Part shown: positions 1 through 64,000 of the stretch, piece after piece | How positions within the stretch are numbered: the first letter of the stretch is position 1 | Layout: each line of letters starts with the position of its first letter | DNA from: Promethearchaeota archaeon | GTDB taxonomy: Archaea; Asgardarchaeota; Lokiarchaeia; Sigyniarchaeales; SOKP01 | DNA length: 64,000 nucleotides | Assembly: GCA_048939995.1 (NCBI GenBank) | Contig: JBHLOY010000002.1 | Span: 352,001 to 416,000, forward strand | Direction of reading: 5' to 3' | Made by a program: the position numbers and the translations under genes | The notes under the pieces: generated by a model | The model's input: only the letters and a program-made list of their open reading frames with translations | Told to the model about the DNA's origin: nothing | The model's database searches: none

Positions 1-239
1 CAAGAGTGCCATATCAAGGGCATGGCTCCAATTCGATCTAAATATTTGTCAACAAATTTTAGACCATACTTTGCCATACTTTTTAGCATCTTACCTCCAA
101 ATGGGATAATCTCGGCCTGAATTTCTATGAAAGCCTCGTAGACTTTTAATATATCATCTCTAAACTTATCATTGATAGGTGCTGAGTTTATTTCAACTTT
201 TAATTCGAGTTCATCTTTACAATATGGACATTTTGGCAA
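1..239 (-). CDS. Hypothetical protein with N-terminal CPxC zinc-ribbon knuckle (runs off window start)
   Basis: Manual translation from TTG at 239: MPKCPYCKDELELKVEINSAPINDKFRDD..., open to the window edge. Confidence 0.6.
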   Translation of the reverse strand, partial: MPKCPYCKDELELKVEINSAPINDKFRDDILKVYEAFIEIQAEIIPFGGKMLKSMAKYGLKFVDKYLDRIGAMPLIWHS

Positions 240-323
240 TAGAAATCACATCTTTACGATTTTAAACAATGAATTTCTGCATTATAGTTAAACATATTAT
301 TTAAAGGGTAGAACAATTTCCTA

Positions 324-2240
324 TTAAGGATTGAAAATGTCGTTTATTATGGTTCCAAGGGAGGAAGGATTGTTTACTTCTAACACTTCACCGGTCTGAG
401 TTGCGTTTTTCAAGCGCGTCCATATTTCAGGATTTTCTTTGATAGCTTTTGAGAAAAGATTTAATTTCTTTAAACCCGGGTAGGATTGGCCTTTTATTAC
501 ATAAACTATCAGAAAAGAATCAATCGAGTTGATTAGAATTAGATTTTCACCAATTTTTATACGATCGATGGACTCAGAAAAAAGTTCGGAGCTAAAAGTG
601 TTAAATGCTGACATGAAAGAGCTAAAAATAGACTCAAAATCCCAACCTTGTCTAAAAGAATAATTAAAGTATGAAATTCCGGCTTTACTTACTATCGTAA
701 GTACAATAGGTTCTTCATCAGTTAATTCAACTGGTTCTATAGCATCATTACGAATCATTCTGTCCATCTGTCCTCTTATATTCGCTAGTTTCATTCGATC
801 ACTTAAGGAGGAATTTGATTGTTTTATTCCTTCCCATCTATTCAATTGCTTGAGCAATTCATCATGTTCGGTTGAAATTCTTACCGCTAGACGATTAAGA
901 TGATATTTTTCGGCTATATTCTGGGCTTTAGTTAAAAATTCTTGAGCTTTATTTAACTCAAGGTTCACTAATGCTAATTTTGCCTGGAAAATGTAAACTT
1001 CAGCCAATAATGGGTATGAATGATTTTTTTCACCTATGTCAAGTAATTTAATTATGTTAGGTTTAATTTCATTAACTATTTCAAGATCGCTAGTGTTTTG
1101 CAATTCACTTAAAAGCAAATCACATAGATGTAATAGTGCAATTATTGTAATTTCATAGTCAACCATTTCTCCCTCGATTACTTGTTTCAACATTTCCTCA
1201 GCTTTACCTCGATGGATGGATCTTAGACTGGTCTTTAAGTATATAGCCTTATCAACGTGATAAGCCATACTACTTAATTTTGATCGATCTTGAATTTCCT
1301 CCAATTGTTCTAGGTATTTTTGCGCCATCTCGAGGTCACTCTCTTCAAGAGCTAAATGAAATAAACTATCTATAGAAGTTACTCCAGAGATACCTATTTC
1401 TTTAAAGATTTTTACACTTTTTTCCAAAGATTCTCGAGCCAGATTAGAATTACCTTGTTTCCGATACAGATCTCCAAGATTATTGAGGGATTGTGCAATT
1501 CCGAATTTATATTCAATTTCCTTAGCAATTTCTAAAGCTTTATTATAGTACTCTATAGCATTATTCACCTCACCTCTAAAAGCATAAATTAAACCAAAAT
1601 TGATATAACAGTTTAGAATTTGTGCTTTGTAGTCAATTTCCTTGGCACTTAGGAAGCACTGATTTAAATACTCTAATGACTTATCAAACTCACCCAAATA
1701 ATAGTATATATTTTTCATTACATCGAGTGATTCAACTATACCCAATTTAAGGTTTAGCTTTTTATTCAACGTTAGTGTTAGCTCTGCATATTTGAGAGCC
1801 TTATCAAATTCTCTCATTATAAAATAAATATTTGCTCTAAGGCGGGAAATTTCAGCATCTCTTTTGATATGTTCTTCCGAAGCTTCTAAATTAAAGGATT
1901 TAAGAATTTTTTCGCTTTGTAAGAGTAATTTTAAAGCTTCTTCAAATTTATAAACCGAAATATAAGCCGTTGATTTTATAATATAAATGTCCACTAATTG
2001 AAGAGAGTCTTTTAGTCCTTGACTTGCTTGATAAGCTCTTTCAGCATAATCTAATAGTTTTTCTTTTTCTTTTAATTTGTCAGATAAAGAGCCCATAAGA
2101 ATATAATAAGATATTTGTTCATATTGTGAAATATCTTTTTTTTCCCCGAAGTCTTTTAAAACTTGAAAAGCTTTACCGAAATTTCCATTTTCAATGAAAT
2201 GCTTTGCATTAACCAATTCCGTGGGTTCTAATTCTGACAT
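324..2240 (-). CDS. TPR-repeat protein with C-terminal longin/roadblock-like domain
   Basis: Multiple TPRs (e.g. IAQSLNNLGDLYRKQGNSNLARESLEKS); C-terminal PIVLTIVSKAGISYFNYSF...FSSFMSAFNTFSSELF resembles a longin-type fold. Confidence 0.8.
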   Translation of the reverse strand: MSELEPTELVNAKHFIENGNFGKAFQVLKDFGEKKDISQYEQISYYILMGSLSDKLKEKEKLLDYAERAYQASQGLKDSLQLVDIYIIKSTAYISVYKFEEALKLLLQSEKILKSFNLEASEEHIKRDAEISRLRANIYFIMREFDKALKYAELTLTLNKKLNLKLGIVESLDVMKNIYYYLGEFDKSLEYLNQCFLSAKEIDYKAQILNCYINFGLIYAFRGEVNNAIEYYNKALEIAKEIEYKFGIAQSLNNLGDLYRKQGNSNLARESLEKSVKIFKEIGISGVTSIDSLFHLALEESDLEMAQKYLEQLEEIQDRSKLSSMAYHVDKAIYLKTSLRSIHRGKAEEMLKQVIEGEMVDYEITIIALLHLCDLLLSELQNTSDLEIVNEIKPNIIKLLDIGEKNHSYPLLAEVYIFQAKLALVNLELNKAQEFLTKAQNIAEKYHLNRLAVRISTEHDELLKQLNRWEGIKQSNSSLSDRMKLANIRGQMDRMIRNDAIEPVELTDEEPIVLTIVSKAGISYFNYSFRQGWDFESIFSSFMSAFNTFSSELFSESIDRIKIGENLILINSIDSFLIVYVIKGQSYPGLKKLNLFSKAIKENPEIWTRLKNATQTGEVLEVNNPSSLGTIINDIFNP

Positions 2241-2378
2241 ATTTATATAGATATTAAAAATTTGGTTTTATACTATCATAAAATTATAAGCAATATAATT
2301 ATATCGATTCAAGTAATTCAAATTTTACATGAAGGATTTATGTTGAGCTTTAAATTTAACATTTTTTTTATGTTTTAT

Positions 2379-4115
2379 CTATATTTTGGGTTCATTAATT
2401 CCAAATGGTACCATATCATCTAGTAATGATAGAATCTTTTCTCGTTCAGGCTCTTTAAGTTCAGCATTAATGAGATCAAGAACGATTTGAAGAGTAACAG
2501 TCTCTTTCAAGTAGGAAATTCTTAGATCTTCATTATTCGCATCAAGGACTAAAATCTTATTTTTTCCTTCAGTCATATCCCAAGGAGGCCAATGAGGTAG
2601 GTTATCTCCGTTTGGATTTCCTGATCTCGCGAAATTGGCTAGATAATTCATACATAAATCTGTCAGCTTTTCCCTACTACGTCGATTACTTTTAGTAAAG
2701 GTGTTTCCAATCATCATTGATAACCGCCCCATCCCCATCCCTAAGAAGAAAGGAATCTCTGCTGCGTGGTGAGCACCCAAGTCTCGACCCTTTTGTTTGG
2801 GAAGAACGCTAACACCTTCATTATCTGGACTTCCCCAATCAAACCGGTACGCATAAACAGGTACATTTGAATTTGAAGTCATTGGACACACTAAGGAATC
2901 GAGGCCACTCACACGCCAAAGTAGGGAACGATAACCCCAGATCAAGTCATATTCTCTTGTACGATGTGGAGGATCCTTTCTAAAGTAGCCAAAGAGTTTT
3001 AATTCATCTTTATTACAACCAATAATTAATGGAACCATATTCGCCCACTCTCCAGTTGAAAACACCGCATACCCTTCCTTCGGTATTACAATACCATCGG
3101 TAAAAATAGTTCGCCATTCTGCCATTCCAAAATCCATAGTAGAGATACTTTTTGTAATTTCAAACCCAGATTTTGAGCGAAGATATTCATTAATCTCTTG
3201 TTCCGACATTTTTCCGATAAGCTGCTCTGCTTCTTCTTGATTCTCAACTTTACGATCTTTGATTAGAAGATTCATAAGAAGTTTAATACTTTGGGCTTTT
3301 GCAGTGTCAATACTCCAAATAAAAGATAATCCACTTTCAGCGATTGCACGATGGAAAAGGCCTTTTGCATTTGGAGAAATAAGGAGTGAAAGAACATTAA
3401 AGGCACCACCAGATTCTCCTGCGATAGTAATATTATCAGGATCGCCTCCAAATGCTTTAATATTGTCTCTTACCCATTCCAAGGCTTTTATTAGATCAAG
3501 AGTTCCAAAATTGCCACTTTTGTCTTCAAGAGAGCCACTATCTGTTATTGCAGGATGTGTAAACCAACCCATTACTCCAAGACGGTAATTAACTGATATA
3601 TATAATAAGTTAGAGTTCTCAGCTACTGCATTACCATAATATGCGACATCCGCAGAGCTACCAATTGAGTTTCCTCCCCCATGGATATAGAAATAAACTG
3701 GTAATTTATTCTCCAGAGTTTTCGGACGCCAAACGTTGAGATAAAGACAATCCTCCGAACCAATCGGGCCCAGAATGGTCATTACTTGTGCAGCAGAGTT
3801 CCCAAACTTTCTTACTTTGCGTATTCCAACCCATGGAATAGGATCAAGAGGTGCTTTCCATCGGAGTAGTCCTTCTGGTGGAGTTGCATATGGGATTCCC
3901 TTCCAACACCAAGATTCTCTATCTGAGAAACCTGATATCAAACCATACTTAGTTTGGACAAGAGGATCATTATTCCATGAACCAATTTTAAAGGTAGAGT
4001 TAGATGGCTTTAATCTTTTAAAATGCTTAATATAAGGAGATAGAGCCCTTGTAACTAAATTACCAAATCTAATAAAGGGAATGAACAAGTAAACCAACTT
4101 CATTAATAAACGCAT
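2379..4115 (-). CDS. Type-B carboxylesterase (p-nitrobenzyl esterase family)
   Basis: GIPYA, SEDCLYLNVW, HGGG oxyanion hole, GESGG nucleophile elbow, GAHHAAEI catalytic His. Confidence 0.93.
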   Translation of the reverse strand: MRLLMKLVYLFIPFIRFGNLVTRALSPYIKHFKRLKPSNSTFKIGSWNNDPLVQTKYGLISGFSDRESWCWKGIPYATPPEGLLRWKAPLDPIPWVGIRKVRKFGNSAAQVMTILGPIGSEDCLYLNVWRPKTLENKLPVYFYIHGGGNSIGSSADVAYYGNAVAENSNLLYISVNYRLGVMGWFTHPAITDSGSLEDKSGNFGTLDLIKALEWVRDNIKAFGGDPDNITIAGESGGAFNVLSLLISPNAKGLFHRAIAESGLSFIWSIDTAKAQSIKLLMNLLIKDRKVENQEEAEQLIGKMSEQEINEYLRSKSGFEITKSISTMDFGMAEWRTIFTDGIVIPKEGYAVFSTGEWANMVPLIIGCNKDELKLFGYFRKDPPHRTREYDLIWGYRSLLWRVSGLDSLVCPMTSNSNVPVYAYRFDWGSPDNEGVSVLPKQKGRDLGAHHAAEIPFFLGMGMGRLSMMIGNTFTKSNRRSREKLTDLCMNYLANFARSGNPNGDNLPHWPPWDMTEGKNKILVLDANNEDLRISYLKETVTLQIVLDLINAELKEPEREKILSLLDDMVPFGINEPKI

Positions 4116-4366
4116 AACTTCACACCAGTAAAACTCTTAATTAATATACCGACTTTAAAATCTTGTGCTCTTTGATACTTCGGAGAATTACTTGCTAATG
4201 ATACATAGCCACTAATCATTGCAATGATAGCAAAGGGAGTCACATAAAAAATATAAAGAGTGTTGTGAAAGATAAGAATAACTATTCCCACGATTATATC
4301 AATAATAATTGCAAGAATAGCAGATATCGGTGTATTTGAAAAATCAATAAGTCCAAGGAAAGACAT
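4103..4366 (-). CDS. Small membrane protein or gene fragment
   Basis: Two hydrophobic segments; overlaps esterase start. Confidence 0.4.
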   Translation of the reverse strand: MSFLGLIDFSNTPISAILAIIIDIIVGIVILIFHNTLYIFYVTPFAIIAMISGYVSLASNSPKYQRAQDFKVGILIKSFTGVKLCVY

Positions 4367-4490
4367 AGAATATCTTTTTTAGTATCTTAATTATTATTAA
4401 TAATTTTTGTATACATATTTTATAAATCTTATAAAAAATTTTATGAAAAATATTTATAATCAATGTAAACATAAAAAATATCGAATGTGA

Positions 4491-4796
4491 TTGATGAATA
4501 TCCCTGAAAAATATCTTGATGAAACTATACGCGCTATAGGAACTATTACCAAATCGAAATATAACTCACTTATATCGGTAAAAAAGATTAGAAAATTATA
4601 TAAGATTGACCCACTAGATCACTCTAAAATCAACTTCTATTGGAGATCCTTACACTATCTGGAAAAACATAAAATTTTAAAGAGATATGAATCTAAATCA
4701 CCAAGAAAATATCAAGTTCTTAATTTTTTCAAGTTTTTTGAGCTACTTTATAAGGTTTATATTAATCAGATAAAAATAGCTAATAGTAGTAATTAG
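4491..4796 (+). CDS. Small basic protein, possibly winged-helix DNA-binding
   Basis: 101 aa, Lys-rich, helix-turn-helix then short beta wing (WRSLHYLEKHKILKRYESKSPRKYQV); AT-rich TATA-like upstream region. Confidence 0.55.
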   Translation: MMNIPEKYLDETIRAIGTITKSKYNSLISVKKIRKLYKIDPLDHSKINFYWRSLHYLEKHKILKRYESKSPRKYQVLNFFKFFELLYKVYINQIKIANSSN

Positions 4797-4930
4797 TTAA
4801 AAAAAGGAAACCTTTAAAGAAAAAATACCTTTTATAGTTAAAAATCTCTTTATCAAAAATGGGTTAATAAAACTCTTTGAAATGTTCCTAAAATCTTAGA
4901 CAAAATTTTCTAGGAATTTAAATATTATAA

Positions 4931-7900
4931 ATGCTTTGTGTTTTATCAGATAATTTTAAAAGATTTATTCTACGAATAGGGTTAAAATTGAAGTTAAAAG
5001 TATCAAAAGCAGGTTTTATTCTTTTCTTGCTTTCAATTCAAATAATATCAGCTACAGTTTTTCTCGGTAATAATACTAATTTAAATGAAGTAGAAAAGAT
5101 TAATAAAGATTTTAAAAAAAAAAGTATCCGCGCATCATCAACTTATCCGAATGACGCTCTCCACTTTAAATATTACAAAAATATATCTATAAATCATGAT
5201 AAAGTCATGGGAATTGGTAATCATTCGAATTTTCCCGTTCTAATTTCAATTCTAGACAACGATTTACATTCTTACACTCAACCTGATGGAGATGACATAG
5301 CATTTTCTATGGGAAGTATCTGGTTAGACCATGAAATAGAAATGTATAATCGAGATTACAGTGCAACACAAGCCAAATTAATTGCTTGGGTTCGAGTCCC
5401 AGGCCTCTCAACATCTAATGATACAATAATTAGGATGTATTTTTGCAATTTAACCATGACATCGCGAGAAAATCCTGCAGGAGTTTGGAATAATAATTAT
5501 CTGGGAGTATGGCATCTTTCGGAATCAAATGGAAACGCAAAAGATTCTACTTCCTATATGGAAGATGGAACTGTATCAGGAGGCGTCACGCAAGGGACAT
5601 CCGGGCAAATAGCTAATTCTTATTATTTTGATCGCGATAGTATGGGTACCGTAAATATGGGAGATCCTTCAGATGGGCACCTTGATTTTAGAGATGGAGA
5701 TGACTTTTCTATTAGTTTTTGGATTAATTTAGATTATTTTTATTATTACAATCCATTTATTGTCAGTAAAAGAGCTGGTATTGGATCATCAAGTCAGGGA
5801 TATTCTGTTCAAATGTATGATGACTCACATGGAATACCTTTTTATGGTATATCTTCTAATGGCCCAGAATATGAAGTAGATGGAACTAATGATTGTTTGT
5901 ATCAAGGATGGAAATATATTACCGCAACATGGGATGAAGATAATAGCTCAGGTTGTAAAATTTATTTGGATGGTTTAGAGGAGACATCAAACAGAATTGG
6001 AACAATAGGAAATATAGATGATATATCAAATGCAGAAAATTTCAAGTTAAATGGCCCAAGTAGTCCAAATACGGAATATATGTTTGATGGTAAATTGGAT
6101 GAAGTCCGCGTATCAGATATTGTTCGTTCATCGGATTGGATTGCTACTGAATATAACAATCAATATGATCCAGCAAGCTTTTATTCTATTGGTCTAGTTA
6201 AAGAAGTAATTCCTCTGAAATCAGAATATTTCAACTTTTACAAAGTAATGACCATTGATCATACTAAAGTCGCTGGAACGAATGATCTTGTCGATTATCC
6301 GTTATTTCTCTCACTCATAGATCCAGATCTAAAAGATCAAGTTCAATCTGATGGAGATGATATAGTTTTTGCAATGGATGGAAGTTGGCTCGATCACGAG
6401 ATAGAATTATTTGATCAGAATTATGATCCAAATTATGGGAAACTAATTGCCTGGATACGCATTCCGATACTATACCATAGTATAGACACTGAGATATATA
6501 TGTATTATGGGAATTCTACTATGAGATCACACCAAAATCCATTAGGAGTATGGAATAATAATTATAAGGGAGTTTGGCATTTATCTGAGTTAAGTGGTAA
6601 TTCAATGGATTCCACAGGATATGGAACTGAAGGAGTTCCTACAGTTGGAGTTACTCAGGGAGAAAGTAGTCTATCTGGTTATGGATATGATTTTGATGGG
6701 ATTGATAGTAATGTTGATTTTGGAGATCCTATTGATGATCATCTCGATTTTGGTATCAATAGTTTTACTATTAGTATGTGGCTAAGGATTGATAGCAGTA
6801 CGGCCACCTGGCAAGTCCCTCTCACTAAAGGACACCCAAGTGGTGCTAGTAATGATGGATACAGATTTGAAACCTCATCAGATGGACAAAGAATATATTT
6901 TCAAATAGGTGATGGAAATATTTTTGAATCCAGTTATTCTCAGAATATTATATTTGGAGCATGGATGCATATTGTTGGTCGTGTTGATAGAACTAGTAAT
7001 AGGATATATCTGTTTAAAGATGGTGGTCATAGTGGATATAAAGACATTAGTAGTATTGGAAATATAATTACATCAAGTCCTCTCACATTTTCACGTATGA
7101 ATAATGCACTTGATGGAGTTCTTGATGAAGTCCGTATATCTGATACTTCTCGTTCAGATGGTTGGATTGCTACCGAATACAATAACCAATATAATCCTGA
7201 TACGTTTTATTCCATTAGTGATCGTAATCATGTGAGACGCCCAAAACCAGAATATTTCAACTTTTATAAAGCATTAACAATTGATCATAATAAAGTTTCA
7301 GGAATAACTAACCTTATCGATTTTCCACTATTGATCTCACTTGAAGATCCAGATCTAAAAGATCAAGTACAATCTGATGGAGATGATATTGCCTTTTGGA
7401 ATGGTTCAGCATGGTTAGACCATGAAATAGAATTTTTTGATCAAAATTATAATCCAAGTTTTGGGAAGTTAGTTGTATGGGTACGAATTCCTATACTTTA
7501 TTATTATAAAGACACCACTATATACATGTGCTACGGAAACCTTACATTATGTTCTCAAGAATCTTCTAAAGGTGTGTGGGATAGAGACTATGATTTTGTA
7601 CTTCACATGAATCAGGATCCTTCTTCTTCAGATATTTTAGACAGTACTTTAAACGGATTTGATTTCAATGTCGAAACTGGAGGAGTAATGACATCAGGTG
7701 ACCTTGTTGATGGAAAAGCTGGAAAAGCAATTGCTTTTGACGGAAATGATGATTATATTTATTTACCTGAGTCTGAAGGTTTTTCGGGATCAATTGACAA
7801 AATGACATTCGAATTTTGGCTAATGCTTCCAAATGGAGTTCCTAGTGTGCGGGATACTTTAGCAAGACCAGCAACCACAGATAGATCTCCTAATCTATAT

Positions 7901-10900
7901 TTCCTTCAAGAGTTTAGTTTCCAATTAGATACCATTACTAGTTCTACTGTAATAAAAACAACTGAAAGCTTTCAAACAGCTATCGGTAGATGGATTCATT
8001 TTGCTTGCGTATGGGATGGAACTGGAGGCGGGCTCCATCAAATCTATGTTAATGGATCGCTAAATAGTGAAGATTCCACACCATTAACAGGAACACATGT
8101 TAACTGGAATACAATATCTGTAGGAACTGATGATGATCCTAGTGATGGTCCCGGTGGGATTGCTGATGGTGCTCGTTTTCTTGAAGTAACACTAAGTGAA
8201 TTTCGTGTATCAAAAGTTGTAAGATCAGCTGATTGGATAGCTACTGAATATAACAATCAATATGATCCAGACAATTTCTATTCTATTAGTACTCGAATCC
8301 ATGTAAAGCGTCCAAAACCAGAAGATTTCCAATCTCTAAAGATGATCTTCATTGACCATAATAAAGTTTCTGGATCAAGTGATCTTATTAATTTTCCATT
8401 TTTAATTTCGATTTATGACGAAGATTTGCATGATGATGTCCAACCAGATGGCGATGACATTGCATTTTGGAATGGTACAGAATGGCTAGATCATGAAATT
8501 GAACTATTTGATCAAACATTTAATAATACACATGCTCAACTGGTTACTTGGATTCGTATTCCGAAATTATATCACGATGTAGATACGATAATTTACATGT
8601 ATTATGGGAACTCTACTCTATGTTCTCAAGAGAATTCAGGCGGAGTTTGGAATTCAAATTATGCTGGAGTATGGCACCTTTTAGAATCCAATGGGTATGC
8701 TGTTGATTCAACTATTTATGGAGAACATGGATTTATCTCAGGAGCAGTAGAACAAGGTTCTATTGGTAAAATAAATAGTGCATATAATTTTGATGTAAAT
8801 GGGTCGGTTAATGTAGGAGATCCTTCTGATGGTCATCTTGATTTTAATGAAGTTACTGATTTTACTGTTAGTTTTTGGTTAAATATAGATGCAACAACGA
8901 CCGTAAAACAACGTCCCTTATATAAAGGAGGATCATCTCTTTCTGATGGAGGATATAGCTTTGAAACATCTACTTCCGGAGACTTAATTAAATTTTACAT
9001 ATGTGATGAAACTAACAGAGTAGGTTCTTATAGTGCCCCAATTACTTATGATCAATGGACTTACATAACTGGAGTAGTTGATCGTACAAATGGTTATATT
9101 TACATTTATAAAGATCATTCTGTAATAACTGGAGCAGTATCTATTAGTAGTGTTGGTGGTTCCTTGAGTAACGATGTTGAGCTTCAGTTCCCATTGGCTG
9201 CTTCCGATTTAGATGGATTAATTGATGAAATAAGGATATCAAATGTGAAACGATCAGCGGACTGGATAGCTACTGAGTATTATTCCCAACATGATCCAAA
9301 TTCCTTCTTCTCTGTCGGTCCGGAGATAGAAGTGGGGGAGGTTAGCGTGGAAGTGCATGTAATTGATTTATATGGAAATTTTATCCCTAATCTAAATGTA
9401 ACCATGGGATATAATAGCATTATATATGAGACTATAGCAAATAATGCCGGTATAGCGACATTTGAAAATGTTTCCAAACTAGCTTATAACTTTACAGTGG
9501 AGATGACTTCTGATATAGGTGCTCATACTGTAATAGTGAATAAAACAACTGATCCAATATTAGTTGATGACCCAATTGAAGTTGTATATCTGATCTGTAA
9601 TGTAAGTACTAATTTCATTGAAGTCAGAGATATAGATGGGATCTCTCTGAATTCTGGCTGGGTAATTGTCGGGAATAGTTCCCACAATCTTCAAAATTGT
9701 ACAATTGAAGAAACGGGATATTCGAGATTTTGGTGGTTAAACAGCACACCATATAATTATAATTTTACAGTCTATTATAGGGATGCGAACTATAATCCAA
9801 GCACCGTGAATGTGGGCTCAGGCTATATTACAACGGTAAATTCAACAATTTTCGCAGCAACAAGATTAACTACTGTTAACTTTTCTGTAAATACCGAAGA
9901 ATTTGAACCAATAGGTGGAGCAAAATTAATATTAAACTATACACATACCCTAGAAAACGTAATAAATTTAACTACGGATGTTGATGGAAAGACAACTTTC
10001 AGGTGGTTAAATACCACCTCTTTTTATGACTATTCATTAAAAATTATTTTCTTAGGAAAACGCTGGAATTTTGATATATCTAGCGTCACTCCTGGTTATG
10101 TTTCAGAGTTCGATCTTTCCATAAGCTCAAGAATTACCTACAATATCGTTATTAAAATTACTCAAACTGAAATTGAAGAGTATGAAACAGCAATAGTTTC
10201 CTTAAATCCTGTAACAACTATATCTATTGAATGGGGTTCGATATTAGCCTTAAGAGCGTTATTTAACGTAACTAAGGTTCCCGGGAGCTCATCAATCCCA
10301 TTAGGTCCCACTTCGGCAGATTCAATATTTTATAAAATATATCTCTTCGGGGATACAAATACCCTTAAAACGGGTTTGATGGCTATAGATACAGAATATA
10401 AGGGTTCATATCGATGTGATATTGATATAAAGGGATTAGAATGTGAATTATATTCTATAAAAATATCTGCTTATAAATCGGGTTATGTAATACCGCAAGA
10501 TCTATTGATTACTTTAAATGTCTTAAAGAATGAATTATTCTTAAATCAATCAGAAAATAATGATTCTCCTCAAAATATATATTGGTTAGATCATGTAAAC
10601 ATGACAGTTGCGCCTTATGGAGAAAATTCTGAAAGTTTTACCTTGGAAGATTCGCTTTTACAAAGTAACAATCAAGCATTTGATGTTATCATTTATGATA
10701 TTACTAATTATTGGAATCTATCATCTTTAACTTTAAATATTCAAGAGATTTCATGGACTACCTCCGAACCTAATATATATATCGAGATTGTCGATCCTTA
10801 TTTTAATACATGGAAATATGATCCAAGCAACTTTTCATATTACGATTATGATAAAGGTGTATGTTATATAACTCTTAATCTGAATAAAGGGAGTCCGACT

Positions 10901-13900
10901 TTTGATAATATCTTTAGATTCAACGTAACAGGATCCTTCAATGGCTCTATAGATATTGCTGCTGAAAGCTGCTTTATCAGGGACAATTTGGAAGTTCAGT
11001 ATTCACAATTCAATATAAAGGATGAAATAATTATTATTAACGAAGCTGAAGGATGGGCAATTAAAAACATTACTTTTAATATTTCAAATTTCTATAATGT
11101 TAGCTCGGGACAATTAATAGATCCAGCTACAGCCATAGATTGTATAACAACCAGAGAAGGATTCAAATATGCATTAGAATCTAGTGAACTTGGAAAAGGA
11201 ACATTATCCATTAACAATATAACTATTTATCCACTTGATAATCAATTCTCATTTGGAGTTCAGAGCAATATTGATATCATATTTGATGTGGTTATTAATG
11301 TGAAATATATTCAATATTTTTATCAAAATGAATATTTAGAATCGTTTAATTCTTCAATATTTGTACAAAATTTTGATAATTCATTAGAATATCTTCAAGT
11401 TAGTGCTATTGAAAGTGATTGGACTGAAAATTTAGCAGAATTTATAATTACAGATATATATGATGGAATAAAATATGTGACCCCTTCTGAAGTTGCGATG
11501 AACATCACGATAGGTGGGCAATCTTACTCTATTATGCAAAATGTGGAAGGTGAAGGCATCATATCAATAGGAAGTCTTGAAAAGGGAATAATTCATTCAA
11601 TCATTATTCAGGCGAATAAACAAGTTAATTTTTCATTCATTTATAAAATAATTTATACAAGAACTAATATTTATGAAATAGGATGTACTGTAAATTTCAT
11701 CATAAGAGAAGCACCTGATATTTTTGGGCCAGTTGAATATTATGATGACTTAAATTGTTATATTAAAGAAATAGATACCTCATTAATCGATGCGGATAAT
11801 TATACAGTAAGATTTACAGCTACTAAAGATTATTTTTTTGAATGCTTAAAAGATTTGAAGTTAAATGTTATTAGTCGACGCACTCTAATAAATGGAACTT
11901 TAGATTATTTTAGAGAGATAGAAAGTATTTATGTCGGAGATGTTGTTAATCTTGAATTTGAGTTTACTGATGCAATAACTGGAGAAAAAATCATCAATCT
12001 GACAACGCATTATTTTGTATGGGAACAATACTCTGCTGATGGAAGTGTAATTTCTTCGGGAAATGGTATTCTTAATACTACTATAGATAATTTTTATGCT
12101 TTAGATTTCGATTCAGAAACTCGTCCAATCGGGAATTATATGCTTATCGCCACTTTAGATAAGGAAAATTATGATTATAAGAATGTTATGATTTTCCTTA
12201 CAATAGAAACAAGATTTCTTCAATATTCTCTCTCAAGTAACATTAAAAATTATAAAATATCTATTGTTCAAGGGAATACAGTTCAAATTAGTTTAAACTT
12301 AACAGATCCTACTCGAGGAGGTATTCCTTTATTAAATGCCACGATTAATCTATCGATAAATGATATTGATTATAATTTTGAGGAAGTTAGTAATGGGACT
12401 TATATTCTTAATTTTCGTACTGATAATGTAGATTCTTTCTTCTCTCCTCAAATTTTTACAGGAATTATCAATATTACCAAAAAAGATTATTTCTCAGAAA
12501 CGTTTAGTGTTACTATTGTTGTTGAGATGATTGAAATTTTCCCTGGGATGCCAATGTTTTACTTTTTATTAATTATCTTCAGCATTCTTGCGGTCGTCGG
12601 AAGCCTTGTTGGTTATAGGGTGTATAAACATGCAAAAATCCCCACCTTCGTTAAAAAAGTAAGAGAGATGCAAAAAGAAATTAAAAGAGAAAAATCAATC
12701 TCAGAAGCTCTACTGTATCAACCAAAAGAGGAATTCATTGGAGAGTTAGTAAGAGATAAATGGAGCGCCATCGGTTTATCATTAGGAGATATCTTAGGTA
12801 TTGAAATTACAAAGAGTAAGAAATTACCTCGAAAATTGTCATCTAGAGCTGGTGAAGTTCATGATCTCAAACCATTAGGATTAATTTTGACGAAATGGGA
12901 TGAAAGAGTAGGAATGGAACTCTTAGCAAAATATCCGCAAGATATTCACGTTTCTGATAAAACTTTTATGCAGATTTATGGAACACATGAATATAGTGGT
13001 GAAAAAGGAATAATCACATTGATATCTGGGGGTCAAAATGTTTTATCGTATTATACAGGACCAGAAACGGCTTATTATATTACGTTAATTTTAGATACAA
13101 ATGATGATTCTGATATATATGAAGCTGCAATGCCAAATATTGCACGTATTATTTTGGAAAACCTTGAAGATCAGATCTATCTTCAAATGATTCCTTCATT
13201 TTTCCAACGTTTATCGGTTTATCCTTCTCTTACTGATGAACAGAATCTGATCTTTCATTATCAGGATGATATCAAACGAATGATTATAAATTTCTTAAGA
13301 GATTATGGGGTAATTTCTAAATCAGAATTGATGATTTGGATGAAAGATCGTAAATTAGAAGGCATTACGGATTTAGAAGCGATTTTAGCAGAACTTATTA
13401 AAAGTGAGTTGATCAAGGTAGCTTCGGTAAAAGGAATTCCTTCTGAACTGATTTTTTTCACTAAAGATATTTTCATGCTCCGGGTGCCACCTGATAAATT
13501 ATTTGAAAATCCTGTGAATTATGGCCTACCAAAACAATTTGCGAAGTCATATCAAACTGAAGTTAATAAATTTTTTAATGAATATCATCCAACCGAAGAG
13601 GACGAGCTTAAACTTCTTGATAACTTAATTGATCCAGAAGTGTATGAGGCCATACGTCTGTTAAGAACAGCAATAATTACGATGAAAGATTTTGAAAAAT
13701 TAAAAAAGAAAGGAATTAATGATATTTATGCTGTCTTAAAAAAGCTCTGGGACACAAATATGATCAAAGTCTTCAATGATAAAGATGGAACAGAATATTA
13801 TGCTCTCCTCACTGACTTTTATATTGGACAGATTTTTCCAAAATATATTTTAAATATTATCAAGTTATCCTATGAACAAAAATCTAAAACAAATAAAGTT

Positions 13901-13960
13901 CTGCAAGAATATCTTAGCTTGCTTGAAAACACGTATACAGACTTTAAATCAAAAAAGTAA
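4931..13960 (+). CDS. Giant single-pass surface protein: 4x (DUF2341 + LamG/ConA-like), beta-rich stalk, TM helix, cytoplasmic longin/uDENN-like domain
   Basis: Four repeats TIDHxKV...DGDDIAF...LDHEIE...WxRIP...YYGN...GVWHL...DEVRIS...RSxDWIATEYNNQ; TM FYFLLIIFSILAVVGSLVGY; about 440-aa cytoplasmic tail; true start may lie slightly downstream. Confidence 0.88.
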   Translation: MLCVLSDNFKRFILRIGLKLKLKVSKAGFILFLLSIQIISATVFLGNNTNLNEVEKINKDFKKKSIRASSTYPNDALHFKYYKNISINHDKVMGIGNHSNFPVLISILDNDLHSYTQPDGDDIAFSMGSIWLDHEIEMYNRDYSATQAKLIAWVRVPGLSTSNDTIIRMYFCNLTMTSRENPAGVWNNNYLGVWHLSESNGNAKDSTSYMEDGTVSGGVTQGTSGQIANSYYFDRDSMGTVNMGDPSDGHLDFRDGDDFSISFWINLDYFYYYNPFIVSKRAGIGSSSQGYSVQMYDDSHGIPFYGISSNGPEYEVDGTNDCLYQGWKYITATWDEDNSSGCKIYLDGLEETSNRIGTIGNIDDISNAENFKLNGPSSPNTEYMFDGKLDEVRVSDIVRSSDWIATEYNNQYDPASFYSIGLVKEVIPLKSEYFNFYKVMTIDHTKVAGTNDLVDYPLFLSLIDPDLKDQVQSDGDDIVFAMDGSWLDHEIELFDQNYDPNYGKLIAWIRIPILYHSIDTEIYMYYGNSTMRSHQNPLGVWNNNYKGVWHLSELSGNSMDSTGYGTEGVPTVGVTQGESSLSGYGYDFDGIDSNVDFGDPIDDHLDFGINSFTISMWLRIDSSTATWQVPLTKGHPSGASNDGYRFETSSDGQRIYFQIGDGNIFESSYSQNIIFGAWMHIVGRVDRTSNRIYLFKDGGHSGYKDISSIGNIITSSPLTFSRMNNALDGVLDEVRISDTSRSDGWIATEYNNQYNPDTFYSISDRNHVRRPKPEYFNFYKALTIDHNKVSGITNLIDFPLLISLEDPDLKDQVQSDGDDIAFWNGSAWLDHEIEFFDQNYNPSFGKLVVWVRIPILYYYKDTTIYMCYGNLTLCSQESSKGVWDRDYDFVLHMNQDPSSSDILDSTLNGFDFNVETGGVMTSGDLVDGKAGKAIAFDGNDDYIYLPESEGFSGSIDKMTFEFWLMLPNGVPSVRDTLARPATTDRSPNLYFLQEFSFQLDTITSSTVIKTTESFQTAIGRWIHFACVWDGTGGGLHQIYVNGSLNSEDSTPLTGTHVNWNTISVGTDDDPSDGPGGIADGARFLEVTLSEFRVSKVVRSADWIATEYNNQYDPDNFYSISTRIHVKRPKPEDFQSLKMIFIDHNKVSGSSDLINFPFLISIYDEDLHDDVQPDGDDIAFWNGTEWLDHEIELFDQTFNNTHAQLVTWIRIPKLYHDVDTIIYMYYGNSTLCSQENSGGVWNSNYAGVWHLLESNGYAVDSTIYGEHGFISGAVEQGSIGKINSAYNFDVNGSVNVGDPSDGHLDFNEVTDFTVSFWLNIDATTTVKQRPLYKGGSSLSDGGYSFETSTSGDLIKFYICDETNRVGSYSAPITYDQWTYITGVVDRTNGYIYIYKDHSVITGAVSISSVGGSLSNDVELQFPLAASDLDGLIDEIRISNVKRSADWIATEYYSQHDPNSFFSVGPEIEVGEVSVEVHVIDLYGNFIPNLNVTMGYNSIIYETIANNAGIATFENVSKLAYNFTVEMTSDIGAHTVIVNKTTDPILVDDPIEVVYLICNVSTNFIEVRDIDGISLNSGWVIVGNSSHNLQNCTIEETGYSRFWWLNSTPYNYNFTVYYRDANYNPSTVNVGSGYITTVNSTIFAATRLTTVNFSVNTEEFEPIGGAKLILNYTHTLENVINLTTDVDGKTTFRWLNTTSFYDYSLKIIFLGKRWNFDISSVTPGYVSEFDLSISSRITYNIVIKITQTEIEEYETAIVSLNPVTTISIEWGSILALRALFNVTKVPGSSSIPLGPTSADSIFYKIYLFGDTNTLKTGLMAIDTEYKGSYRCDIDIKGLECELYSIKISAYKSGYVIPQDLLITLNVLKNELFLNQSENNDSPQNIYWLDHVNMTVAPYGENSESFTLEDSLLQSNNQAFDVIIYDITNYWNLSSLTLNIQEISWTTSEPNIYIEIVDPYFNTWKYDPSNFSYYDYDKGVCYITLNLNKGSPTFDNIFRFNVTGSFNGSIDIAAESCFIRDNLEVQYSQFNIKDEIIIINEAEGWAIKNITFNISNFYNVSSGQLIDPATAIDCITTREGFKYALESSELGKGTLSINNITIYPLDNQFSFGVQSNIDIIFDVVINVKYIQYFYQNEYLESFNSSIFVQNFDNSLEYLQVSAIESDWTENLAEFIITDIYDGIKYVTPSEVAMNITIGGQSYSIMQNVEGEGIISIGSLEKGIIHSIIIQANKQVNFSFIYKIIYTRTNIYEIGCTVNFIIREAPDIFGPVEYYDDLNCYIKEIDTSLIDADNYTVRFTATKDYFFECLKDLKLNVISRRTLINGTLDYFREIESIYVGDVVNLEFEFTDAITGEKIINLTTHYFVWEQYSADGSVISSGNGILNTTIDNFYALDFDSETRPIGNYMLIATLDKENYDYKNVMIFLTIETRFLQYSLSSNIKNYKISIVQGNTVQISLNLTDPTRGGIPLLNATINLSINDIDYNFEEVSNGTYILNFRTDNVDSFFSPQIFTGIINITKKDYFSETFSVTIVVEMIEIFPGMPMFYFLLIIFSILAVVGSLVGYRVYKHAKIPTFVKKVREMQKEIKREKSISEALLYQPKEEFIGELVRDKWSAIGLSLGDILGIEITKSKKLPRKLSSRAGEVHDLKPLGLILTKWDERVGMELLAKYPQDIHVSDKTFMQIYGTHEYSGEKGIITLISGGQNVLSYYTGPETAYYITLILDTNDDSDIYEAAMPNIARIILENLEDQIYLQMIPSFFQRLSVYPSLTDEQNLIFHYQDDIKRMIINFLRDYGVISKSELMIWMKDRKLEGITDLEAILAELIKSELIKVASVKGIPSELIFFTKDIFMLRVPPDKLFENPVNYGLPKQFAKSYQTEVNKFFNEYHPTEEDELKLLDNLIDPEVYEAIRLLRTAIITMKDFEKLKKKGINDIYAVLKKLWDTNMIKVFNDKDGTEYYALLTDFYIGQIFPKYILNIIKLSYEQKSKTNKVLQEYLSLLENTYTDFKSKK
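5165..9320 (+). repeat. Four about 1.05-kb intragenic repeats encoding DUF2341-LamG modules
   Basis: Recurrent DNA such as gatggagatga(c/t)at and tggat(t/a)gctactgaatataacaatcaatatgatcc near 6140, 7165, 8235, 9265. Confidence 0.85.
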
Positions 13961-14277
13961 ATAATATATTTTTTTAAAAATTTCATATTTTTATTTTAAT
14001 TTTTATTGGTTATCCACCAATTTATCATTTTTGCTCAATCTGTACACCTATAATAAATTGCCCCCTTTGGAGTCTAAGGAACATTTTTGCCAGAATCTAA
14101 TATTTCTATATCTTTTAGCATTGTTTTTCATCCCCATTCACGGAATTTTTCAGATTTTTTTCTTTAAAATTACTTTTTTTTCCTTGATTTTTGTTATTTA
14201 TAAATTAAAGAAAGAGGTTAGATTGGATTAGACAAATAAGCAATTAAAAAAAGAAAAAAAATCAAATTTTAAATATC

Positions 14278-14946
14278 CTATAGAATTTGCTTTAATTTTA
14301 ACCAATCGGATTCTTCTAATGAGTCTTGAGCAATTTTCAAAATACCTTCAAAAGCAGTTTCTGGTATGTTTTTTTTCATTCCCATTAATAAACCTGTTCG
14401 TTCCATAGGATTTATTGCTCTGAAATAATAAGGTAATAAATATTGCATTAATTCTGGAGGCTGCTTAGATACTATCTTATTTATAATATCCATGAGTTCA
14501 CTATCATTTAATGCTTTCCAAAGGATCGGATTTGCCTCTAGTTCTTCATCTTGTAGGTGTGAAAAGTATTGTGAAAGAAACGTATTATATTGTTTTATAA
14601 ATGAAGATACCTGACCTGGGCGTTTTTCTATCTCTATATCCTCTCCCGTGATTCTCCTAAAATCATTTCTGAAAATACCTATTTGTTCTTCAAATTTTTC
14701 GTGGGCTTGTTTTAATTTGATAAAAATTGATTCAGCTTCCCTTTTCAAATGAGGAAATATAAATTCCTCCTCTCCCTGAGCATGAGCTTCAAGTAAATTC
14801 CATAGATTTTCTAATCTTTCTGCCAGTAAAGCTAATTCAGATAAATTATTTGGGTCTACCTTACCGAGTTCATACATAATTTCAGTCATTATTAATCTTA
14901 TTGCTTTATGAATAGGACCATATACATCAATTCTTGGTTGACTCAT
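14278..14946 (-). CDS. Hemerythrin (HHE) domain protein
   Basis: HKAIR, HAQGEE, AHE, HLQDEE metal-ligand pattern. Confidence 0.85.
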   Translation of the reverse strand: MSQPRIDVYGPIHKAIRLIMTEIMYELGKVDPNNLSELALLAERLENLWNLLEAHAQGEEEFIFPHLKREAESIFIKLKQAHEKFEEQIGIFRNDFRRITGEDIEIEKRPGQVSSFIKQYNTFLSQYFSHLQDEELEANPILWKALNDSELMDIINKIVSKQPPELMQYLLPYYFRAINPMERTGLLMGMKKNIPETAFEGILKIAQDSLEESDWLKLKQIL

Positions 14947-15044
14947 ATTCCTACCACCTTAATGTCTAATTTTATACTTAACCTTATTTGTAATTAGCTT
15001 AAAAAGCTGATCTTTATATTTCTTAAATTTATGGTAAAAAAAAG

Positions 15045-16535
15045 TTATAAAACTGTTTGCTCCAATTCAAATCTTTTTTTGATCATTATCCTCTTGCGAT
15101 TATGAAAATCTTTCATGTAAAATTTCCATGGTAATATCCAAAAAAGTGAACCAAATAACCATATTAATAATACTAATAGAATAGAATATGATAAGAACAT
15201 GATATTTTGGTATACAATTACTGAAACAAGCAAGTTTCCGCATATACCACCAATATTTAGCATTAGACCATTTAAAGCATTCACAGTACTCCGTACTTCA
15301 GGAGTGCACAATTCGGCATATATTGCATATTGTGTTCCGCTATTAAAAGATATGAAGAAATATCCTAAAATTCCCAATGGTAACAAAAGAATCCAATAGC
15401 TAATATGCACTAAATAAAATCCTAATAGTGATATTGATCCAGTTAATATTGATATTACGCAAATCAGAAATTGTTTGTCTCTTTTATTATTCTCAAAGAA
15501 ATAATCGCTAATCTTCCCTCCTATAACTGCTCCTGGAAGAGCTGCGGTACCTACTATCAAATAAGCTATAGCTGCAAATGCGGAGTTACCAAATTTTAGT
15601 GTTAAAAAATAAATTCCCCAATTAGCTAAAGTAGAAGTGAGAATCCCCCCACATAAAACCGAAAGTAAAATTCCTATAATAGATTTAGTATTTACTAGTT
15701 GAATTAAATGGTCTTTAGTAGTTCTATAGTTATAATTTATAATACCCGGGAAATCTACAAATTCAGAATCCATTCTACCACGTTCTGGTTGTATTGCTAT
15801 CAACGAATAGGCGGATAGAATCAACATATTTAGCAAAACTGCAAATAAATACGCAATCCGCCACCCGTTTTGTTTGAAGATATTGGTAAATGTTATTCCT
15901 ATTATGATTCCCAGTCCATTTCCTAAGATTAATCCAAATTGCATAATTCCAAATTTTTTTCCACGATCTTTCGCATTAAAAAATTCACCCACCATTGAAA
16001 ATCCTAATGGAATAAATGCACCAGTTCCAATAGCACTTATGATGAGCATACTAAGAAAAAGTACATAATTAGGAGAAAGAGACAAAAATCCATATCCAAA
16101 TATCCATATAGAGTTAGTTAAAATGAAAAGTCGCTTCACAGAAGTTTTTTCAGACATCCTATCTCCAAAATAACCAAAAATCATTACACTAAAAGAGTTA
16201 ACGATTAAATTGATAGCAATTGCTAAGCTAATTTGAAATTCAGAAATACTCGAAACAGTATTAATAATATTACTTATGTTTGGTGGGATAATCCCAATAC
16301 AGAAATACATCATAAAATAAAGGGAAAAAATAAGTCGGAATGTATGCTTCGTCAAAGATTTTTCTCTAAATAAATAATTTCGCTTGAATTTTGTACATTT
16401 ATTTGAAATAGGACCTCTGGGAAGATACCATTTGATACAAAAATCGTTTTTGAAAAACTTACAAAAAAGGCATGCACTATATTTGATTGTAATTAGACTC
16501 CAACTCTGTTTCATTCCTTTCATAGACTGACTCAA
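15045..16535 (-). CDS. MFS transporter with Cys-rich N-terminal extension
   Basis: About 12 TM; GYFGDRM and GKISDYF motif-A-like loops; start uncertain. Confidence 0.85.
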   Translation of the reverse strand: MSQSMKGMKQSWSLITIKYSACLFCKFFKNDFCIKWYLPRGPISNKCTKFKRNYLFREKSLTKHTFRLIFSLYFMMYFCIGIIPPNISNIINTVSSISEFQISLAIAINLIVNSFSVMIFGYFGDRMSEKTSVKRLFILTNSIWIFGYGFLSLSPNYVLFLSMLIISAIGTGAFIPLGFSMVGEFFNAKDRGKKFGIMQFGLILGNGLGIIIGITFTNIFKQNGWRIAYLFAVLLNMLILSAYSLIAIQPERGRMDSEFVDFPGIINYNYRTTKDHLIQLVNTKSIIGILLSVLCGGILTSTLANWGIYFLTLKFGNSAFAAIAYLIVGTAALPGAVIGGKISDYFFENNKRDKQFLICVISILTGSISLLGFYLVHISYWILLLPLGILGYFFISFNSGTQYAIYAELCTPEVRSTVNALNGLMLNIGGICGNLLVSVIVYQNIMFLSYSILLVLLIWLFGSLFWILPWKFYMKDFHNRKRIMIKKRFELEQTVL

Positions 16536-16825
16536 TAAATTATTAGGTAATTATGTTTAAGTCTAAGATGCGCCATCTATATATAAAAGAAAAATTAAAT
16601 TTTGTTTCTCAATTTCTCCATTTCTTTATTTTTACTTGTGAAAAGATTTTTAAGACAATTTTGTCTAATATAATTTAAATTTATTAAGTAAATGGAATCT
16701 AGAAAACCACTCCTGCTATTGAAGTAGCTAAGGTACTGCCAGATGTGTTAAAATTGAAAAAACAAATAAAAGGTTAATATTAAAGAGACTTATTTTTTTT
16801 TTCTTTAGATATAATTTTATAAATT

Positions 16826-17374
16826 TTATTTAATTTGGACGAATAAGGAACTTTCCAATATGTAATTAGCTGTCGAAAAACCATATATGACCACAGTTAC
16901 ATTGTGAGTTCCAAGCATTAAATTGTACCTTACATCCTGTAAATAGATCATTTCATGTATCGTAAAAGCTCCATTATACATTCCAACTTGCGCATTAGGA
17001 CTAGTTGCCATAAATCCGTCTACACTAAAAAAGACGCTAATATAAGACCAGGCAGTCAGAACAGCCTCAATATGAGCTCGGCATGTAAAACTAAAATATA
17101 CTGATTCGCCAGTTCCTACTTCAAATTCAATTATTAAACCTTCAAACGTAAGATATGAATATACAGGATTTGTATTGAAATTGGTGCCATTGAATCGATA
17201 CCATGAATTCCTTTCTAACAAGTTGGTTACTTGTGTCTCTATTCGTGACACCGATATAAATGTAAAAGCTCCTAAAGTTAAACCACTAATAGCCAAGATT
17301 ATTGCCAAAATTGGCACGGCTGGTCTACCATTACCCATAATTAATATCCTCCTTAATTTTTTAATTAAACACAA
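16826..17374 (-). CDS. Membrane-anchored hypothetical protein
   Basis: N-terminal TM then beta-rich domain; likely start MGNGRP near 17338 after GGAGG-like SD. Confidence 0.7.
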   Translation of the reverse strand: MCLIKKLRRILIMGNGRPAVPILAIILAISGLTLGAFTFISVSRIETQVTNLLERNSWYRFNGTNFNTNPVYSYLTFEGLIIEFEVGTGESVYFSFTCRAHIEAVLTAWSYISVFFSVDGFMATSPNAQVGMYNGAFTIHEMIYLQDVRYNLMLGTHNVTVVIYGFSTANYILESSLFVQIK

Positions 17375-17564
17375 TTGTAAAAATTCTATTAATTCTATCT
17401 TTATGCTTTAATAATATTTAAATTAAACTAGAAAGTAGGTAGATTTTTAATCTAGATTCCCTACAATAATCCCCTTTTTCTGTAATAAAATTTTAATACC
17501 AAAGATCCATTTGAATGTCATTAATGTGTTTTCAAACAATTGAAAGTAAAAAATTGAGTTAAAA

Positions 17565-18365
17565 ATGAATGAAGTTAAAAAATTCGAAACTCGTAATATA
17601 TTACTTTTTCTTTTAATTACATTTACTTGGACTTGGTTATTCTGGTTGCCCTCTGTGTTATCTCCAACGGGAAATTCCAATCAAATGATTTTTGCATTAT
17701 TTATAATTGGTGGTTATGGTCCATTTGTAGGCGCATTCTTAATAACGTTTATTAATGAAAGAAAGAGTGGTGTGAAGGTTTTATGGAAAAGATTTTGGAA
17801 CCCAAAAATAAAGATAAAATGGCTATTAATAACGTTCTTGCTTATCCCTTCACTATACATCCTATCATCTGTGATAGCTATTTTGTTTCAAGGAGATCCG
17901 CCCATTTTAGAGTGGATATCTCAACCTTGGGTGATTATCAGTTATATTATCACTGCATTTTTTGCTGGAGGCTTCCCCGAGGAGTTTGGTTGGAGAGGTT
18001 ACTTACTCGATCGTTTTCAAGTAAGAGGGAACATGATTATTTCTAGCCTAATTATAGGAATAATTTGGGGCTTCTGGCATTTACCAGTTTGGCTTATGCC
18101 TGATGATTCTCACAGTTTGGGAATATTAAATTTTTTCCTCTTTCTAATAGACGTCATATTTGCATCAATATTGTTCACATGGTTATACAATAATACAAAT
18201 AAAAGCATCTTAATTGCTGTGATTCTACATACTATGTTAAATTTCACAAGTTTTTTAATCTTTTTATCAAGTTTGGGAGAGGAAATCTATCGAATTTTAT
18301 TATATATAACTGGAATACTCGTGATCGTATTTTCTAGGGAAAAAGAAAAGAGCCATTTAAAATAA
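17565..18365 (+). CDS. CPBP/Abi (CAAX protease-like) intramembrane metalloprotease
   Basis: EEFGWRGY, WGFWHLP, LHTMLN motifs. Confidence 0.93.
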   Translation: MNEVKKFETRNILLFLLITFTWTWLFWLPSVLSPTGNSNQMIFALFIIGGYGPFVGAFLITFINERKSGVKVLWKRFWNPKIKIKWLLITFLLIPSLYILSSVIAILFQGDPPILEWISQPWVIISYIITAFFAGGFPEEFGWRGYLLDRFQVRGNMIISSLIIGIIWGFWHLPVWLMPDDSHSLGILNFFLFLIDVIFASILFTWLYNNTNKSILIAVILHTMLNFTSFLIFLSSLGEEIYRILLYITGILVIVFSREKEKSHLK

Positions 18366-18586
18366 TCAATTAAAGCCTTATGGATATAAATGAGCAGACC
18401 ATTAAGATCGTTCTGGAGTATATCCTTTTGCTCTTCTGGAGTAAGATAGCTAAATAAGCGTTCCTCGAAAATATCTTGGATTTGGATAAAGAAGAAATGA
18501 AAATCTTTGTAATATGGTAATTTTGATGAAGTAATTGGTATAAATTTTAAATATTTCCCCGTCTTAATTGCATCTTTGAACTCCAA
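18287..18586 (-). pseudogene. Probable gene fragment
   Basis: Overlaps CPBP gene end; its 5' part coincides with a promoter-like repeat on the other strand. Confidence 0.3.
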
Positions 18587-18589
18587 TAT
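18533..18589 (+). promoter_or_regulatory. 57-bp promoter-like element, copy 1 (upstream of proS)
   Basis: 50/57 identical to 23763..23819; contains TATA-like ttaaatat. Confidence 0.55.
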
Positions 18590-18669
18590 AAAATAGAATT
18601 CTAATTTAAATTAATTATCACTTTCAGTTTAAAGTCGAAATTAAAAAAAATATGAGGAAATGAAACTAT

Positions 18670-20217
18670 ATGGGGAAGAAGGCAAAGGAATCACTAGTTA
18701 ATTCCATGAAAAAACTACCTGATCGTGAATCAAATTTTACGGACTGGTTAAATGCTGTATTATTAAGATCGGACGTGCTGGACTATAGATATAACCTTAA
18801 AGGTTGTGGAGTCTGGCGTGGTTATGGGTTCAAATTAAGGAAATTGGTCATGCAAATCATACGCGATTTATTGGATACCACACTTATTCCCCATGAAGAA
18901 TATTTATTCCCATTGCTGGTACCCGAACCCCAATTTATGAAGGAAGCTCAATATGTTAAAGGATTCGAGGATGAAGTATACTGGGTCACACACGGAGGAT
19001 TAACACCTCTCGCCGTGAAACTGGCAGTTAGACCTACCAGTGAAACTGCAATTTACCCAATGTTCTCTCTTTGGGTACGTTCTCACCAAGATTTGCCCCT
19101 GAAAACCTACCAAATTGTAAATATTTTCCGGTTTGAGGGTAAAAATACCCGTCCACTCATTAGAGTTAGGGAAGTAACCACATTTAAAGAAGCACATACA
19201 GTTCATTCAAGCGCGAAGGAATGTGAAAACCAGATCAGAGAAGCAATCGCTGTTTACAGCGAATTTTTTGATACCCTAGGATTATCATATATAATTAATA
19301 GGAGACCTGAGTGGGATAAATTTCCTGGTGCTGATTATACAATAGCATATGATGTAATATTTCCAGGTCGCCATCTTGCTTTACAAATTGGAACAGTGCA
19401 TAATTTGGGTCAAACGTTTTCTAAAACGTTTGATATTAAATTTGAAAATAACAATGGGAAAATTGAATATGCCTATCAAACATGTTATGGAATTAGTGAA
19501 CGTATTATAGCTTCGGTGATCGGGCTTCATGGTGATGACAATGGAATGATATTGCCTGCGCACATCGCCCCCATCCAAATTGTAATTGTACCCATAATTT
19601 TCAAGGAATCCGAAGAAGAATTACTCAAAGAAAGCAAAAAATTGGAAATTTTTCTCAAAAAAGAAGATTTTAGAGTGTTACTTGATGATAGAAATTTAAA
19701 TCCAGGTTCAAAATACTATTATTGGGAGTTGAAAGGAGTTCCTATACGAATTGAAATTGGTCCAAAAGATATTGCGAATAAACAAGTCGTTTTAGTCAGA
19801 AGGGATACGAATAAAAAAATCAAGATAGCAAATACAGAAATTGAGTTGATTAAGAAAATAAGGGACACTTTCAGTGAAATAAAGAATAATCAAACACAGA
19901 AAATCTCCAACCACACAAAAAAACTTCTCTTCAGAACTAAAGACTTGAACGAAGGTTTGAGATATGTAGAAAAAGATAAAGGAATAGTTGAGATTCCATT
20001 TTGTGGTTCGGAGGAATGTGCTTCAGAGATTGAAAAAAAGGTTGAAAAATTGAAATTCTTAGGAATCCCAGCCAGATATTTGGATTTTCTGGATTTTTCG
20101 GACGGAAAACTTGGGAAAAATATAATGAATGCGGAGATGCCCGAAAAAGAAGAGATATTTTGTGTGATATGTTCACGGAGGACAAATGAGTACTGGACAA
20201 TCGGAAGAAGTTATTGA
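18670..20217 (+). CDS. proS: Proline--tRNA ligase (archaeal/eukaryotic type)
   Basis: RPTSETAIY, FRFE..TRPLIRVRE, QIGTVHNLG, CYGISER, WELKGVPIRIEIGPKD, C-terminal Zn motif. Confidence 0.97.
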   Translation: MGKKAKESLVNSMKKLPDRESNFTDWLNAVLLRSDVLDYRYNLKGCGVWRGYGFKLRKLVMQIIRDLLDTTLIPHEEYLFPLLVPEPQFMKEAQYVKGFEDEVYWVTHGGLTPLAVKLAVRPTSETAIYPMFSLWVRSHQDLPLKTYQIVNIFRFEGKNTRPLIRVREVTTFKEAHTVHSSAKECENQIREAIAVYSEFFDTLGLSYIINRRPEWDKFPGADYTIAYDVIFPGRHLALQIGTVHNLGQTFSKTFDIKFENNNGKIEYAYQTCYGISERIIASVIGLHGDDNGMILPAHIAPIQIVIVPIIFKESEEELLKESKKLEIFLKKEDFRVLLDDRNLNPGSKYYYWELKGVPIRIEIGPKDIANKQVVLVRRDTNKKIKIANTEIELIKKIRDTFSEIKNNQTQKISNHTKKLLFRTKDLNEGLRYVEKDKGIVEIPFCGSEECASEIEKKVEKLKFLGIPARYLDFLDFSDGKLGKNIMNAEMPEKEEIFCVICSRRTNEYWTIGRSY

Positions 20218-20280
20218 TTAAGCTTTGGCTTCTTGGGATATTGTTGTTAAATATTCTTTATTCAAATCGTTTTCTCATTT

Positions 20281-20556
20281 TCATTTATCAGTTGTAATGT
20301 TTTTCCGTCTTAAAATCTTTTTTATTCCATAACGAATAAGTCCTATACTGATGCCAATAAGGATTATCAATAATGATACTAAGAGAATATTTATTAATCC
20401 CGAAAATATGGTATATCCCAATAAAGGATTATATATTGATATTAATATTAATCCTAATATTGATGTTAATCCTATTATTATGCCGCCTATGATTGCTATT
20501 ACATAGAGAACATATTTTGGTTTTTTTACCTTGTCATTTTGAATCAATTGTTTCAT
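20281..20556 (-). CDS. Small two-TM membrane protein
   Basis: Two hydrophobic helices with basic termini. Confidence 0.6.
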   Translation of the reverse strand: MKQLIQNDKVKKPKYVLYVIAIIGGIIIGLTSILGLILISIYNPLLGYTIFSGLINILLVSLLIILIGISIGLIRYGIKKILRRKNITTDK

Positions 20557-20600
20557 CCTCTAAATTTTTCATTTCCATCTCTTTAATTCTTCGTTTGCTT

Positions 20601-20840
20601 TTAGGTGGTCCTAAAATTCCACCAAGCAATACTAAGAACGGACCTCTCCTTTTCTATAAAGTTTATTAGATTTATATAAAATTGTAATAAAGCTTGGTAG
20701 ACAGGCTCTATCAGTTGTTCCGAAATATTATGATTGGTATCTAAAAGCTCACCTCGATCACTCTCCTCGATTAGTTGATGTAATGAATCTAAAATATAAG
20801 GGGTTCCTCTTATCTCTGTAAGCAGTCCCATAAATCTCAT
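20601..20840 (-). CDS. Hypothetical protein or fragment
   Basis: 79-aa ORF, no recognised motif. Confidence 0.35.
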   Translation of the reverse strand: MRFMGLLTEIRGTPYILDSLHQLIEESDRGELLDTNHNISEQLIEPVYQALLQFYINLINFIEKERSVLSIAWWNFRTT

Positions 20841-20900
20841 CTCTACTTGGACGTATAGAAGCTGGAAGATATATAAATAATCGGCCTATGAAATAGAAAT

Positions 20901-23093
20901 TCAAATTTTTCTTTTACTGAAATTTCTCTTTTCCTGATACCATTTGAGACCACCAAGTAATACAAAAATCGGAAAAATCAATGTAATTACTAAGAATGAA
21001 TCCAAATCGTAGGGTGGCACCATATATTCAGCTATAACTGTTACACTTAAAGAAATTAAACCTAGGATACCCGCACCTATCATAAACCCTCCTCCAACAG
21101 TTTTTTTACCAGTAAAACTTAAGATTGCTCCGATTAAACCTAAAACTCCTATAAGTAAAGGCAAAACAAAAGGCAAAACATAAATGGGACGCATCCTTAA
21201 AAAAAAGGGAATCATCTCAACAAACATAGCGGCTATAAGAAGGCCACTCCCAATTACGCCTAATATAGGACTTACCTCTTCTTTACTACTAGCTTTCATC
21301 CTAAGAGGAGCCAATAATTTTTCCCGTCTTTTCCTTGGCACTAAAATTCCACCAATTAGTATTAAGAACGGATAAATCAGTGTAATTAGATATAGCGCAT
21401 CCGTATCGTATGGCGGAAAAAATCTTTCAACTAAAGCCAACACACCTACAAACATTAAACCTAGGCTGCCTGCCCCTATCATAAGGCCTCCTCCAAGACC
21501 TCCTTTAACCTTAAAACTTAAAGTTGCTCCAATTAAGCCTAAAACCCCACAGCCAATAAAAGGCACAAGAGCGAGTCTACTAAAAGAGGGAGTTACTGGT
21601 ACGATAAATGTGGCGACTATAAGAAGAGAACTCCCAATTACGCCAAAAGCAAGACCTGCAGGTTCTTTACCTTTAATTAAAATAACTCTAGAATTTCGCC
21701 AAAATTGTTTTGGCACCAAAAAAATTGTAAGTATGCTGATTGTTACAATTGAAAGTAAACTAATTAGAAAGATTAAGCTATTCACTAGTGCCATTAATGG
21801 TACTGGTTCTATTGGTTCTTCTTGACCATAAGTGCAATCACCATTATCACTAAAAGTATTTCCTTGGCTATTTTCCTCTGAGATGCACTCAAAATTTCCC
21901 AGTAAGGTGTTTCCAGATACGGTATTATAATTACTGTAATAAAATAATATCCCACCTAAATTATTATTTGCGCTGTTTCCCGAAATGATGTTATTATCAG
22001 CATAATATAAATATATCCCAAAGGAGTTGCTATTTGCGGTGTTTCCCGAAATGGTATTATAATTACTCTCAGATAAAGATATCCCAAGTGAATTGTCATT
22101 TGTGATGTTCCCTGAAACTATGCTATTATGGCAATCATCTAATGATATCCCATCAGAGGAATTGTTATTTGCGGTGTTTCCCGAAATGATGTTATTATTA
22201 CAAAGGGCTAAATATATCCCAAGAGAGTTAAAATTCGCGATGTTTCCCAAAACTGTGTTAACATTACAAATAACTAAAATTATCCCTATAAGGTTGTTAC
22301 TTACAGTGTTTCCTGAAATGACATTATTATCACAATTGTATAGATATATTCCATCTGAATTGTTATATGCAGTATTTCCCGAAATGATATTGTTATCACA
22401 ATTGTATAGATATATTCCGTCTGAATTGTTATTTGCGGTATTTCCCGAAATGATATTATTATTAGAAGATTTTAAATGAATCCCAAGTGAATTGTTATTT
22501 GCAATATTCCCCGAAACCATGTTATTATTACAATTGTTTAAACTTATCCCATATGAGTTGTTATTTGCAGTGTTTCCCGATATTGTGTTATTATTGCAAA
22601 TATCTAAATGGATTCCTCTGGCGCTAAATGAACAATTATTTATAATTAATTTTCCTTTAGTTACATAGCTTAATTTGATACCTGCGTTTTGAGATCCAGC
22701 ATTATAAAGCGTACAATTCTCAATCCTAAAGTATACAGCAGAATTTTCAATCAAGATACAATTCCCCGAACCTCCTCCATCTATCACCAAATCTTCTATA
22801 ACAAATGGGTTGTGATAGGTGCCATTCCCAGTACATATTCCTTTTCCTTCCGCAGCCGTCCAATTATTATTAATATGAATTTTTCCCGAGATATCTGAGA
22901 TTTTCAAATCATTTATATCAGGGGTAAGATCATCTTTATAGCCCAAATTTCTGTTATCGTCCATTATATAACTAAAATTAGTGATAACTATTATTGGTAC
23001 AATAAACATAGCAACTATGAGAAGAGAGCTTCCTATTACACCTAAAATAGAACCAACAAGTTCTTTACCTTTGACTTTCATCCGAAGGTTCAA
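20901..23093 (-). CDS. NosD-like parallel beta-helix protein with multi-TM C-terminus
   Basis: 22-aa repeats GIYLYNCDNNIISGNTAxNNS; GxGTxxNPFVIE lead motif; repeated TM modules. Confidence 0.85.
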   Translation of the reverse strand: MNLRMKVKGKELVGSILGVIGSSLLIVAMFIVPIIVITNFSYIMDDNRNLGYKDDLTPDINDLKISDISGKIHINNNWTAAEGKGICTGNGTYHNPFVIEDLVIDGGGSGNCILIENSAVYFRIENCTLYNAGSQNAGIKLSYVTKGKLIINNCSFSARGIHLDICNNNTISGNTANNNSYGISLNNCNNNMVSGNIANNNSLGIHLKSSNNNIISGNTANNNSDGIYLYNCDNNIISGNTAYNNSDGIYLYNCDNNVISGNTVSNNLIGIILVICNVNTVLGNIANFNSLGIYLALCNNNIISGNTANNNSSDGISLDDCHNSIVSGNITNDNSLGISLSESNYNTISGNTANSNSFGIYLYYADNNIISGNSANNNLGGILFYYSNYNTVSGNTLLGNFECISEENSQGNTFSDNGDCTYGQEEPIEPVPLMALVNSLIFLISLLSIVTISILTIFLVPKQFWRNSRVILIKGKEPAGLAFGVIGSSLLIVATFIVPVTPSFSRLALVPFIGCGVLGLIGATLSFKVKGGLGGGLMIGAGSLGLMFVGVLALVERFFPPYDTDALYLITLIYPFLILIGGILVPRKRREKLLAPLRMKASSKEEVSPILGVIGSGLLIAAMFVEMIPFFLRMRPIYVLPFVLPLLIGVLGLIGAILSFTGKKTVGGGFMIGAGILGLISLSVTVIAEYMVPPYDLDSFLVITLIFPIFVLLGGLKWYQEKRNFSKRKI
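21900..22620 (-). repeat. About 66-bp tandem repeats encoding beta-helix turns
   Basis: Recurrent tttcccgaaatg...ttattatcacaattg units with about 66-nt period. Confidence 0.8.
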
Positions 23094-23301
23094 ACACTCT
23101 GTTGTTTTTGGATTTCATTTTCCGAATAAAAATAAATTACATTAGACAACACTGTCTTAAAAACCTTTTTACAAAATTATAAAGATCTTTTTATGAATTT
23201 TTAAAGCTATTTTCTAAACTTAATTAGAGCCACATGCTAATTATGAGGATTTTTGGAAAGAATACGTAAACGATCTTAAAAAGAGATACTATAAAGTCAT
23301 T

Positions 23302-23705
23302 TTGCAACAAAAAAAAGATGTAAATAATTATATTATTTATATCGATAAGGAACAATATCTCCAGGCTCTTAAAGATAAGATAAAGAAATTAAAAGCAAAA
23401 GGAGATAAAACCAATCTAAGAAATTACGGTTGGCTTATCTTAGGGGTGCTTATGATGCAGATGGATTTAGTAATCGTACAAGCCTTAGTAGTTTTAGTAG
23501 AGAATACTTAAAACAAATTAGAGATATTTTCAACATTCCATATCCAGTTCGTCTACATAAAGAAAGGTATAGCTATCTCGATACAAATGGAAATCTACAT
23601 GTTCGGAAGTCACATTGGGTCTTAACCCTCGGTGTTAATTTGTTTAAGGAGATGACTAATTTATGTTCTGATTATGGTTTGGATTTAAAAAGGAAAAATA
23701 AGTAG
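23302..23705 (+). pseudogene. Frameshifted/truncated free-standing LAGLIDADG homing endonuclease remnant
   Basis: AYLRGAYDADG motif at 23433-23465; upstream coding-like sequence in another frame (shift near 23425). Confidence 0.65.
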
Positions 23706-23759
23706 AAGGGTAAATAAATTTAATAAAAAAGTTAGTTTCCAGTAAATACTTGTTCTTTT
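23616..23759 (+). repeat. Imperfect direct repeat, copy 1 (LAGLIDADG C-terminus + copy of fwdA 3' end)
   Basis: Aligns with 24575..24704; shares ttagtttccagtaaata exactly. Confidence 0.75.
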
Positions 23760-23762
23760 ACA

Positions 23763-23819
23763 AATTAGTATAAATCTTAAATATTCCCTCTTCTTAATTG
23801 CATTCTTGAACTCCAATAT
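23763..23819 (+). promoter_or_regulatory. 57-bp promoter-like element, copy 2
   Basis: 50/57 identical to 18533..18589; ends 24 nt before ATG 23844. Confidence 0.6.
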
Positions 23820-23843
23820 TAAGTTTTAATTTGGTGAAATTCA

Positions 23844-24518
23844 ATGAAAAAATCTAAATTAAAAATTCTAATTCCATTAACATTAGGAATCTTGTTCCTT
23901 AGCCTTACCTCAACCGTTAATGTTGTGGCTGATCCTTCAACAGTAACTTTTAGACCATTAAGTCATTGGATACTTAATAATCCCAGAGTGTCCTATGGTT
24001 GGGGAGGCCAACCCCCAACAGGTGATCTGCCTTTATATATCTTAATGTTGAGTTATCCCTGGGCTATACCTGATCCCAATACATATGATGGCTACATAAT
24101 GGAAAGAACGTTGAAAGACGGAAGAGCAGAACTTACTGTTTACATAGAATTCTTCAATGCCCCCTTTTGGCTTTTTGGATTTTTACCGGATATTGGGTTA
24201 TTCCCCCTTGTTCTACAACAAGGTTCTATGATTAATTGTAGGGAAACCACCAAATTTACTCTTCCTGAACCCGGCATGGTAATCCCAAACTTATTTGAAA
24301 TATTATATAATTTTGATTTAATTATGATTTCAATAGAGGGAACGGGTGCTGGGATTTTTACGACGGAGGCTTCTATAATAGGATTTACACCTGGGGCTCA
24401 ATGTAAGGTAGTTGTTAACCAACGTGGCTTTGGGTGGATGGACGTTTTACCTCTACCTCCACCCTTGGAGAATTATATGCCTATAGAACTAATAAACGTT
24501 CTTGAAATTGGGGATTAA
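23844..24518 (+). CDS. Secreted hypothetical protein
   Basis: Signal peptide MKKSKLKILIPLTLGILFLSL; poly-T tract downstream. Confidence 0.75.
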   Translation: MKKSKLKILIPLTLGILFLSLTSTVNVVADPSTVTFRPLSHWILNNPRVSYGWGGQPPTGDLPLYILMLSYPWAIPDPNTYDGYIMERTLKDGRAELTVYIEFFNAPFWLFGFLPDIGLFPLVLQQGSMINCRETTKFTLPEPGMVIPNLFEILYNFDLIMISIEGTGAGIFTTEASIIGFTPGAQCKVVVNQRGFGWMDVLPLPPPLENYMPIELINVLEIGD

Positions 24519-24574
24519 AACAGAGAAAAAAATAGTTATAACTTTTTTTTTTTATCAAGAGATTCCAGAAATGT

Positions 24575-24704
24575 TGGGTGTTATCTTTCAGTGTTGATTT
24601 TTTTAAGGAACTACCTAATTTATCTTCTAATTATGGTTTGGGTTTAAAAGCAAAAATAAATAGATTTAATAAAAAGTTAGTTTCCAGTAAATATTTTCTC
24701 TTTT
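24575..24704 (+). repeat. Imperfect direct repeat, copy 2 (overlaps the real fwdA stop)
   Basis: Encodes WVLSFSVDFFKELPNLSSNYGLGLK versus WVLTLGVNLFKEMTNLCSDYGLDLK in copy 1. Confidence 0.75.
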
Positions 24705-26428
24705 GGGGCGTAGGCATCTTGGACAGCATAATTGTTAAAGTTGATGCTATAATGATCCCTCCAGCTATGGCGCACATCATCTAACATCTCCTCCATGAGG
24801 CTCTCCTTAAGCTTACCTTCTGCTCGAAGTAAATTCCCCATCGGTGATGCTGTAATCTCTCCGTCTTTCACCACAATTATTCCATCCTTAATTGTATATG
24901 CCGTCGAGCTAAATGCCTTCTCAATATCATGCCCAGTATAATTGTTAGGATCAATCTTATACACTGCCACGTCTCCAATAGCGCCCACACCGAGATGACC
25001 GCGATCTTTCATTCCCAGAATCTTCGAAGTTCCAGCGCGGGTTACCACAGCCAGTTCATAAAGCGAATATTCCCTGTCGATGTCTGCCAACGTAGACGCC
25101 GTGCTTGCTTTCTTATGGACCACATTTTTGAGCATGTCATCTCGAGTTTTCCTATCCATCAACCATTTGAAGGCCATCGGATACGTGGTAAACGGGGCTC
25201 CATTTGGATGGTCGGTCGTAAATCCGATTTGAAAAGGATCCTTTACCAAAAGCATAAGCTCAAGACCAATTGCCCATTGAACCGCATTTACGCTATTTTT
25301 TGCATCAAAAAAATACGGAACTATCCCTGATCCTGATTCTGCTTCAACTTGGCCGTTAACCCACTTAATACCCGGCTTAGATCCCCAACCTGAAAAACCA
25401 CCTAAATGATGGAGAGCAAACTCTCATGCACAGACAAGATGCTCGTCTGTGACCCATGGTCCGTCTCCAGTCATCGTAGTGGTCGCATATTTAGTGAATA
25501 CTACTTGACCGTTATCAATCGTAAGATGCTTATGTGAATTCACATACTCAGCAATTTCTACGGCACCAGAAGTAAAGTCATTCCAATTAGTGCCTCCATA
25601 TGCATTAAATTGACAATGAGTCACATGAAGACTTGTTGTTCGGCTATCACCAGCCTTGATTTTCTCACAGACTTGAAAGGTTTCGAGAGAATGCTTGAAA
25701 TTGCCGGGATGTCCGAGATTGTTGCAATGGACATGAATTGAATGTGGTAATTTCAGAATCTCGTTAACCTTCGCTAGACTCTCAATAATCTGACGAGGAG
25801 TTACATTCCAATGGAAAACAGGATCATTTAAAGATTCACAATTCTTGCCCCAAGCCCAATTTTCAACCCCCCCAGGATTTACAATTTTTATAGCATAGCC
25901 TTTGGTTGCTTGGAGGATCCAATTGACGTATGCGGCGAGCTTATCGATGTCGTTGTCGCGTATATATTTCAGGACGAACCAATTATTTCCATAGATGGGG
26001 AGGGCAGCTTTATCGATGATTGGCATTTCGAGGAATTCTTCATGGGTATGTCGAGCTTCGAGGAGAGGCATTGCGGGTTCGACAGCGGTTGTATAGCCCA
26101 TTTGGGCATATTTATAACCTGTATACCAAGTGCTAAGCACGCTGAACCCGGTACCGGATCGTGTAGTTTTAGTTTTCTTTAGGTTCGATTCGGGCACCTT
26201 GTCTTCAGGTCGTAAAGCTCGTCCGACATTGACTTTAGGTCCAGCAATGTGAGTGTGCATATCAACTCCACCAGGCATTACGACCATTCCAGAAGCATCG
26301 ATTACTTTTGCGTCAGAGTTAACTTTTTCGGCGATAAGTCCATCTTTTATATAGATATCTTTCTTTTCGCCATCGATCTTATTGAGCGGGTCATATACCA
26401 ATCCATTTTTAATGATTAAGTTGCTCAT
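24677..26428 (-). CDS. fwdA: Formylmethanofuran dehydrogenase subunit A, intron-split (exon1 26428..25453, exon2 25422..24677; 573 aa after splicing)
   Basis: PGGVDMHTHIAG, KIVNPGG, HVHCNNLG, HVTHCQF, TTTMTGDGPW|EFALHH, SGIVP, QWAIGLEL, TTDHPNGAPF; both annotated ORFs share one frame, separated by a single UGA. Confidence 0.92.
25423..25452 (-). other. 30-nt bulge-helix-bulge (archaeal-type) intron in fwdA mRNA
   Basis: RNA GGAC-CAUG-GG^U-CACAGACGAG-CAU-CUUGUCUGUG-CAUG-AG^A-GUUU: 4-bp helix, two 3-nt bulges, 10-bp intron stem; excision yields GGA CCA UGG GAG UUU. Confidence 0.88.
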
Positions 26429-26631
26429 AGTTGATTTCCTATTTTAAAATTTAATTAAGCTCAATCAAATCTCATGATTTAAATTTGAACTAGTTCTATT
26501 GAAGAGAAAAATCAATGATTTTTATAAAGATTTATTATTATTTTTAGGTTAAAGTGGGGAATGGATTTTAGATTTAAAATATTGGTTTAATAAAAAATTA
26601 AGTCAGAAAGAATGAGATGTATTTTTCACAT

Positions 26632-28509
26632 TCATTTTCTTTGGAGACCAGCATAAAGTAGAAAGAATCCGATAACTAGTAGGATAATAATGAAACCTGG
26701 AAAAAAAGTTGCGAGGGGAACAATATATAAAAATTCTCTAGCTACACTAATGTCACCAGCCAGTGAAATAATTCTGGGATCGGAAAAACCTAAAAAATCA
26801 ATACCGGCATCAACTATCAAAACAAAACCAATAAATAATGGAATATATGGAATTACTTTCTTCGTGATTTCAAACCCATTTAGTCGAGTTTTAGCTATTA
26901 ATAAGGAGAAGAAAGGAATTAAAAAGATCCCATATACTATAGGGAACATCAAGAATCTTGTCCATAGGATAGCTATAGTCGTTAGGATGCCGAAAAATAG
27001 AGGAATACAAAAAAATACAATCATAGAAATTTCAGTTGATAATTTAAATTTACGATTTAAGAGTCCCATTGGAATTCCACATAATAGTCCTCCGATAAAG
27101 CCAATTCCAATTGGAATTAGTACAAAAATAAATGAAGTTCGCATTCCATAAATTGTTCTTGCTAAAACATCACGACCAAATTTTGTTTGGCCAAGAGGAT
27201 GCAGTGGTGAGGGGGGAGACCAAGCTCCTGGAAACACTCCATTTGCATCTTCAAGTGAATATGGAGTTAATATTTGAGGGAAAATTGAAATTAGAACTAA
27301 AAATAAAAGAATCATCGAGCTAATAATTGTTAGGGGAGATAATAATTTTTTATTAAAATAAGATAAAAAGTCTTTAAATTGTTTTTTGAGTTTATTCTTA
27401 TAATTTATATTCACAGTGTTAGTACTATTAATTTTAGATTTTAGGTTGGACGATTTTTGATTTGCTTCTTTAATGTCAGAATGTCTGGAGGTAATTTTAT
27501 TTTTAAGCCGAGGTTTAAGAGCTCCATATCCAACAAATAGAAGATTAGATAACACTAAAAAAATGACAGAAATCATAGCACTTAAAAATAGTATTCCACT
27601 ATGCACCCAATAATCAGAATTCCTTATTGATTGAACGAATAATTGCCCTATTCCAGCTAAACCAAATGTGGTTTCCACCAAAATTATAAACCCAAAAAAG
27701 AGTCCAATACTTATTACTGAATTAAAAGAGTTTGGAACTATTGAACGTGTTTTAGATTTATTAAGATTTAATAAGTATATCCGAACCATTAAGGTGGTTA
27801 AGGATCCGATCCCAATAGTTAAAACTGACCATGGGAGTACCAAATGATATAAGTAATCGGGGATGAGATATAGTTGTCTAGATAACAATGAATCAATAAT
27901 GCGAAAACCTGTTACAAAGGGAGGATCTGGGTATGAATATGTTTTGAAGCCTGTTGTCGGAAATATTGGCAAAAGATAACCTAGAAAGTACTGAAACAGC
28001 ATTCCAAGAAAGAATAAAGGTAACGCACATCCAATAAATGTGAGAATTTGAAATAGTTTATCGCTCCATTTATGTCTAAATTTGACAGAAAGATTTCCAA
28101 ATAATAAACCTAATGAAATGCCAATGAGGAAAGGTAAGATGAATAAATCAATTGTTCTAGGTAAAATAAGCTGAATTAAATTCCATACAGGCATACCCCG
28201 AACGATACTAATAGAAATCCCCCAGTTCCCTGTAAACATTTTCCCAAGATATATGAAAAATTGTTCAATAAGGGGCTTATCTAATCCCAGTTGTCGATAC
28301 ACTTGCATATATAAATTGGGATCAACATGACCCTCGGGTAAATATGCTAAAACGGGATCTCCGGGCAAAAACCTTGATAGCATAAATGATACGTACAGTG
28401 CAAGAAAAAATAGCACCCCCCCTATAATTAAAGTATAAATTAAGTTTAAGTAGATTTTTTTTATTCCAAATCGAGTATTATTATTACTCATAATAAAATT
28501 AAACCACAA
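26632..28509 (-). CDS. Fused DppB-DppC-like ABC peptide permease, paralog 1
   Basis: LPGDPV...GLDKPL..QF (DppB N-terminus) and PPSPLHPLGQTKFGRDVLAR (DppC N-terminus). Confidence 0.85.
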   Translation of the reverse strand: MWFNFIMSNNNTRFGIKKIYLNLIYTLIIGGVLFFLALYVSFMLSRFLPGDPVLAYLPEGHVDPNLYMQVYRQLGLDKPLIEQFFIYLGKMFTGNWGISISIVRGMPVWNLIQLILPRTIDLFILPFLIGISLGLLFGNLSVKFRHKWSDKLFQILTFIGCALPLFFLGMLFQYFLGYLLPIFPTTGFKTYSYPDPPFVTGFRIIDSLLSRQLYLIPDYLYHLVLPWSVLTIGIGSLTTLMVRIYLLNLNKSKTRSIVPNSFNSVISIGLFFGFIILVETTFGLAGIGQLFVQSIRNSDYWVHSGILFLSAMISVIFLVLSNLLFVGYGALKPRLKNKITSRHSDIKEANQKSSNLKSKINSTNTVNINYKNKLKKQFKDFLSYFNKKLLSPLTIISSMILLFLVLISIFPQILTPYSLEDANGVFPGAWSPPSPLHPLGQTKFGRDVLARTIYGMRTSFIFVLIPIGIGFIGGLLCGIPMGLLNRKFKLSTEISMIVFFCIPLFFGILTTIAILWTRFLMFPIVYGIFLIPFFSLLIAKTRLNGFEITKKVIPYIPLFIGFVLIVDAGIDFLGFSDPRIISLAGDISVAREFLYIVPLATFFPGFIIILLVIGFFLLYAGLQRK

Positions 28510-28654
28510 GTGGATTTCTAATATTTATTTAAACCAAATTAATATTTAAACATTATTTTAGGCTCAAATCAATACAGAGAAAGAAATAAAAAATATTTTA
28601 CCATTCCCATTTGGATTTATAGCCAATATATAGCAAGAATCCGAATAGAAAGAT

Positions 28655-28685
28655 AATAAGAATTAAGCTTTTAAGGAAGTTTTGT
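28655..28685 (+). repeat. 31-bp direct repeat duplicating the flavodoxin gene 3' end (second copy 29184..29214)
   Basis: aataagaattaagcttttaagg(a/g)agttttgt at both positions. Confidence 0.75.
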
Positions 28686-28854
28686 CTGTAAATTTACTTT
28701 GCTATAAGTTTTTAGGTAAAGTTCATATTAGAGAAAGAGAAAAAAGCTTTTATACTCATATTAAATAACATAATAATTAATATATTAACTTTTATGTGAA
28801 ATTCTACTAACAACCAAGTGTTGAATGAAATTTTTGAATGGAAAGGTAATCTAA

Positions 28855-29103
28855 TTGATGGAAAAAATTGAAAAATGTTTAATTTGTGGGAAGGAATTTA
28901 ATATTAACCAGGGAGGACGAGAAGTAAAGGATGATAGTATTTGGTTTCAAAATATGCAGAGCCATATAGAAGAACAAACACAACGGGAAAAGGAAAAGAG
29001 AAAGAAGCTTAATAGAAGGATTAATATTAGTTCTCTTGTAGAGTTGGCTATTGGATTAATAATAGTAATAATAATTATATTTGTAATAATAGTTCTTATT
29101 TGA
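28855..29103 (+). CDS. Small tail-anchored membrane protein with N-terminal CxxC
   Basis: CLICGKEF, charged helix, C-terminal TM. Confidence 0.55.
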   Translation: MMEKIEKCLICGKEFNINQGGREVKDDSIWFQNMQSHIEEQTQREKEKRKKLNRRINISSLVELAIGLIIVIIIIFVIIVLI

Positions 29104-29199
29104 TCACTTGAATTGAATCATATTTTCAGGGTTTTGTTTATAAATGAGGTATGAGTTTTTAGGTAATAAAAATTAAGGAAAAAAATAAGAATTAAGCTT

Positions 29200-29685
29200 T
29201 TAAGGGAGTTTTGTTCCTAATTTGATGCCGAATTCTTTGCATTTTGGAAGGTCTTCTTCTGCTATTGGACCTTTCATACCCTTAACTCTGATAGAGAGTC
29301 CTGGGCTTGCTTTTGTTAAATGTGGCATTTTTTCACTGATCTGATTCTCAATTTTATCCACCATTTTCGTATAGGAGCATACTCCCTCTTCTGTATTTTC
29401 AGACTCATCTCCCATATAAGTGTCAAATATAGCATAAGTTTTTGCCTTTAATTGAGCTTTTGGGAGTTTATTGATAAATTTCTTTATCGATCCTACGTGG
29501 CTTCCAAAATGGACTGGAGATCCTATTAAAAGTAAGTCATAGGAATCAAGGTTTTTAAGTTTTATATCTTTAACATTTTTAATAACAACTTCATTATTAT
29601 CAACAGAAGTAATTCCTTCTGCAATTAATTTGGCTACTTGTTCTGTATTTCCATATTTTGAATAATAAGCTATGAAAGCTCTCAT
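29200..29685 (-). CDS. Flavodoxin-family protein
   Basis: YYSKYGNTEQVA FMN phosphate loop; LLIGSP; FDTY. Confidence 0.88.
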   Translation of the reverse strand: MRAFIAYYSKYGNTEQVAKLIAEGITSVDNNEVVIKNVKDIKLKNLDSYDLLLIGSPVHFGSHVGSIKKFINKLPKAQLKAKTYAIFDTYMGDESENTEEGVCSYTKMVDKIENQISEKMPHLTKASPGLSIRVKGMKGPIAEEDLPKCKEFGIKLGTKLP

Positions 29686-30078
29686 TTTGTTATACCTCTT
29701 TTAATCATATTATTGAGATTCAATATTCCTAATTAACCCTTATAATTAAACTTTTCCAGTAAATTATTTTATTATTATTACTCCTTTAAAGAAAGTGAAA
29801 TAAATGAAGTTCTAATGAGTCTATCTGATGGTGTATTAAGATCTGTCCCATAGGTCACTATAGTTAATCTCAAGGGGAAGTCTATACTGCTTTTTTAGTG
29901 AATAGTTTATCAAAAAAATTATCGATATTGGACAAATTGTAATAGAAAGTTATTCTTTCTTCATCACCAAATCATTATTTATTATTGATTTAGTTAAGAT
30001 CGAGAAAATTTTACCCAATAAATAATTTTCTTAAATAATCTACAAACTAGATTAATGAAAAAATAGAAAAAATATAAT

Positions 30079-31935
30079 TTAATTTTCCAGGACTGATTTT
30101 CGTAGACCAAGATATAGGAAGAAGAATCCTAAGACTAATAAGATTGTAAAGAGACCCGGAAAAAAAGATGCCCAAGGAGCCACATATAGAAATGTTCTTG
30201 CGACACTCATATCATAGCCAAGTGAAATCATTGTGGGATTAGAAAAACCTAGAAAGCCTAAACCTAATTGGATTAATATAACAAAACCAACAAATAAAGG
30301 AATGTAGGGAATAACTTTTTTCATTATATCAAATCCATTTAATCGAGTTTTAGCTATTATTAGAGTAAAAAATGGAATCAATAATAATCCAAGCCCTGTC
30401 ATAGGTATAGGAATAATCATTCCTACAATTGAACTAACGATTAATAAACCAATAATCATAGGATAGATAAAAAAGATAATCATAGATATTTCAACTGACA
30501 TTTTAAATCGTCGATTTAATAGACTCATAGGGATTCCAATTAGTAAGCCTCCTAATAACCCAATTCCAATAGGAATTAGGGAAGTTAGTAATGAACTTTG
30601 AATACCATATACAATCCTAGCGTACACATCGCGACCAAATTGCGTTGTACCTAGAGGATGTAGTGGTGATGGTGCGTTCCATGGATCAGCGTATATTCCA
30701 ATTGCATCTTCAAATGTATATGGAGTTAATATTTGAGGGAATATTGAAATCAGAAGGAAGAAAATAACAAACACTGAACCAATTATGGTTGACGGTGAGA
30801 TCAACTTCTTATAGAAATAGTGTGAGAATGTTCTAAATGAACTCTTTGTCGTATTATTTTGTCTTTTGTGTTCTTGATTAATACTTTTTTCATTATTCTC
30901 CGTAGATCCTTCTTCCTTACTTTCATTATTTGGATTTCCAAATTTTTTTTTCCCAATGTGAGGTCTGATAACTCCAAATACTATATATAGAAGATTAACA
31001 AACACAATTAGGATAATGAAAGTAATAGGGATCAAAAACATTACTGCGTTAATTACCCAATAATCAGCATACATTAATCCTTCGATTGCTAGCTCAGTAA
31101 ATCCATGTAGATTAAAAATAGTTTCGATAAATATCAGGTTAGCAAAAATTATCCCAAAAGAGATAGCAATGTTAAAAGAATTTGGAACTATTGAGCGCCT
31201 TCTAGACTTATTTTTCAAGTATATTCGAGTTAGTAATGTGACTAATGAACCAATCCCAATTGTTAAAATAGACCACGGTTGGACAAAATGATATAGATAG
31301 TCTGGTATATAATATAACTCTCCTGATAGAAGTGAATCAATAATTCGAAATCCAGTAACAAAAGAGGGATCGCCATATGAAAAGGTTTTATATCCAGTAG
31401 TGGGAAATAATGGAATTAAATAGCCAAGAAAGTATTGAAATAACATTCCAAGTAAAAACACAGGAATGGCACATCCTATAAGAGCAAGAGTTTGAAAACT
31501 TCTATCTAGCCATTTATTCTTCAGTTTAACTCCAAGATTTCCAAATAAAAGCCCTAAAGTAGTCCCAACTAACAAAGGTAGCAAGAGAAGATCAATTGTT
31601 CTTGGCAGATTTGTTTTAATCATAAAAGAAACATCCGCACCATGAGCAATAGATAAAGAAATTCCCCAGTTTCCAGTAAACATTCTAAAAAGGTACATAA
31701 TGAATTGTTCATAAAGAGGTCTATCAAATCCTAATTGGTGATACATTTGATCATATTCTGCAGGTGTAAATGGAGTAGGAAGATACGCTAGTACAGGATC
31801 TCCGGGTAAAAATCTTGAAATTAGAAACGAGAGCACTAATACTAGAAAATACAGTACTAATCCGATAGTGAAAGTGTAAATTAGGTTTAGGTAAACTTTT
31901 GGTATCTTGGCATAAGTTCTATTAATATCTTGCAT
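30079..31935 (-). CDS. Fused DppB-DppC-like ABC peptide permease, paralog 2
   Basis: Same architecture and strong similarity to 26632..28509. Confidence 0.85.
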   Translation of the reverse strand: MQDINRTYAKIPKVYLNLIYTFTIGLVLYFLVLVLSFLISRFLPGDPVLAYLPTPFTPAEYDQMYHQLGFDRPLYEQFIMYLFRMFTGNWGISLSIAHGADVSFMIKTNLPRTIDLLLLPLLVGTTLGLLFGNLGVKLKNKWLDRSFQTLALIGCAIPVFLLGMLFQYFLGYLIPLFPTTGYKTFSYGDPSFVTGFRIIDSLLSGELYYIPDYLYHFVQPWSILTIGIGSLVTLLTRIYLKNKSRRRSIVPNSFNIAISFGIIFANLIFIETIFNLHGFTELAIEGLMYADYWVINAVMFLIPITFIILIVFVNLLYIVFGVIRPHIGKKKFGNPNNESKEEGSTENNEKSINQEHKRQNNTTKSSFRTFSHYFYKKLISPSTIIGSVFVIFFLLISIFPQILTPYTFEDAIGIYADPWNAPSPLHPLGTTQFGRDVYARIVYGIQSSLLTSLIPIGIGLLGGLLIGIPMSLLNRRFKMSVEISMIIFFIYPMIIGLLIVSSIVGMIIPIPMTGLGLLLIPFFTLIIAKTRLNGFDIMKKVIPYIPLFVGFVILIQLGLGFLGFSNPTMISLGYDMSVARTFLYVAPWASFFPGLFTILLVLGFFFLYLGLRKSVLEN

Positions 31936-32070
31936 GATATATTTAAACTATAATTATTTTTGGATTTTCTTAATATTATAAGTATGAAGATAGGATATAT
32001 AAAAGTTTTTGTAATTCACAGAATATTTCTTTAAATAGTAAATGAATCCATTTATCAATTTAAGACTATT

Positions 32071-32867
32071 TTGGTGAATTTAATGGATGATAAAGAAGTT
32101 GCCAAATACTGGGATGAAAATGCTAATAATTGGACTAAATTAGCACGGATGGGTTATGATATTTATCGAAATTATGTGAATACTCCTGAATTTTTTAAAA
32201 TCCTACCAAATATTTCTGGAAAAAAAGGCATCGATATTGGTTGTGGAGAAGGATATAACACTCGAATTGCGAGTAATCGGGGTGCTCGAATGGTAGGTAT
32301 AGATATTTCCAAAATATTTATCGAAAAAGCAATTGAGGAGGAAAAGAAACATCCTCTCGGTATTGAATATAAGGTGGCAAGTGCTTCAGACTTACCCTTT
32401 GATAATAATGAATTTTGTTTCGTAATATCTACCATGACGTTTATGGATTTATCCCAATTAGATAAAGCGTTAAAAAGGTGTACAGGATTATGAAAGATGA
32501 GGGCTTTTTTCAATTTTCTATTCTTCATCCATGTTATTCTACACCAATCAGAGAATGGATGAAAGATAACGAAGGCAATAAAAAGGGCTTAATGTGCGGA
32601 GATTATTTCAATGAATTAGAAGTTAGTATTGAGGAATGGATTTTTAGTGCTGCTCCAATAGATTTAGTAAAAGATATGAACAAATTTAGAGTTCCTAGAT
32701 TCCATAGAACGCTAAGTACATGGTTTAATACTCTAATTGATATTGGATTTAAGTTAGAAAAACTACATGAGCCTCAAGCACATAAAGAAGCGCTTGAAAA
32801 GGATCCACATCTAATTGATTGTAATATTGTAGCAAATTTCCTTATAATAAGATGTCGTAAGCTATAA
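32071..32867 (+). pseudogene. Class I SAM-dependent methyltransferase split by a 1-nt deletion (or sequencing error)
   Basis: DIGCGEG motif I in first ORF; adding one base near 32476 gives DKALK(E/K)VYRIMKDEGFFQFSILHP. Confidence 0.8.
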
Positions 32868-33067
32868 TTTGTTGCTTGAGAATGCAAATCATCAAGAACA
32901 AGTAATTTTATAAAGTTGGAAACCTTGCTACATAGTTTCCGATAAGCAATTAAAAATTGAACCAAAAAATAAAGAATAAATAAATTTTTATATCTTTTAT
33001 AGCATAATTATTCTAATTAAGAATATTAATTTAAAAATAAACAAAAATTTTTAATAGTTGAAATAAA

Positions 33068-33562
33068 ATGAAATCTGGAAGGCTTTTAACATTATTAGCT
33101 GGAATAATCACTATTCTCGGTACTTATGTTTTTGCAATCTTTGGAGGGAGTGGTATTGTTGGTTCCGGTATTGGATTTATAACTAATTTACCTGATTTAT
33201 TTGGGAATACTACTGTAATAGCAGGTTTTCTTGGGTGGGAGGTTTGGGTTGTATATATTGTTTTAGTCCTTTTCATAATATTTCTTGCTGCGGGAGTGTT
33301 ACAAATAGTTGGGATGGCAAATCGAGTAGTAAGTTTCATATTTTCGCTTTTCCCTATAGCCGTCGGACTTATGATTATTTTACTTGCTTATACAGACATT
33401 CTAGGCACAGCCTCTGCTTTCTTTACATTTTTCTTTTTACATACACAAATAGCTGATATCTTTCCATTTCTCATTCCCATCGACATTTTAGCTTTAGGCG
33501 CTTACTTAATGTTGGCGGGAGGAGTTTTAGGATTCATCAGTGCCTTTCTACCGAGAGATTAA
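33068..33562 (+). CDS. Four-TM hypothetical membrane protein
   Basis: Hydrophobic, Gly-rich helices; poly-T terminator-like tract downstream. Confidence 0.75.
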   Translation: MKSGRLLTLLAGIITILGTYVFAIFGGSGIVGSGIGFITNLPDLFGNTTVIAGFLGWEVWVVYIVLVLFIIFLAAGVLQIVGMANRVVSFIFSLFPIAVGLMIILLAYTDILGTASAFFTFFFLHTQIADIFPFLIPIDILALGAYLMLAGGVLGFISAFLPRD

Positions 33563-33599
33563 ATAAAATTAGAATTAAATTTCTTTTTTTTTTCAATTT

Positions 33600-34256
33600 T
33601 TATTCGAGGGTTTTAAGATCCTCTGGACTATTAACATTTTTAAAAGATACTAAATTTAAGTCAAATTTCTTAATAGATTCTTCAATTGAAATATATTTTA
33701 TCTGCCAATAATCCCTGAGTAGATTAACTAGCTTAAATTTTTTTTTTTTTAAGTTATTACGAGAGGATACATATGCCTTTTCAATGGGATAAATAGCAAG
33801 TAATGGCTCCAAAAAGCCACTTTCCCATCTTGGGATACAACAATCATAATTCTGACATTCTTTTATCATATAAGCAATAACCTCATATTTAATAAGTGGA
33901 TTATCACATGATAAGGCAAAAGCTTTTTGATAACCAAGAACCTTTAATTCCTTAAATGCAGAGTATAATCCAAGCATAGCTCCCCGCATCTTCTGGTCTA
34001 AAATAATATTGTCATCTATAATAAATGCCATAATCTTATCGAAATTTATCTTATTCAAGCAATTTTGAACCTGATTTTTAGAATTGGCTACTAAAAAAAT
34101 GTCATAAGGAAATTGGGATAATACATCTAATTGATGTTCAATTAGCGCTTTTCCTTTAAACTTGAAAAAGCATTTATCTGTACCAAAACGATAACTCCTT
34201 CCTCCTATTAAAATAATGAAGGCAAGATTTTTATTTTTGACCTTAATTTTTAACAA
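33600..34256 (-). CDS. mobA: Molybdenum cofactor guanylyltransferase
   Basis: ILIGGRSYRFGTDK, SCDNP, EPLLAIY, FKNVNSPEDL. Confidence 0.88.
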   Translation of the reverse strand: MLKIKVKNKNLAFIILIGGRSYRFGTDKCFFKFKGKALIEHQLDVLSQFPYDIFLVANSKNQVQNCLNKINFDKIMAFIIDDNIILDQKMRGAMLGLYSAFKELKVLGYQKAFALSCDNPLIKYEVIAYMIKECQNYDCCIPRWESGFLEPLLAIYPIEKAYVSSRNNLKKKKFKLVNLLRDYWQIKYISIEESIKKFDLNLVSFKNVNSPEDLKTLE

Positions 34257-34372
34257 CTAAAATTGTAAATTATATATATTCTATTAAACTAATAATTAAA
34301 AATTATTATTCATTTAAATTAATTGTATTTATAGTAGAAAATGTAAGGCTCCTTTTCAAGATATGCTAAATT

Positions 34373-35902
34373 ATGAGATTAAATTATAAAAATACCTCTC
34401 TTGGAGAGAAATTGAAAGAAAATTGTGCTGTTTTTGGAGCGACTTGTGATGATATTGGATATTCAGTTTCAAATTTGATATATACTGGCCTTATTGCTCA
34501 ACAACATAGAGGCCAGGAATCGGCTGGTATTTCTATTTTAAAGACAGGTGGAAAAATATACACATATAAAAAAAAAGGTTTAGTATCCAGTGTATTAAAT
34601 AATAAAATATTATCTAAGTTCTGGGGAAACGTTGGGATAGGACATACAAGATATGCAACCACAGGAGCACAAGAATATAGTTCGCAAGATTATATGCAAC
34701 CATATCATCTTAAGAACAATGAAATTGAATTCTCTATGGCATTTAATGGAACTATACCTAACTATTCAGATCTCCAAAAAAGAATGGAAGAAATGGGAAG
34801 AATTTTTATTACAAACACAGATACCGAAATTGCTGCCCAATTTATAGCTTCATTAGCTTTAGGAACGGAAGATTGGCCAGAAATCTTAAAGATTGCAAGT
34901 AGATTTTTTGACGGTTCATATTCTCTAATTCTATTATCACCAGAAGGTGATATCTATGCAATGCGTGATCCATTAGGGTTTAAACCTTTATGTATTGGGG
35001 AAATGAAAACTGAGAAAAGAAATATATATTTCGTAGCTTCTGAATCGTGTGCTATTGATGCAGTTGGTGGAAAGTTTATAAGAGACGTCATTCCCGGAGA
35101 AATTGTACATTTGAGTCATCAAAAAGATATCCACTCAGAAGCAATATTAAAAAAAGAGAGAACAGCCATATGTCAATTTGAATTTGTATATTTTGCCCGC
35201 CCAGATTCAATTATTGATGGAGTATCTGTTGCTGAAGCAAGATTAAGATTAGGAATGAATTTAGCTAGAAGAGATACCCTTTTGAAGAATCCTGAATTTA
35301 GGAAGAATGCTATAGTTGTTCCAGTCCCCGATTCTGGTCGCAGCGTTGCAGTAGGATATGCAAAAGAATCAGGGTTAACCTATGTAGAAGGTTTGATGAA
35401 GAATCGATACATCCATAGAACTTTTATTTTACCTGGTCAACAAAAAAGGAAAATCGCAGTGAAAGATAAATTAAATCCCATTCGAAGTATCGTGGAAGGT
35501 AAAGAGGTAATTCTTTTAGATGATTCAATAGTTCGAGGTACCACAACGCAACAAATTGTATCTTTACTAAAAAATATTGGCAAAGCAAAAGCAGTGCATT
35601 TACGGATAAGTTGTCCTCCTATAATAAGTCCATGCTACATGGGAATAGACTTTCCAACAAAAGAAGAGTTGATTGCGGGTAAGTTTCAAATGGTATATAA
35701 AGAAAATTATATTGAAGAGATAGAGAAGCAGATTGGTGCTGATTCACTTCTGTATCAAACTATAAACGATCTATCAGATGCCTTACATAAAACTGAAAAT
35801 CAATTATGCATGGCGTGTTTAACTGGTAACTATCCATTAAAGTCTGTGGAAAAATTAGTCGAATTAGAAATGTCTATTTCAACGGAAAGAGCTAAAAAGT
35901 AA
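34373..35902 (+). CDS. purF: Amidophosphoribosyltransferase (propeptide, Cys1, Fe-S type)
   Basis: LKEN/CAVFG, QHRGQE, GHTRYAT, CQFEFVYFARPDS, LDDSIVRGTT, CYMGIDFP, CMAC. Confidence 0.95.
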   Translation: MRLNYKNTSLGEKLKENCAVFGATCDDIGYSVSNLIYTGLIAQQHRGQESAGISILKTGGKIYTYKKKGLVSSVLNNKILSKFWGNVGIGHTRYATTGAQEYSSQDYMQPYHLKNNEIEFSMAFNGTIPNYSDLQKRMEEMGRIFITNTDTEIAAQFIASLALGTEDWPEILKIASRFFDGSYSLILLSPEGDIYAMRDPLGFKPLCIGEMKTEKRNIYFVASESCAIDAVGGKFIRDVIPGEIVHLSHQKDIHSEAILKKERTAICQFEFVYFARPDSIIDGVSVAEARLRLGMNLARRDTLLKNPEFRKNAIVVPVPDSGRSVAVGYAKESGLTYVEGLMKNRYIHRTFILPGQQKRKIAVKDKLNPIRSIVEGKEVILLDDSIVRGTTTQQIVSLLKNIGKAKAVHLRISCPPIISPCYMGIDFPTKEELIAGKFQMVYKENYIEEIEKQIGADSLLYQTINDLSDALHKTENQLCMACLTGNYPLKSVEKLVELEMSISTERAKK

Positions 35903-35906
35903 TGAT

Positions 35907-37304
35907 TTATTCTACTCCATCCCAACAATAAGTGCATAACTTTTCCTTTGGCAAACCGATTGCTTTAACTAAATTTTCTAGCTTTTGGTATTTTAATGTC
36001 GTTAAATGTAGCTTTTTTCTGATTACATCAACCATAGCAATATAATTTGCTGAACTTGGGTCAACATAATCTGTTGGGTTCTCAATATCTTGTCCCGTTA
36101 ATTCCTTTATGGCCCAGCGACCTGCTAAGTCTAATTCAGAACGGGATCGAGAAAAATTAAGAAATTTACACCCAAAAATTAAGGGTGGACAAGCAGGTCT
36201 CATGTGAACTTCCATAGCTCCCGCCCGAAATAGTCTCTTTATGGTTTTTCTAAGTTGAGTGCCTCGAACGATAGAATCTTCACAGAAGAGTAGCCTCTTA
36301 TCTTCAATATGTTCTTTGATTGGAATGAGTTTCATCTTAGCAACTAAATCTCTAATGGATTGATCTTGCGGCATAAAACTTCTCGGCCAAGTAGGAGTGT
36401 ATTTAACAAAGGGACGTAAGAAAGGAACTTTTGCTTCATTTGCATATCCTAGTCCGTGAGCTGTACCAGAATCTGGAATACCTGCAACTAGATCAATTGC
36501 AATTTCATCGTTTTTTGCTAAATAAGAGCCACATCTATGGCGGACGACTTCTACATTAATCCCTTCATAGTTTGATGCAGGAAATCCATAATATACCCAT
36601 AAAAATGCACAAATTTGTAATTGATCACCTGGGGTAATCTTTTGATCGATTCGACTTTCATTTAAGAAAACTACCTCGCCTGGTCCAAGATATTTTGTTA
36701 TTTCATATCCTAGATTTGGGAATGCACATGTTTCCATTGTAACAGCATAAGATCCAGGTTTTTGACCAATAATGAGGGGCGTTCTACCAAATTTATCTCG
36801 AGCTGCATAGAGGCCTTTATCTGCTAATATAAGTATTGTGCAAGAACCGTCAATTTTGTTCTGAAGCCTTTGAATTCCTTCTTCAAATGTACTTTCTTGA
36901 CTGATAATTGTTGCAACCATCTCTGTAGGATTTATTTCTCCACCATGCATTTCAGAAAAATGGGTACCGTTCTTAAGTGCTTCCTTTGCTAGATCTTCTA
37001 AATTATTTATTCTTCCAACTGTAGCAATAGCAAATACACCTAAATGAGAACTAATAATCAAAGGTTGATCATCGTAATCGCTAATTACGGCAATTCCCAA
37101 ATTTCCATGCATTTTCTTTAGATCTTTCTCGAACTTAGATCTAAACTGGGTATTCGTAATATCCTTTATGAATCTTTGAAAACCACCAGTATTTTTGACA
37201 GCTAAACCACCTCTTCTAGTTCCTAAATGAGAATGATAGTCAGCCCCATAAAAAAGATCTTCAAGACAATCTCTTTTCGAAACTACTCCAAATAAGCCTC
37301 CCAT
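35907..37304 (-). CDS. purF: Amidophosphoribosyltransferase-like paralog lacking N-terminal catalytic Cys
   Basis: Starts MGGLFG; HSHLGTRRGG; CEDSIVRGTQ PRPP loop; CAFLWVYYG; CTYCWDG. Confidence 0.85.
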   Translation of the reverse strand: MGGLFGVVSKRDCLEDLFYGADYHSHLGTRRGGLAVKNTGGFQRFIKDITNTQFRSKFEKDLKKMHGNLGIAVISDYDDQPLIISSHLGVFAIATVGRINNLEDLAKEALKNGTHFSEMHGGEINPTEMVATIISQESTFEEGIQRLQNKIDGSCTILILADKGLYAARDKFGRTPLIIGQKPGSYAVTMETCAFPNLGYEITKYLGPGEVVFLNESRIDQKITPGDQLQICAFLWVYYGFPASNYEGINVEVVRHRCGSYLAKNDEIAIDLVAGIPDSGTAHGLGYANEAKVPFLRPFVKYTPTWPRSFMPQDQSIRDLVAKMKLIPIKEHIEDKRLLFCEDSIVRGTQLRKTIKRLFRAGAMEVHMRPACPPLIFGCKFLNFSRSRSELDLAGRWAIKELTGQDIENPTDYVDPSSANYIAMVDVIRKKLHLTTLKYQKLENLVKAIGLPKEKLCTYCWDGVE

Positions 37305-37453
37305 TAATCATCCACTATATTATTTATCAGAACAAAATTTTTAAATAAAATTATTAATCCGCTAGGATTTTAAATTATAAACAAAAATGGATTCAAGAAG
37401 CGGGTTAATTTAGTTAAAAAATTAGACAAAAATCTAAAAATTCAGATTAACCT

Positions 37454-39853
37454 TCAATTTTGTTTTAAAAATTTGAATAAACCTCCAATCAGTTGACCTG
37501 TACTAATGCCAGCATCTCCGGGAGGAATATTATCATGTTCCAAGAAGGTATAACCTTTTTCTTCAATAAAATTCTTAATAGTATTTGAAAAAGAATAATT
37601 ATATGCTACTCCACCAGATAATCCAATTTTATCAACTTTATATTCTGAAGCAATCTTTACGGCCAATTCTGCAAATTTTTCTGCAAATTTTATTTGAAAA
37701 GCGGCAGCAATATCACTTGTTGAATTTAGTTTATTAAACTTTAATTTAATTATTTGTAAAATTAAATCAGAAGAATCAATTATATAAACCCCGTTCGTTT
37801 TAGTATATTTAATTTCAAGATCTATATTTTCTGCATTTCCTTGGCTTGCTAAACCCTCCAATCTCATAGCAGGTTCTCCTCTATAAGTTTTTATTGTTGA
37901 AGCTCCTAAAATATATGATACACAATCAAATATTCTACCAGCTGAACTTGTAAGTGGAATATTTTGACTAGGAAATTGGTTATTTACCTCTTTAAATTGA
38001 GAGATCATCGTTTCTAATTCTTGGTCCTTATATTCGAGATCATTCTTTAAATTTAGACCCTTAAAGAGATTAAAAGCTTCTTCAAGTTCTATTGTATTTA
38101 ATAGAATTGATGCCACCATTCTTGCGGGGTATTTTGTACAACGATCTGCTCCAATCATCGGCTGATATTGAAGATGCCCTAATCTTATATAATCAACGTA
38201 ATCACATAATAATATTTCACCGCCCCAAACGTTACCATCATCTCCATAACCAACACCATCAACACTTATTCCAACTATACGTTCACTTCTCTCCACTTCA
38301 TTCTCAGCCATTAATCCTAATATGTGAGCAAAGTGATGCTGAATATTATACAGCTGAACCTCATAAAGAGAAGCTAATTCTTTACCTAATCTAGTAGAGA
38401 CAAAAGCTGGGTGAACGTCACAACAAATAAAATCAATTTCAGAATCTTTTATCTGCAGCAAGTTTTTCATATGGAAGATAGCATCTTTTAAAAATTCATA
38501 TGTCTCTAAGTTTGTAGTATTTCCAATGTGTTGAGTGGGAAAAATTCGATTTCTCCGCAAGATAGCTCCTGTTGTTGTAAGTTCAGGGCCAGTTGCTATG
38601 GCTCCTTGGATCTCTACTTGAAATGGTAAGGGTAGATATTCTGGGACATACCCTCTTGATCTTCTAATTAATTTTATTTTATTATTATGAATTCTTAATA
38701 CACTATCATCGGCCCTTTGAAAAATAGGGCGATTATGAAGCAAAAAGATATCTGCTAAATCCTGAAGTTGGTCAAATATTACCTCGTTATCTATTCCCAT
38801 TGGAATATTTGATTTATTTCCACTAGTATAAACTAATGGTTTTTCACCTATATAATCAAACAATAAGTAATGTATTCCTGAATAGGGTAACATTACACCA
38901 ACATTATTTAAACCTGGAGCTACCTCCTCACTTATTCTAAAATTCTTAAAGAGGTTATTCCTCTCTAATAATACTATAGGTCTTCTAAATGACTCAAGAA
39001 GTTCTCTTTCTTCTTCTGAGATTTTGAATTCTTGTTCTATTGAATTAAGATTTGGTACCATTATAGCAAAAGGTTTATATTTCCGATCCCCCTTCCTGTT
39101 TCTAAGGTTTAATAAAATATCATCTTCAGTTAAACAGACGAGGTGAACACCTCCAATTCCTTTAATTGCCGCAATTCCACCTTCATTTATTCTGCCAGCA
39201 GTTTTAAGTAAAGTTTCTTCAATTGAATTTGTAGGTATTTTATTTTTATTTTTATCATACAATGCATAGTTAGGGCCACATACGGAACAGGCAAAGGTTT
39301 GAGCATGAAATCGCCGATTATAAAAGGACGTGTATTCTTTAATACATGATTGGGGCTCAGCAATTTGACAAAGTGGAAATTTATTCATGGTAGTTCTCTC
39401 CCTATCATAAGGTAAAGCTTGAACAGTCGTAAACCTTGGTCCGCAACTTGCACATGCTATGAAAGGATAATTGAAATACTTCTTTAAATCTTTATTTCTC
39501 ATATCTTTAATGCAGTCTGCACATGTCGCTATGTCTGGTGGAAGAGTTAAGCTAATTCCACGACCCTCTTCACTTTTAATGATTTTAAGGGTGTTATACT
39601 TAATATTCGTTTGAATTTCCTTGCTATTTAAGTTCTCAATGTAAGCTATAGCCGGTTTAGAGAGTTGGATTCTATTAACAAATAATTTAATTTTATCGGA
39701 ATTCCCTTGAATAACTAATCGAACTCCAGCATTTCCCCTATTTAAAATAATTCCATTAAGATCATAATCCTTTGCTAAGTTAAATAAAAAAGGACGGAAG
39801 CCTACTCCTTGAACAATTCCCGTTATATTGATCTCTACAGTTTTCTCGGTCAT
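37454..39853 (-). CDS. hypF: Carbamoyltransferase HypF
   Basis: GIVQGVGFRPF, two Zn fingers, KGIGG, QHHFAH, DGVGYGDDG, PPGDAGIS. Confidence 0.96.
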   Translation of the reverse strand: MTEKTVEINITGIVQGVGFRPFLFNLAKDYDLNGIILNRGNAGVRLVIQGNSDKIKLFVNRIQLSKPAIAYIENLNSKEIQTNIKYNTLKIIKSEEGRGISLTLPPDIATCADCIKDMRNKDLKKYFNYPFIACASCGPRFTTVQALPYDRERTTMNKFPLCQIAEPQSCIKEYTSFYNRRFHAQTFACSVCGPNYALYDKNKNKIPTNSIEETLLKTAGRINEGGIAAIKGIGGVHLVCLTEDDILLNLRNRKGDRKYKPFAIMVPNLNSIEQEFKISEEERELLESFRRPIVLLERNNLFKNFRISEEVAPGLNNVGVMLPYSGIHYLLFDYIGEKPLVYTSGNKSNIPMGIDNEVIFDQLQDLADIFLLHNRPIFQRADDSVLRIHNNKIKLIRRSRGYVPEYLPLPFQVEIQGAIATGPELTTTGAILRRNRIFPTQHIGNTTNLETYEFLKDAIFHMKNLLQIKDSEIDFICCDVHPAFVSTRLGKELASLYEVQLYNIQHHFAHILGLMAENEVERSERIVGISVDGVGYGDDGNVWGGEILLCDYVDYIRLGHLQYQPMIGADRCTKYPARMVASILLNTIELEEAFNLFKGLNLKNDLEYKDQELETMISQFKEVNNQFPSQNIPLTSSAGRIFDCVSYILGASTIKTYRGEPAMRLEGLASQGNAENIDLEIKYTKTNGVYIIDSSDLILQIIKLKFNKLNSTSDIAAAFQIKFAEKFAELAVKIASEYKVDKIGLSGGVAYNYSFSNTIKNFIEEKGYTFLEHDNIPPGDAGISTGQLIGGLFKFLKQN

Positions 39854-39876
39854 CCGACTAGTTTATTCTCCAAAAC

Positions 39877-40971
39877 TTATTCTTGATAATATTTATAATA
39901 AATTGAGCAAGTACCTTCGCTAGAGACCATACAAGGTCCTACTGGATAGAGAGGAGTGCATTCCTTTCTAAAGAGTTTGCATTCATAAGGAGAAAGTTTA
40001 CCAACCATTACTAAATGACAAGAGCAACCTGGAGGAATGTCTTGAGACTTCTTTATTTTGATATCGAACTTCTTATCTGCATTATACTCCTCAAATTTAT
40101 CTCGAATGACTAATCCTCCATCAAGAACCCTCCCAATTCCTCGCCAAGGAGATGAAACTGATTCAAAGACTTCCTTAATAATCTTCTGAGCGACTAGATT
40201 TCCTTCAGGTTTCACAACCCTGGAGTATTCATTAAGTGTTGCATAATTTTTCTCTTCTATCTGTTTTAACAACATTAAAATAGCTAATAAAACATCATTT
40301 GGTTCGAATCCAGCAATAACATTTGGTACTTTATATGCATCAGAAAAAATTTTAAAGGGCTGCAAGCCGATAATCGTGGAAACATGTCCAGGAGATATAA
40401 AACCATCTATATTTAGTTTAGATTGACTAATTAATAGCTCTAAAGCAGCAGGAATCAACTTATGGGCACAGATCACTGAAAAATTTGAAGGGGGTTTAGC
40501 TTGTATTTCATATCCAGTTAAAGGAACCGTCGTTTCAAACCCAATAGCAAAGAATACAATTTCTTTATTCGGATTATTTTGTGCTATTTTAACCGCATCA
40601 TGTGGTCCATAAATAATACGCACATCTGCTCCTTGAGATTTTAATTCAGCTAGAGAAATATTAGTAGCAGGTACTCTAATCATATCTCCAAAAGTGGTAA
40701 TAATAACCTCATCTCTTTTACCTAATTCAATAGCTTTATCGATATCTGCTGCTGGACAAACACAAACTGGACATCCAGGACCAGAAACTACTTCAATTTC
40801 CTTAGGTAGTAGTGTTCTTAAACCATATTTAGAGATAGTATGTTCGTGTGTGCCGCACACATGCATTATCTTGACATTTCTGTCCAAAGCATCACATATT
40901 TTTTTAATAGAACTGACAAGCTTCTCGGCAAATACATTGCTTTTTAAAAATTTCGTTCCAGGAATTTCCAT
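39877..40971 (-). CDS. hypD: Hydrogenase maturation protein HypD
   Basis: CGTH, GPGCPVC, GFETT, PGHVS, GPCMVSSEGTC. Confidence 0.97.
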   Translation of the reverse strand: MEIPGTKFLKSNVFAEKLVSSIKKICDALDRNVKIMHVCGTHEHTISKYGLRTLLPKEIEVVSGPGCPVCVCPAADIDKAIELGKRDEVIITTFGDMIRVPATNISLAELKSQGADVRIIYGPHDAVKIAQNNPNKEIVFFAIGFETTVPLTGYEIQAKPPSNFSVICAHKLIPAALELLISQSKLNIDGFISPGHVSTIIGLQPFKIFSDAYKVPNVIAGFEPNDVLLAILMLLKQIEEKNYATLNEYSRVVKPEGNLVAQKIIKEVFESVSSPWRGIGRVLDGGLVIRDKFEEYNADKKFDIKIKKSQDIPPGCSCHLVMVGKLSPYECKLFRKECTPLYPVGPCMVSSEGTCSIYYKYYQE

Positions 40972-41005
40972 AATTATAATTAAAATAATTAATTAAACAT
41001 TTTAT

Positions 41006-42058
41006 TCAACAAATCCGAGGAATCACTTCACCTACTGGCATTTCGATGAATCTAGTTCCTCCAACTAATGTTTTGAGTAAAACTTTCTTATTATTTTCAG
41101 CTATTACCTCTCCAATAATATTTGCATCTTTTCCAATTTTTGTAGATTTTATTTTTTGAAGAATATTTTCTGCTTGATTAGGATCAACAGATAATAAAGC
41201 TCTACCTTCAGATGCAATATTGAAAGGGTCCAATCCAAGCATTTCGCATACAGCAAATACTTGCTTTTTAATTGGAATGCTATCTTCATCTAACATAATA
41301 CCGATGTTGGATTTCATAGCCCAATCATTCAAAGCAGCAGCTATTCCACCTCTGGTTGGATCTTTCATCGCATGAATATAGTTGTTATTTATATCTGGTT
41401 TTAAGACATCGTAAACCTCTAATAAGGTATTAACATCTGATTCTAAATCTGAAGAAATATTTAGGCCTTCTCGACTTGAGATTAATGCAGTTCCGTGATC
41501 TCCAATTGAACCAGTTATAATAATTTTATCTTTTGGCTGCAAATTATTATCCAAAATTTTAATATGTTTGGCTTTAATTCCTATTCCCGTAATAGCCATA
41601 ATTAATTCATTTAATGTACCACGGGGCATAATTTTTGTATCTCCCGCTATAATAGCGATATTAGCTTCTCTTGCTTTATAATTAAATGAATTGATAATCT
41701 TTTCTAATAAATCGAATTTTAGCCCTTCCTCGATTATAATGATAGAAGTAATGGCTAGAGGCTGGGCACCCATCATTAATAAATCATTAACAGTGCCACA
41801 AACACTTAAAATTCCTAAATTACCGCCAGGAAAAAATAGAGGGTACACAGTGTAACCGTCTGAGGTTACTACAATTTCTTTATCGTAATCCTCTAATGGA
41901 ATCGTAGCTCCGTCATCTAGCTCCTCCACTCCTATTCCTTTATTAACATTTTTATAGGTTATGTTATTAGTAATAAAATTAATTAACTCTTCTTGAAGTA
42001 AACCTCCGGATCCATGAGCAAGACGAATGACACTGGAGCTTACTTTTTTCATACTCAT
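41006..42058 (-). CDS. hypE: Hydrogenase maturation protein HypE
   Basis: AHGSGG, FFPGG, GTVND, GDTK, DPTRGG, C-terminal PRIC. Confidence 0.97.
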   Translation of the reverse strand: MSMKKVSSSVIRLAHGSGGLLQEELINFITNNITYKNVNKGIGVEELDDGATIPLEDYDKEIVVTSDGYTVYPLFFPGGNLGILSVCGTVNDLLMMGAQPLAITSIIIIEEGLKFDLLEKIINSFNYKAREANIAIIAGDTKIMPRGTLNELIMAITGIGIKAKHIKILDNNLQPKDKIIITGSIGDHGTALISSREGLNISSDLESDVNTLLEVYDVLKPDINNNYIHAMKDPTRGGIAAALNDWAMKSNIGIMLDEDSIPIKKQVFAVCEMLGLDPFNIASEGRALLSVDPNQAENILQKIKSTKIGKDANIIGEVIAENNKKVLLKTLVGGTRFIEMPVGEVIPRIC

Positions 42059-42229
42059 AATTGAACTTAAGAAGCAAAAATTATAAGAATTTAGATTTTA
42101 ATTAATAGCTTTTCGTGAAGTTTGACCTCTCACTAAAAATAAATAAAAGCAAAAAATCAAAATGGATATCTTTCTATAATATTATAGTAAAAACTCTAAA
42201 ATCTAAGTTTGGATTATAAGAAAAAAAGA

Positions 42230-43405
42230 TTAAATACCTTCCTTAATAATTGGTTTTCTATCAAGGAAGAAGAGAGTTATTACAGTAGATAATGGAATTA
42301 AGATCCCTAAAATTAGCATAGCTTTGGTACCCCAAAAGCTAAAAATTAATCCTGATATGGGGGCTCCTATCGCAATCCCAGTAACAATAATTGCATAAAA
42401 AGTTCCAGTTGCTATCCCACGAATTCCTTCCTCTGTGTGATTCCTAATAATTCCTGCTGAGGTGGGAAATATCATTCCATGTCCAATCCCAAAAATAATC
42501 ATTCCAAATATCGGGATTGGGATTAAAATTGAAATTGTTAATATGGTAAAGCTAAGTGAGACCAAAATTAAACCTATACTCATTATTTTCAACTTTCCCT
42601 TCTTATCGCTTAATAAACCTGAAGGATAGTGAATAATAATAGAAATAAATACTAATATGCTGAAAATAATTCCAATTTGACTGTCTGAATAGCTAGCTTC
42701 TTTCAAAAGAACAGAATATGTTGCTGTAATAATACCCAAATTAAAATTCAGTGCCATAATGCTTAAATATGAGGGTAGAATCTTCTTTGAAATAATAATA
42801 CTTTTTAATATTTCAAATTCTTTTTTAAAGCTAAATTTTTCTTTAATAGGATGATAGATTGGGGGCAAGAAAAGTGAAAAGGTAGCCATAAAAAACAATA
42901 GAATTGAAACAAGAAGAAATAAATTTTTGTATCCAACCCCTGTAGCCCCTATTCCCCCAATCATGAATCCTAGTAAGAGAGCGATACCAAATGAGATTCC
43001 ATATAATGCCATTCCTCTCCCACTCTTTTCTTTTGGAGTTGCATCTGAAAAGTACGCCATTGTTCCTGGTCCTCCAAGTCCTCCTCCTAAGCCATGGATC
43101 AATCTTGCAAAAAGTAAAAAGAAAGGATTTGTTGCAAAGGAATAAAGTAATATCGAAAAACCATCTAAGATTATTCCTATAGATATTAATAACTTTCTGC
43201 CTAATTTATCAACCAATCTCCCAGAAATTATGTTAGATGGAATGTGAACCATTGAATAGGCTCCAACAATAATAGATGCAAAAAAAACCGATGCACCTAA
43301 GCTAATTGCATAATTAGAGATTATAGGAATGACAACGGTACTGTCAAAATTAACTATAAAGGTTAAACTCAAAACAAGAATATAATGATGTTTGCTAAGT
43401 TTCAA
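42230..43405 (-). CDS. MFS transporter (DHA1-like)
   Basis: GRLVDKLGRK motif A; about 12 TM. Confidence 0.9.
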   Translation of the reverse strand: MKLSKHHYILVLSLTFIVNFDSTVVIPIISNYAISLGASVFFASIIVGAYSMVHIPSNIISGRLVDKLGRKLLISIGIILDGFSILLYSFATNPFFLLFARLIHGLGGGLGGPGTMAYFSDATPKEKSGRGMALYGISFGIALLLGFMIGGIGATGVGYKNLFLLVSILLFFMATFSLFLPPIYHPIKEKFSFKKEFEILKSIIISKKILPSYLSIMALNFNLGIITATYSVLLKEASYSDSQIGIIFSILVFISIIIHYPSGLLSDKKGKLKIMSIGLILVSLSFTILTISILIPIPIFGMIIFGIGHGMIFPTSAGIIRNHTEEGIRGIATGTFYAIIVTGIAIGAPISGLIFSFWGTKAMLILGILIPLSTVITLFFLDRKPIIKEGI

Positions 43406-43499
43406 TGTTATGTTCTTTTAACAAAGTTTATGAAATATAATCATAAAGTCCTTTTAAAATCATTTCCTATACATTTTAAGAATTTTAGAAAAAAAAAAA

Positions 43500-43844
43500 A
43501 TGATTTTAATTATGATTTCACCTAATAAGCATTCTGAAAGAGAAAGGTTTACTGTCCAGACAATGATAAAAATGTATTGTAAAAAATTTCATGATCATAA
43601 TAGTGAATTTTGTGTTGAATGTTCTGAACTTCTTGAATATGCTGAAGAAAGGTTAAAGTATTGTCAATTTGGTAAAGATAAACCAACTTGTAGGAAATGT
43701 CCTATTCATTGTTATAAACCCCTCATGAGAGAAAAGATACAAAAAGTCATGCGATATTCTGGTCCTCGCATGATATATTCACATCCATTAATGGGAATTC
43801 GCTATCTTTTTAAAAAATTTAAGCATATTGAAGAACTAGATTAG
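43500..43844 (+). CDS. YgbA / nitrous-oxide-stimulated promoter family protein
   Basis: MYC..H, CxxC, KPTCRKCPIHCY, MRYSGPRM. Confidence 0.85.
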   Translation: MILIMISPNKHSERERFTVQTMIKMYCKKFHDHNSEFCVECSELLEYAEERLKYCQFGKDKPTCRKCPIHCYKPLMREKIQKVMRYSGPRMIYSHPLMGIRYLFKKFKHIEELD

Positions 43845-45223
43845 CTGTTATCTTTATAGTTTTTATGACCTAAAATACTGTCAGCAAAAGTGAATCTATT
43901 GAATAATCCGACTGGATCCTTAATAAATTTTAAAATTTCTTCAGGATCACGCTCAGAAAATAAGGACCCTAATGTGCTTATGAATTTTATACCTTGATCA
44001 TCAACACCAACTGGAGGTCCATAACATCCCAAACAAGGGGCATTTCCTTTATTAGGACAGATAGTGCCACATCCTGCTTGAGTAACTAAACCTAAACATA
44101 TATAACCTTGCTCTAAGAAACACTTATCTGTTGTAGGTAATCCTTCATAATCTCTTTTTAAGTTAGTAGGAACTTTATCAACTATAATTCGATCGCAATG
44201 GCTACAAACTGTTTTAGAGCTAAATTTGAAATTGGGATCATTTTTCAGTTGAAGAATTATCGAGCTAATTATATTATCGTTTATTTCAATTCCCGTTGGT
44301 CTTAAATCTAATTCTTTGTTTTCCCCACTCTCTATTTCATTAAAGCTTTCAGGTTCATATGCCAAACGTTGCACTAAATCATCATAAAAGTAGAAATTTG
44401 TGATACTAGCGGATCCTAAATACAATATCAGGAAGTGCAGAAAGTTTGTTCGTGTTTCCTCATTCAATTGATCTAAACTCATAATTAATTCTAGTAGATT
44501 CTCTGCTTTCTCTCCGGGAATTTTTGTATGTCTAAAGCAACCGAAACAAATCTCACCTTTATTTGGGCACATTAATTTGCATCCTCCGGCAGTAATCGAT
44601 CCATAACATAATGTACTATTATCTAAAAAGCATCCATTATTAAACAAATCGCAATTGTCGCAGACACATCTACTTTGATTTTGTTGATTAGAACGGTCTC
44701 TAATAAAAGATTTTAAGTGCAACATTGTTGCAACAATATTTTCAGTTTTTGGGGGGCAACCTGGGACAAATATGTCCACATGAATAAGATCTTTAACGTT
44801 ATAAACATATTTCTCAATATTTGGTAAATCATTATTTTTTACATGAATTTGTTCTTCTATTGATGCTTTATTTCTTAGAAGCTCGTTTTTTTCCAAATCA
44901 TCTTTATCAATTAGATTGGCTAATCCGGGAATGCTTCCATAACATGCACAAGCTCCTAGAGATACTATAATATCACTCATTTCTCTTAATGTCTTGACAT
45001 TAGCAGTATCTTGTTCCGTCCTTATAATTCCCTCTATAATTCCAACCTTAAAATTTCCATTCTCTTTAATATTATTTTGAGCATTGTTTCCCGGCCAAAA
45101 AATGAAATCTATCTCAGGAAGAATAGGTAATAACTCAAAGTGTGCATTTAAGAGACTCTGATGACAACCCCAGCAAGAACTAAGCTGTAGATAATATACA
45201 GATAAAGCCATTTTTAAAAACAA
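43841..45223 (-). CDS. mvhG: F420-non-reducing hydrogenase small subunit-like protein with duplicated C-terminal Fe-S domain
   Basis: SCWGC, EG, GACACYGSIPGL, PGCPP, two CxxC...CFL...CxG..T.xGC...CP...CxGC blocks. Confidence 0.8.
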   Translation of the reverse strand: MFLKMALSVYYLQLSSCWGCHQSLLNAHFELLPILPEIDFIFWPGNNAQNNIKENGNFKVGIIEGIIRTEQDTANVKTLREMSDIIVSLGACACYGSIPGLANLIDKDDLEKNELLRNKASIEEQIHVKNNDLPNIEKYVYNVKDLIHVDIFVPGCPPKTENIVATMLHLKSFIRDRSNQQNQSRCVCDNCDLFNNGCFLDNSTLCYGSITAGGCKLMCPNKGEICFGCFRHTKIPGEKAENLLELIMSLDQLNEETRTNFLHFLILYLGSASITNFYFYDDLVQRLAYEPESFNEIESGENKELDLRPTGIEINDNIISSIILQLKNDPNFKFSSKTVCSHCDRIIVDKVPTNLKRDYEGLPTTDKCFLEQGYICLGLVTQAGCGTICPNKGNAPCLGCYGPPVGVDDQGIKFISTLGSLFSERDPEEILKFIKDPVGLFNRFTFADSILGHKNYKDNS

Positions 45224-45610
45224 CTATTCGTAATATTTAGCTAAATAATATAATTAAATTAGAAAAGAGTAAAATTAAAAACAGATGGTTATAAAAAAAA
45301 AGAATCTACTTATAGTAAATAGTGCTTCTTTATTTTTATATATAACTTATATTGAATCGATCCCTAAAATTGGCTAACAGTTTTATCCTGAAATTGTAGA
45401 AAGTAAGTGATTTAAATCACAATTAAAGGCAGTTGAATCTATTGAAATATAATTAAAATATAATTAATAAAAGTTATCAATATAATACCTATAGTTTGAA
45501 TCCTTAACTAAACTCCTAATCGTAATTCTTATATGAAAACGGCTTTTTTTATGAGATTGATTTAAAGAGCTAAGGTGAACAATCTTTCGATTTTTTGTTA
45601 TATAAAGTAA

Positions 45611-45686
45611 GTTTAAAATTTCAACTAATTTCAGAAAATTGTTTAAAATTAAGATATTATGATATTGAGCAGTTTAAATTTCCCAA
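45611..45686 (+). promoter_or_regulatory. Triple-box operator upstream of hdrC
   Basis: Boxes at 45611, 45641, 45672 (gtttaaaatt core); same spacing at 50651 and 59579. Confidence 0.65.
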
Positions 45687-45828
45687 TCCTATAATAACTA
45701 AAAGAAAAACTTAAATATAAGGAAAAGGTCTATTTTAGCAGACGTGAATAAAGTTAAGTCTATTCTATCTTTTCTAAATTGTTATCTTATCTAAAAAGTT
45801 TGTTAATCAGAAGGAGAATAAAAAATTA

Positions 45829-46425
45829 TTGGAGAAGAGTACAAAAATGATCGAATCTGAACCAGAAATTATTAAAGTTTTCACAGAAGATTTAGCTGAT
45901 TCCTTAAAGAATGCAGGATATCCCCAGATTGATGCATGTATTCAATGTGGAACTTGTTCTGGAGGATGTCCATCAGGAAGAAGGACAGCACTAAAAGTTA
46001 GGACAATCATAAGAAAAGTCCAATTAGGAATTGAAGAAATTCTTAACACCAATGATATTTGGTATTGTTCAACTTGTTATACTTGCCTTGAAAGATGTCC
46101 CCGTAAATTACCTATAACAGATATGCTTATTTATTTGAGAAATCTGGCAGTTCAGAAAGGTTTCATACTTGAGAGTCATCTTGATTTATGTAAGAAACTT
46201 TATAATTCAGGTCATGGAGTTCCTATAGACGATGATAAATGGAAAAAGTTAAGAAAAGCTTACGGTTTAAAACAAATTCCACCAACTGTCCACTCTAATC
46301 AAAAAGATCTAGAAGAAATCCAAATACTTCTCCATAGTGCTAAATTTGATGAATTAGTAAATCTCAAGTCTGAAAAAGATGAGGAGAACGAAGAAGAAAG
46401 ATATTATATTACTAATACCATGTAA
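45829..46425 (+). CDS. hdrC: Heterodisulfide reductase subunit C
   Basis: CIQCGTCSGGCPSGRRT, WYCSTCYTCLERCPR. Confidence 0.95.
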   Translation: MEKSTKMIESEPEIIKVFTEDLADSLKNAGYPQIDACIQCGTCSGGCPSGRRTALKVRTIIRKVQLGIEEILNTNDIWYCSTCYTCLERCPRKLPITDMLIYLRNLAVQKGFILESHLDLCKKLYNSGHGVPIDDDKWKKLRKAYGLKQIPPTVHSNQKDLEEIQILLHSAKFDELVNLKSEKDEENEEERYYITNTM

Positions 46426-46439
46426 AAGGTCATATAAGG

Positions 46440-47396
46440 ATGGGGGTAAATCGAAAATATTCACTTTTCCTTGGATGTGTTATTCCAAATCGATATCCCT
46501 TTATTGAATTAGCGACTCGTAAAGTATTTCAAAAATTGGGTATCGAATTTGTTGAAATGGATGGGGCATCTTGTTGTCCAGCTCCGGGGGTATTTCGTGG
46601 ATTTGATATAGATACTTGGTTAATTGTTGGAGCTAGAAATTTAACTATTGCTGAACAAAACAAACTTGACCTCGCTACGATGTGTAATGGTTGCTACGGA
46701 AGTCTACTTGAGGTGAATCACCAATTAAAAACTAATAAACAAAAATTAGAGATGGTTAACGAACATCTTGCTAAAATTAATCGAGAATATCACGGAAGTG
46801 TAAATGTAAAACATATCATCGAAATTCTTTATAAGGATATAGGAATTGAAAAATTAAAGAATAGAGTTAAATATGGTCGTAAGAAAGCATTAGACTTAAA
46901 CGTGGCAGTCCATTATGGTTGTCATATTCAAAAACCAGCTAGTATTCGACCATGGGGTAATGAAACAGAAAAACCGCGATTTTTAGACGAATTAGTAGAA
47001 ATTACAGGTTGTAGAAGTATAGATTATAGAGATAAAAATATGTGTTGTGGTGCAGCTGGAGCTGTCAGAAGTGCCTTTAAAGAAGTTTCATTAGATTTTA
47101 CTAGGGAGAAGTTAGAAAACATGAGGGCAGCTGGAGCAGAAGTTATCGTTACTGCTTGCCCTTTTTGTCATCTCCAATTCGATTTAGGTCAAATTGAAAT
47201 TAATAATATATTTAAAGAAAAGATCGAAGCTCCTTTTAATATTCCTGTTATTTACTATACACAATTATTAGGTCTCGCGTTAGGTTTAAACCCTGAAGAT
47301 GTTGGATTAGTAAGGGATATAGAATTGAAAGGAGTACCTCCATTCACATCGATTAAACCATTTTTAGAAAGAGTGAGTGATGAAGTTGAAGGATGA
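46440..47396 (+). CDS. hdrB: Heterodisulfide reductase subunit B
   Basis: FLGCVIPNRYP, SCCPAPG, CNGC, HYGCH, CCGA, CPFCHLQFD. Confidence 0.96.
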   Translation: MGVNRKYSLFLGCVIPNRYPFIELATRKVFQKLGIEFVEMDGASCCPAPGVFRGFDIDTWLIVGARNLTIAEQNKLDLATMCNGCYGSLLEVNHQLKTNKQKLEMVNEHLAKINREYHGSVNVKHIIEILYKDIGIEKLKNRVKYGRKKALDLNVAVHYGCHIQKPASIRPWGNETEKPRFLDELVEITGCRSIDYRDKNMCCGAAGAVRSAFKEVSLDFTREKLENMRAAGAEVIVTACPFCHLQFDLGQIEINNIFKEKIEAPFNIPVIYYTQLLGLALGLNPEDVGLVRDIELKGVPPFTSIKPFLERVSDEVEG

Positions 47397-49359
47397 GCAG
47401 AAAGTAGGTGTGTTTATTTGTCACTGTGGTAATAATATCGCAGGTGTAATAGATGTAGAGAAACTGACCGATTATGCCAAAACTTTACCTAATGTAAATG
47501 TAGCGGAAAATTATAAATTTATGTGTTCAGAAATCGGTCAAGGATTAATTCAAGAAAAAATTGAAAATGGTGAAATTGATCGCGTAATAGTAGCGGCTTG
47601 TTCACCCCGAATGCATGAATCAACTTTTAAAAAAGTTTGTGAAGATGCTGGCTTAAATCAATATTTATGCGAGATAGCAAATATTCGTGAGCAATGTAGT
47701 TGGGTAAATATGAATGATCCTAAAGGAGCTTATGAAATTGCTAAAGCACATGTTAGGATGGGTGTAGCTAAAGTTAATCAACTAAAAGCTTTGGAGAAAT
47801 TTTATGTTGATGTTGAACCTGCATGCTTAGTTGTAGGCGGAGGGATAGCAGGTATGAATGCTTCGTTAGATCTTGCCAATTTTGGTTATAAAGTTTATTT
47901 AGTTGAAAAAACTCCTACAATAGGTGGCCATATGGCACAACTAGATAAAACATTTCCAACGTTAGATTGTTCATCATGTGTTATTACACCTAAGATGTCT
48001 GAAGTAGCCAAAGCTAAAAATATTGAATTATTAACCTATTCTGAAGTTTCTGAAATTTCGGGGTACATAGGTAATTTTAATGTTAAAATAAAAAAATATC
48101 CTCACTATATTGACCAAGAAAAATGTACTGGGTGTGGAAGTTGTGCGGAGTCATGCATTGCCATAAGTCCAAATGAATTCGATATTGGTATGAAAAAAAG
48201 AAAGGCTGCATATATCCCTTTTCCTCAGGCAGTTCCAGGAAAATATACAATTGATATGGAGCATTGCATAAAATGTGGAATATGCGCTGAAATATGTCCT
48301 GTTGGAGCAGTTAATTATGATGATAAAGTAGAATATGAAGAAGTAAAAGTAGGAGCAATAGTATTAGCAACTGGCTTTGACACATATGATCCAACAATAT
48401 TAACTCAATATGGATATGGGAGTTATCCAAATGTTATTACTGGACTCCAAATGGAAAGATTATTAAGTTCTTTTGGTCCGACTGGTGGCAAAATCGAAAG
48501 ACCATCAGATTTAAAAGAACCATCAACAATTGTTTTCCTACAATGTGTAGGTAGCAGAGATTTTACTGAAAAAGGAAATAAATACTGCTCTAGAGTGTGT
48601 TGCATGTATTCAGTAAAACAAGCTCGTCTTTATAAAGAGAAGCATCCAGATTCCAAAGTTTATATTTTTTATATTGACATCCGTGCATTTGGAAAAGGTT
48701 ATGAAGAATTCTATGATTCCACTGCAAGAGATTTTCATATAAAGTATATAAGAGGAAGAATTTCTGAAGTACTTGAAGATAAAGATCATAATATTATTAT
48801 TCGTGGAGAAGATACTCTCCTTCAAAGGTTAATTGAAATTAAAGCAGATTTACTAGTTTTAGCCGTGGGACTAGAACCGCGCGTAGATTCAAATGAAGTT
48901 GCACACTTATTTAATGTTCAGAAATCAGAGGATGGATTTTTAATGGAAGCACATCCAAAATTACGTCCAGTAGAAACCCTTACAGATGGGATATTCATTG
49001 CTGGAACAGCTCAAGGTCCTAAAGATATTCCTGACACTGTTGCACAAGCTAAAGCTGCTGCTGTAGAAGCAGCTTTATTAATTAATAAAGGAAAAGTTGA
49101 GATTGATCCGATTTTTTCAATTGTATTAAGCCATAAATGCACTGGTTGCAAAAGTTGTTTGAGTTTATGTCCTTATAATGCAATTTCATTTGATGAATTT
49201 AAAAGAATTGCTGAAATTAATAAGGTTTTGTGCAAGGGATGTGGTACTTGTGTTGCTGCTTGCCCAAGTTCTGCGATTATACAAAATCAATTTGGAGATG
49301 TACAATTATTACCAATGATCCATACCGCTATTCAAAAACCAGATGAGGTGGAGGGTTGA
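47377..49359 (+). CDS. hdrA: Heterodisulfide reductase subunit A (Cys-encoded)
   Basis: CHCGNNI, ACSP..HE, REQCSW, GGGIAG, KTFPTLDCSSC, QCVGSRD, CSRVCC, ferredoxin motifs. Confidence 0.97.
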   Translation: MMKLKDEQKVGVFICHCGNNIAGVIDVEKLTDYAKTLPNVNVAENYKFMCSEIGQGLIQEKIENGEIDRVIVAACSPRMHESTFKKVCEDAGLNQYLCEIANIREQCSWVNMNDPKGAYEIAKAHVRMGVAKVNQLKALEKFYVDVEPACLVVGGGIAGMNASLDLANFGYKVYLVEKTPTIGGHMAQLDKTFPTLDCSSCVITPKMSEVAKAKNIELLTYSEVSEISGYIGNFNVKIKKYPHYIDQEKCTGCGSCAESCIAISPNEFDIGMKKRKAAYIPFPQAVPGKYTIDMEHCIKCGICAEICPVGAVNYDDKVEYEEVKVGAIVLATGFDTYDPTILTQYGYGSYPNVITGLQMERLLSSFGPTGGKIERPSDLKEPSTIVFLQCVGSRDFTEKGNKYCSRVCCMYSVKQARLYKEKHPDSKVYIFYIDIRAFGKGYEEFYDSTARDFHIKYIRGRISEVLEDKDHNIIIRGEDTLLQRLIEIKADLLVLAVGLEPRVDSNEVAHLFNVQKSEDGFLMEAHPKLRPVETLTDGIFIAGTAQGPKDIPDTVAQAKAAAVEAALLINKGKVEIDPIFSIVLSHKCTGCKSCLSLCPYNAISFDEFKRIAEINKVLCKGCGTCVAACPSSAIIQNQFGDVQLLPMIHTAIQKPDEVEG

Positions 49360-49790
49360 TTATCATGACAGAAGTTTCCTCTTTTGATCCATCAATTTTA
49401 GGTATTTTTTGTCATTGGTGTTCATATGCAGGAGCAGATCAAGCAGGAACATCACGAATGCAGAGATATGCTAGTCTAAGAATTTTACGTGTGATGTGCG
49501 GAGGAAGGATTGACCCTAATTTTGTGGTTACTGCCTTAAAAGATGGAGTAGATGGCGTTTTAATTTCACATTGTCATCTCGGAGATTGTCATTACGTTAC
49601 AGGAAATCATAAAACTGCAAGAAAAATACCATTACTTACGAAATATTTAAAACAATTGGGAATTAACCCAAAGAGAATTAAGTATGTCTTTGTTTCTGCA
49701 TCTGAGGGAAGTAAACTTACGAATATTGTTAATGAATTTGTAGAAGAATTAAAAGAATTAGGTCCTAATCCATTAAAAAAATCGGATTAA
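49356..49790 (+). CDS. mvhD: [2Fe-2S] subunit MvhD (Cys-encoded)
   Basis: CHWCSYAGAD, RVMCGGR, CHLGDCHY. Confidence 0.95.
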   Translation: MIIMTEVSSFDPSILGIFCHWCSYAGADQAGTSRMQRYASLRILRVMCGGRIDPNFVVTALKDGVDGVLISHCHLGDCHYVTGNHKTARKIPLLTKYLKQLGINPKRIKYVFVSASEGSKLTNIVNEFVEELKELGPNPLKKSD

Positions 49791-49826
49791 CTTTATAAAG
49801 AAATAATATGTTAGGTTGAGCGAAAA

Positions 49827-50501
49827 TTGTATCCAAGAGTTAAAGAAATTCAGACAAATAAATTCAATGAATCAATTTTAAATTTTTATACTGAAAATTA
49901 TACGATTAAGATTGATAAGGAGAGATGCATTGGATGTGGAATTTGTATTAAAGTCTGTCCTAATAATGCTATTCCTGCTCAAGATCTAGAAGGAAAAGTA
50001 CGAATTAAGACTGAGAATCTTGTGCCAGGCACACCGAATGCGCTTAAATGTTCATATTGTGGGACTTGCATGTATATGTGTCCTTTAACAGCAATATCTT
50101 TAAAACATAATAGAAAATTGATAAATAAAGAAGATCTGGGGATCGTAAAAAATAAGGTGGTTCCAGAATTAGATTTTAAATCGATTAACTCTGATAAATT
50201 TCAGAAAGAGATTAAAGTATACTTTGATGGTAAAATATCTATTGATTGGGATAAATGCATTTCATGCATGTCATGTGTGGATGTCTGTCCAGTTGAAGCT
50301 TTTTTTAAATCTAACACTCAGGATGGCAAAGATGAAAAAAGAAAAAGAGTTTCATTTAATCAAGATGCATGCATAAATTGTGGTACCTGTGTTAGAGCTT
50401 GTTCAGTCAAAGCTATAAGTTTAAAAGATCGTGCATTAAACTTTTCTGGGGATTTTAAAAAGATATTTTGGGAAGCTTTATTAACACGTATCAAAACTTG
50501 A
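49827..50501 (+). CDS. Polyferredoxin with four [4Fe-4S] motifs
   Basis: Four CxxCxxCxxxC motifs; last gene of the hdr cluster. Confidence 0.88.
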   Translation: MYPRVKEIQTNKFNESILNFYTENYTIKIDKERCIGCGICIKVCPNNAIPAQDLEGKVRIKTENLVPGTPNALKCSYCGTCMYMCPLTAISLKHNRKLINKEDLGIVKNKVVPELDFKSINSDKFQKEIKVYFDGKISIDWDKCISCMSCVDVCPVEAFFKSNTQDGKDEKRKRVSFNQDACINCGTCVRACSVKAISLKDRALNFSGDFKKIFWEALLTRIKT

Positions 50502-50650
50502 AATTATCAAAAACTTATATTTTATAATAAAATAGTTACAGTTCTTATTCAAATTTTGGAAGATTGATCAAAGAAAATTGGTAATTATCGAAATTTGATC
50601 ATCTATTTTGTTTTTTTTTACTGAAAGAAAATATTTTACCTAGTAAAAAA

Positions 50651-50726
50651 TTTCCATATTGAAACAATAACTGCAAAATTGTTTAAAATTGAAACTACAA
50701 TGGATTCAGTTGTTTAAATTAACCAA
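50651..50726 (+). promoter_or_regulatory. Triple-box operator upstream of the 50814 ORF
   Basis: Boxes at 50651, 50681 (gtttaaaattgaaac), 50712; TATA-like tttaaata at 50738. Confidence 0.65.
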
Positions 50727-50813
50727 TAACCGATATATTTAAATATTCTCAATAAGAATTCTAATTTAGATAAAATAAATTAATGCAAATTAAAAATAAA
50801 AAGATGTTAATAT

Positions 50814-51008
50814 ATGGTTGAAGCAATATCTGTTGAATTGGAACTAGAAGAAAAGTTAGCTATTCCCATAATTGAAATTGATGGAAAGGAAAACACTGAT
50901 AAATATTTCGAATTATTGTTAGCTGGGACACCCCACTTAAAGTTCTCTATAGCAAATAAAGAGGGAAAAGAGCTCTATTCTAATCTTATGAATGTCGAAA
51001 TGCGTTAG
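50814..51008 (+). CDS. Small acidic hypothetical protein
   Basis: 64-aa ATG ORF behind a conserved promoter architecture. Confidence 0.55.
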   Translation: MVEAISVELELEEKLAIPIIEIDGKENTDKYFELLLAGTPHLKFSIANKEGKELYSNLMNVEMR

Positions 51009-51106
51009 AGATTGAATGATGTGCCTCTTAAGCGGTTTATAGCTAAAATAATTTTATTTTTATGAATGTTTATCTATTTTTCTTTCTATTGAATTAGAAG
51101 GTTAAT

Positions 51107-53179
51107 TTGAAAATGAATTTACAACCCAACGCAATTTATAATGATTATAGAGGGCAGAGTATTGATAAAGTTAAAATCATTGAGTTGTTAATCGACATAA
51201 TTGAAAATATCGATAACGATGACTTAAGAGGAGAATCTATTGAAATTTTAAACAAAATTGATATAAAACAAAATAGAGTATTTAAAATATTAGAAAATAT
51301 CTTAATTTCTGATTTAAATGAGAACTTAAGACATGCAGCAGCAAAAGTTATAATAAATAAATTTCGGAGTAAAGCATTAAAGCCTTTTTTATGGGCACTT
51401 CAACATGAATCTTGCTATAATTGCCTAATAACAGTTCTTAAATCACTCGAGCGCGTTAATGATATAAAAGTAAAAGCATTGCTTATCGATGAGATTGAGA
51501 AGATTGAATTAGAACAATTTAGAGCAAGTTTGTCAGAGTTATTTTTAAATAAATTGATCTACAACTATAAAACTAGTGATTTAGCAGATGTATTAATTAA
51601 TCATGCAACTATATTCTCCCTATTAAAAAAATTTAAAAAACTCAAATTTACAATAGAAAATGGTTTAATTATTAAGCTTGATTTCTCTAATATTGATGAT
51701 CTTGTCATTAATTGGCGTTATAGAGAATTAATTCAAGATGTCACTGATATTATTGGGATACAAAATTTAAAAAACTTGAAAGAGATTGAATTTTTCCCCC
51801 TAAATTGGGCGTTAAATAATGAGTTAACATATAATTGTAATATCGCTTTAATAGAAGCTTTAGAAAGACTTAACAACGATGTAGCTAAAATTAGCTTGAT
51901 TTCACATATAGAAAAAATTGACGATAAAAAATTCGTAAATTCAATTAATGAATTATTAGAATTATACGGTTCAATAAATAATATCTCAATTTCTAAACTT
52001 TCTGATATTTTAAGAAATTTTATTACTATTTCCTATATGAAGAAAAAAAATCCTCAATTAACATATGAAATAGATAAAGCTGAAGTTATAGATTTACATA
52101 TTGAGGGAAAGGCCATTGTTACATTACCAAGTTTTATTAAGAATTTAAGTTCGATTAAAAAACTAATTTTAAAAAATTGTAATATTTATAATCTCCCTGA
52201 AACAATTTACACTTTTAAAAATCTAGAAATTCTTAATTTAGAAGGAAATAATATCGAAATTTTACCTAAAAATATAGAACTTCTTAATTCTTTGAAGATA
52301 TTGAATCTAAACAAAAATAAATTGAGAAAGTTACCTTTTTCAATAGGAAGACTTTACAAGCTAGAGTCTTTAGAACTATCTGATAATGAAATTTCTAAAT
52401 TACCTAATTCAATAGGTTATATTTCCTCTTTAAAATACTTAGATTTAAAAGGTAATAAATTAGAAATACTTCCTGATTCCATTGGTTATATTGAGTCCTT
52501 AAAATGCTTAATTTTGAGCTCCAATAAGATAAAGATATTACCTGAGTCGATCGGTTTGCTGAGATCGCTCGAAACCCTTAACCTTGAGAAAAATTTGTTA
52601 ACAGGGCTCCCTACTACTATAAATTTATTTACCTCATTAAAATTTTTAAATTTAGAAGAGAATAAATTAAATAGTTTACCAGAGTCGTTTGGAACTCTTA
52701 AGTCACTAGAAATCTTAAGATTGGGATGGAACAAACTACAATCTTTACCTCAATCAATTTGTGAATTGGAATCAATTAGATATCTTTATATAATGAACAA
52801 TAAATTGAATAAACTTCCTAATTCAATGAACCTTCTTTCCTCACTCGAGAATTTAGATGTATCTTGGAATATTTTATCACACTTACCTGAATCTATAGGC
52901 AAATTAAAATCTTTAAAAATCTTAAAACTAAATAACAATCGATTAATAAAACTTCCAGAGACAATAGGATTTCTTCAATCATTAAAAATTTTAAACTTAG
53001 ATGAAAATAAGTTGAAAGAGATCCCAAAATCAATATCTTCCCTAACTTCTCTTGAAGAGTTATGGTTAAGTAGTAATGAATTAGAAAGTATTCCTGAACC
53101 CATTACAAATCTTTCATTGAAAAAGTTACAATTAAACAATAATAAGTTAAAAATTGCCAAAAATCCTAATTCAAATTAA
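51107..53179 (+). CDS. Leucine-rich repeat protein with N-terminal HEAT-like region
   Basis: About 15 LRRs of 23 aa (LPxSIGxLxSLxxLxLxxNxL); helical repeats at N-terminus. Confidence 0.92.
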   Translation: MKMNLQPNAIYNDYRGQSIDKVKIIELLIDIIENIDNDDLRGESIEILNKIDIKQNRVFKILENILISDLNENLRHAAAKVIINKFRSKALKPFLWALQHESCYNCLITVLKSLERVNDIKVKALLIDEIEKIELEQFRASLSELFLNKLIYNYKTSDLADVLINHATIFSLLKKFKKLKFTIENGLIIKLDFSNIDDLVINWRYRELIQDVTDIIGIQNLKNLKEIEFFPLNWALNNELTYNCNIALIEALERLNNDVAKISLISHIEKIDDKKFVNSINELLELYGSINNISISKLSDILRNFITISYMKKKNPQLTYEIDKAEVIDLHIEGKAIVTLPSFIKNLSSIKKLILKNCNIYNLPETIYTFKNLEILNLEGNNIEILPKNIELLNSLKILNLNKNKLRKLPFSIGRLYKLESLELSDNEISKLPNSIGYISSLKYLDLKGNKLEILPDSIGYIESLKCLILSSNKIKILPESIGLLRSLETLNLEKNLLTGLPTTINLFTSLKFLNLEENKLNSLPESFGTLKSLEILRLGWNKLQSLPQSICELESIRYLYIMNNKLNKLPNSMNLLSSLENLDVSWNILSHLPESIGKLKSLKILKLNNNRLIKLPETIGFLQSLKILNLDENKLKEIPKSISSLTSLEELWLSSNELESIPEPITNLSLKKLQLNNNKLKIAKNPNSN

Positions 53180-53366
53180 AAGATTTTACTTTTATTGATA
53201 AAAAAAAATCGATTTATGTTAATCTACTTCTTTTTTAGTTATAGGCTTTAAATATCTAAGAAAATTTTAATAAAAAGTTTAAAATATAAACTTTTTTATA
53301 TCTCTTTTCTCTATATTATTATGGAATCGGACTAAAAAATGTTAAAATAATAAAGGGGAATTGTAA

Positions 53367-53756
53367 GTGTATATTTTGAATAAATTTTATAATGGATTAG
53401 ATGAAAAAATTATTTATGGAACTAAATGCACAAAATGTGCAAAGGTATACTTCCCCCCTAAGGTTTGGTGCCAAAGCTGTTTAGAAAAATCAGTTCAAAT
53501 GATAGAACTGCCTCAGACTGGCATTTTAAAAAATCATCTTAATCGCATTGATTCTAATCATTCTAAGAAAAAAAGAAATGAATTAACAAAGATTTATGGA
53601 TTAGTCCAAATTGATAAGACTGACACTCCATTGATTATGCCACTACTTAATGTTGAACCAGATAATATAAAAGACGGTATGAAAGTCAAAGTAGTATGGG
53701 AAGAAGGTAAAATAAGCGATTCGCAAAAAATTGTAGGTTTTGAACCTGTTATTTAA
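53367..53756 (+). CDS. DUF35-family Zn-ribbon/OB-fold protein
   Basis: GTKCTKCAKVYFPPKVWCQSC; GMKVKVVW. Confidence 0.88.
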   Translation: MYILNKFYNGLDEKIIYGTKCTKCAKVYFPPKVWCQSCLEKSVQMIELPQTGILKNHLNRIDSNHSKKKRNELTKIYGLVQIDKTDTPLIMPLLNVEPDNIKDGMKVKVVWEEGKISDSQKIVGFEPVI

Positions 53757-53789
53757 ACTTCCCAAAAAAATTTATTTATTCTAATTTTT

Positions 53790-55154
53790 TTAATAGAATT
53801 CACAATCATTAAGAAGTTGTGAAATATCCATAACTTTTATCGGTGAGTTGTCCTCGTTTGCGACTTCAAATAAATTATTTTTACAAAAAACGCATGAACT
53901 AACAAGAACTTCAGCATTTGTTTCCATTGCTTCTTTTAAACGATCTTCCCTTATTCTTATCATACAAGCGCGAGTTTCTGCTAACCTGTCTCTTCCTATT
54001 TCACCTGCTATCTCACCATATAAAGCTTTTACTCCACCTCCAGCTCCACAACACCAGGACATATCTCTGTTATGTTTCATCTCAAATAATTTTACACCTT
54101 CAATCATATTTAGAAGTTCTCTTGGTTCTTCATAAACTCCACAATATCTACCCAGATGACATGGATCGTGATATGTTATAAGTAGAGGATCTTCTTTTGT
54201 GCGCTGTGTATATCGGATTTTTAAATTCCTTTCTTTGACAGTCTTTAATACGAATTGTGTTAAATGATAAAGATCAAATTCAAGCTTATGTCCCGCATAC
54301 TTAGTATATTCCAGAGTAAATGTGGAGAAACATCCTGAACAAGAAAATACTAATTCAGATACACCACTTTCCAAAATTGTTTTGTAATTATGTTTTACAA
54401 GCTCAATAGCTTCATCTTCCAACCCAGTTCGGAATAATACTGATCCACAACACCGTTCCTCGGGAAATAATACAAATTCAATTCCAAGTTTTGCTAAAAC
54501 CTTGCTTGTTGCAGTTACTAACTCTTTATTTCTATAGGAAGAAGTACATCCAACAAAATACCCTACTTTACCAGGTATACGTTTAGGAACTTTTAATTCA
54601 ACTTCCGCTTTTATTGAATCTAAATCCTGTTTTGCTCGTTGATATGCCTCTCTTCCTTCTTCAACAGCCTCACACCAATTAAATCTGTCCAAATGTTTTT
54701 CTAAAAATGGATTGTTATTCTCAATAATAGAATTTTTTAACACTTTTAATTTTGCAGGGACAGCTCCTTTTTTTACTACTTCTTTACGGAAGTTTTGGAA
54801 CACTTCTAAAGTATCTATTCCGACGGGGCAAACAACTTTACAGTTACCACAAAGCATACAACGAAATACAGATGGGATTATCTCTTCATTATCGAATTTA
54901 ATATCATGACTATCAAGTGCTTTAATAATCCTATTTCGCCCACCAGCATAATCAGTTTCTGACCATGAAGTGTTATAAACCTTACAAACATGTCTACAGT
55001 ATCCACAATGCGTACAGCGCTCATAGGAGTACTTTTCCTTTCTTTTACTTTTAGGTTCTATTAAATTTTCTTTTGAGGGGGATACTAAACCTGCAACTGG
55101 GGGTCCTGTGGTAACTACATTTCTTATATCTTTCTTTTCTTTGCCTTCACTCAT
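53790..55154 (-). CDS. Fe-S oxidoreductase with two ferredoxin and two CCG domains (HdrD/GlcF-like)
   Basis: CTHCGYCRHVC, CMLCGNCKVVCP, YFVGC, CCG, YHDPCHLGR, CCGAGGG. Confidence 0.9.
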   Translation of the reverse strand: MSEGKEKKDIRNVVTTGPPVAGLVSPSKENLIEPKSKRKEKYSYERCTHCGYCRHVCKVYNTSWSETDYAGGRNRIIKALDSHDIKFDNEEIIPSVFRCMLCGNCKVVCPVGIDTLEVFQNFRKEVVKKGAVPAKLKVLKNSIIENNNPFLEKHLDRFNWCEAVEEGREAYQRAKQDLDSIKAEVELKVPKRIPGKVGYFVGCTSSYRNKELVTATSKVLAKLGIEFVLFPEERCCGSVLFRTGLEDEAIELVKHNYKTILESGVSELVFSCSGCFSTFTLEYTKYAGHKLEFDLYHLTQFVLKTVKERNLKIRYTQRTKEDPLLITYHDPCHLGRYCGVYEEPRELLNMIEGVKLFEMKHNRDMSWCCGAGGGVKALYGEIAGEIGRDRLAETRACMIRIREDRLKEAMETNAEVLVSSCVFCKNNLFEVANEDNSPIKVMDISQLLNDCEFY

Positions 55155-55289
55155 TTAACTCTTTCTCCTTGTTTTAAACTATACCAAATTAAACATATAA
55201 ACATTTTAAATTAAATTTAATTGTTATATTTTATTTGATTTGATTTTTTATGAACAACATTTTTACTAACTGCTTTTCAAACATTTCTT

Positions 55290-56789
55290 CTAAAAAATTC
55301 TATATAAGAATTTAGCAGTATTAAATAATAATGATATTCTCCAGAATTTTAATCTAGTTTTAACTATCCGATATGAATTAAACAAATCTTTTGGATCTAA
55401 TAACTTTTTTAATATTTTACTCTTGGATACTAATTCAGGTCTATATTTAAACAAATAAAAAGTATTCACTATACCTATGGTATAAAGCCTATCCCCCTGA
55501 GTAAATGCTAGAACAGAAAGATCATGTAAGAATGCCTTTACTGTAAAGAATTCACTAGTTCTAGCAATATCAGATAAACCAAATACTTTTACTCTACTCC
55601 AACCTAAAATTCCCGAAATTGTATATAAGGCAGTTGGAAATTTATATTTCTTACTTTTCTTTAAATATTTTTGAATAAAATCTTCTAATCTTTTGTCAGC
55701 AATCCAATATTCTTGAAATATTAGATTTCTACTTGATCTTCCTATAGCCACTTCAGCATCACTAATATCACGCCACTTTTCCTTTAAATATAATTTATCT
55801 ACTGCTATTCCATTTAATTCTAAAGCATGTTTCTCAGAAAATGATACACTTTGTGATGTTACCTCAGGATCATCATAATAAACTGCCCAAACTAACCATT
55901 CTTGGTCAGGAAAATTGATATGGGAATAGGTTTCAAATTTGCGTTCTGAAATTGATATGAAAAATGGCTTATTAGTATTATTTTTGAGTTTTTGATAAAA
56001 TTCGATAGCTTCACGAATAGATTTAAAGCCATAACCAATTATTTCCAAGGAAGTTTTTAAGGTTGTAAGAGATAATTCAACCTCGGCTATAGCACCGTAG
56101 ATCCCATAAGTTCCACAAATATCATCGAGTGTTATTTGTCCTTTAGAATCCTTCGAAACAGTGATGATTTTTCCATCAGGTTGGACTAGTTTTAAATTAA
56201 GAATTGAATCTTTCATTGATCCGTATTTTAACACACCAATACCGGCAGTACCGGGGGTAGCTATAAACCCTCCAACACAAGATGTTTTAAAGCTTGTAGG
56301 ATAACATTTAGGTGCAAGACCGTAATCTGAAAGTTTTTCTATCAAATTTAACCAAGAGATACCAGCCCCTACTTTTACTGTCATATTTTCTCTATCTATA
56401 CTTTGGATCTGATTTAATCTCCTTGTGTCTATTATAACACCACCTTTCGAGGGAGTAGCTGAAGAAAAGCATGATGTCCCAGCCGCTCTTATTGTAACAG
56501 GAATTTTTCGCTCTCTACATTTCATTATTAGTTTAGAAAGATTATTAATATCAGCAGGACGGACAATTAGACTCGCAAGGTAATTCTTTTTGAATTTATA
56601 ATGGTATGATGGAAGTGAAGTAAGATCAGCAGATGCTGATTCGAGTTCATAAGGATTGGAACTAACATGATAAGACGATATAAAGTCTTTTACAACCTCT
56701 TCAAAATCACGTTTATCTTTTTCTCGTGAATCTATTATATTGGATTCATTATTCATTTCTTTAGTATTAGAATTCATTTTAAATATCAC
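55290..56789 (-). CDS. FAD-binding oxidoreductase (GlcD/D-lactate dehydrogenase family)
   Basis: IVRP, RAAGTS, VGAGI, VGGFIAT, KYGSMKD, GTYGIYGAI. Confidence 0.85.
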   Translation of the reverse strand: MIFKMNSNTKEMNNESNIIDSREKDKRDFEEVVKDFISSYHVSSNPYELESASADLTSLPSYHYKFKKNYLASLIVRPADINNLSKLIMKCRERKIPVTIRAAGTSCFSSATPSKGGVIIDTRRLNQIQSIDRENMTVKVGAGISWLNLIEKLSDYGLAPKCYPTSFKTSCVGGFIATPGTAGIGVLKYGSMKDSILNLKLVQPDGKIITVSKDSKGQITLDDICGTYGIYGAIAEVELSLTTLKTSLEIIGYGFKSIREAIEFYQKLKNNTNKPFFISISERKFETYSHINFPDQEWLVWAVYYDDPEVTSQSVSFSEKHALELNGIAVDKLYLKEKWRDISDAEVAIGRSSRNLIFQEYWIADKRLEDFIQKYLKKSKKYKFPTALYTISGILGWSRVKVFGLSDIARTSEFFTVKAFLHDLSVLAFTQGDRLYTIGIVNTFYLFKYRPELVSKSKILKKLLDPKDLFNSYRIVKTRLKFWRISLLFNTAKFLYRIF

Positions 56790-56798
56790 TTCTTTTTT

Positions 56799-57665
56799 TT
56801 AAAATAATGGAACCATTAAAAAGCCTGAAAAGAAAGCAGCCCACCAGCAAATTAAAGTAATGTAACCAGTTAATTTAGCATACTTTCGCTCTGCTGCAAT
56901 TCCAAAAAGCATACTGAAAAGTCCAGCAATTAATCCAACTCCCCCTAATATTATATGAGACCAATGGATTCCAAAGGAGAATGACGTCCAGATTGCAGGA
57001 TTAAAAATTACTAGGGAAATAACATTAATCAGGGTTAAAACCCATGAAGCACCGGCTAGAATACCGTGGATTTTCACAAATTTATTTTCATTTATCAGTA
57101 CCAGTACTGTTCCTAAAGATAATAATAATAAGGCTGATAATCCGATATACATTTCAAAATGATTAAATATTTCAATTGTCGGAGCTGGTGGGAGTATTCC
57201 ACCAATGCTAAAAGTGATCTCTATATAGTCGAAAGGAGGTGGGCTACCAGAAACTGAATTATCTCCAGCTAAGATAAGGATCACATAAGCTCCATCCTCT
57301 GAAGGAGCTGTAATATTGAAAGTGACTGTCATTGCATTTGGATTTGGATTTAAATCATCGCCAGAGTTATCTAATATTCTAGCGCTAGTAGGTGAGATAA
57401 TAAATTGATCATTCTGTTTTCCGTCTGAAGGTGCTTGAATAAACAAATCAGAACCAGTAGCAGTAATATTAAAAGAAATGTTATCTGAAGCGTTGATAGG
57501 ATTAAATGTGTTTATATTAGTTTCAATTGAATAACCTCCCGGTACTGTATGGCAATTTTCATGAGGTTGATCGATACTAGGGTAAGCATTTACATTAAGA
57601 AAAATTGAGATTAGGATAACACCAAAAAAGGCAGATATTATTACTATTGCTTTTTTATTCAACAT
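56799..57665 (-). CDS. Exported domain with HxxCH motif plus four-TM His-containing (cytochrome b-like) C-terminus
   Basis: Signal peptide, PHENCH, beta-sandwich-like region, TM His in KIHGILAG and HWSHIILG. Confidence 0.65.
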   Translation of the reverse strand: MLNKKAIVIISAFFGVILISIFLNVNAYPSIDQPHENCHTVPGGYSIETNINTFNPINASDNISFNITATGSDLFIQAPSDGKQNDQFIISPTSARILDNSGDDLNPNPNAMTVTFNITAPSEDGAYVILILAGDNSVSGSPPPFDYIEITFSIGGILPPAPTIEIFNHFEMYIGLSALLLLSLGTVLVLINENKFVKIHGILAGASWVLTLINVISLVIFNPAIWTSFSFGIHWSHIILGGVGLIAGLFSMLFGIAAERKYAKLTGYITLICWWAAFFSGFLMVPLF

Positions 57666-57829
57666 TTTTAAAAGACTATAAGAGTTTTGATCAATAAATC
57701 ATGTACTAATATTAATAAAGCTTATTTCTAAAAATTATTAGTGAATTTAAAATTTTAATGTAAAAATCGCACCTAATCTCCTTATAGTTTTTAAAAATCT
57801 TTTTTAATTTTTGAATTTTAATTCTCTTA

Positions 57830-59533
57830 ATGATATTTAATAAGAATTCCTTGAGAACTGTTATTATTTATGATTTTGTAATTATTTTAGCTGTTGTTGT
57901 CATTATCCCAAATCTATTGAACTTTTTTGATCTAAATCTAAAAATTCAAGTACTATCTTACCTCGCCAACATTCTAATTTTATTAAATATTATCATAGTA
58001 GTTATAGATTTAATCTTCTTGATGTGGAAGAGAGAAAATTATTTGTATCTAACATCATTCAATATGACTCTATCAGTTTCAATTTTTTTGCTGTTAGAGT
58101 ACTGTTTTGTGAATGGTTATTACGATTTTTTTTATGTATGGAGTTATAGTGAATTGACTTTACCACTTGTTTATAAGATTGTTGCTATATGGGCAGGAGA
58201 GGCTGGTTCAATAATGACTTGGATGGTATTTAACTCAGTAATTATTTTTGCCTATAGAATTAAAAACCAAGATAAAGAGGATACAGTTTTTCTATTATCA
58301 TGTATAGTTTCCATGATAATTTCTATTTTGTTTTTAATAATTTTATTCTCACTTAACCCTTTTAAAGTAGAGCAGCCAGTTTTGTATCCCAATGGTTTTG
58401 GACTCAGCCCTCAATTGATGTCCCCTTTTATGATTTGGCATCCTTTTTTTACATTTTTAGCATATGCCATCTTTCTAATTCCATTCACTATTAATATTAT
58501 AAATCTTATAAAACCAAAATTGTCTTTAAGAAATCCTTATCAGCAAGCATTTTATAATTTTTCATTAAAATTTGGATGGTTAGTTATTACCCTAAGTATA
58601 GGTTTAGGAGCTTATTGGGCAAAAATTACTTCCGCTTGGGGCAGATATTGGGGCTGGGACCCAGTAGAGGTTGTATCTCTTATTCCCTGGTTTTTTTGTA
58701 CTGCTTTTTTTCATTCCAGTATATTTAAAGTGAAAAATCCTAGGATTATTAAAATAAATTCCATCTTAATCTTTTTTTCAATAATATTTGCCACCTTAAT
58801 AACTAGGGGAGGAGTATTGAGTTCGCTTCACGCATTTACAGGAGGAGGAGAATTGGTTATATGGGTTTTAATTATTGGTTTTATTTTATTAGCTTTTGCG
58901 ATATATGTAATTTACGAAATTTTAAATTACTTCTTGGAAGACTATCATAAAATTAAGAGCTTTTTTGATTATTTAAGCTATCTGATTTTATTTTGCTTAT
59001 CTTTTGTTTGCATTTTTGGACTGATAATTCCTCCTCTAACTAATTTCATATCAAATTTTATCGCAATTGATTCAATAATCATTGGTCCAAACTTCTTTAT
59101 GATTAGCGCATTCATATTAGCTATAATATTGGCAATTTCGCTCATTTTTTGTTCCTTGTGGGATATCTATAACAAAAGGTGGATCATAATCACTTTATTC
59201 ATTGTATTTTTGATACAGTTGATTATTTCATTATTTTTATTTTTTCTATTTGATCTTTGGATAAATCCATTTATTGCCATCTTTTATTATGCTCTTTTTG
59301 CTTCAACCTTTCGATTAATAAAGAGAACGAATCTTCAAATGGGGTTCCAAAAGTTCTTTAGAACAAATTCAAAAACGATTATACATGGAGGAATATCACT
59401 TATTTTGATAGGGACTTTAATTGATGCCAGTTACGAAGTAATTTTAGATATTTTTTACATTTCTGGATTTGGTTTTTTACTAATTGGGATAATACCCTCT
59501 ATTTTTATGGTTTTTTTTATTAAAGCACATTGA
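57830..59533 (+). CDS. ccmF: Cytochrome c biogenesis heme lyase CcmF
   Basis: WAGEAGS, WHP, WGRYWGWDPVE (WWD domain), FFHS, SLHAF, IIHGG. Confidence 0.92.
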   Translation: MIFNKNSLRTVIIYDFVIILAVVVIIPNLLNFFDLNLKIQVLSYLANILILLNIIIVVIDLIFLMWKRENYLYLTSFNMTLSVSIFLLLEYCFVNGYYDFFYVWSYSELTLPLVYKIVAIWAGEAGSIMTWMVFNSVIIFAYRIKNQDKEDTVFLLSCIVSMIISILFLIILFSLNPFKVEQPVLYPNGFGLSPQLMSPFMIWHPFFTFLAYAIFLIPFTINIINLIKPKLSLRNPYQQAFYNFSLKFGWLVITLSIGLGAYWAKITSAWGRYWGWDPVEVVSLIPWFFCTAFFHSSIFKVKNPRIIKINSILIFFSIIFATLITRGGVLSSLHAFTGGGELVIWVLIIGFILLAFAIYVIYEILNYFLEDYHKIKSFFDYLSYLILFCLSFVCIFGLIIPPLTNFISNFIAIDSIIIGPNFFMISAFILAIILAISLIFCSLWDIYNKRWIIITLFIVFLIQLIISLFLFFLFDLWINPFIAIFYYALFASTFRLIKRTNLQMGFQKFFRTNSKTIIHGGISLILIGTLIDASYEVILDIFYISGFGFLLIGIIPSIFMVFFIKAH

Positions 59534-59578
59534 CTGAAAAAAACAGCTTAATTTCCGCCAGAATTTCTCAATATTTCG

Positions 59579-59654
59579 ATTTTTAAATTAAACTTTTTTG
59601 GGGAAATTGTTTCAGCTTGAAACTAAAAGCAAATTGATTGTTTAAATTACTCAG
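59579..59654 (+). promoter_or_regulatory. Triple-box operator upstream of the 59773-ccmA-ccmB unit
   Basis: Boxes at 59579, 59609 (palindromic gtttcagcttgaaac), 59640. Confidence 0.65.
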
Positions 59655-59772
59655 ATTAGAAAAAAGTTAAAAATTGTTAAACTTATTATAAAATTAATTA
59701 TCAAACTTTGTTAAAATCTAATTTAAAGTTTAAAAATTAGACGTAATAATAACAACTTAAATGTGAATTTTA

Positions 59773-62169
59773 ATGAAAAACAAAAAACGCAAGCTATTAT
59801 CCCTTATTATTGTTATCTGCTCTTTACTTCTATTTACTGGATTTACAATTGCTTATACAAGTTACTTTGATGATTTTAATGGAACATCTCACGGCACTTC
59901 TTGCCACTTTAGCTCTTCAACTCAAAGTAGTACGGGATATTTATCAATAGTATCAAGTTCAGGAAATACCGTAAATCCCGGTGAGAATTTTATACTATCT
60001 GTTCAAGTAAAAAGTTTCAGCGAAGCAGATGGAAAAGAACTTAAATTTGGTTTTCCTAGTGGCACTCCAGGCAGAGGAGATAATAAGCAATTTGGTTTTA
60101 ATACCACAATGGTCTCTGCAGATATAACTTCTGGAGATTCAGCGATATTTGATTTTCTAGTTAATGCACCTCTGACAGAGCAATCATATACTTTAACTGC
60201 TGATGCAATATACCGAAAGAGTGGTAGTGAGACTATATGGGCGTCTACTAATTATATAGTAACAGTCCAAACTTCCTCAGACATTTTACCCCCAGAGCTC
60301 ATCATTATCGATCCGAAAGATAATGAATACAAAAATGGCAATATATTGATTAATGCAAGTGTTATTGACAATGGAGGTTCAGGTCTTAATACAGTATGGG
60401 CAGAAATTACTAATAATAACTCTTTTAATCAAACTGTTTCAATGAATTTAAACACTGATCCATATTATAACGCTATTTGGGATTCAACTTCTGCGCTTGA
60501 TGGTCCTTATACTATAAATGTGAAAGCTAATGATGGAGCCTTTAATATTAATGATACAGAATCTGTAAATGTGATCATTGACAACACCGCGCCCTCAATT
60601 GTTTTAAATAGTGTGCTCCCAAATCCTTCAAATGGATTAACATCTATAAGAGCAATGAATTTTAGTTCAGATATCAATAATTATGGGATTAGGGCAACTA
60701 TAACAACTCCCACTGCTAACAAAATTTTCCTTGATCTAATATATCAAGGAGGAAATGAATGGAACAATACATTTACTATAACCCAAAATGGAATATATTC
60801 TGTTCAGATAAATGCAAGTGACTATTTAGGAAATATTAATATTTCATCCTCATTAAGCATTAATGGAGACATTTTAAATCCTTTTGTTGATATTACAAGT
60901 CCTGGAAATGATGGAGATACCATCGGGGGAGATACTATTATTATAAGCGGATGGGCATATGGTACAGGTACTAACATTGTAAGTTTATTTATAAACGATT
61001 CAAGATGGGGAATTACTCAGAATAAACCCCAGATTGACCCCAGCGGCACTTCTAGTGGACCATTCAGTTTTGAAAATAATAGTTATATATCTCCAGGATT
61101 TTATTGGGTTGAAGTTAACATTACAGACGCTGCTGGAAATATAAATATAAGTAAAAGATATTTCGAAGTCGTTTCGAACGATATTTTTCCACCTATCCTT
61201 GTTTTTAGCTTAATAAATCCAAATCCATCAAATGGTTTTACTAATATTACTGTTATATCAAATGAACCATTAATAGGAAATCCATTGTTAAGTATAACCA
61301 CTCCAAATAGTACTACTATTTATAGAACACTTTATCCTACGGGGGTTCCGAGAACATGGATAACCAATTATACAATTCATGAAACAGGAACTCACTTTAT
61401 ACAAGTAAATGGAACAGATCTTCATTCAAATGTGGGTTTTAAAACGGATTCATTTTATGGAGATATTGATGCACCTTGGATTACCCTTGATAATGTTTAT
61501 CCAAATCCATCCAATGGCTTAACGTTAATAACTGCTTTTAATGCAAGCTCGGATATTGATATAAATGGATTATGGGCCACAATAACAACACCTAGTAAAT
61601 CAATTTCCATTCAACTTAATTATCAAGAGAACAGTAAGTGGAATGCAACCTTCATAGTAACTGAAGATGGAACTTATTCCATCCAAGTAAATGCGACTGA
61701 TTTTGCTGGAAACACAAACATTACAGACTTAATTTATATTACTGGTGATATTAGTACTCCAATTTTATCAATAATTTCACTTCCAATTGAGAGTGGGGTT
61801 AATGCTCCAAACTTTTCTATCTCCATAACAGAGCCAAATTTAGATGGCATATGGTATTCACTATATAATGGCATTTACTGGTCTCAAAATATCACTATTA
61901 TTGGATTTAATGGGACTTTAGAGCAATCTTTATGGGATACCATGCCTACAGGGGATATCTTAATTAGGTTTTATGCAAATGATACGTTAGGACACATAGG
62001 ATATATAGATATTACTATTAGTAAAAATATACCCCAGACGAATATCAATCCTGGGGAAGGAACAGTATCAGGATTCGATTTAGGTATAATAATCGCAACG
62101 ACTTCAGCGATTCCACTTATATTTATAATTCTATGGCTAAAATCAAGGACAAAAAGATTTATTCGATAA
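59773..62169 (+). CDS. Membrane-anchored surface protein with Ig-like repeats and N-terminal HxxxCH motif
   Basis: Signal peptide, HGTSCH, repeated D..xP...PNPSNG...NATDxAGN modules, C-terminal TM. Confidence 0.8.
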   Translation: MKNKKRKLLSLIIVICSLLLFTGFTIAYTSYFDDFNGTSHGTSCHFSSSTQSSTGYLSIVSSSGNTVNPGENFILSVQVKSFSEADGKELKFGFPSGTPGRGDNKQFGFNTTMVSADITSGDSAIFDFLVNAPLTEQSYTLTADAIYRKSGSETIWASTNYIVTVQTSSDILPPELIIIDPKDNEYKNGNILINASVIDNGGSGLNTVWAEITNNNSFNQTVSMNLNTDPYYNAIWDSTSALDGPYTINVKANDGAFNINDTESVNVIIDNTAPSIVLNSVLPNPSNGLTSIRAMNFSSDINNYGIRATITTPTANKIFLDLIYQGGNEWNNTFTITQNGIYSVQINASDYLGNINISSSLSINGDILNPFVDITSPGNDGDTIGGDTIIISGWAYGTGTNIVSLFINDSRWGITQNKPQIDPSGTSSGPFSFENNSYISPGFYWVEVNITDAAGNINISKRYFEVVSNDIFPPILVFSLINPNPSNGFTNITVISNEPLIGNPLLSITTPNSTTIYRTLYPTGVPRTWITNYTIHETGTHFIQVNGTDLHSNVGFKTDSFYGDIDAPWITLDNVYPNPSNGLTLITAFNASSDIDINGLWATITTPSKSISIQLNYQENSKWNATFIVTEDGTYSIQVNATDFAGNTNITDLIYITGDISTPILSIISLPIESGVNAPNFSISITEPNLDGIWYSLYNGIYWSQNITIIGFNGTLEQSLWDTMPTGDILIRFYANDTLGHIGYIDITISKNIPQTNINPGEGTVSGFDLGIIIATTSAIPLIFIILWLKSRTKRFIR

Positions 62170-62258
62170 CCTTTTAAAAAGTAAAATTTTTTTTTAATTT
62201 ATTAATTTAAGATAATTAAATTGCTTCATTTGAGACTATTAAATCTTAGAACTTTAAG

Positions 62259-62981
62259 TTGAAGAATTTGGCTATTAAAAATAAAGAAATCATCAATTGT
62301 AAAAATGTTTCAAAGCAATTTGGATATTTCTTTGCATTAAAAGATATTTCATTCAAAGTAATAGCAAATACTATCTTTGGGATTGCAGGAGCAAATGGAG
62401 CAGGTAAAACAACACTGATTAAGATTTTATCTGGATTAATGAATCCTTCTTCTGGAAAAGTATACATTCAAGGTAATAATTATACTGAAAATCCGTTTTT
62501 GATTAAGGAAATGATAGGAATTAATACTGAGGAATCTTTTCTTTATGAGGAGTTGACTATTAATGAAAATCTAGAGTTTTATGATAATCTTCATTACAAC
62601 TTCAATAAAAGTCAGATAAGAAATAAAGTAGAAAACTATGCAGAATTATTTGAAATTCACGATTGGTTAGATGAACCCATTCGGAATTTATCTCATGGAA
62701 TGAAACAAAAAGTTGAAATAATTAGAGTTTTAATGCATGAGCCTTCAATATTGTTCTTAGATGAACCCTTTTCAGGTTTAGACTTTAAAGCAACTAAATT
62801 ATTAATAAATTTACTTCAGAATTTAAAAAAAGGAAAAAATGTAACAATAATACTAACTACTCATAAAATTGATGTATTATCAAAAATCTATGATGATTTA
62901 ATCATTTTAAAAAAGGGAAAAATCAACAAATTCATTACAAAAGAAACTTATGAAGAATTTGAAATAGAATCATATTTTTGA
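62259..62981 (+). CDS. ccmA: ABC ATPase, heme exporter CcmA-like
   Basis: GANGAGKTT, LSHGMKQK, LDEPFSGLD, TTH; directly upstream of ccmB. Confidence 0.82.
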   Translation: MKNLAIKNKEIINCKNVSKQFGYFFALKDISFKVIANTIFGIAGANGAGKTTLIKILSGLMNPSSGKVYIQGNNYTENPFLIKEMIGINTEESFLYEELTINENLEFYDNLHYNFNKSQIRNKVENYAELFEIHDWLDEPIRNLSHGMKQKVEIIRVLMHEPSILFLDEPFSGLDFKATKLLINLLQNLKKGKNVTIILTTHKIDVLSKIYDDLIILKKGKINKFITKETYEEFEIESYF

Positions 62982-62990
62982 GCTAGCATA

Positions 62991-63707
62991 ATGGAGATAA
63001 AATTTAAAGATAGAATTAAGTTATTCTTTTCTATATTAAGAAAAGATTTAAAATCTGAAATCCGTCAAATAAACGATATATTTTCAATATTTCTTTTTGA
63101 TGTTATATCTATTTTTATATTTTCATCAGTATATAGCTTCAGTACACAATATCAACAGATCCCGCTTGAAATATTTATAATTGAGGTCTGGTTAATAATT
63201 TTTTTTACTCTTATTTTTATAATGGCTAAATTATTCATTAAAGAAAAAGAATCTGGAACCTTAGGAGGATTAATTTCTTCGCCAATTTCAGCCAACACAA
63301 TAATATTTAGTAAGGTAATTTTTTGTTTTATTCTATTGAGCTTTATCGAAATCATTCTTTTTCTCTTTAGTTTCTTTATTTCTAATCCTTTAATACCCAA
63401 TTTACAATTTAATAATGTGATAAATTATATACTCTTAGGGATTATTTTACCAACATTAGATTTATCAATCTGTGGGACAATAGTATCAGCAATTTCTATG
63501 TATGCTAAGAAAAAATCTTTTATTATACCACTTATCCTATTTCCGATAATATTGCCAATAACAATCCCAATAATATCGATTAATATTAAATTGTTAGAAT
63601 TAGCTGCGTTTCTTGAATTAACTTATGAAATTTTATTTTTAGTTTCACATATTATTCTTATGACTTCAATATTAGCTTTAGTTTCTCAAAATCTTCTTTT
63701 TGATTGA
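62991..63707 (+). CDS. ccmB: Heme exporter permease CcmB
   Basis: LRKDLKSEIR, EKESGTLGGL, PLILFPIILP; six TM. Confidence 0.85.
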   Translation: MEIKFKDRIKLFFSILRKDLKSEIRQINDIFSIFLFDVISIFIFSSVYSFSTQYQQIPLEIFIIEVWLIIFFTLIFIMAKLFIKEKESGTLGGLISSPISANTIIFSKVIFCFILLSFIEIILFLFSFFISNPLIPNLQFNNVINYILLGIILPTLDLSICGTIVSAISMYAKKKSFIIPLILFPIILPITIPIISINIKLLELAAFLELTYEILFLVSHIILMTSILALVSQNLLFD

Positions 63708-63710
63708 AAA

Positions 63711-64000
63711 TTAGCTACACTGAATGAGAATTTGGCTTGCTTTTAAAATCAACGTAATGTTGAATTGACCTGCAACCACTATTTCAATTCCATTTTTTAG
63801 TTCGCTTGGTACAGTAATTTGAGAAACATCGATTAAAATTGTATCATCATTCTCTGTCAAATTAAAGTTGCCCCCTGAAAAGCCTTCTACAATCCCAATT
63901 ACTTGAATTTCAAGATTATCATATTCTGTAGGATTGGAAACAACCTGAGAAACCCTAAGATATGGTCGTATATTAATAACTACTAATATAATAATAAGAA
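63711..64000 (-). CDS. ccmE: Heme chaperone CcmE-like protein (5' end outside window)
   Basis: Manual translation: ...IILVVINIRPYLRVSQVV...IQVIGIV...FNLTE...VPSELKNGIEIVVAGQF...KASQILIQCS*; OB-fold pattern of CcmE; not in the ORF track. Confidence 0.75.
   Translation of the reverse strand, partial: LIIILVVINIRPYLRVSQVVSNPTEYDNLEIQVIGIVEGFSGGNFNLTENDDTILIDVSQITVPSELKNGIEIVVAGQFNITLILKASQILIQCS

Follow-up and report, generated by a model that had tools for sequence, protein, structure and literature searches.

A decayed LAGLIDADG endonuclease gene and a 30-nucleotide bulge-helix-bulge intron at fwdA of an Asgard archaeon: candidate parts of a loosely coupled mobile unit

The window analyzed here (the whole stretch of DNA, 64,000 nucleotides in length) carries on its minus strand the methanogenesis-type gene fwdA (24677-26428), interrupted by a 30-nt intron of the tRNA style. 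Exon 1 (25453-26428, minus strand) was identified by its matches to Amidohydro_3 (E = 4e-35) and to FwdA proteins in PDB (E = 1e-195); exon 2 (24677-25422, minus strand), which includes the genuine stop codon at 24677-24679, continues the frame of exon 1 when the insert is taken out and aligns with the solved FwdA proteins 5t5i and 9sw6. The insert itself (25423-25452, minus strand) contains an in-frame TGA at 25424-25426 and is placed between the conserved segments TTTMTGDGPW and EFALHH. Beyond the 3' end of fwdA lie a gene of 224 codons and the remnant of an endonuclease gene. The nearest relative, judged by the first 144 residues of FwdA (97%), is genome G057, whose contig stops within fwdA; the rest of the window's fwdA locus found no match there.

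Folding assigned the insert and its flanks an energy of -42.6 kcal/mol (z = -5.78) and a structure comprising a 10-bp inner stem, a central helix CAUG/CAUG, three-nucleotide bulges GGU and AGA, and an outer helix pairing exon with exon. This arrangement contains the bulge-helix-bulge (BHB) motif in its hBHBh' form: a 4-bp helix set between a 3-nt bulge on one strand and another on the opposite strand, with further helices on either side. EndA is the enzyme that cuts introns of this class, and the splicing machinery encoded in this genome includes two genes with an EndA domain, together with RtcB. Cuts after the second base of each bulge, on both strands, would remove 30 nt and restore the junction GDGPW/EFALHH as it stands in 5t5i and 9sw6. 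Opposite the insert, these solved proteins show a gap of 10 residues, and 26 intronless relatives likewise lack it; it is common to four of 30 related fwdA genes, occupying the same site in G109, G121 and G192. The central helix CAUG/CAUG has become CUUG/CAAG in G192, a covariation observed among four sequences only, and when the relatives' introns were folded, the inner stems of those in G121 and G192 proved to have changed in sequence with pairing retained. By its fold, the gap against solved FwdA and this covariation, the insert is a genuine ORF-less BHB intron within a conserved motif, as an earlier note on this DNA had proposed.

A contrary reading holds that the TGA encodes selenocysteine, is read through or marks a fresh pseudogene, and that the LAGLIDADG-like ORF nearby has arisen by chance. 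It can draw on there being a single in-frame TGA and on Pfam scores that lie under threshold, yet we give it almost no credence in view of the ten codons around the TGA that are missing from solved FwdA and the 26 relatives, the covarying BHB fold with its z of -5.78, and the strength with which the remnant matches its family profile (E = 1.8e-39). Selenocysteine and read-through were specifically rejected on the absence of these surrounding codons from solved FwdA and intronless relatives. Stop codons in the fwdA gene of another genome, G180, were separately considered as candidate introns and rejected, being substitutions.

That remnant occupies 23334-23705 on the plus strand and corresponds to positions 315-434 of the 508 in the family profile. 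Its homology remains in a single frame, running through three in-frame stops upstream of 23430; the open part is the ORF 23430-23705 (plus strand), reading LAYLRGAYDADGFS... and carrying the second LAGLIDADG motif as LAYLRGAYDADG. This ORF converges on the 3' end of the minus-strand fwdA, an orientation correctly recognized in the earlier note. The description of the gene as frameshifted requires amendment: the ORF in the other frame (23302-23511) is unlike the family, and the damage consists of 5' truncation and stops. The N-terminal extension and LAGLIDADG motif 1 have both been deleted, and no N-terminal or motif-1 remains were found in other frames of 22600-24720. Identity to fwdA-linked copies in relatives is 40% for G141, 41% for G171 and 34% for G109, and the remnant groups with these copies in a phylogenetic tree. 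The HMM check that had been suggested gave a divided answer, in that the family profile recognizes the remnant but Pfam LAGLIDADG_3 scores it at 14.9 bits, under the cut-off of 22.5; the intact orthologues described below score 21.5 and 19.1, and precomputed Pfam matches exist for several homologues of the endonuclease. As judged by profile, identity and tree, 23334-23705 is the decayed C-terminal tail of a free-standing, monomeric, two-domain LAGLIDADG homing-endonuclease gene; having motif 2 only, the window copy is not now a complete member of the LAGLIDADG family.

The history of this junction is recorded in a direct repeat. Copy 1 (23615-23759; 77% by blastn over 145 nt) contains the endonuclease gene's 3' end and, across a spacer of 26 nt, a ghost of the fwdA terminus, its last codons and stop codon (TTA at 23732-23734). 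Copy 2 (24566-24704) joins a second piece of the pseudogene, derived from the endonuclease 3' end, to the real fwdA stop; this fragment (24566-24676), 37 residues in length, matches the family profile at positions 402-438 (E = 4.7e-5) and abuts the stop codon. Paired repeats are 23615-23697/24574-24656 (80%) and 23726-23759/24671-24704 (91%). The duplication, of 131-146 bp, includes the old endonuclease/fwdA junction and brackets the gene for a 224-residue protein (23844-24518, plus strand). Because copy 1 holds a ghost fwdA end, the former distance between the endonuclease gene and the fwdA stop can be read off as about 26 nt; the proposal that the two genes abutted before the 224-residue gene came between them is thus borne out by the repeats, the ghost stop and the tail-to-tail order of the G109 and G141 orthologues. 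The inserted gene is lineage-specific and has a signal-peptide-like start; its product had no match in Pfam or NCBIfam, has distant paralogues elsewhere in the genome, and is missing from the fwdA loci of relatives.

Intact orthologues of the remnant occur in two sister genomes, G109 and G141, where they stand tail-to-tail with fwdA and carry two motifs, KAYWLGFLMADGSV and LLMGYIRGYYDGDGFS. In G109 the intact gene is separated from the fwdA stop by 9 nt and from the intron by 756 nt. In G141 it forms a 1.8-kb cassette with clean boundaries at the fwdA 3' spacer, the corresponding interval measuring 20 nt in G121 and 96 nt in G099, and synteny is regained on the far side. The family is multi-copy and scattered, occupying about 70 places distributed over 29 of the 61 genomes; this distribution, together with the presence or absence of the cassette among close relatives, points to a mobile gene.

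Five matches to the family profile were obtained at E ≤ 1, all of them LAGLIDADG enzymes (including I-HjeMI, 1.1e-4; I-AniI, 3.5e-4; and I-Tsp061I, 0.03). An AF2 model of the G141 core (pLDDT 93.1, pTM 0.90) displays the tandem alpha-beta-beta-alpha-beta-beta-alpha fold, and a Foldseek search of PDB with this core returned 130 matches at E ≤ 0.001 (TM 0.4-0.6), the best 50 of the 130 being without exception LAGLIDADG homing enzymes or maturases. The catalytic acidic residue is present as D/E in motif 1 of 34/34 sequences and as D in motif 2 of 35/35. By profile, predicted fold and catalytic residues the intact orthologues are LAGLIDADG-type homing endonucleases of predicted activity, and these properties, with the profile match, sustain the original identification of the window gene as a free-standing LAGLIDADG remnant. 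The best structural match is the bI3 LAGLIDADG maturase, and on that ground the protein might be taken for a maturase or regulator of the neighboring mini-intron instead of a DNA endonuclease. We regard this as highly unlikely: both catalytic acidic residues are kept across the family and the bI3 maturase is known as a LAGLIDADG protein that does not cleave DNA, EndA, which is encoded here, cuts BHB introns, and the introns of fwdA and of EF-1alpha (described below) persist beside dead copies, so that splicing cannot depend on the LAGLIDADG protein.

The family is one of Asgard archaea (Promethearchaeia); its clades in the tree follow the host gene, each subclade going with a single one, and the window copy falls in the fwdA clade. 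Within that clade (support 0.95), the copies of G109, G141 and the window lie downstream of fwdA and that of G171 lies upstream; the occurrence of both positions points to a target inside fwdA, not to the endonuclease gene's own insertion site. Further homologues belonging to the fwdA clade are P0004, P0005, P0006 and P0011. A scan of genome contigs with the G141 protein retrieved G141 and G109 only, a metagenome scan with P0005 gave no match, and an alignment-based metagenome scan yielded distant members only (≤38% identical).

The earlier note proposed to examine the co-occurrence of intron and downstream endonuclease across Asgard fwdA loci. An adjacent endonuclease gene accompanies fwdA in three of five intron-bearing genomes versus one of 26 intronless ones (uncorrected Fisher p about 0.008, the relatives not being independent samples and the counts representing roughly two independent events), but all four combinations of endonuclease gene and intron, present or absent, are found in five close relatives. 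This indicates that the two parts segregate independently and that coupling at fwdA is loose. Among the exceptions, the intact endonuclease gene of G141 adjoins an fwdA that has no intron; the only visible peculiarity of this fwdA is TAC for TT[TC] 4-6 nt past the insertion site, a variant shared by no other of the 26 intronless alleles and a single case. Together with the host-gene-specific clades, this variant is an indirect hint that the enzyme may cut at or near the insertion site. G121 has the intron, with no endonuclease gene on the fwdA contig (2.8 kb seen downstream), and G192 has it in an assembly where a search at E ≤ 1e-5 yielded no member of the family (573 nt downstream of fwdA). 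The fwdA genes of G121 and G099 are 91% identical, the intron being present in the former and not the latter; their differences cluster 5' of the site, in the exon strand of the BHB helices, and selection for RNA pairing, besides co-conversion, could be the source of this cluster. The introns of G000, G109 and G121 have diverged about as much as their host genes (those of G109 and G121 agree at 22/30 positions), a pattern that old vertical descent followed by precise losses fits equally well as transfer.

Stronger association emerged from the family as a whole. A structure-free homology test against orthologues was used to score inserts near endonuclease genes at 44 loci, and it identified 18 inserts, each stop-bearing or split, with lengths of 24-60 nt (mostly 30-32), in 12 loci and seven distinct host genes. 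All 18 are 240-1700 nt from an endonuclease gene, within 110 kb of orthologue-covered DNA; none was present in 215 kb situated more than 3 kb from an endonuclease gene. The same pairing was found at a GH38 gene on an independent metagenome contig, and endonuclease clades match host genes in the tree. The only other family copy in the genome of the window, itself dead, lies just upstream of EF-1alpha, and the P-loop codon of that sole EF-1alpha gene is split by a 33-nt insert. Genes of the family adjoin mini-introns of about 30 nt far above chance, which suggests one route of intron spread. Descriptor-based searches were less informative. An energy-scored search with a strict hBHBh' descriptor recovered the fwdA intron but was too insensitive, missing the EF-1alpha intron, the fwdA introns of G121 and G192 and most endonuclease-linked inserts; a relaxed descriptor with an ORF-restoration filter was too noisy, its 284 genome matches being mainly operon junctions. 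We found no description of the endonuclease/mini-intron pairing in the literature.

Several mini-introns may adjoin one endonuclease gene (four at locus L058, two at L054, and two at fwdA of G109), and with up to four so placed, immunity at one site cannot alone explain them all. Such clusters, within a few hundred nucleotides of one gene, might indicate that the endonuclease makes introns, repeated breaks being filled with short palindromes of which only spliceable BHB inserts survive; the uniform insert size (about 30-32 nt) and hairpin-like architecture would accord with this. We think it improbable, given structurally homologous introns at the same site in different genera and the lack of any intermediate forms among the inserts seen, and we know of no precedent for introns made by an endonuclease.

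We consider the chances about even that the endonuclease gene and the fwdA mini-intron constituted a loosely coupled, two-part mobile unit of which the window copy is dead and the intron orphaned. In the ancestor, the endonuclease gene lay tail-to-tail with fwdA, about 26 nt from its stop and roughly 0.76 kb from the 30-nt intron. The enzyme would break DNA in or near the fwdA of genomes without the unit, and donor-templated repair would copy the intron in, with the 1.8-kb endonuclease cassette as an optional addition. The intron would be free of cost because the mRNA is cleared of it by the host tRNA-splicing endonuclease and RtcB ligase, and would probably also mask the cut site. In the lineage of the window, the endonuclease gene has lost its 5' half and was later parted from fwdA by insertion of one gene, leaving the fwdA intron as an orphan that may now be vertically inherited. 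The results themselves establish what the gene is and where it lies, the duplication, the structure of the intron and the association across the family; DNA cleavage, the cut position, immunity and the direction of transfer are elements that we infer.

A rival account, which we rate as possible but clearly less probable, would make the two elements mere linked neighbors: the endonuclease homes to an empty spacer past the fwdA stop, and the intron, of separate origin, lies outside the cut site, gives it no protection and is at most a passenger in co-conversion. The clean cassette boundaries at that spacer agree with it, as do the four states in five relatives, with an endonuclease lacking an intron in G141 and introns lacking an endonuclease in G121 and G192; the occurrence of several introns per endonuclease gene also fits hitch-hiking better than immunity. 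Against this, the upstream G171 copy in the fwdA clade makes the host gene, not the insertion site, the constant feature; mini-introns occupy conserved motifs, as endonuclease-driven elements typically do; and the contrast between near and far DNA excludes pure chance. Somewhat more tentatively than for the two-part unit at fwdA itself, we propose that the 30-nt tRNA-type mini-introns of Promethearchaeia spread among ordinary protein-coding genes at the DNA level by means of a family of free-standing LAGLIDADG endonucleases, each specialized for a single host gene. In this proposal the fwdA loci of five close relatives would together cover the complete cycle: empty site, endonuclease alone, endonuclease with intron, orphan intron, and dead endonuclease.

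The nearest known parallels are in phages. In cyanophage S-PM2, the free-standing enzyme F-CphI and an ORF-less group I intron of psbA are described as a case of collaborative homing (Zeng, Bonocora and Shub 2009; PMC6083498), and mobE of T4 drives trans-homing of the defunct I-TevIII intron (PMC2790892). There, a free-standing endonuclease gene likewise lies by a gene with an ORF-less intron, and the proposed logic would be analogous: the enzyme provides a break, the intron can move, and it may protect its carrier. The systems differ in that a self-splicing group I ribozyme and Endo VII-like or HNH enzymes in phages are replaced here by a 30-nt, protein-spliced BHB intron and a LAGLIDADG enzyme, on an archaeal chromosome, with cleavage and immunity predicted and with one relative that has the enzyme gene and is intronless. 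Archaeal rRNA BHB introns encode the LAGLIDADG homing endonucleases I-DmoI, I-Tsp061I and I-PorI (PMC2602781, PMC4496867), which resemble the present family in fold (I-DmoI by Foldseek, I-Tsp061I by profile) and in the class of intron, spliced by EndA. Those genes are contained in a long rRNA intron, whereas here the host is protein-coding, the intron is too small for a gene, and the endonuclease gene lies 0.2-1.7 kb outside it. A BHB intron also occurs in the cbf5 pre-mRNA of Desulfurococcales and Sulfolobales (PMC2738675). Like the fwdA intron, it interrupts protein-coding sequence and is patchily gained or lost among relatives; it differs in phylum and gene, and in the Asgard lineage many genes are affected. 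We know of no endonuclease gene reported in association with the cbf5 intron.

It has long been asked how protein-coding genes acquire introns, and no known organisms are more closely related to eucaryotes than the Asgard archaea. The fwdA locus permits a direct test, since nature supplies intact enzymes (G109 and G141) as well as a matched pair of targets, with the intron (G121) and without it (G099), that share 91% nucleotide identity. If the mechanism is true, it would represent a working means by which the nearest archaeal kin of eucaryotes gain introns, and would extend collaborative homing, so far known from descriptions of phage group I introns alone, to archaeal chromosomes and protein-spliced BHB introns. 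It would also constitute a natural supply of new meganuclease specificities, and would account for the placement of mini-introns within those motifs of core genes that are most highly conserved.

The fwdA gene occupies a single reading frame on the minus strand (24677-26428), broken by one TGA at 25424-25426. Its product aligns over the full length with the solved FwdA proteins 5t5i and 9sw6 (E about 1e-195), and the 10-residue gap in that alignment falls exactly on VTDEHLVCA and the stop. RNA around the TGA folds at -42.6 kcal/mol (z -5.78; 0 of 200 shuffles as good) into a canonical hBHBh' motif, the helix-bulge-helix-bulge-helix substrate of the splicing endonuclease EndA, with an exon-exon helix, a 4-bp CAUG/CAUG helix, a 10-bp inner hairpin and bulges of 3 nt each (GGU and AGA) on opposite strands. 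Cleavage after the second base of each bulge would remove 25423-25452 (30 nt), and the predicted spliced product, ...TTTMTGDGPW/EFALHH... (slash at the junction), is the same as in homologues. Gap, fold and spliced product together make the genuine mini-intron in this conserved motif, as the earlier note had proposed, a solid assignment. Splicing genes of the source genome comprise RtcB and two EndA-domain proteins, whose catalytic-domain genes are separate (contig C3, 124319-124543; contig C28, 98308-98556), each in a 208-aa frame; such a pair would be consistent with a heteromeric splicing endonuclease that has broad specificity.

Four of 30 fwdA loci surveyed in the same family carry a 30-nt insert at this codon: those of the source genome (G000), G109 and G121, which belong to one genus, and of G192, from another. 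The remaining 26 are uninterrupted, reading GG(N)CC(N)TGGGA(R)TT(Y). The G192 intron shows covariation in its central helix, from CAUG/CAUG to CUUG/CAAG, and the inner stem has changed in sequence with pairing kept. A second 30-nt BHB insert, free of stops, lies in fwdA of G109 at WAWG/KNCES (L005:2084-2113), and this second site, WAWG/KN, is also occupied in G171, from a different genus, by an insert of 31 nt (L039:~3258-3288, minus strand). Two in-frame stops in fwdA of G180 (L086:323-2017, WL-stop-EATKG-stop) arose by substitution, not insertion, and mark a probable pseudogene or assembly error.

The LAGLIDADG assignment of the gene remnant near the fwdA 3' end drew only 14.9 bits from Pfam LAGLIDADG_3 (ORF 23430-23705), but G109 (at least 495 aa) and G141 (394-529 aa) each have an intact homologue at this location, pointing towards the fwdA stop; these homologues bear the two motifs KAYWLGFLMADGSV and LLMGYIRGYYDGDGFS. 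A 508-position profile, built from 35 sequences of this free-standing family, matches the window at 23334-23705 and retrieved five PDB entries at E<=1, all LAGLIDADG enzymes, including I-HjeMI (1.1e-4), I-AniI (3.5e-4) and I-Tsp061I (0.03). AlphaFold modelled the G141 core confidently (pLDDT 93, pTM 0.90), the best 50 of its 130 Foldseek matches (E<=0.001) are all LAGLIDADG homing enzymes or maturases, and the catalytic acidic residue is conserved in motif 1 of 34/34 sequences and motif 2 of 35/35. The remnant's identity is solid. Its description as a frameshifted gene has to be given up: the match runs in one frame only, spans profile positions 315-434 and crosses three in-frame stops, and ORF 23302-23511, in the other frame, has no homology to the family by profile or sequence comparison. 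The window copy is thus a 5'-truncated pseudogene comprising the C-terminal domain alone. Its upstream neighbour, a NosD-like beta-helix gene (20901-23093, minus strand), encodes a 730-aa repeat protein whose C-terminal part includes two long hydrophobic segments and which has several paralogues in both the source genome and G109; in G109 the gene lies several kb farther from the endonuclease gene than in the window.

Direct repeats at 23615-23759 and 24574-24704 (77-91% identical) record an older arrangement. The second copy holds a 37-residue fragment of the endonuclease tail (24566-24676, E 4.7e-5) abutting the real fwdA stop, and in the first the remnant's own stop is followed by a vestige of fwdA's final codons and stop. 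The endonuclease gene once ended ~26 nt from the fwdA stop, which bears out the claim that it formerly abutted fwdA; the duplication and this former position are solid. An ~815-bp segment carrying a 224-aa gene (23844-24518) came in later between the two. That gene gave no family match and has only distant paralogues in the source genome. Just upstream of it, a 60-nt stretch (23763-23822) is 87% identical to 18533-18592, upstream of a 515-aa ORF (18670-20217), and may be a common promoter or leader.

The endonuclease gene of G141 forms a 1.8-kb cassette in a place that holds 20 nt in G121 and 96 nt in G099, beyond which synteny returns at 89-94% identity. Members of this multi-copy family are scattered over about 70 places in 29 of the 61 genomes of the taxonomic family. 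The source genome retains just two loci, each of them decayed: that of the window and one immediately upstream of EF-1alpha, in which a 33-nt insert splits the P-loop codon.

At fwdA, an intact endonuclease gene accompanies two introns in G109, a dead one the intron of the window, and an upstream copy the site-A intron of G171. G121 has the intron with no endonuclease gene on its contig (2.8 kb downstream covered), as does G192, with no family member in its assembly (573 nt of flank only); G141 has an intact gene and is intronless, and G099 has neither. Coupling at fwdA is loose: an adjacent copy is present in 3/5 intron-bearing genomes vs 1/26 intronless ones, a crude count (Fisher p about 0.008, uncorrected) reflecting only about two independent events, and against it stand G121, G192 and, in reverse, G141. 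Among the 26 intronless alleles G141 alone has TAC in place of TTT or TTC just after the insertion site, a single case that could be a resistance change. Although fwdA of G121 and G099 is 91% identical, only G121 has the intron; within the 100 nt 5' of the site, 16 positions distinguish the two, and at 13 of them G121 agrees with G000 or G109. This cluster may be a conversion tract; selection acting on the exon strand of the BHB helices could account for it just as well. Divergence among the introns of G000, G109 and G121 is about the same as among the genes that carry them, and old descent with precise losses accounts for them as well as transfer does. The fwdA alignment of G099, G121 and G141 (L006-L008) is mosaic, with G099-G141 identity swinging from 94% to 76% in 150-nt windows and G121-G099 identity steady at about 91-95%, suggesting frequent recombination among these lineages. 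Alongside the discordant genomes stands the reading that endonuclease gene and intron are linked but functionally independent neighbours, which we consider rather unlikely; beyond fwdA, the association extends across the family.

This wider association was tested without RNA structure, by comparing all 3615 long ORFs of the source genome by tblastn with the surroundings (±9.5 kb at most) of 40 family copies from >20 genomes and scoring short inserts in orthologues of >=45% identity. This gave 18 inserts of 24-60 nt (mostly 30-32), each stop-bearing or split, which are distributed over 12 loci and always lie 240-1700 nt from the endonuclease gene (orthologue-covered DNA within 3 kb, 110 kb); none occurred in the 215 kb of such DNA >3 kb away, where indels were stop-free and low-complexity only. 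The count is a lower bound, since only introns absent from the source genome's orthologue are detected. The seven host genes encode FwdA, a GH38 mannosidase, a DeoC-type aldolase, phosphofructokinase, an AMP-binding enzyme, a small GTPase and a zinc-ribbon protein; counted by distinct host gene (7), with a near fraction of 0.34, the chance of all events falling near is about 5e-4. For most inserts the predicted fold is a hairpin whose symmetric internal loop is closed by pairing between the exons (candidate BHB), and the GH38 pairing of endonuclease and insert is repeated on an independent metagenome contig. Beside one intron-bearing GH38 gene (G177 contig C9), the LAGLIDADG copy L042:9351-10280 has two in-frame stops, so that here too the endonuclease gene is dead and the intron survives. 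A Ras/Arf-like small-GTPase gene (G224 contig C130, L058:5500-5860) contains four ~30-nt inserts within about 350 nt, stop-bearing or frame-breaking and 0.4-0.7 kb from one LAGLIDADG gene; its orthologue in L072 has two or three.

In a tree of C-terminal domains, endonuclease copies group by host gene (support: DeoC 0.94, AMP-binding 1.0, GTPase 0.91). The window remnant groups with the copies of G141 and G109 (0.79), and this clade is joined by the G171 copy (0.95), whose domain sits in a 1205-aa ORF. Since the G171 copy lies upstream of fwdA and the others downstream, it is the host gene, not the insertion point, that is constant, which favours a target inside fwdA for the putative enzyme.

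Collaborative homing has been described for phages with group I introns (PMC6083498, PMC2790892), and BHB introns within coding sequences for crenarchaeal cbf5 (PMC2738675); the literature searched held no further case of either, nor any paper linking LAGLIDADG genes to Asgard mini-introns. The strict form of the idea in the earlier note, in which the putative enzyme would cut intronless fwdA precisely where the intron is inserted and the intron would confer immunity, is on sequence evidence a tentative proposal, with somewhat less than an even chance. That endonuclease gene and mini-intron constitute a two-part mobile unit in a broader sense we regard as evenly balanced. At the level of the family, a real and non-random link between these endonucleases and mini-introns, with host-gene-specific clades, is well supported.

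What the first reader, a model, noticed from the sequence alone, without database searches (positions are those of the whole stretch)
25411..25468. Canonical bulge-helix-bulge intron inside the protein-coding gene fwdA
Seen: the two fwdA ORFs share one frame, broken by a single UGA within a 30-nt insert. The mRNA reads GGAGAC GGAC CAUG GG^U CACAGACGAG CAU CUUGUCUGUG CAUG AG^A GUUU GC UCUCC. It folds into a 10-bp intron stem (one G-U), a 4-bp CAUG/CAUG central helix, two 3-nt bulges on opposite strands (GGU, AGA) and an exon-exon helix (GGAC/GUUU, GGAGA/UCUCC). Cutting after the second base of each bulge removes exactly 25452..25423, deletes the stop and gives ...TGDGPW-EFALHHL..., a 573-aa FwdA. 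Established: this is the substrate geometry of the archaeal tRNA splicing endonuclease EndA, with RtcB ligation; BHB introns are known in tRNA and rRNA, and in mRNA mainly in crenarchaeal cbf5. Inference: a spliced mRNA intron in a central C1-metabolism gene of an Asgard archaeon. I know of no description of this, and pipelines would call it a pseudogene.
Basis: partly seen in the sequence, partly recalled or inferred. Interest (0 to 1): 0.97.

Follow-up and report, generated by a model that had tools for sequence, protein, structure and literature searches.

The report
tRNA-type mini-intron splitting Asgard fwdA
A key one-carbon metabolism gene of an Asgard archaeon, and at least six other genes in the same genome, is broken by a roughly 30-base insert shaped like a tRNA intron, so the messenger RNA almost certainly has to be cut and rejoined before the protein is made, which the papers I could search show inside a coding sequence only for one archaeal gene (cbf5).

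Summary
Confirmed. The 30-nt insert (25452-25423, minus strand) folds as a canonical bulge-helix-bulge (minimum-energy fold, z -4.3; strongest such motif in the genome, none as strong in 11 shuffles). Removing it restores a 573-aa FwdA; 79 intronless orthologs have no extra residues there. Eleven other Lokiarchaeia sequences carry a 30-nt insert at the same codon with compensatory pairs (10 of 18 pairs in a 10-sequence alignment, one across the exon-intron helix). Their stops differ in type and position. The 55 codons after the stop lack a start codon yet are under purifying selection. The insert is in DNA of independent studies. The genome encodes two EndA subunits and RtcB and has six more such introns, two in its only EF-1alpha and MetRS genes, so mRNA splicing is close to obligatory. 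No RNA reads were available, so splicing is inferred (about 0.93). Two motif-only hits proved false. Published precedent found: crenarchaeal cbf5 and a Haloferax 5' UTR; nothing for Asgard mRNA. This scan already noted the class in at least 24 genomes, including this fwdA codon in another genome. New variant of a known kind.

The parts
25453..26428 (-). fwdA exon 1 (ATG to the first base of codon 326); holds the HxH pair (His58, His60), the Lys181 motif and the His232/234 and His268/271 motifs
   Evidence: (FwdA profile positions 2-327)
25423..25452 (-). 30-nt BHB intron; contains the in-frame UGA at 25426-25424
24677..25422 (-). fwdA exon 2 (rest of codon 326 to the stop); holds the TTDHP motif (Asp396, by homology the aspartate ligand of the binuclear zinc site); first in-frame start codon only at 25255 (codon 382)
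   Evidence: (profile positions 332-563)
25455..25458 (-). central 4-bp helix, exon strand (CAUG)
   Evidence: A-U to U-A change on both sides in 4 of 10 sequences
25425..25428 (-). central 4-bp helix, intron strand (CAUG)
25452..25454 (-). 5' bulge GGU; predicted cut between 25453 and 25452
25422..25424 (-). 3' bulge AGA; predicted cut between 25423 and 25422
25429..25451 (-). intron hairpin: 10-bp stem and 3-nt loop
   Evidence: all 9 counted pairs show changes on both sides
25459..25475 (-). exon-exon helix, exon-1 strand
25405..25421 (-). exon-exon helix, exon-2 strand

Best explanation
The insert is a bulge-helix-bulge intron in the fwdA pre-mRNA. The transcript folds so that exon and intron form a 4-bp helix between two 3-nt bulges (shown by folding and covariation). 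The cell's two-subunit tRNA splicing endonuclease cuts after the second base of each bulge (inferred from geometry; enzyme genes shown). RtcB joins the exons (inferred), which rebuilds the Glu326 codon, removes the UGA and gives a 573-aa FwdA with its complete zinc site. The excised 30-mer is probably circularised (inferred from archaeal tRNA introns, own knowledge). It is one of at least seven such mRNA introns in this genome. It is most likely a tolerated passenger kept spliceable by selection, not a regulator.
For: BHB is the minimum-energy fold and the top genome-wide hit. Orthologs and solved FwdA structures have a clean 10-codon gap; 78 of 79 intronless orthologs have Glu there. The same-site 30-nt insert occurs in 12 sequences, sharing as little as 7 of 30 bases among the 10 compared, with 92.8% of cells paired, 10 of 18 pairs changed on both sides, 0 of 500 shuffles for score and at most 41% paired when slid. 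In 8 of the 9 relatives only the BHB cut register gives the best ortholog match; L128 has two equal registers and L132 has one mismatch in the central helix. Codons 327-381 have pN 0.03-0.06 against pS 0.71-0.73 among the three genus-level intron-bearing genes. The 5-bp outer helix is perfect in 10 of 10 intron-bearing and 12 of 79 intronless genes (kin are not independent). EndA with the Tyr/His/Lys triad, a His-less partner and RtcB are present. The only EF-1alpha and MetRS genes carry 33- and 32-nt BHB inserts; only the BHB register restores GHIDHGKST. In a motif-free comparison over about 1000 gene pairs, the three well-supported frame-breaking inserts are all BHB-shaped.
Against: No spliced read, peptide or cleavage assay. 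The central helix has only 0.46 pairing probability. A strong BHB alone is not proof: two of the four best motif hits were ordinary coding sequence. One related insert (G106, fwdA codon 194) gives Glu in the BHB register where 83 of 84 orthologs have Lys or Arg.
Confidence: 0.93

Rival explanations
1. Translational bypass (ribosome hopping, as in T4 gene 60 or yeast mitochondrial byps): the ribosome skips the 30 nt and no RNA is cut.
For: Short hairpin-forming insert with a stop; the PurM-like insert has a repeated Val codon at both ends, and UGG/UGA are near-matched here.
Against: Eight of the nine sites seen, including this one, cut inside a codon. A codon-to-codon hop would give Lys or Gln in place of the conserved Glu in relatives, Ser in place of Thr in the PurM-like gene, and no Walker A Lys in EF-1alpha. 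No matched take-off and landing codons in L128-L130 or L169. Exon-intron and exon-exon pairing is conserved, which hopping does not need.
Confidence: 0.025
2. UGA is read through or decoded as selenocysteine, giving a 583-aa protein with ten extra residues.
For: The insert is in frame and its only stop is UGA in this genome, G010, G029, G140, L127, L131 and L132.
Against: Relatives have UAA two codons earlier at the same site (L128-L130, L169, G151). The encoded peptides are not conserved. Inserts of 31 and 32 nt in fwdA, MetRS and CaiB shift the frame. No intact ortholog has extra residues there.
Confidence: 0.015
3. The gene is dead (insertion pseudogene), or is expressed as two separate polypeptides of 334 and 192 aa.
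For: In-frame stop; split call by a public pipeline; patchy distribution; a distant paralog at 28% identity exists.
Against: No other lesion in the intron-bearing copies. dN/dS is 0.01-0.04 where estimable in the genus-level pairs, as low as in intronless pairs, including the 55 codons between the stop and the next start. fwdB and fwdC are intact. The same kind of insert sits in essential single-copy genes.
Confidence: 0.02
4. Assembly artefact.
For: The genome is a MAG.
Against: A contig from an independent mangrove study spans the insert with 0 differences. A soil-study contig has a variant with three changes in the insert, two in the loop and one G-C to G-U. Diverged inserts occur in 11 other sequences.
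Confidence: 0.005

Closest known systems
cbf5 pre-mRNA intron of Crenarchaeota (Desulfurococcales, Sulfolobales; Watanabe 2002, Yoshinari 2006, Yokobori 2009 PMC2738675)
   Same: Short non-coding intron inside a protein-coding sequence, BHB boundaries, cuts between the second and third bulge residues, host with a hetero-oligomeric EndA, lineage-specific presence and absence.
   Different: Different phylum (Asgard) and unrelated gene. The motif here is canonical, whereas cbf5 introns often have relaxed motifs. At least seven genes per genome instead of one, and three sites within fwdA across relatives. cbf5 splicing is shown by cDNA; this is not.
BHB intron in the 5' UTR of Haloferax volcanii HVO_1309 (Schwarz 2020, PMC7714728)
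   Same: mRNA substrate of EndA, confirmed in vitro.
   Different: It lies in an untranslated region; here the intron breaks the reading frame.
Archaeal tRNA and rRNA BHB introns, including the intron-rich tRNA genes of Asgard archaea (bioRxiv 10.64898/2026.10.13.758758)
   Same: [quoted passage not shown]
   Different: Host is an mRNA. That preprint has no mention of mRNA or cbf5. The fwdA intron has no significant match elsewhere in the genome.
IRE1/RtcB splicing of XBP1 (HAC1) mRNA in eukaryotes (own knowledge, not tested)
   Same: Protein-catalysed removal of a short intron from a coding mRNA, with exon joining by a tRNA ligase.
   Different: Different nuclease and RNA motif, and stress-regulated; no evidence of common origin or of regulation here.

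Membership tests
Archaeal BHB (EndA-type) intron | 4-bp central helix flanked by two 3-nt bulges on opposite strands | tested here: met
Archaeal BHB (EndA-type) intron | Flanking exon-exon and intron-intron helices | tested here: met
   5 bp (16 in all) and 10 bp; pairing probability 0.98-0.99 at the closing pairs
Archaeal BHB (EndA-type) intron | Cuts after the second base of each bulge restore the host sequence | tested here: met
Archaeal BHB (EndA-type) intron | Structure conserved while sequence varies | tested here: met
   PurM-like intron
Archaeal BHB (EndA-type) intron | Host encodes EndA and an RNA ligase | tested here: met
   two EndA paralogs (C3 with Tyr/His/Lys triad, C28 without the His) and RtcB on C19
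Archaeal BHB (EndA-type) intron | Spliced RNA exists in vivo | not testable with these tools
   no RNA run listed for this stretch
Archaeal BHB (EndA-type) intron | Cleavage by EndA in vitro; circular excised intron | not testable with these tools
   bench experiment
cbf5 intron family | Located in the cbf5 gene of Crenarchaeota | tested here: not met
   host is fwdA of Lokiarchaeia
Group I / group II self-splicing intron | Ribozyme core of hundreds of bases | tested here: not met
   30 nt; no Rfam match in the window
Programmed translational bypass | Matched take-off and landing codons, codon-boundary gap | tested here: not met
Selenocysteine UGA recoding | UGA at a conserved Cys/Sec position | tested here: not met
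   no such position in orthologs; stop is UAA at another codon in relatives
FwdA (formylmethanofuran dehydrogenase subunit A) | Full-length match to the FwdA profile with four His, Lys and Asp of the binuclear site | tested here: met
   halves match NF042911 positions 2-327 and 332-563; motifs located; ligand set from PMC6926001, residue assignment by homology

The most novel reading that the evidence does not exclude
EndA/RtcB splicing is a routine step of mRNA expression in Lokiarchaeia, needed for essential genes, and these 21-33-nt introns are a population still being gained at preferred sites and passed between lineages. The closest prokaryotic relatives of eukaryotes would then have a genome-wide, protein-catalysed mRNA splicing system that annotation reads as split genes.
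Probability: 0.4. Interest if true: 0.92.

Novelty: new variant of a known kind. Interest (0 to 1): 0.8.

Why it matters
The 2020 paper on EndA substrates counts cbf5 as the only other known archaeal mRNA intron (PMC7714728), and six literature searches found nothing on Asgard mRNA introns. A single Asgard genome with at least seven interrupted genes, including its only EF-1alpha and MetRS, changes how common archaeal mRNA splicing is thought to be and bears on what intron handling existed near the origin of eukaryotes. It also affects metabolic reconstruction: fwdA is called as two fragments, so the C1 pathway can be mis-scored. The fwdA case is an unusually clean test substrate: a canonical motif, 12 natural variants and intronless relatives.

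Tried and rejected
RNA evidence: no RNA holder listed; this is no evidence either way. One contig of run X19 (type unknown) lacks 30 nt across the site, but its 72 intervening bases do not align at 85%, so it is a divergent intronless relative, not a spliced form. Motif-only candidates C23:69258-69287 (the ten codons are kept in all 30 orthologous loci) and C23:117233-117261 (frame open for about 302 aa here and in relatives) were rejected. My strict scan first suggested only two introns per genome; it missed 5'-proximal introns with short outer helices, which came from scan leads and were then verified. rnhB, rpoA1, pyrG and the ThiF/E1 genes, intron-bearing in other genomes by scan notes, are uninterrupted here; a mevalonate kinase motif search found nothing. 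A cross-gene alignment for a covariance model was unusable, so no model was built. No source for the intron sequences in the genome. The sigma-70 promoter scan was uninformative. The first genome scan timed out and a regex error was corrected. Gain against loss could not be resolved: the fwdA tree needs at least 5 changes and the PurM-like tree 4. The six metagenome loci were selected by a pattern requiring an insert, so they are left out of frequency counts.

Full report
Observation. The frame from 26428 to 24677 on the minus strand has one internal stop, and removing 25452..25423 gives a 573-aa protein reading GDGPW-EFALHHL. The two annotated halves match consecutive parts of the FwdA profile, positions 2-327 and 332-563. 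The unconstrained fold of 25475-25405 is the bulge-helix-bulge itself, at -31.2 kcal/mol, z -4.26. In a wider context the flanking pairs form with probability 0.98-0.99 and the central helix with 0.46.

Chance. A strict scan of the 3.75-Mb genome ranks this site first (-27.1 kcal/mol). Two real sites fall at or below -20; none does in 11 shuffled genomes, and one does across 8 decoy bulge geometries. The motif alone is not enough: two of the four best hits are ordinary coding sequence. The case rests on comparison with relatives.

Organism. Named genomes of the same genus are Promethearchaeota (Lokiarchaeia) MAGs such as DZ3M.354, YT2_053 and E44_bin85. The Asgard assignment holds.

The insert is real DNA. 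A contig from an independent mangrove study spans it with no difference. A soil-study contig carries three changes in it, two in the loop and one turning G-C into G-U.

Orthologs. Of 30 loci, 27 lack exactly these ten codons, as does the solved FwdA shown in the alignment. Of 79 intronless orthologs, 78 have Glu after the Trp. Among 121 Lokiarchaeia genomes with a match, 6 have a stop-containing insert at this codon, in two genera of one family. With six metagenome contigs there are 12 sequences, all with exactly 30 nt; among the ten compared, identity is as low as 7 of 30. On those ten, 92.8% of cells pair, 10 of 18 pairs change on both sides, and sliding the partners drops pairing to 41% or less. 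One change crosses the exon-intron helix: CAUG/CAUG becomes CUUG/CAAG in four sequences, while L132 has a mismatch there. In this genome two cut registers give the same mRNA, but in 8 of the 9 relatives only the BHB register gives the best match; the codon-boundary alternative gives Lys. Stops differ: UGA here, UAA two codons earlier in L128-L130, L169 and G151.

The gene is alive. Among the three intron-bearing genes of this genus, pN is 0.03-0.06 and pS 0.71-0.73 over codons 327-381, which lie after the stop and before the next start codon. These codons are translated, which needs the stop removed. Exon 2 carries the TTDHP aspartate (Asp396), by homology the aspartate ligand of the zinc site described for FhcA (PMC6926001). 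This is the only canonical fwdA in the genome, and fwdB and fwdC are intact about 113 kb away. The 5-bp exon-exon helix next to the bulges is perfect in 10 of 10 intron-bearing genes and 12 of 79 intronless ones, which suggests selection on synonymous sites or insertion into ready-made hairpins; related genomes inflate that contrast.

Machinery. The genome has two EndA paralogs, one with the Tyr, His and Lys of the catalytic triad and closest to a crenarchaeal-type subunit, one lacking the His, plus RtcB (triad identity from own knowledge and the alignments). ARAGORN finds only 24 tRNA genes, most with introns, in line with the intron-rich tRNAs reported for Asgard archaea (bioRxiv 10.64898/2026.10.13.758758).

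Not an isolated case. My scan found a second intron in a PurM-like (AIR synthase related) gene, C23:175447-175418, present in 8 of 30 orthologous loci with covariation. Scan notes on this genome pointed to five more, which I verified: EF-1alpha (33 nt), MetRS (32), CaiB-type CoA transferase (31), PurA (30) and a low-molecular-weight phosphatase (21, weakest fold). Each has a 4-bp central helix and restores a conserved motif, though outer helices are short. EF-1alpha and MetRS are single-copy in this 98%-complete genome, and only the BHB register gives GHIDHGKST. A motif-free comparison with 1.9 Mb of two relatives (about 1000 gene pairs) found three well-supported frame-breaking inserts in this genome, all BHB (fwdA, PurM-like, MetRS), three weak N-terminal calls, and none in the reverse direction, where N-terminal exons were not tested. 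Seven is a lower bound. fwdA itself has two more sites in relatives: codon 194 (G010, 30 nt; G106, 31 nt) and codon 342 (L131, 30 nt; L127, 31 nt). The G106 insert is discordant, giving Glu where orthologs have Lys or Arg.

Mechanism. Shown: the fold, its conservation, the register, selection on the joined protein, and the enzyme genes. Inferred: transcription through the site, two cuts by EndA, ligation by RtcB, and a circular 30-mer. Unknown: how the introns arise and whether splicing is regulated. The fwdA tree needs at least five changes of state. Introns 26-28 of 30 identical sit in hosts with near-saturated synonymous sites, which fits either strong constraint or transfer. Eight of nine sites cut after the first base of a codon (about 0.003 by chance for any one phase, small and partly selected sample), unexplained.

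Rivals. Artefact, pseudogene, split protein, selenocysteine or readthrough, and ribosome hopping each fail a direct test above; together I give them about 0.07.

What is known. Archaeal mRNA splicing by EndA is published for cbf5 (PMC2738675) and a Haloferax 5' UTR (PMC7714728); the 2009 paper notes unconfirmed predictions in other genes. Searches for Asgard mRNA introns returned nothing relevant, within a library that lacks most subscription papers. This scan has 35 notes of the class in at least 24 genomes, one at this fwdA codon and two claiming RNA-level joins for other genes; these are unchecked leads and are not counted as support.

Verdict. A real BHB intron in fwdA, almost certainly spliced (0.93), working like the cbf5 intron but not a member of that gene family: a new variant of a known kind. 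Interest 0.8.

Noticed in passing
G000 C11:167345-167313 (-), C6:82172-82203 (+), C7:109926-109897 (-), C38:64707-64737 (+), C17:37247-37267 (+), C23:175447-175418 (-): Six further BHB-type introns in EF-1alpha, MetRS, PurA, a CaiB-type CoA transferase, a low-molecular-weight phosphatase and a PurM-like gene.
   Followed up: yes
L002:2066-2126, L327 (G106), L131:831-891, L127:13146-13219: Two more intron sites in fwdA of relatives (codons 194 and 342), each with a 30-nt and a 31-nt version; G010, L127 and L131 carry two introns in one gene.
   Followed up: partly
nine intron sites: Eight of nine cut after the first base of a codon, which places an in-frame codon where the anticodon sits in a tRNA anticodon loop.
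   Followed up: no
L036:2259-2288 (G000 C23:69258-69287): A near-perfect BHB fold lies over conserved coding sequence of an unknown membrane protein; long helices recur in several relatives. Not an intron by ortholog comparison, but it could be an EndA target.
   Followed up: partly
G000 C6:43131-46471: A distant FwdA paralog (28% identity) lies next to a second FwdB-like gene; similar paralogs occur across the genus.
   Followed up: no
window 26632-28509 and 30079-31935: Two ABC-transporter permease genes that each fuse a DppB/NikB-like and a DppC/NikC-like domain; fwdA stands alone downstream of the first, away from fwdB and fwdC.
   Followed up: no
whole genome: ARAGORN finds only 24 tRNA genes in a 98%-complete genome, most with introns, so many multi-intron tRNAs are probably missed.
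   Followed up: no
L037, L044 (PurM-like gene): This gene is only about 72% identical between G000 and G010, whose other tested genes are 84-91% identical, and the two do not group in its tree; possible gene exchange.
   Followed up: no
L136, L140, L209 and others: Several record titles (Nanopelagicaceae bacterium, Hodarchaeota, Odinarchaeota) belong to genomes that the genome search places in this Lokiarchaeia genus.
   Followed up: no
L129:4066-4527: A second, partial fwdA copy (codons 419-572) lies downstream of the intron-bearing gene.
   Followed up: no

Follow-up and report, generated by a model that had tools for sequence, protein, structure and literature searches.

Tmc, Hmc and DsrMK of sulfate reducers and HdrDE of Methanosarcina are transmembrane redox complexes in which a cytoplasmic CCG protein of the HdrD-like kind is paired with a membrane cytochrome b and a periplasmic cytochrome c. 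It has been reported that the archaeal set CcmABCEF alone suffices for cytochrome c maturation in Methanosarcina acetivorans (PMC9084895), and the CxxxY motif of CcmE has been called universal in archaea (PMC9084895). In E. coli, single-cysteine apocytochromes are handled very poorly by the Ccm system, and a complex of CcmE, haem and the cytochrome becomes trapped (PMC3268396). A search of the literature for 'HXXCH' found nothing. Among bacterial surface proteins, those covered by the choice-of-anchor V model (NF041895) carry T9SS, MYXO-CTERM and similar tails, and no literature on the function of this domain was found.

The window, a stretch of 64,000 nucleotides from a Promethearchaeota archaeon (Sigyniarchaeales; contig JBHLOY010000002.1, positions 352,001 to 416,000), contains the following features.

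53790 to 55154, minus strand: HdrD/GlcF-like cytoplasmic Fe-S protein, 2x[4Fe-4S], two CCG domains (Pfam CCG 1.2e-32, Fer4_8 7.3e-12)
55290 to 56789, minus strand: GlcD-like FAD-binding oxidoreductase (Pfam FAD_binding_4 3.7e-34)
56799 to 57665, minus strand: HCH288, with a signal/anchor, a domain of about 150 aa containing PHENCH and a C-terminal four-helix membrane bundle (translation, alignments)
57549 to 57566, minus strand: PHENCH, candidate haem attachment site (translation; column conserved across family members)
57830 to 59533, plus strand: CcmF, 567 aa (PF01578 E=2.9e-24, TIGR00353 E=2e-41)
59773 to 62169, plus strand: HCH798, with a signal peptide, an N-terminal domain containing SHGTSCH, about five Ig-like repeats, a transmembrane anchor and a basic tail
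59887 to 59907, plus strand: SHGTSCH, candidate haem attachment site (translation; alignment)
62259 to 62981, plus strand: CcmA-like ABC ATPase (PF00005 2.1e-31; conserved place beside CcmB)
62991 to 63707, plus strand: CcmB permease (PF03379 1.3e-11)
63711 to 64000, minus strand: CcmE, C-terminal 95 of 112 aa, the gene extending to 64049 past the window (PF03100 1.1e-6)

The gene for CcmC lies immediately past the window end. An earlier note on this DNA had placed PHENCH and SHGTSCH in the two exported neighbours of ccmF and had stated that neither contains CxxCH; translation confirmed the first claim (residues 34-39 of the 288-aa protein and 39-45 of the 798-aa protein), and a motif listing over all ORFs bore out the second. 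By translation, HCH288 begins with MLNKKAIVIISAFFGVILISIFLNVNA followed by YPSIDQPHENCH, and the N-terminal region of HCH798 reads ...TIA followed by YTSYFDDFNGTSHGTSCH. Transmembrane segments stand at the C-terminus of both proteins, and each has only two cysteines (38 and 273 in HCH288, 16 and 44 in HCH798). A third protein of this kind, HCH217 (217 aa, GGSHAGCH), is encoded 1.1 kb past the window end, beside ccmC and ccmE. In all three paralogs, HCH288 and HCH798 included, the N-terminal signal is basic and hydrophobic and contains A-x-A-like sites. Instead of the Cys-Xn-Cys-His that defines c-type cytochromes, the window proteins carry H-x2-C-H and H-x3-C-H.

Chance is a poor explanation for these motifs. 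Of the genome's ORFs, 328 reach 100 aa and have a signal-like N-terminus; among these, H-x(2,3)-C-H would be expected 0.07 times in residues 25-60 and was observed three times, all inside 9 kb; moreover, the three proteins are the only exported ORFs of this sample with any Cys-His pair in that region. They have in common a beta-sandwich domain of about 150 aa, related to choice-of-anchor V/Reeler, of which a profile search found exactly three copies genome-wide (HCH798 matched profile A1 at E=1.5e-62, besides Pfam Big_13, Big_7 and PKD). The H, C and H of the motif are invariant when the three paralogs are aligned with four homologs that share 66-71% identity with HCH217.

The alignment of homologs that the earlier note had proposed was made with 183 non-identical family members covering the site, and it showed that the Cys-His pair is kept and that the upstream His alternates with Cys, canonical CxxCH included, at the same position. 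A Cys-His pair occupies the aligned site in 177 of the 183 members and C-x-H in 4, and upstream of it 124 members carry His and 41 carry Cys (13 CxxCH, 16 Cx4CH, 10 CxCH and 2 Cx5CH), so that homologs carry CxxCH or Cx4CH where the window proteins have H-x2-3-C-H. The distance from either residue to an F-x-G further upstream is constant. Since 13 members have neither His nor Cys upstream and across the family anything from 2 to 6-7 residues can separate His from the Cys-His pair, the His is not strictly required. On a family tree built with the motif columns left out, at least 8 switches between His and Cys were counted, versus a mean of 37 with shuffled labels. Several Cys-type members (P0023, P0044, P0067, P0074 and P0098) are nested within His-type groups, and most of these sequences come from short Logan contigs. 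The family probably represents hitherto undescribed mono-haem c-type cytochromes, built on a beta-sandwich akin to choice-of-anchor V/Reeler.

A different possibility is that H-x(n)-C-H binds a metal ion (Cu, Zn or Fe) or forms a redox-active Cys-His site that has nothing to do with haem, the three proteins then being surface metal-binding proteins or adhesins in a redox island. Both His and Cys are classic ligands of metals, the distance between them varies, no conserved distal haem ligand is present, and in the fold search the domain came out as a generic Ig-like sandwich, with Z about 9 to MG domains, of the sort found in many adhesins and metallochaperones. However, adjacent Cys-His is, to our knowledge, the signature of haem c and not that of known Cu or Zn sites. 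A metal site would explain neither the repeated switching to and from canonical CxxCH and Cx4CH nor the strict co-occurrence and interleaving with ccm, and it would leave an intact, conserved Ccm system clientless; such a site is considered quite unlikely.

The relationship of the domain to described folds was assessed by profile and structure searches. The NF041895 model was matched by 28 of 56 family members, and one of them, P0142 (89.3 bits), lies above its curated cut-off of 42 bits, which is not reached by P0023 (39.6 bits), HCH217 (21-22 bits) or HCH798 (16-21 bits). Judged by these scores, the window's domain is a distant branch of choice-of-anchor V, not a member under the curated rule. 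Like members of NF041895 and Pfam Reeler (PF02014), the window proteins are exported, have an N-terminal beta-sandwich (about 150 aa) and contain the common W/F-x-AP-x3-G-x-Y block; unlike them, they carry H-x2-3-C-H, whereas true bacterial choice-of-anchor V proteins have G-C-G-G-G-x-C-H at the motif. When the family profile was compared with PDB sequences, no solved cytochrome was matched, and only chance-level matches to F1 capsule antigen appeared. The layout of a candidate haem site near the mature N-terminus, a beta-sandwich and a C-terminal membrane anchor resembles that of cytochrome f, in which the haem site is likewise near the mature N-terminus (with a Tyr-Pro start in both). The fold match, however, is at background level (VIA-align Z 7.3 to 2jxm_B and 7.1 to 4ogq_C; Foldseek E=2.6e-3), with structural alignments that begin before the motif (residues 41-45), at model residues 29-31. 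The likeness is one of layout, and kinship with cytochrome f is not claimed, in view of a Z of just about 7 and the lack of any sequence signal.

The maturation machinery shows corresponding changes. CcmA, B, C, E and F are all present at the locus, as in the archaeal streamlined System I. The WWD motif of CcmF reads WGRYWGWDPVE, and its His204, His295, His334 and His519 are invariant in the alignment across families f1, f9 and f20, with a spacing in keeping with that of H173, H261, H303 and H491 of E. coli. CcmC, judged by eye, retains the HV..AW, W.W.DPR and LHP motifs. CcmE ends in ...QILIQCS-stop; the Cys is present and the Tyr of the archaeal C-x3-Y motif is gone. The QCS terminus was observed in every f1 ortholog whose 3' end is complete (one reads QCST), and f9 and f20 have QCPSKY. 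CcmE type thus follows motif type: QCS-stop accompanies His-type clients in f1, and QCPSKY is found in f9 alongside Cys-type clients and cytochromes with 7xCxxCH. In addition, CcmF of the window is without an insert of about 95 aa near the C-terminus (presumed extracytoplasmic) that is carried by f9 and f20 CcmF, and CcmH gave no PF03918 match in the 98%-complete genome (CcmD and CcmI were outside this search). Taken from sequence, these features suggest that the Ccm set has probably co-evolved with its clients, with CcmE cut to ...QCS, CcmF shortened and CcmH not found.

The same losses could be read as signs of a decaying, non-working relic of a cytochrome system, in which the classical motif with its first Cys, the tail of CcmE with its Tyr and a CcmF domain have all gone, and the patchy distribution within the genus (10 of 41 genomes) fits such decay. 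Nevertheless, the altered states of motif, CcmE and CcmF are conserved across two genera, in 29 genomes where frames are open, synteny is kept and CcmF retains its catalytic His and WWD, and a His, not a random residue, is conserved at the motif, so that decay is scarcely credible. Another explanation is that the motif proteins are not substrates at all, and that they act at CcmF as maturation accessories in place of CcmH, CcmI or CcmG, keeping haem or apoprotein there. CcmH is membrane-anchored with an N-terminal Cys motif and was not found here, and the motif genes are interleaved with ccm. On the other hand, the genome would then have no Ccm substrate, the three paralogs differ greatly in architecture (including a stalk protein of 800 to 1500 aa), the relatives of HCH288 in f9 are encoded 10 kb away from ccm, sharing an operon with dehydrogenase genes, and archaeal CcmABCEF requires no such factor (PMC9084895). 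An accessory role is very improbable.

Co-occurrence and a search for other clients provide further evidence for a link between the domain and Ccm. In the window's taxonomic order, ccmE was found in 29 of 154 genomes, and every one of the 29 also contains the domain. In f9, CcmE is present in 12 of 14 domain-positive genomes and the remaining two have CcmF and CcmC; two genomes (G371 and G378) have an HCH288-like ORF and no Ccm match. Locus synteny is conserved across f1. By listing all genome ORFs with CxnC[HK], CxxCH was detected in 37 ORFs, with a maximum of two per ORF. Only three of these have an N-terminal anchor and were dismissed as Ccm clients, two being BNR proteins (cytoplasmic Zn ribbon) and one a solute-binding protein. 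No credible cytochrome c other than the three motif proteins was found in the genome.

HemB, HemC and a true AhbD were not found in the genome either, and HemB is absent from all 42 genomes tested (the window genome and 41 relatives), including those with 7-8-haem cytochromes. The organism is without haem synthesis, and its haem must therefore be scavenged. Haem synthesis was dropped as a discriminator, HemB being equally missing in relatives with genuine multihaem cytochromes. An alternative is a haem-capture relay of a haem auxotroph, comparable with the NEAT-domain Isd system of Gram-positive bacteria: haem would be bound non-covalently by His/Cys and ccm would serve haem trafficking. Besides the missing HemB, the presence of one domain at three heights (membrane-fused, short-anchored and on a long stalk) is consistent with such a relay, and a stalk devoid of cofactor sites is better suited to capture than to conduction. 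Yet Ccm is known solely as an outward system for haem delivery and ligation (PMC9084895; general knowledge), CxxCH relatives beside multihaem cytochromes and canonical Ccm point to covalent attachment, and the operon with GlcD-like and HdrD-like genes indicates electron transfer. NEAT uses YxxxY, not Cys-His; the 50 matches listed for each fold search included no NEAT chain, and Pfam gave no match. A capture relay is considered distinctly improbable.

The earlier note had proposed non-canonical c-type cytochromes that CxxCH searches would miss. Given that the upstream His alternates with Cys, that the domain travels with Ccm and that no other client is present, this is the best available reading, and covalent haem is what we infer from it. 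That haem is held on a single Cys and attached by the co-evolved Ccm appears reasonably probable from the sequences. CcmC would pass haem to CcmE, CcmAB acting as is usual in System I, and from CcmE it would reach CcmF, which would attach it via one thioether to the Cys of the Cys-His pair (Cys38 in HCH288). The adjacent His (His39 in HCH288) would serve as the proximal iron ligand, and the upstream His would take the place of the first haem-binding Cys of the relatives. With x2 spacing, this His should lie at the haem edge, in the normal place of the first Cys, not above the iron. No conserved distal ligand (Met or a second His) was found; mature HCH217 contains only His41, His45 and the non-conserved His160, and no Met.

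A tentative and unlikely extension is that the upstream His is itself covalently bonded to a haem vinyl, giving a mixed linkage of one His bond and one Cys thioether that is not known from any cytochrome c. A His-vinyl bond is the chemistry of His130 in bacterial CcmE. In this case, a CcmE ending in QCS without its tail, together with the shorter CcmF, might be the co-evolved machinery for this linkage and might avoid the trapped intermediate of CcmE, haem and apoprotein that E. coli Ccm forms with single-Cys substrates.

If HCH288 carries haem in the single-thioether form, its membrane bundle may connect that haem with the cytoplasm. The GlcD-like gene starts 9 nt past the stop codon of HCH288, and the HdrD/GlcF-like gene is the final gene of this conserved trio; its synteny with the membrane paralog extends to both f1 and f9. 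Of the fetched loci, every f1 locus spanning that side of the cluster keeps the order of HCH288 and the GlcD-like gene, as do 6 of 7 f9 loci. In the bundle, His47 and His84 (in KIHG and SHIILG; A3 alignment) are invariant and a third His is near-invariant. The AF2 model of the bundle (pLDDT 83.6) yielded generic four-helix bundles in the fold search (Z at most 12.2), Pfam gave a weak match to DUF420 (E=0.14), and the Atlas lead, cytochrome b561, scored 0.77, under the trust level; no specific family emerged from any of the three. HCH288 is thus a candidate link from the cytoplasmic GlcD-like FAD and HdrD-like Fe-S enzymes through the membrane to an outward-facing haem, and the anchored and stalked paralogs (HCH217 and HCH798) might be its surface redox partners. 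The Ig-like stalk of HCH798, which the earlier note had taken as a sign of extracellular electron transfer, is weak evidence as stated: over about 600 aa it has no Cys and almost no His, and lacking these cofactor-site residues it cannot conduct electrons. A redox role is better backed by the conserved operon of the membrane-fused paralog with the GlcD-like FAD and HdrD-like Fe-S genes, which suggests a function in electron export.

Such a class of proteins may have several implications. Since cytochrome c and extracellular electron transfer are surveyed by counting CxxCH, archaea of this kind score as cytochrome-free. If the His-type proteins carry haem, a branch of the Asgard archaea, which are the nearest relatives of eukaryotes known so far, possesses redox proteins at its surface that could mediate the syntrophic electron exchange that is central to models of eukaryogenesis. 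System I would then be adaptable to single-Cys clients that the E. coli system cannot process, and the Tyr ligand of CcmE, regarded as universal, would be dispensable. In addition, the uncharacterised bacterial choice-of-anchor V domain gains a testable function as a mono-haem cytochrome, and the analysis shows that Ccm is retained by whole Asgard lineages without haem synthesis. Should the mixed linkage exist, Loki-type Asgard archaea would possess a hidden class of surface cytochromes for electron exchange with syntrophic partners.

Compared with known systems, the proteins share with the mitochondrial cytochromes c and c1 of Euglenozoa, which have (A/F)xxCH, a single Cys-His with the first Cys replaced and an expected single thioether (PMC8262978). 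They differ in having a beta-sandwich in place of the class I cytochrome c fold, a conserved His in place of Ala/Phe, and a Ccm variant in place of kinetoplastid-specific maturation (PMC8262978). The System I of Methanosarcina acetivorans has the same set of CcmA, B, C, E and F, a CcmE with Cys, not His, and a CcmF with WWD and four His (PMC9084895). Unlike it, the window CcmE stops two residues after the Cys without a Tyr, CcmF is without the insert near its C-terminus, and the sole candidate clients have His replacing the first Cys.

With regard to electron transfer, the locus resembles Tmc/Hmc/DsrMK and HdrDE in that a candidate outward haem domain, a His-bearing membrane bundle and a CCG/[4Fe-4S] protein are encoded together. 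The differences are that the candidate c-type domain and the membrane bundle are fused in HCH288, that the partners include a GlcD-like FAD enzyme, and that haem b in the bundle is putative, with two invariant His and generic fold matches.

The window (30% G+C) comes from a genome of 3.75 Mb that is 98% complete, and close homologs carry the names Promethearchaeota or Hodarchaeota at NCBI. The earlier note had reported H-x2/3-C-H motifs, and no CxxCH, in both exported neighbours of ccmF; translation bore out the motifs to the base, and a listing of ORF motifs upheld the absence of CxxCH from both proteins:

56799-57665 (-): HCH288, an exported, membrane-fused protein of 288 aa; the translation reads ...NVNA and continues YPSIDQPHENCH
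59773-62169 (+): HCH798, an exported stalk protein of 798 aa; the translation reads ...TIA and continues YTSYFDDFNGTSHGTSCH

The CcmF gene sits between these two, CcmA, CcmB and CcmE follow inside the window, and directly beyond its end lie CcmC and HCH217, a third motif protein (GGSHAGCH, 217 aa) whose tail is Loki-CTERM-like. The C-terminal tails fit models for Loki-CTERM and Heimdall-CTERM; together with the names of the homologs, this identifies the source as an Asgard archaeon. An N-terminal domain of about 150 aa is common to all three motif proteins, its motif His, Cys and His are invariant in the alignment, and a genome search found no further copies. Among 328 signal-bearing ORFs, 0.07 motifs would be expected at that place by chance and three were observed; no other exported ORF has a Cys-His pair of any kind in that position.

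Loci of the window's family (f1) share one gene order: HdrD-like, GlcD-like and HCH288, divergently CcmF, the stalk protein, CcmA and CcmB, and convergently CcmE, CcmC and HCH217, alongside AsnC-type regulators, [NiFe] hydrogenase and HdrBC-like genes. A hydrogenase/heterodisulfide-reductase island (window 37454-49359 and L001:2976-7262) encloses the ccm locus, with HypF, HdrA-like, HdrB-like and HdrC-like genes, a polyferredoxin, two Mvh-like [NiFe] hydrogenase small subunits and, in L001, one large subunit. An AsnC-type HTH protein of 187 aa with a Cys-rich C-terminus (CGNVCKNCAAYLDGKCNGCGNF) is encoded 2.2 kb beyond the window end (L001:2206-2769, +); one or two such paralogs flank the 217-aa motif protein in most f1 loci, and a role in regulating the ccm locus by sensing redox state or metals is possible. 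The window also encodes a giant surface protein (4931-13960, +; 3009 aa, four Laminin_G_3 domains and DUF2341) and, two genes upstream of the HdrD-like/GlcD-like/HCH288 trio, a 690-aa leucine-rich-repeat protein (51107-53179, +), a type common in Asgard genomes.

The site was surveyed in 183 non-identical family members covering it. A Cys-His pair is present in 177 and C-x-H in four, the last two being one protein reading SCGDHDENH and one spurious profile hit. The upstream residue is His in 124 (x2 in 82, x3 in 24, x4 in 15, x5-6 in 3), Cys in 41 (CxxCH in 13, Cx4CH in 16, CxCH in 10, Cx5CH in 2) and neither in 13. The spacing between this His or Cys and a preceding F-x-G is constant; the loop leading on to the Cys-His pair differs in length among members. 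A tree of the sandwich alone, with the motif columns left out, requires at least eight His/Cys interchanges (mean for shuffled labels, 37). The alternation of H..CH with CxxCH, put forward as a check in the earlier note, is seen among homologs, and it speaks against the view that H-x(n)-C-H is a non-haem metal site, which we consider unlikely. Domain members of family f16 (L032, L033) read WRPxxxGxCH, without upstream His or Cys; their genomes, G235 and G181, contain a CcmF-like ORF and no match to Pfam CcmE.

Within the window's taxonomic order, CcmE was found in 29 of 154 genomes, and the domain in 29 of these 29. Seven further genomes have a domain match without a CcmE match: in one, CcmF lies where a contig ends; in four, the match is partial and misses the motif; and two, G371 and G378 (93% and 78% complete), are real exceptions in which searches for CcmE, CcmF and CcmC gave no match. 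HCH288-like ORFs occur in both (L096:1201-2115, -, in G371, motif NDNCH; G378:C77:9456-10004). In family f9, HCH288 homologs read Cx4CH and still have their GlcD-like and HdrD-like partners; a canonical ccm set, with a 7xCxxCH cytochrome among its genes, is located about 10 kb away.

CxxCH occurs in 37 ORFs of the genome, at most twice in any one of them, and three of the 37 are N-terminally anchored. Two of these, BNR proteins, were rejected as Ccm clients because their CxxCH is part of a cytoplasmic Zn ribbon, and the third because it is a solute-binding protein. That the motif proteins are Ccm accessory factors instead of substrates is very improbable. HemB, HemC and true AhbD were all missing from the genome, and ALAD/HemB was not found in any of 42 Asgard genomes (G000 and 41 relatives), including f9, f20 and f24 genomes with 6-8xCxxCH multihaem cytochromes beside canonical ccm (L058-L065). 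Since HemB is missing even from such relatives, the whole group appears to scavenge haem, as auxotrophs still making cytochromes c, and haem synthesis does not discriminate between the readings, among them a quite unlikely Isd-like haem-capture relay.

The window-type CcmF still has the WWD motif, together with four His that do not vary among f1, f9 and f20, and lacks an insert of about 95 aa near the C-terminus. Every f1 CcmE ortholog with a complete 3' end terminates in QCS (one in QCST), and f9 and f20 CcmE have the archaeal QCPSKY, a motif type reported to be required for the binding of haem and to be universal among archaea (PMC9084895). CcmH was not found in the genome. Judged from these sequences, the Ccm set has undergone remodelling rather than breakdown, and a decaying relic is the least probable explanation, to which we give very little weight. 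Each of the four alternatives fails on at least one of three points: the CxxCH interchange, strict travel with intact Ccm, and the lack of another client. In the sampled genomes CcmE type tracks client type, a suggestive pattern that comprises two clades only and is not statistical. G332 (L086:2395-2664, +) and G228 (L094:856-1149, -) encode a second, divergent CcmE-like ORF ending ...YEILTYCCDRS(T/G)GV, and G332 has two CcmF paralogs in tandem.

The AlphaFold model of the domain is a confident Ig-like beta-sandwich (pLDDT 89), with generic best matches to MG domains (Z about 9); cytochrome f (Z 7.1-7.3) was treated as background, and no solved structure matching the domain by sequence was found. 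Searching 1.84 billion representative proteins with a profile yielded 164 relatives. NCBIfam NF041895 (choice-of-anchor V) is matched by half of a 56-member family alignment, with one relative, P0142, passing its cut-off; the motif in the bacterial members of NF041895 is G-C-G-G-G-x-C-H, and one of these members, P0160, passes the Pfam Reeler cut-off. On these grounds the window proteins are, at the level of sequence, a distantly related archaeal branch of an exported, uncharacterised domain that has as its hallmark a CXnCH near the mature N-terminus. Choice-of-anchor V, a curated but functionally unnamed family, may be a mono-haem cytochrome domain. In the bacterial proteins P0142 and P0155-P0160, several of which have T9SS sorting tails, G-C-G-G-G-x-C-H lies right behind the signal peptide.

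The reading we favour, and hold to be reasonably probable, is that Ccm would attach haem to the single Cys, with the adjoining His as proximal ligand and the upstream His taking the Cys1 position. From known cytochrome c geometry, we infer that an x2-spaced His would lie at the haem edge beside the 2-vinyl group instead of above the iron. It may be unbonded or a helper in CcmE release. CcmE His130 forms a His-vinyl bond, and a similar bond here, which would be a novel case, is conceivable but doubtful. The HCH798 stalk has no cofactor sites; it could therefore display a haem but could not conduct electrons.

Several known systems offer comparisons. E. coli Ccm copes very poorly with single-Cys substrates, and a CcmE-haem-cytochrome complex was trapped (PMC3268396); it is this that gives the altered CcmE and CcmF their interest. 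In eukaryotic SDR2/FRRS1 a reeler domain of unknown function is joined to cytochrome b561 (PMC10691727), an interesting parallel that is not counted as evidence. In HCH288 the domain is fused to a membrane bundle of four helices that contains two invariant His and for which Pfam, fold search and Atlas gave no specific family, and the operon partners are an FAD enzyme and a CCG/Fe-S protein. This arrangement resembles Tmc/HdrDE-type transmembrane conduits, and from the operon we infer that HCH288 would function in electron transfer.
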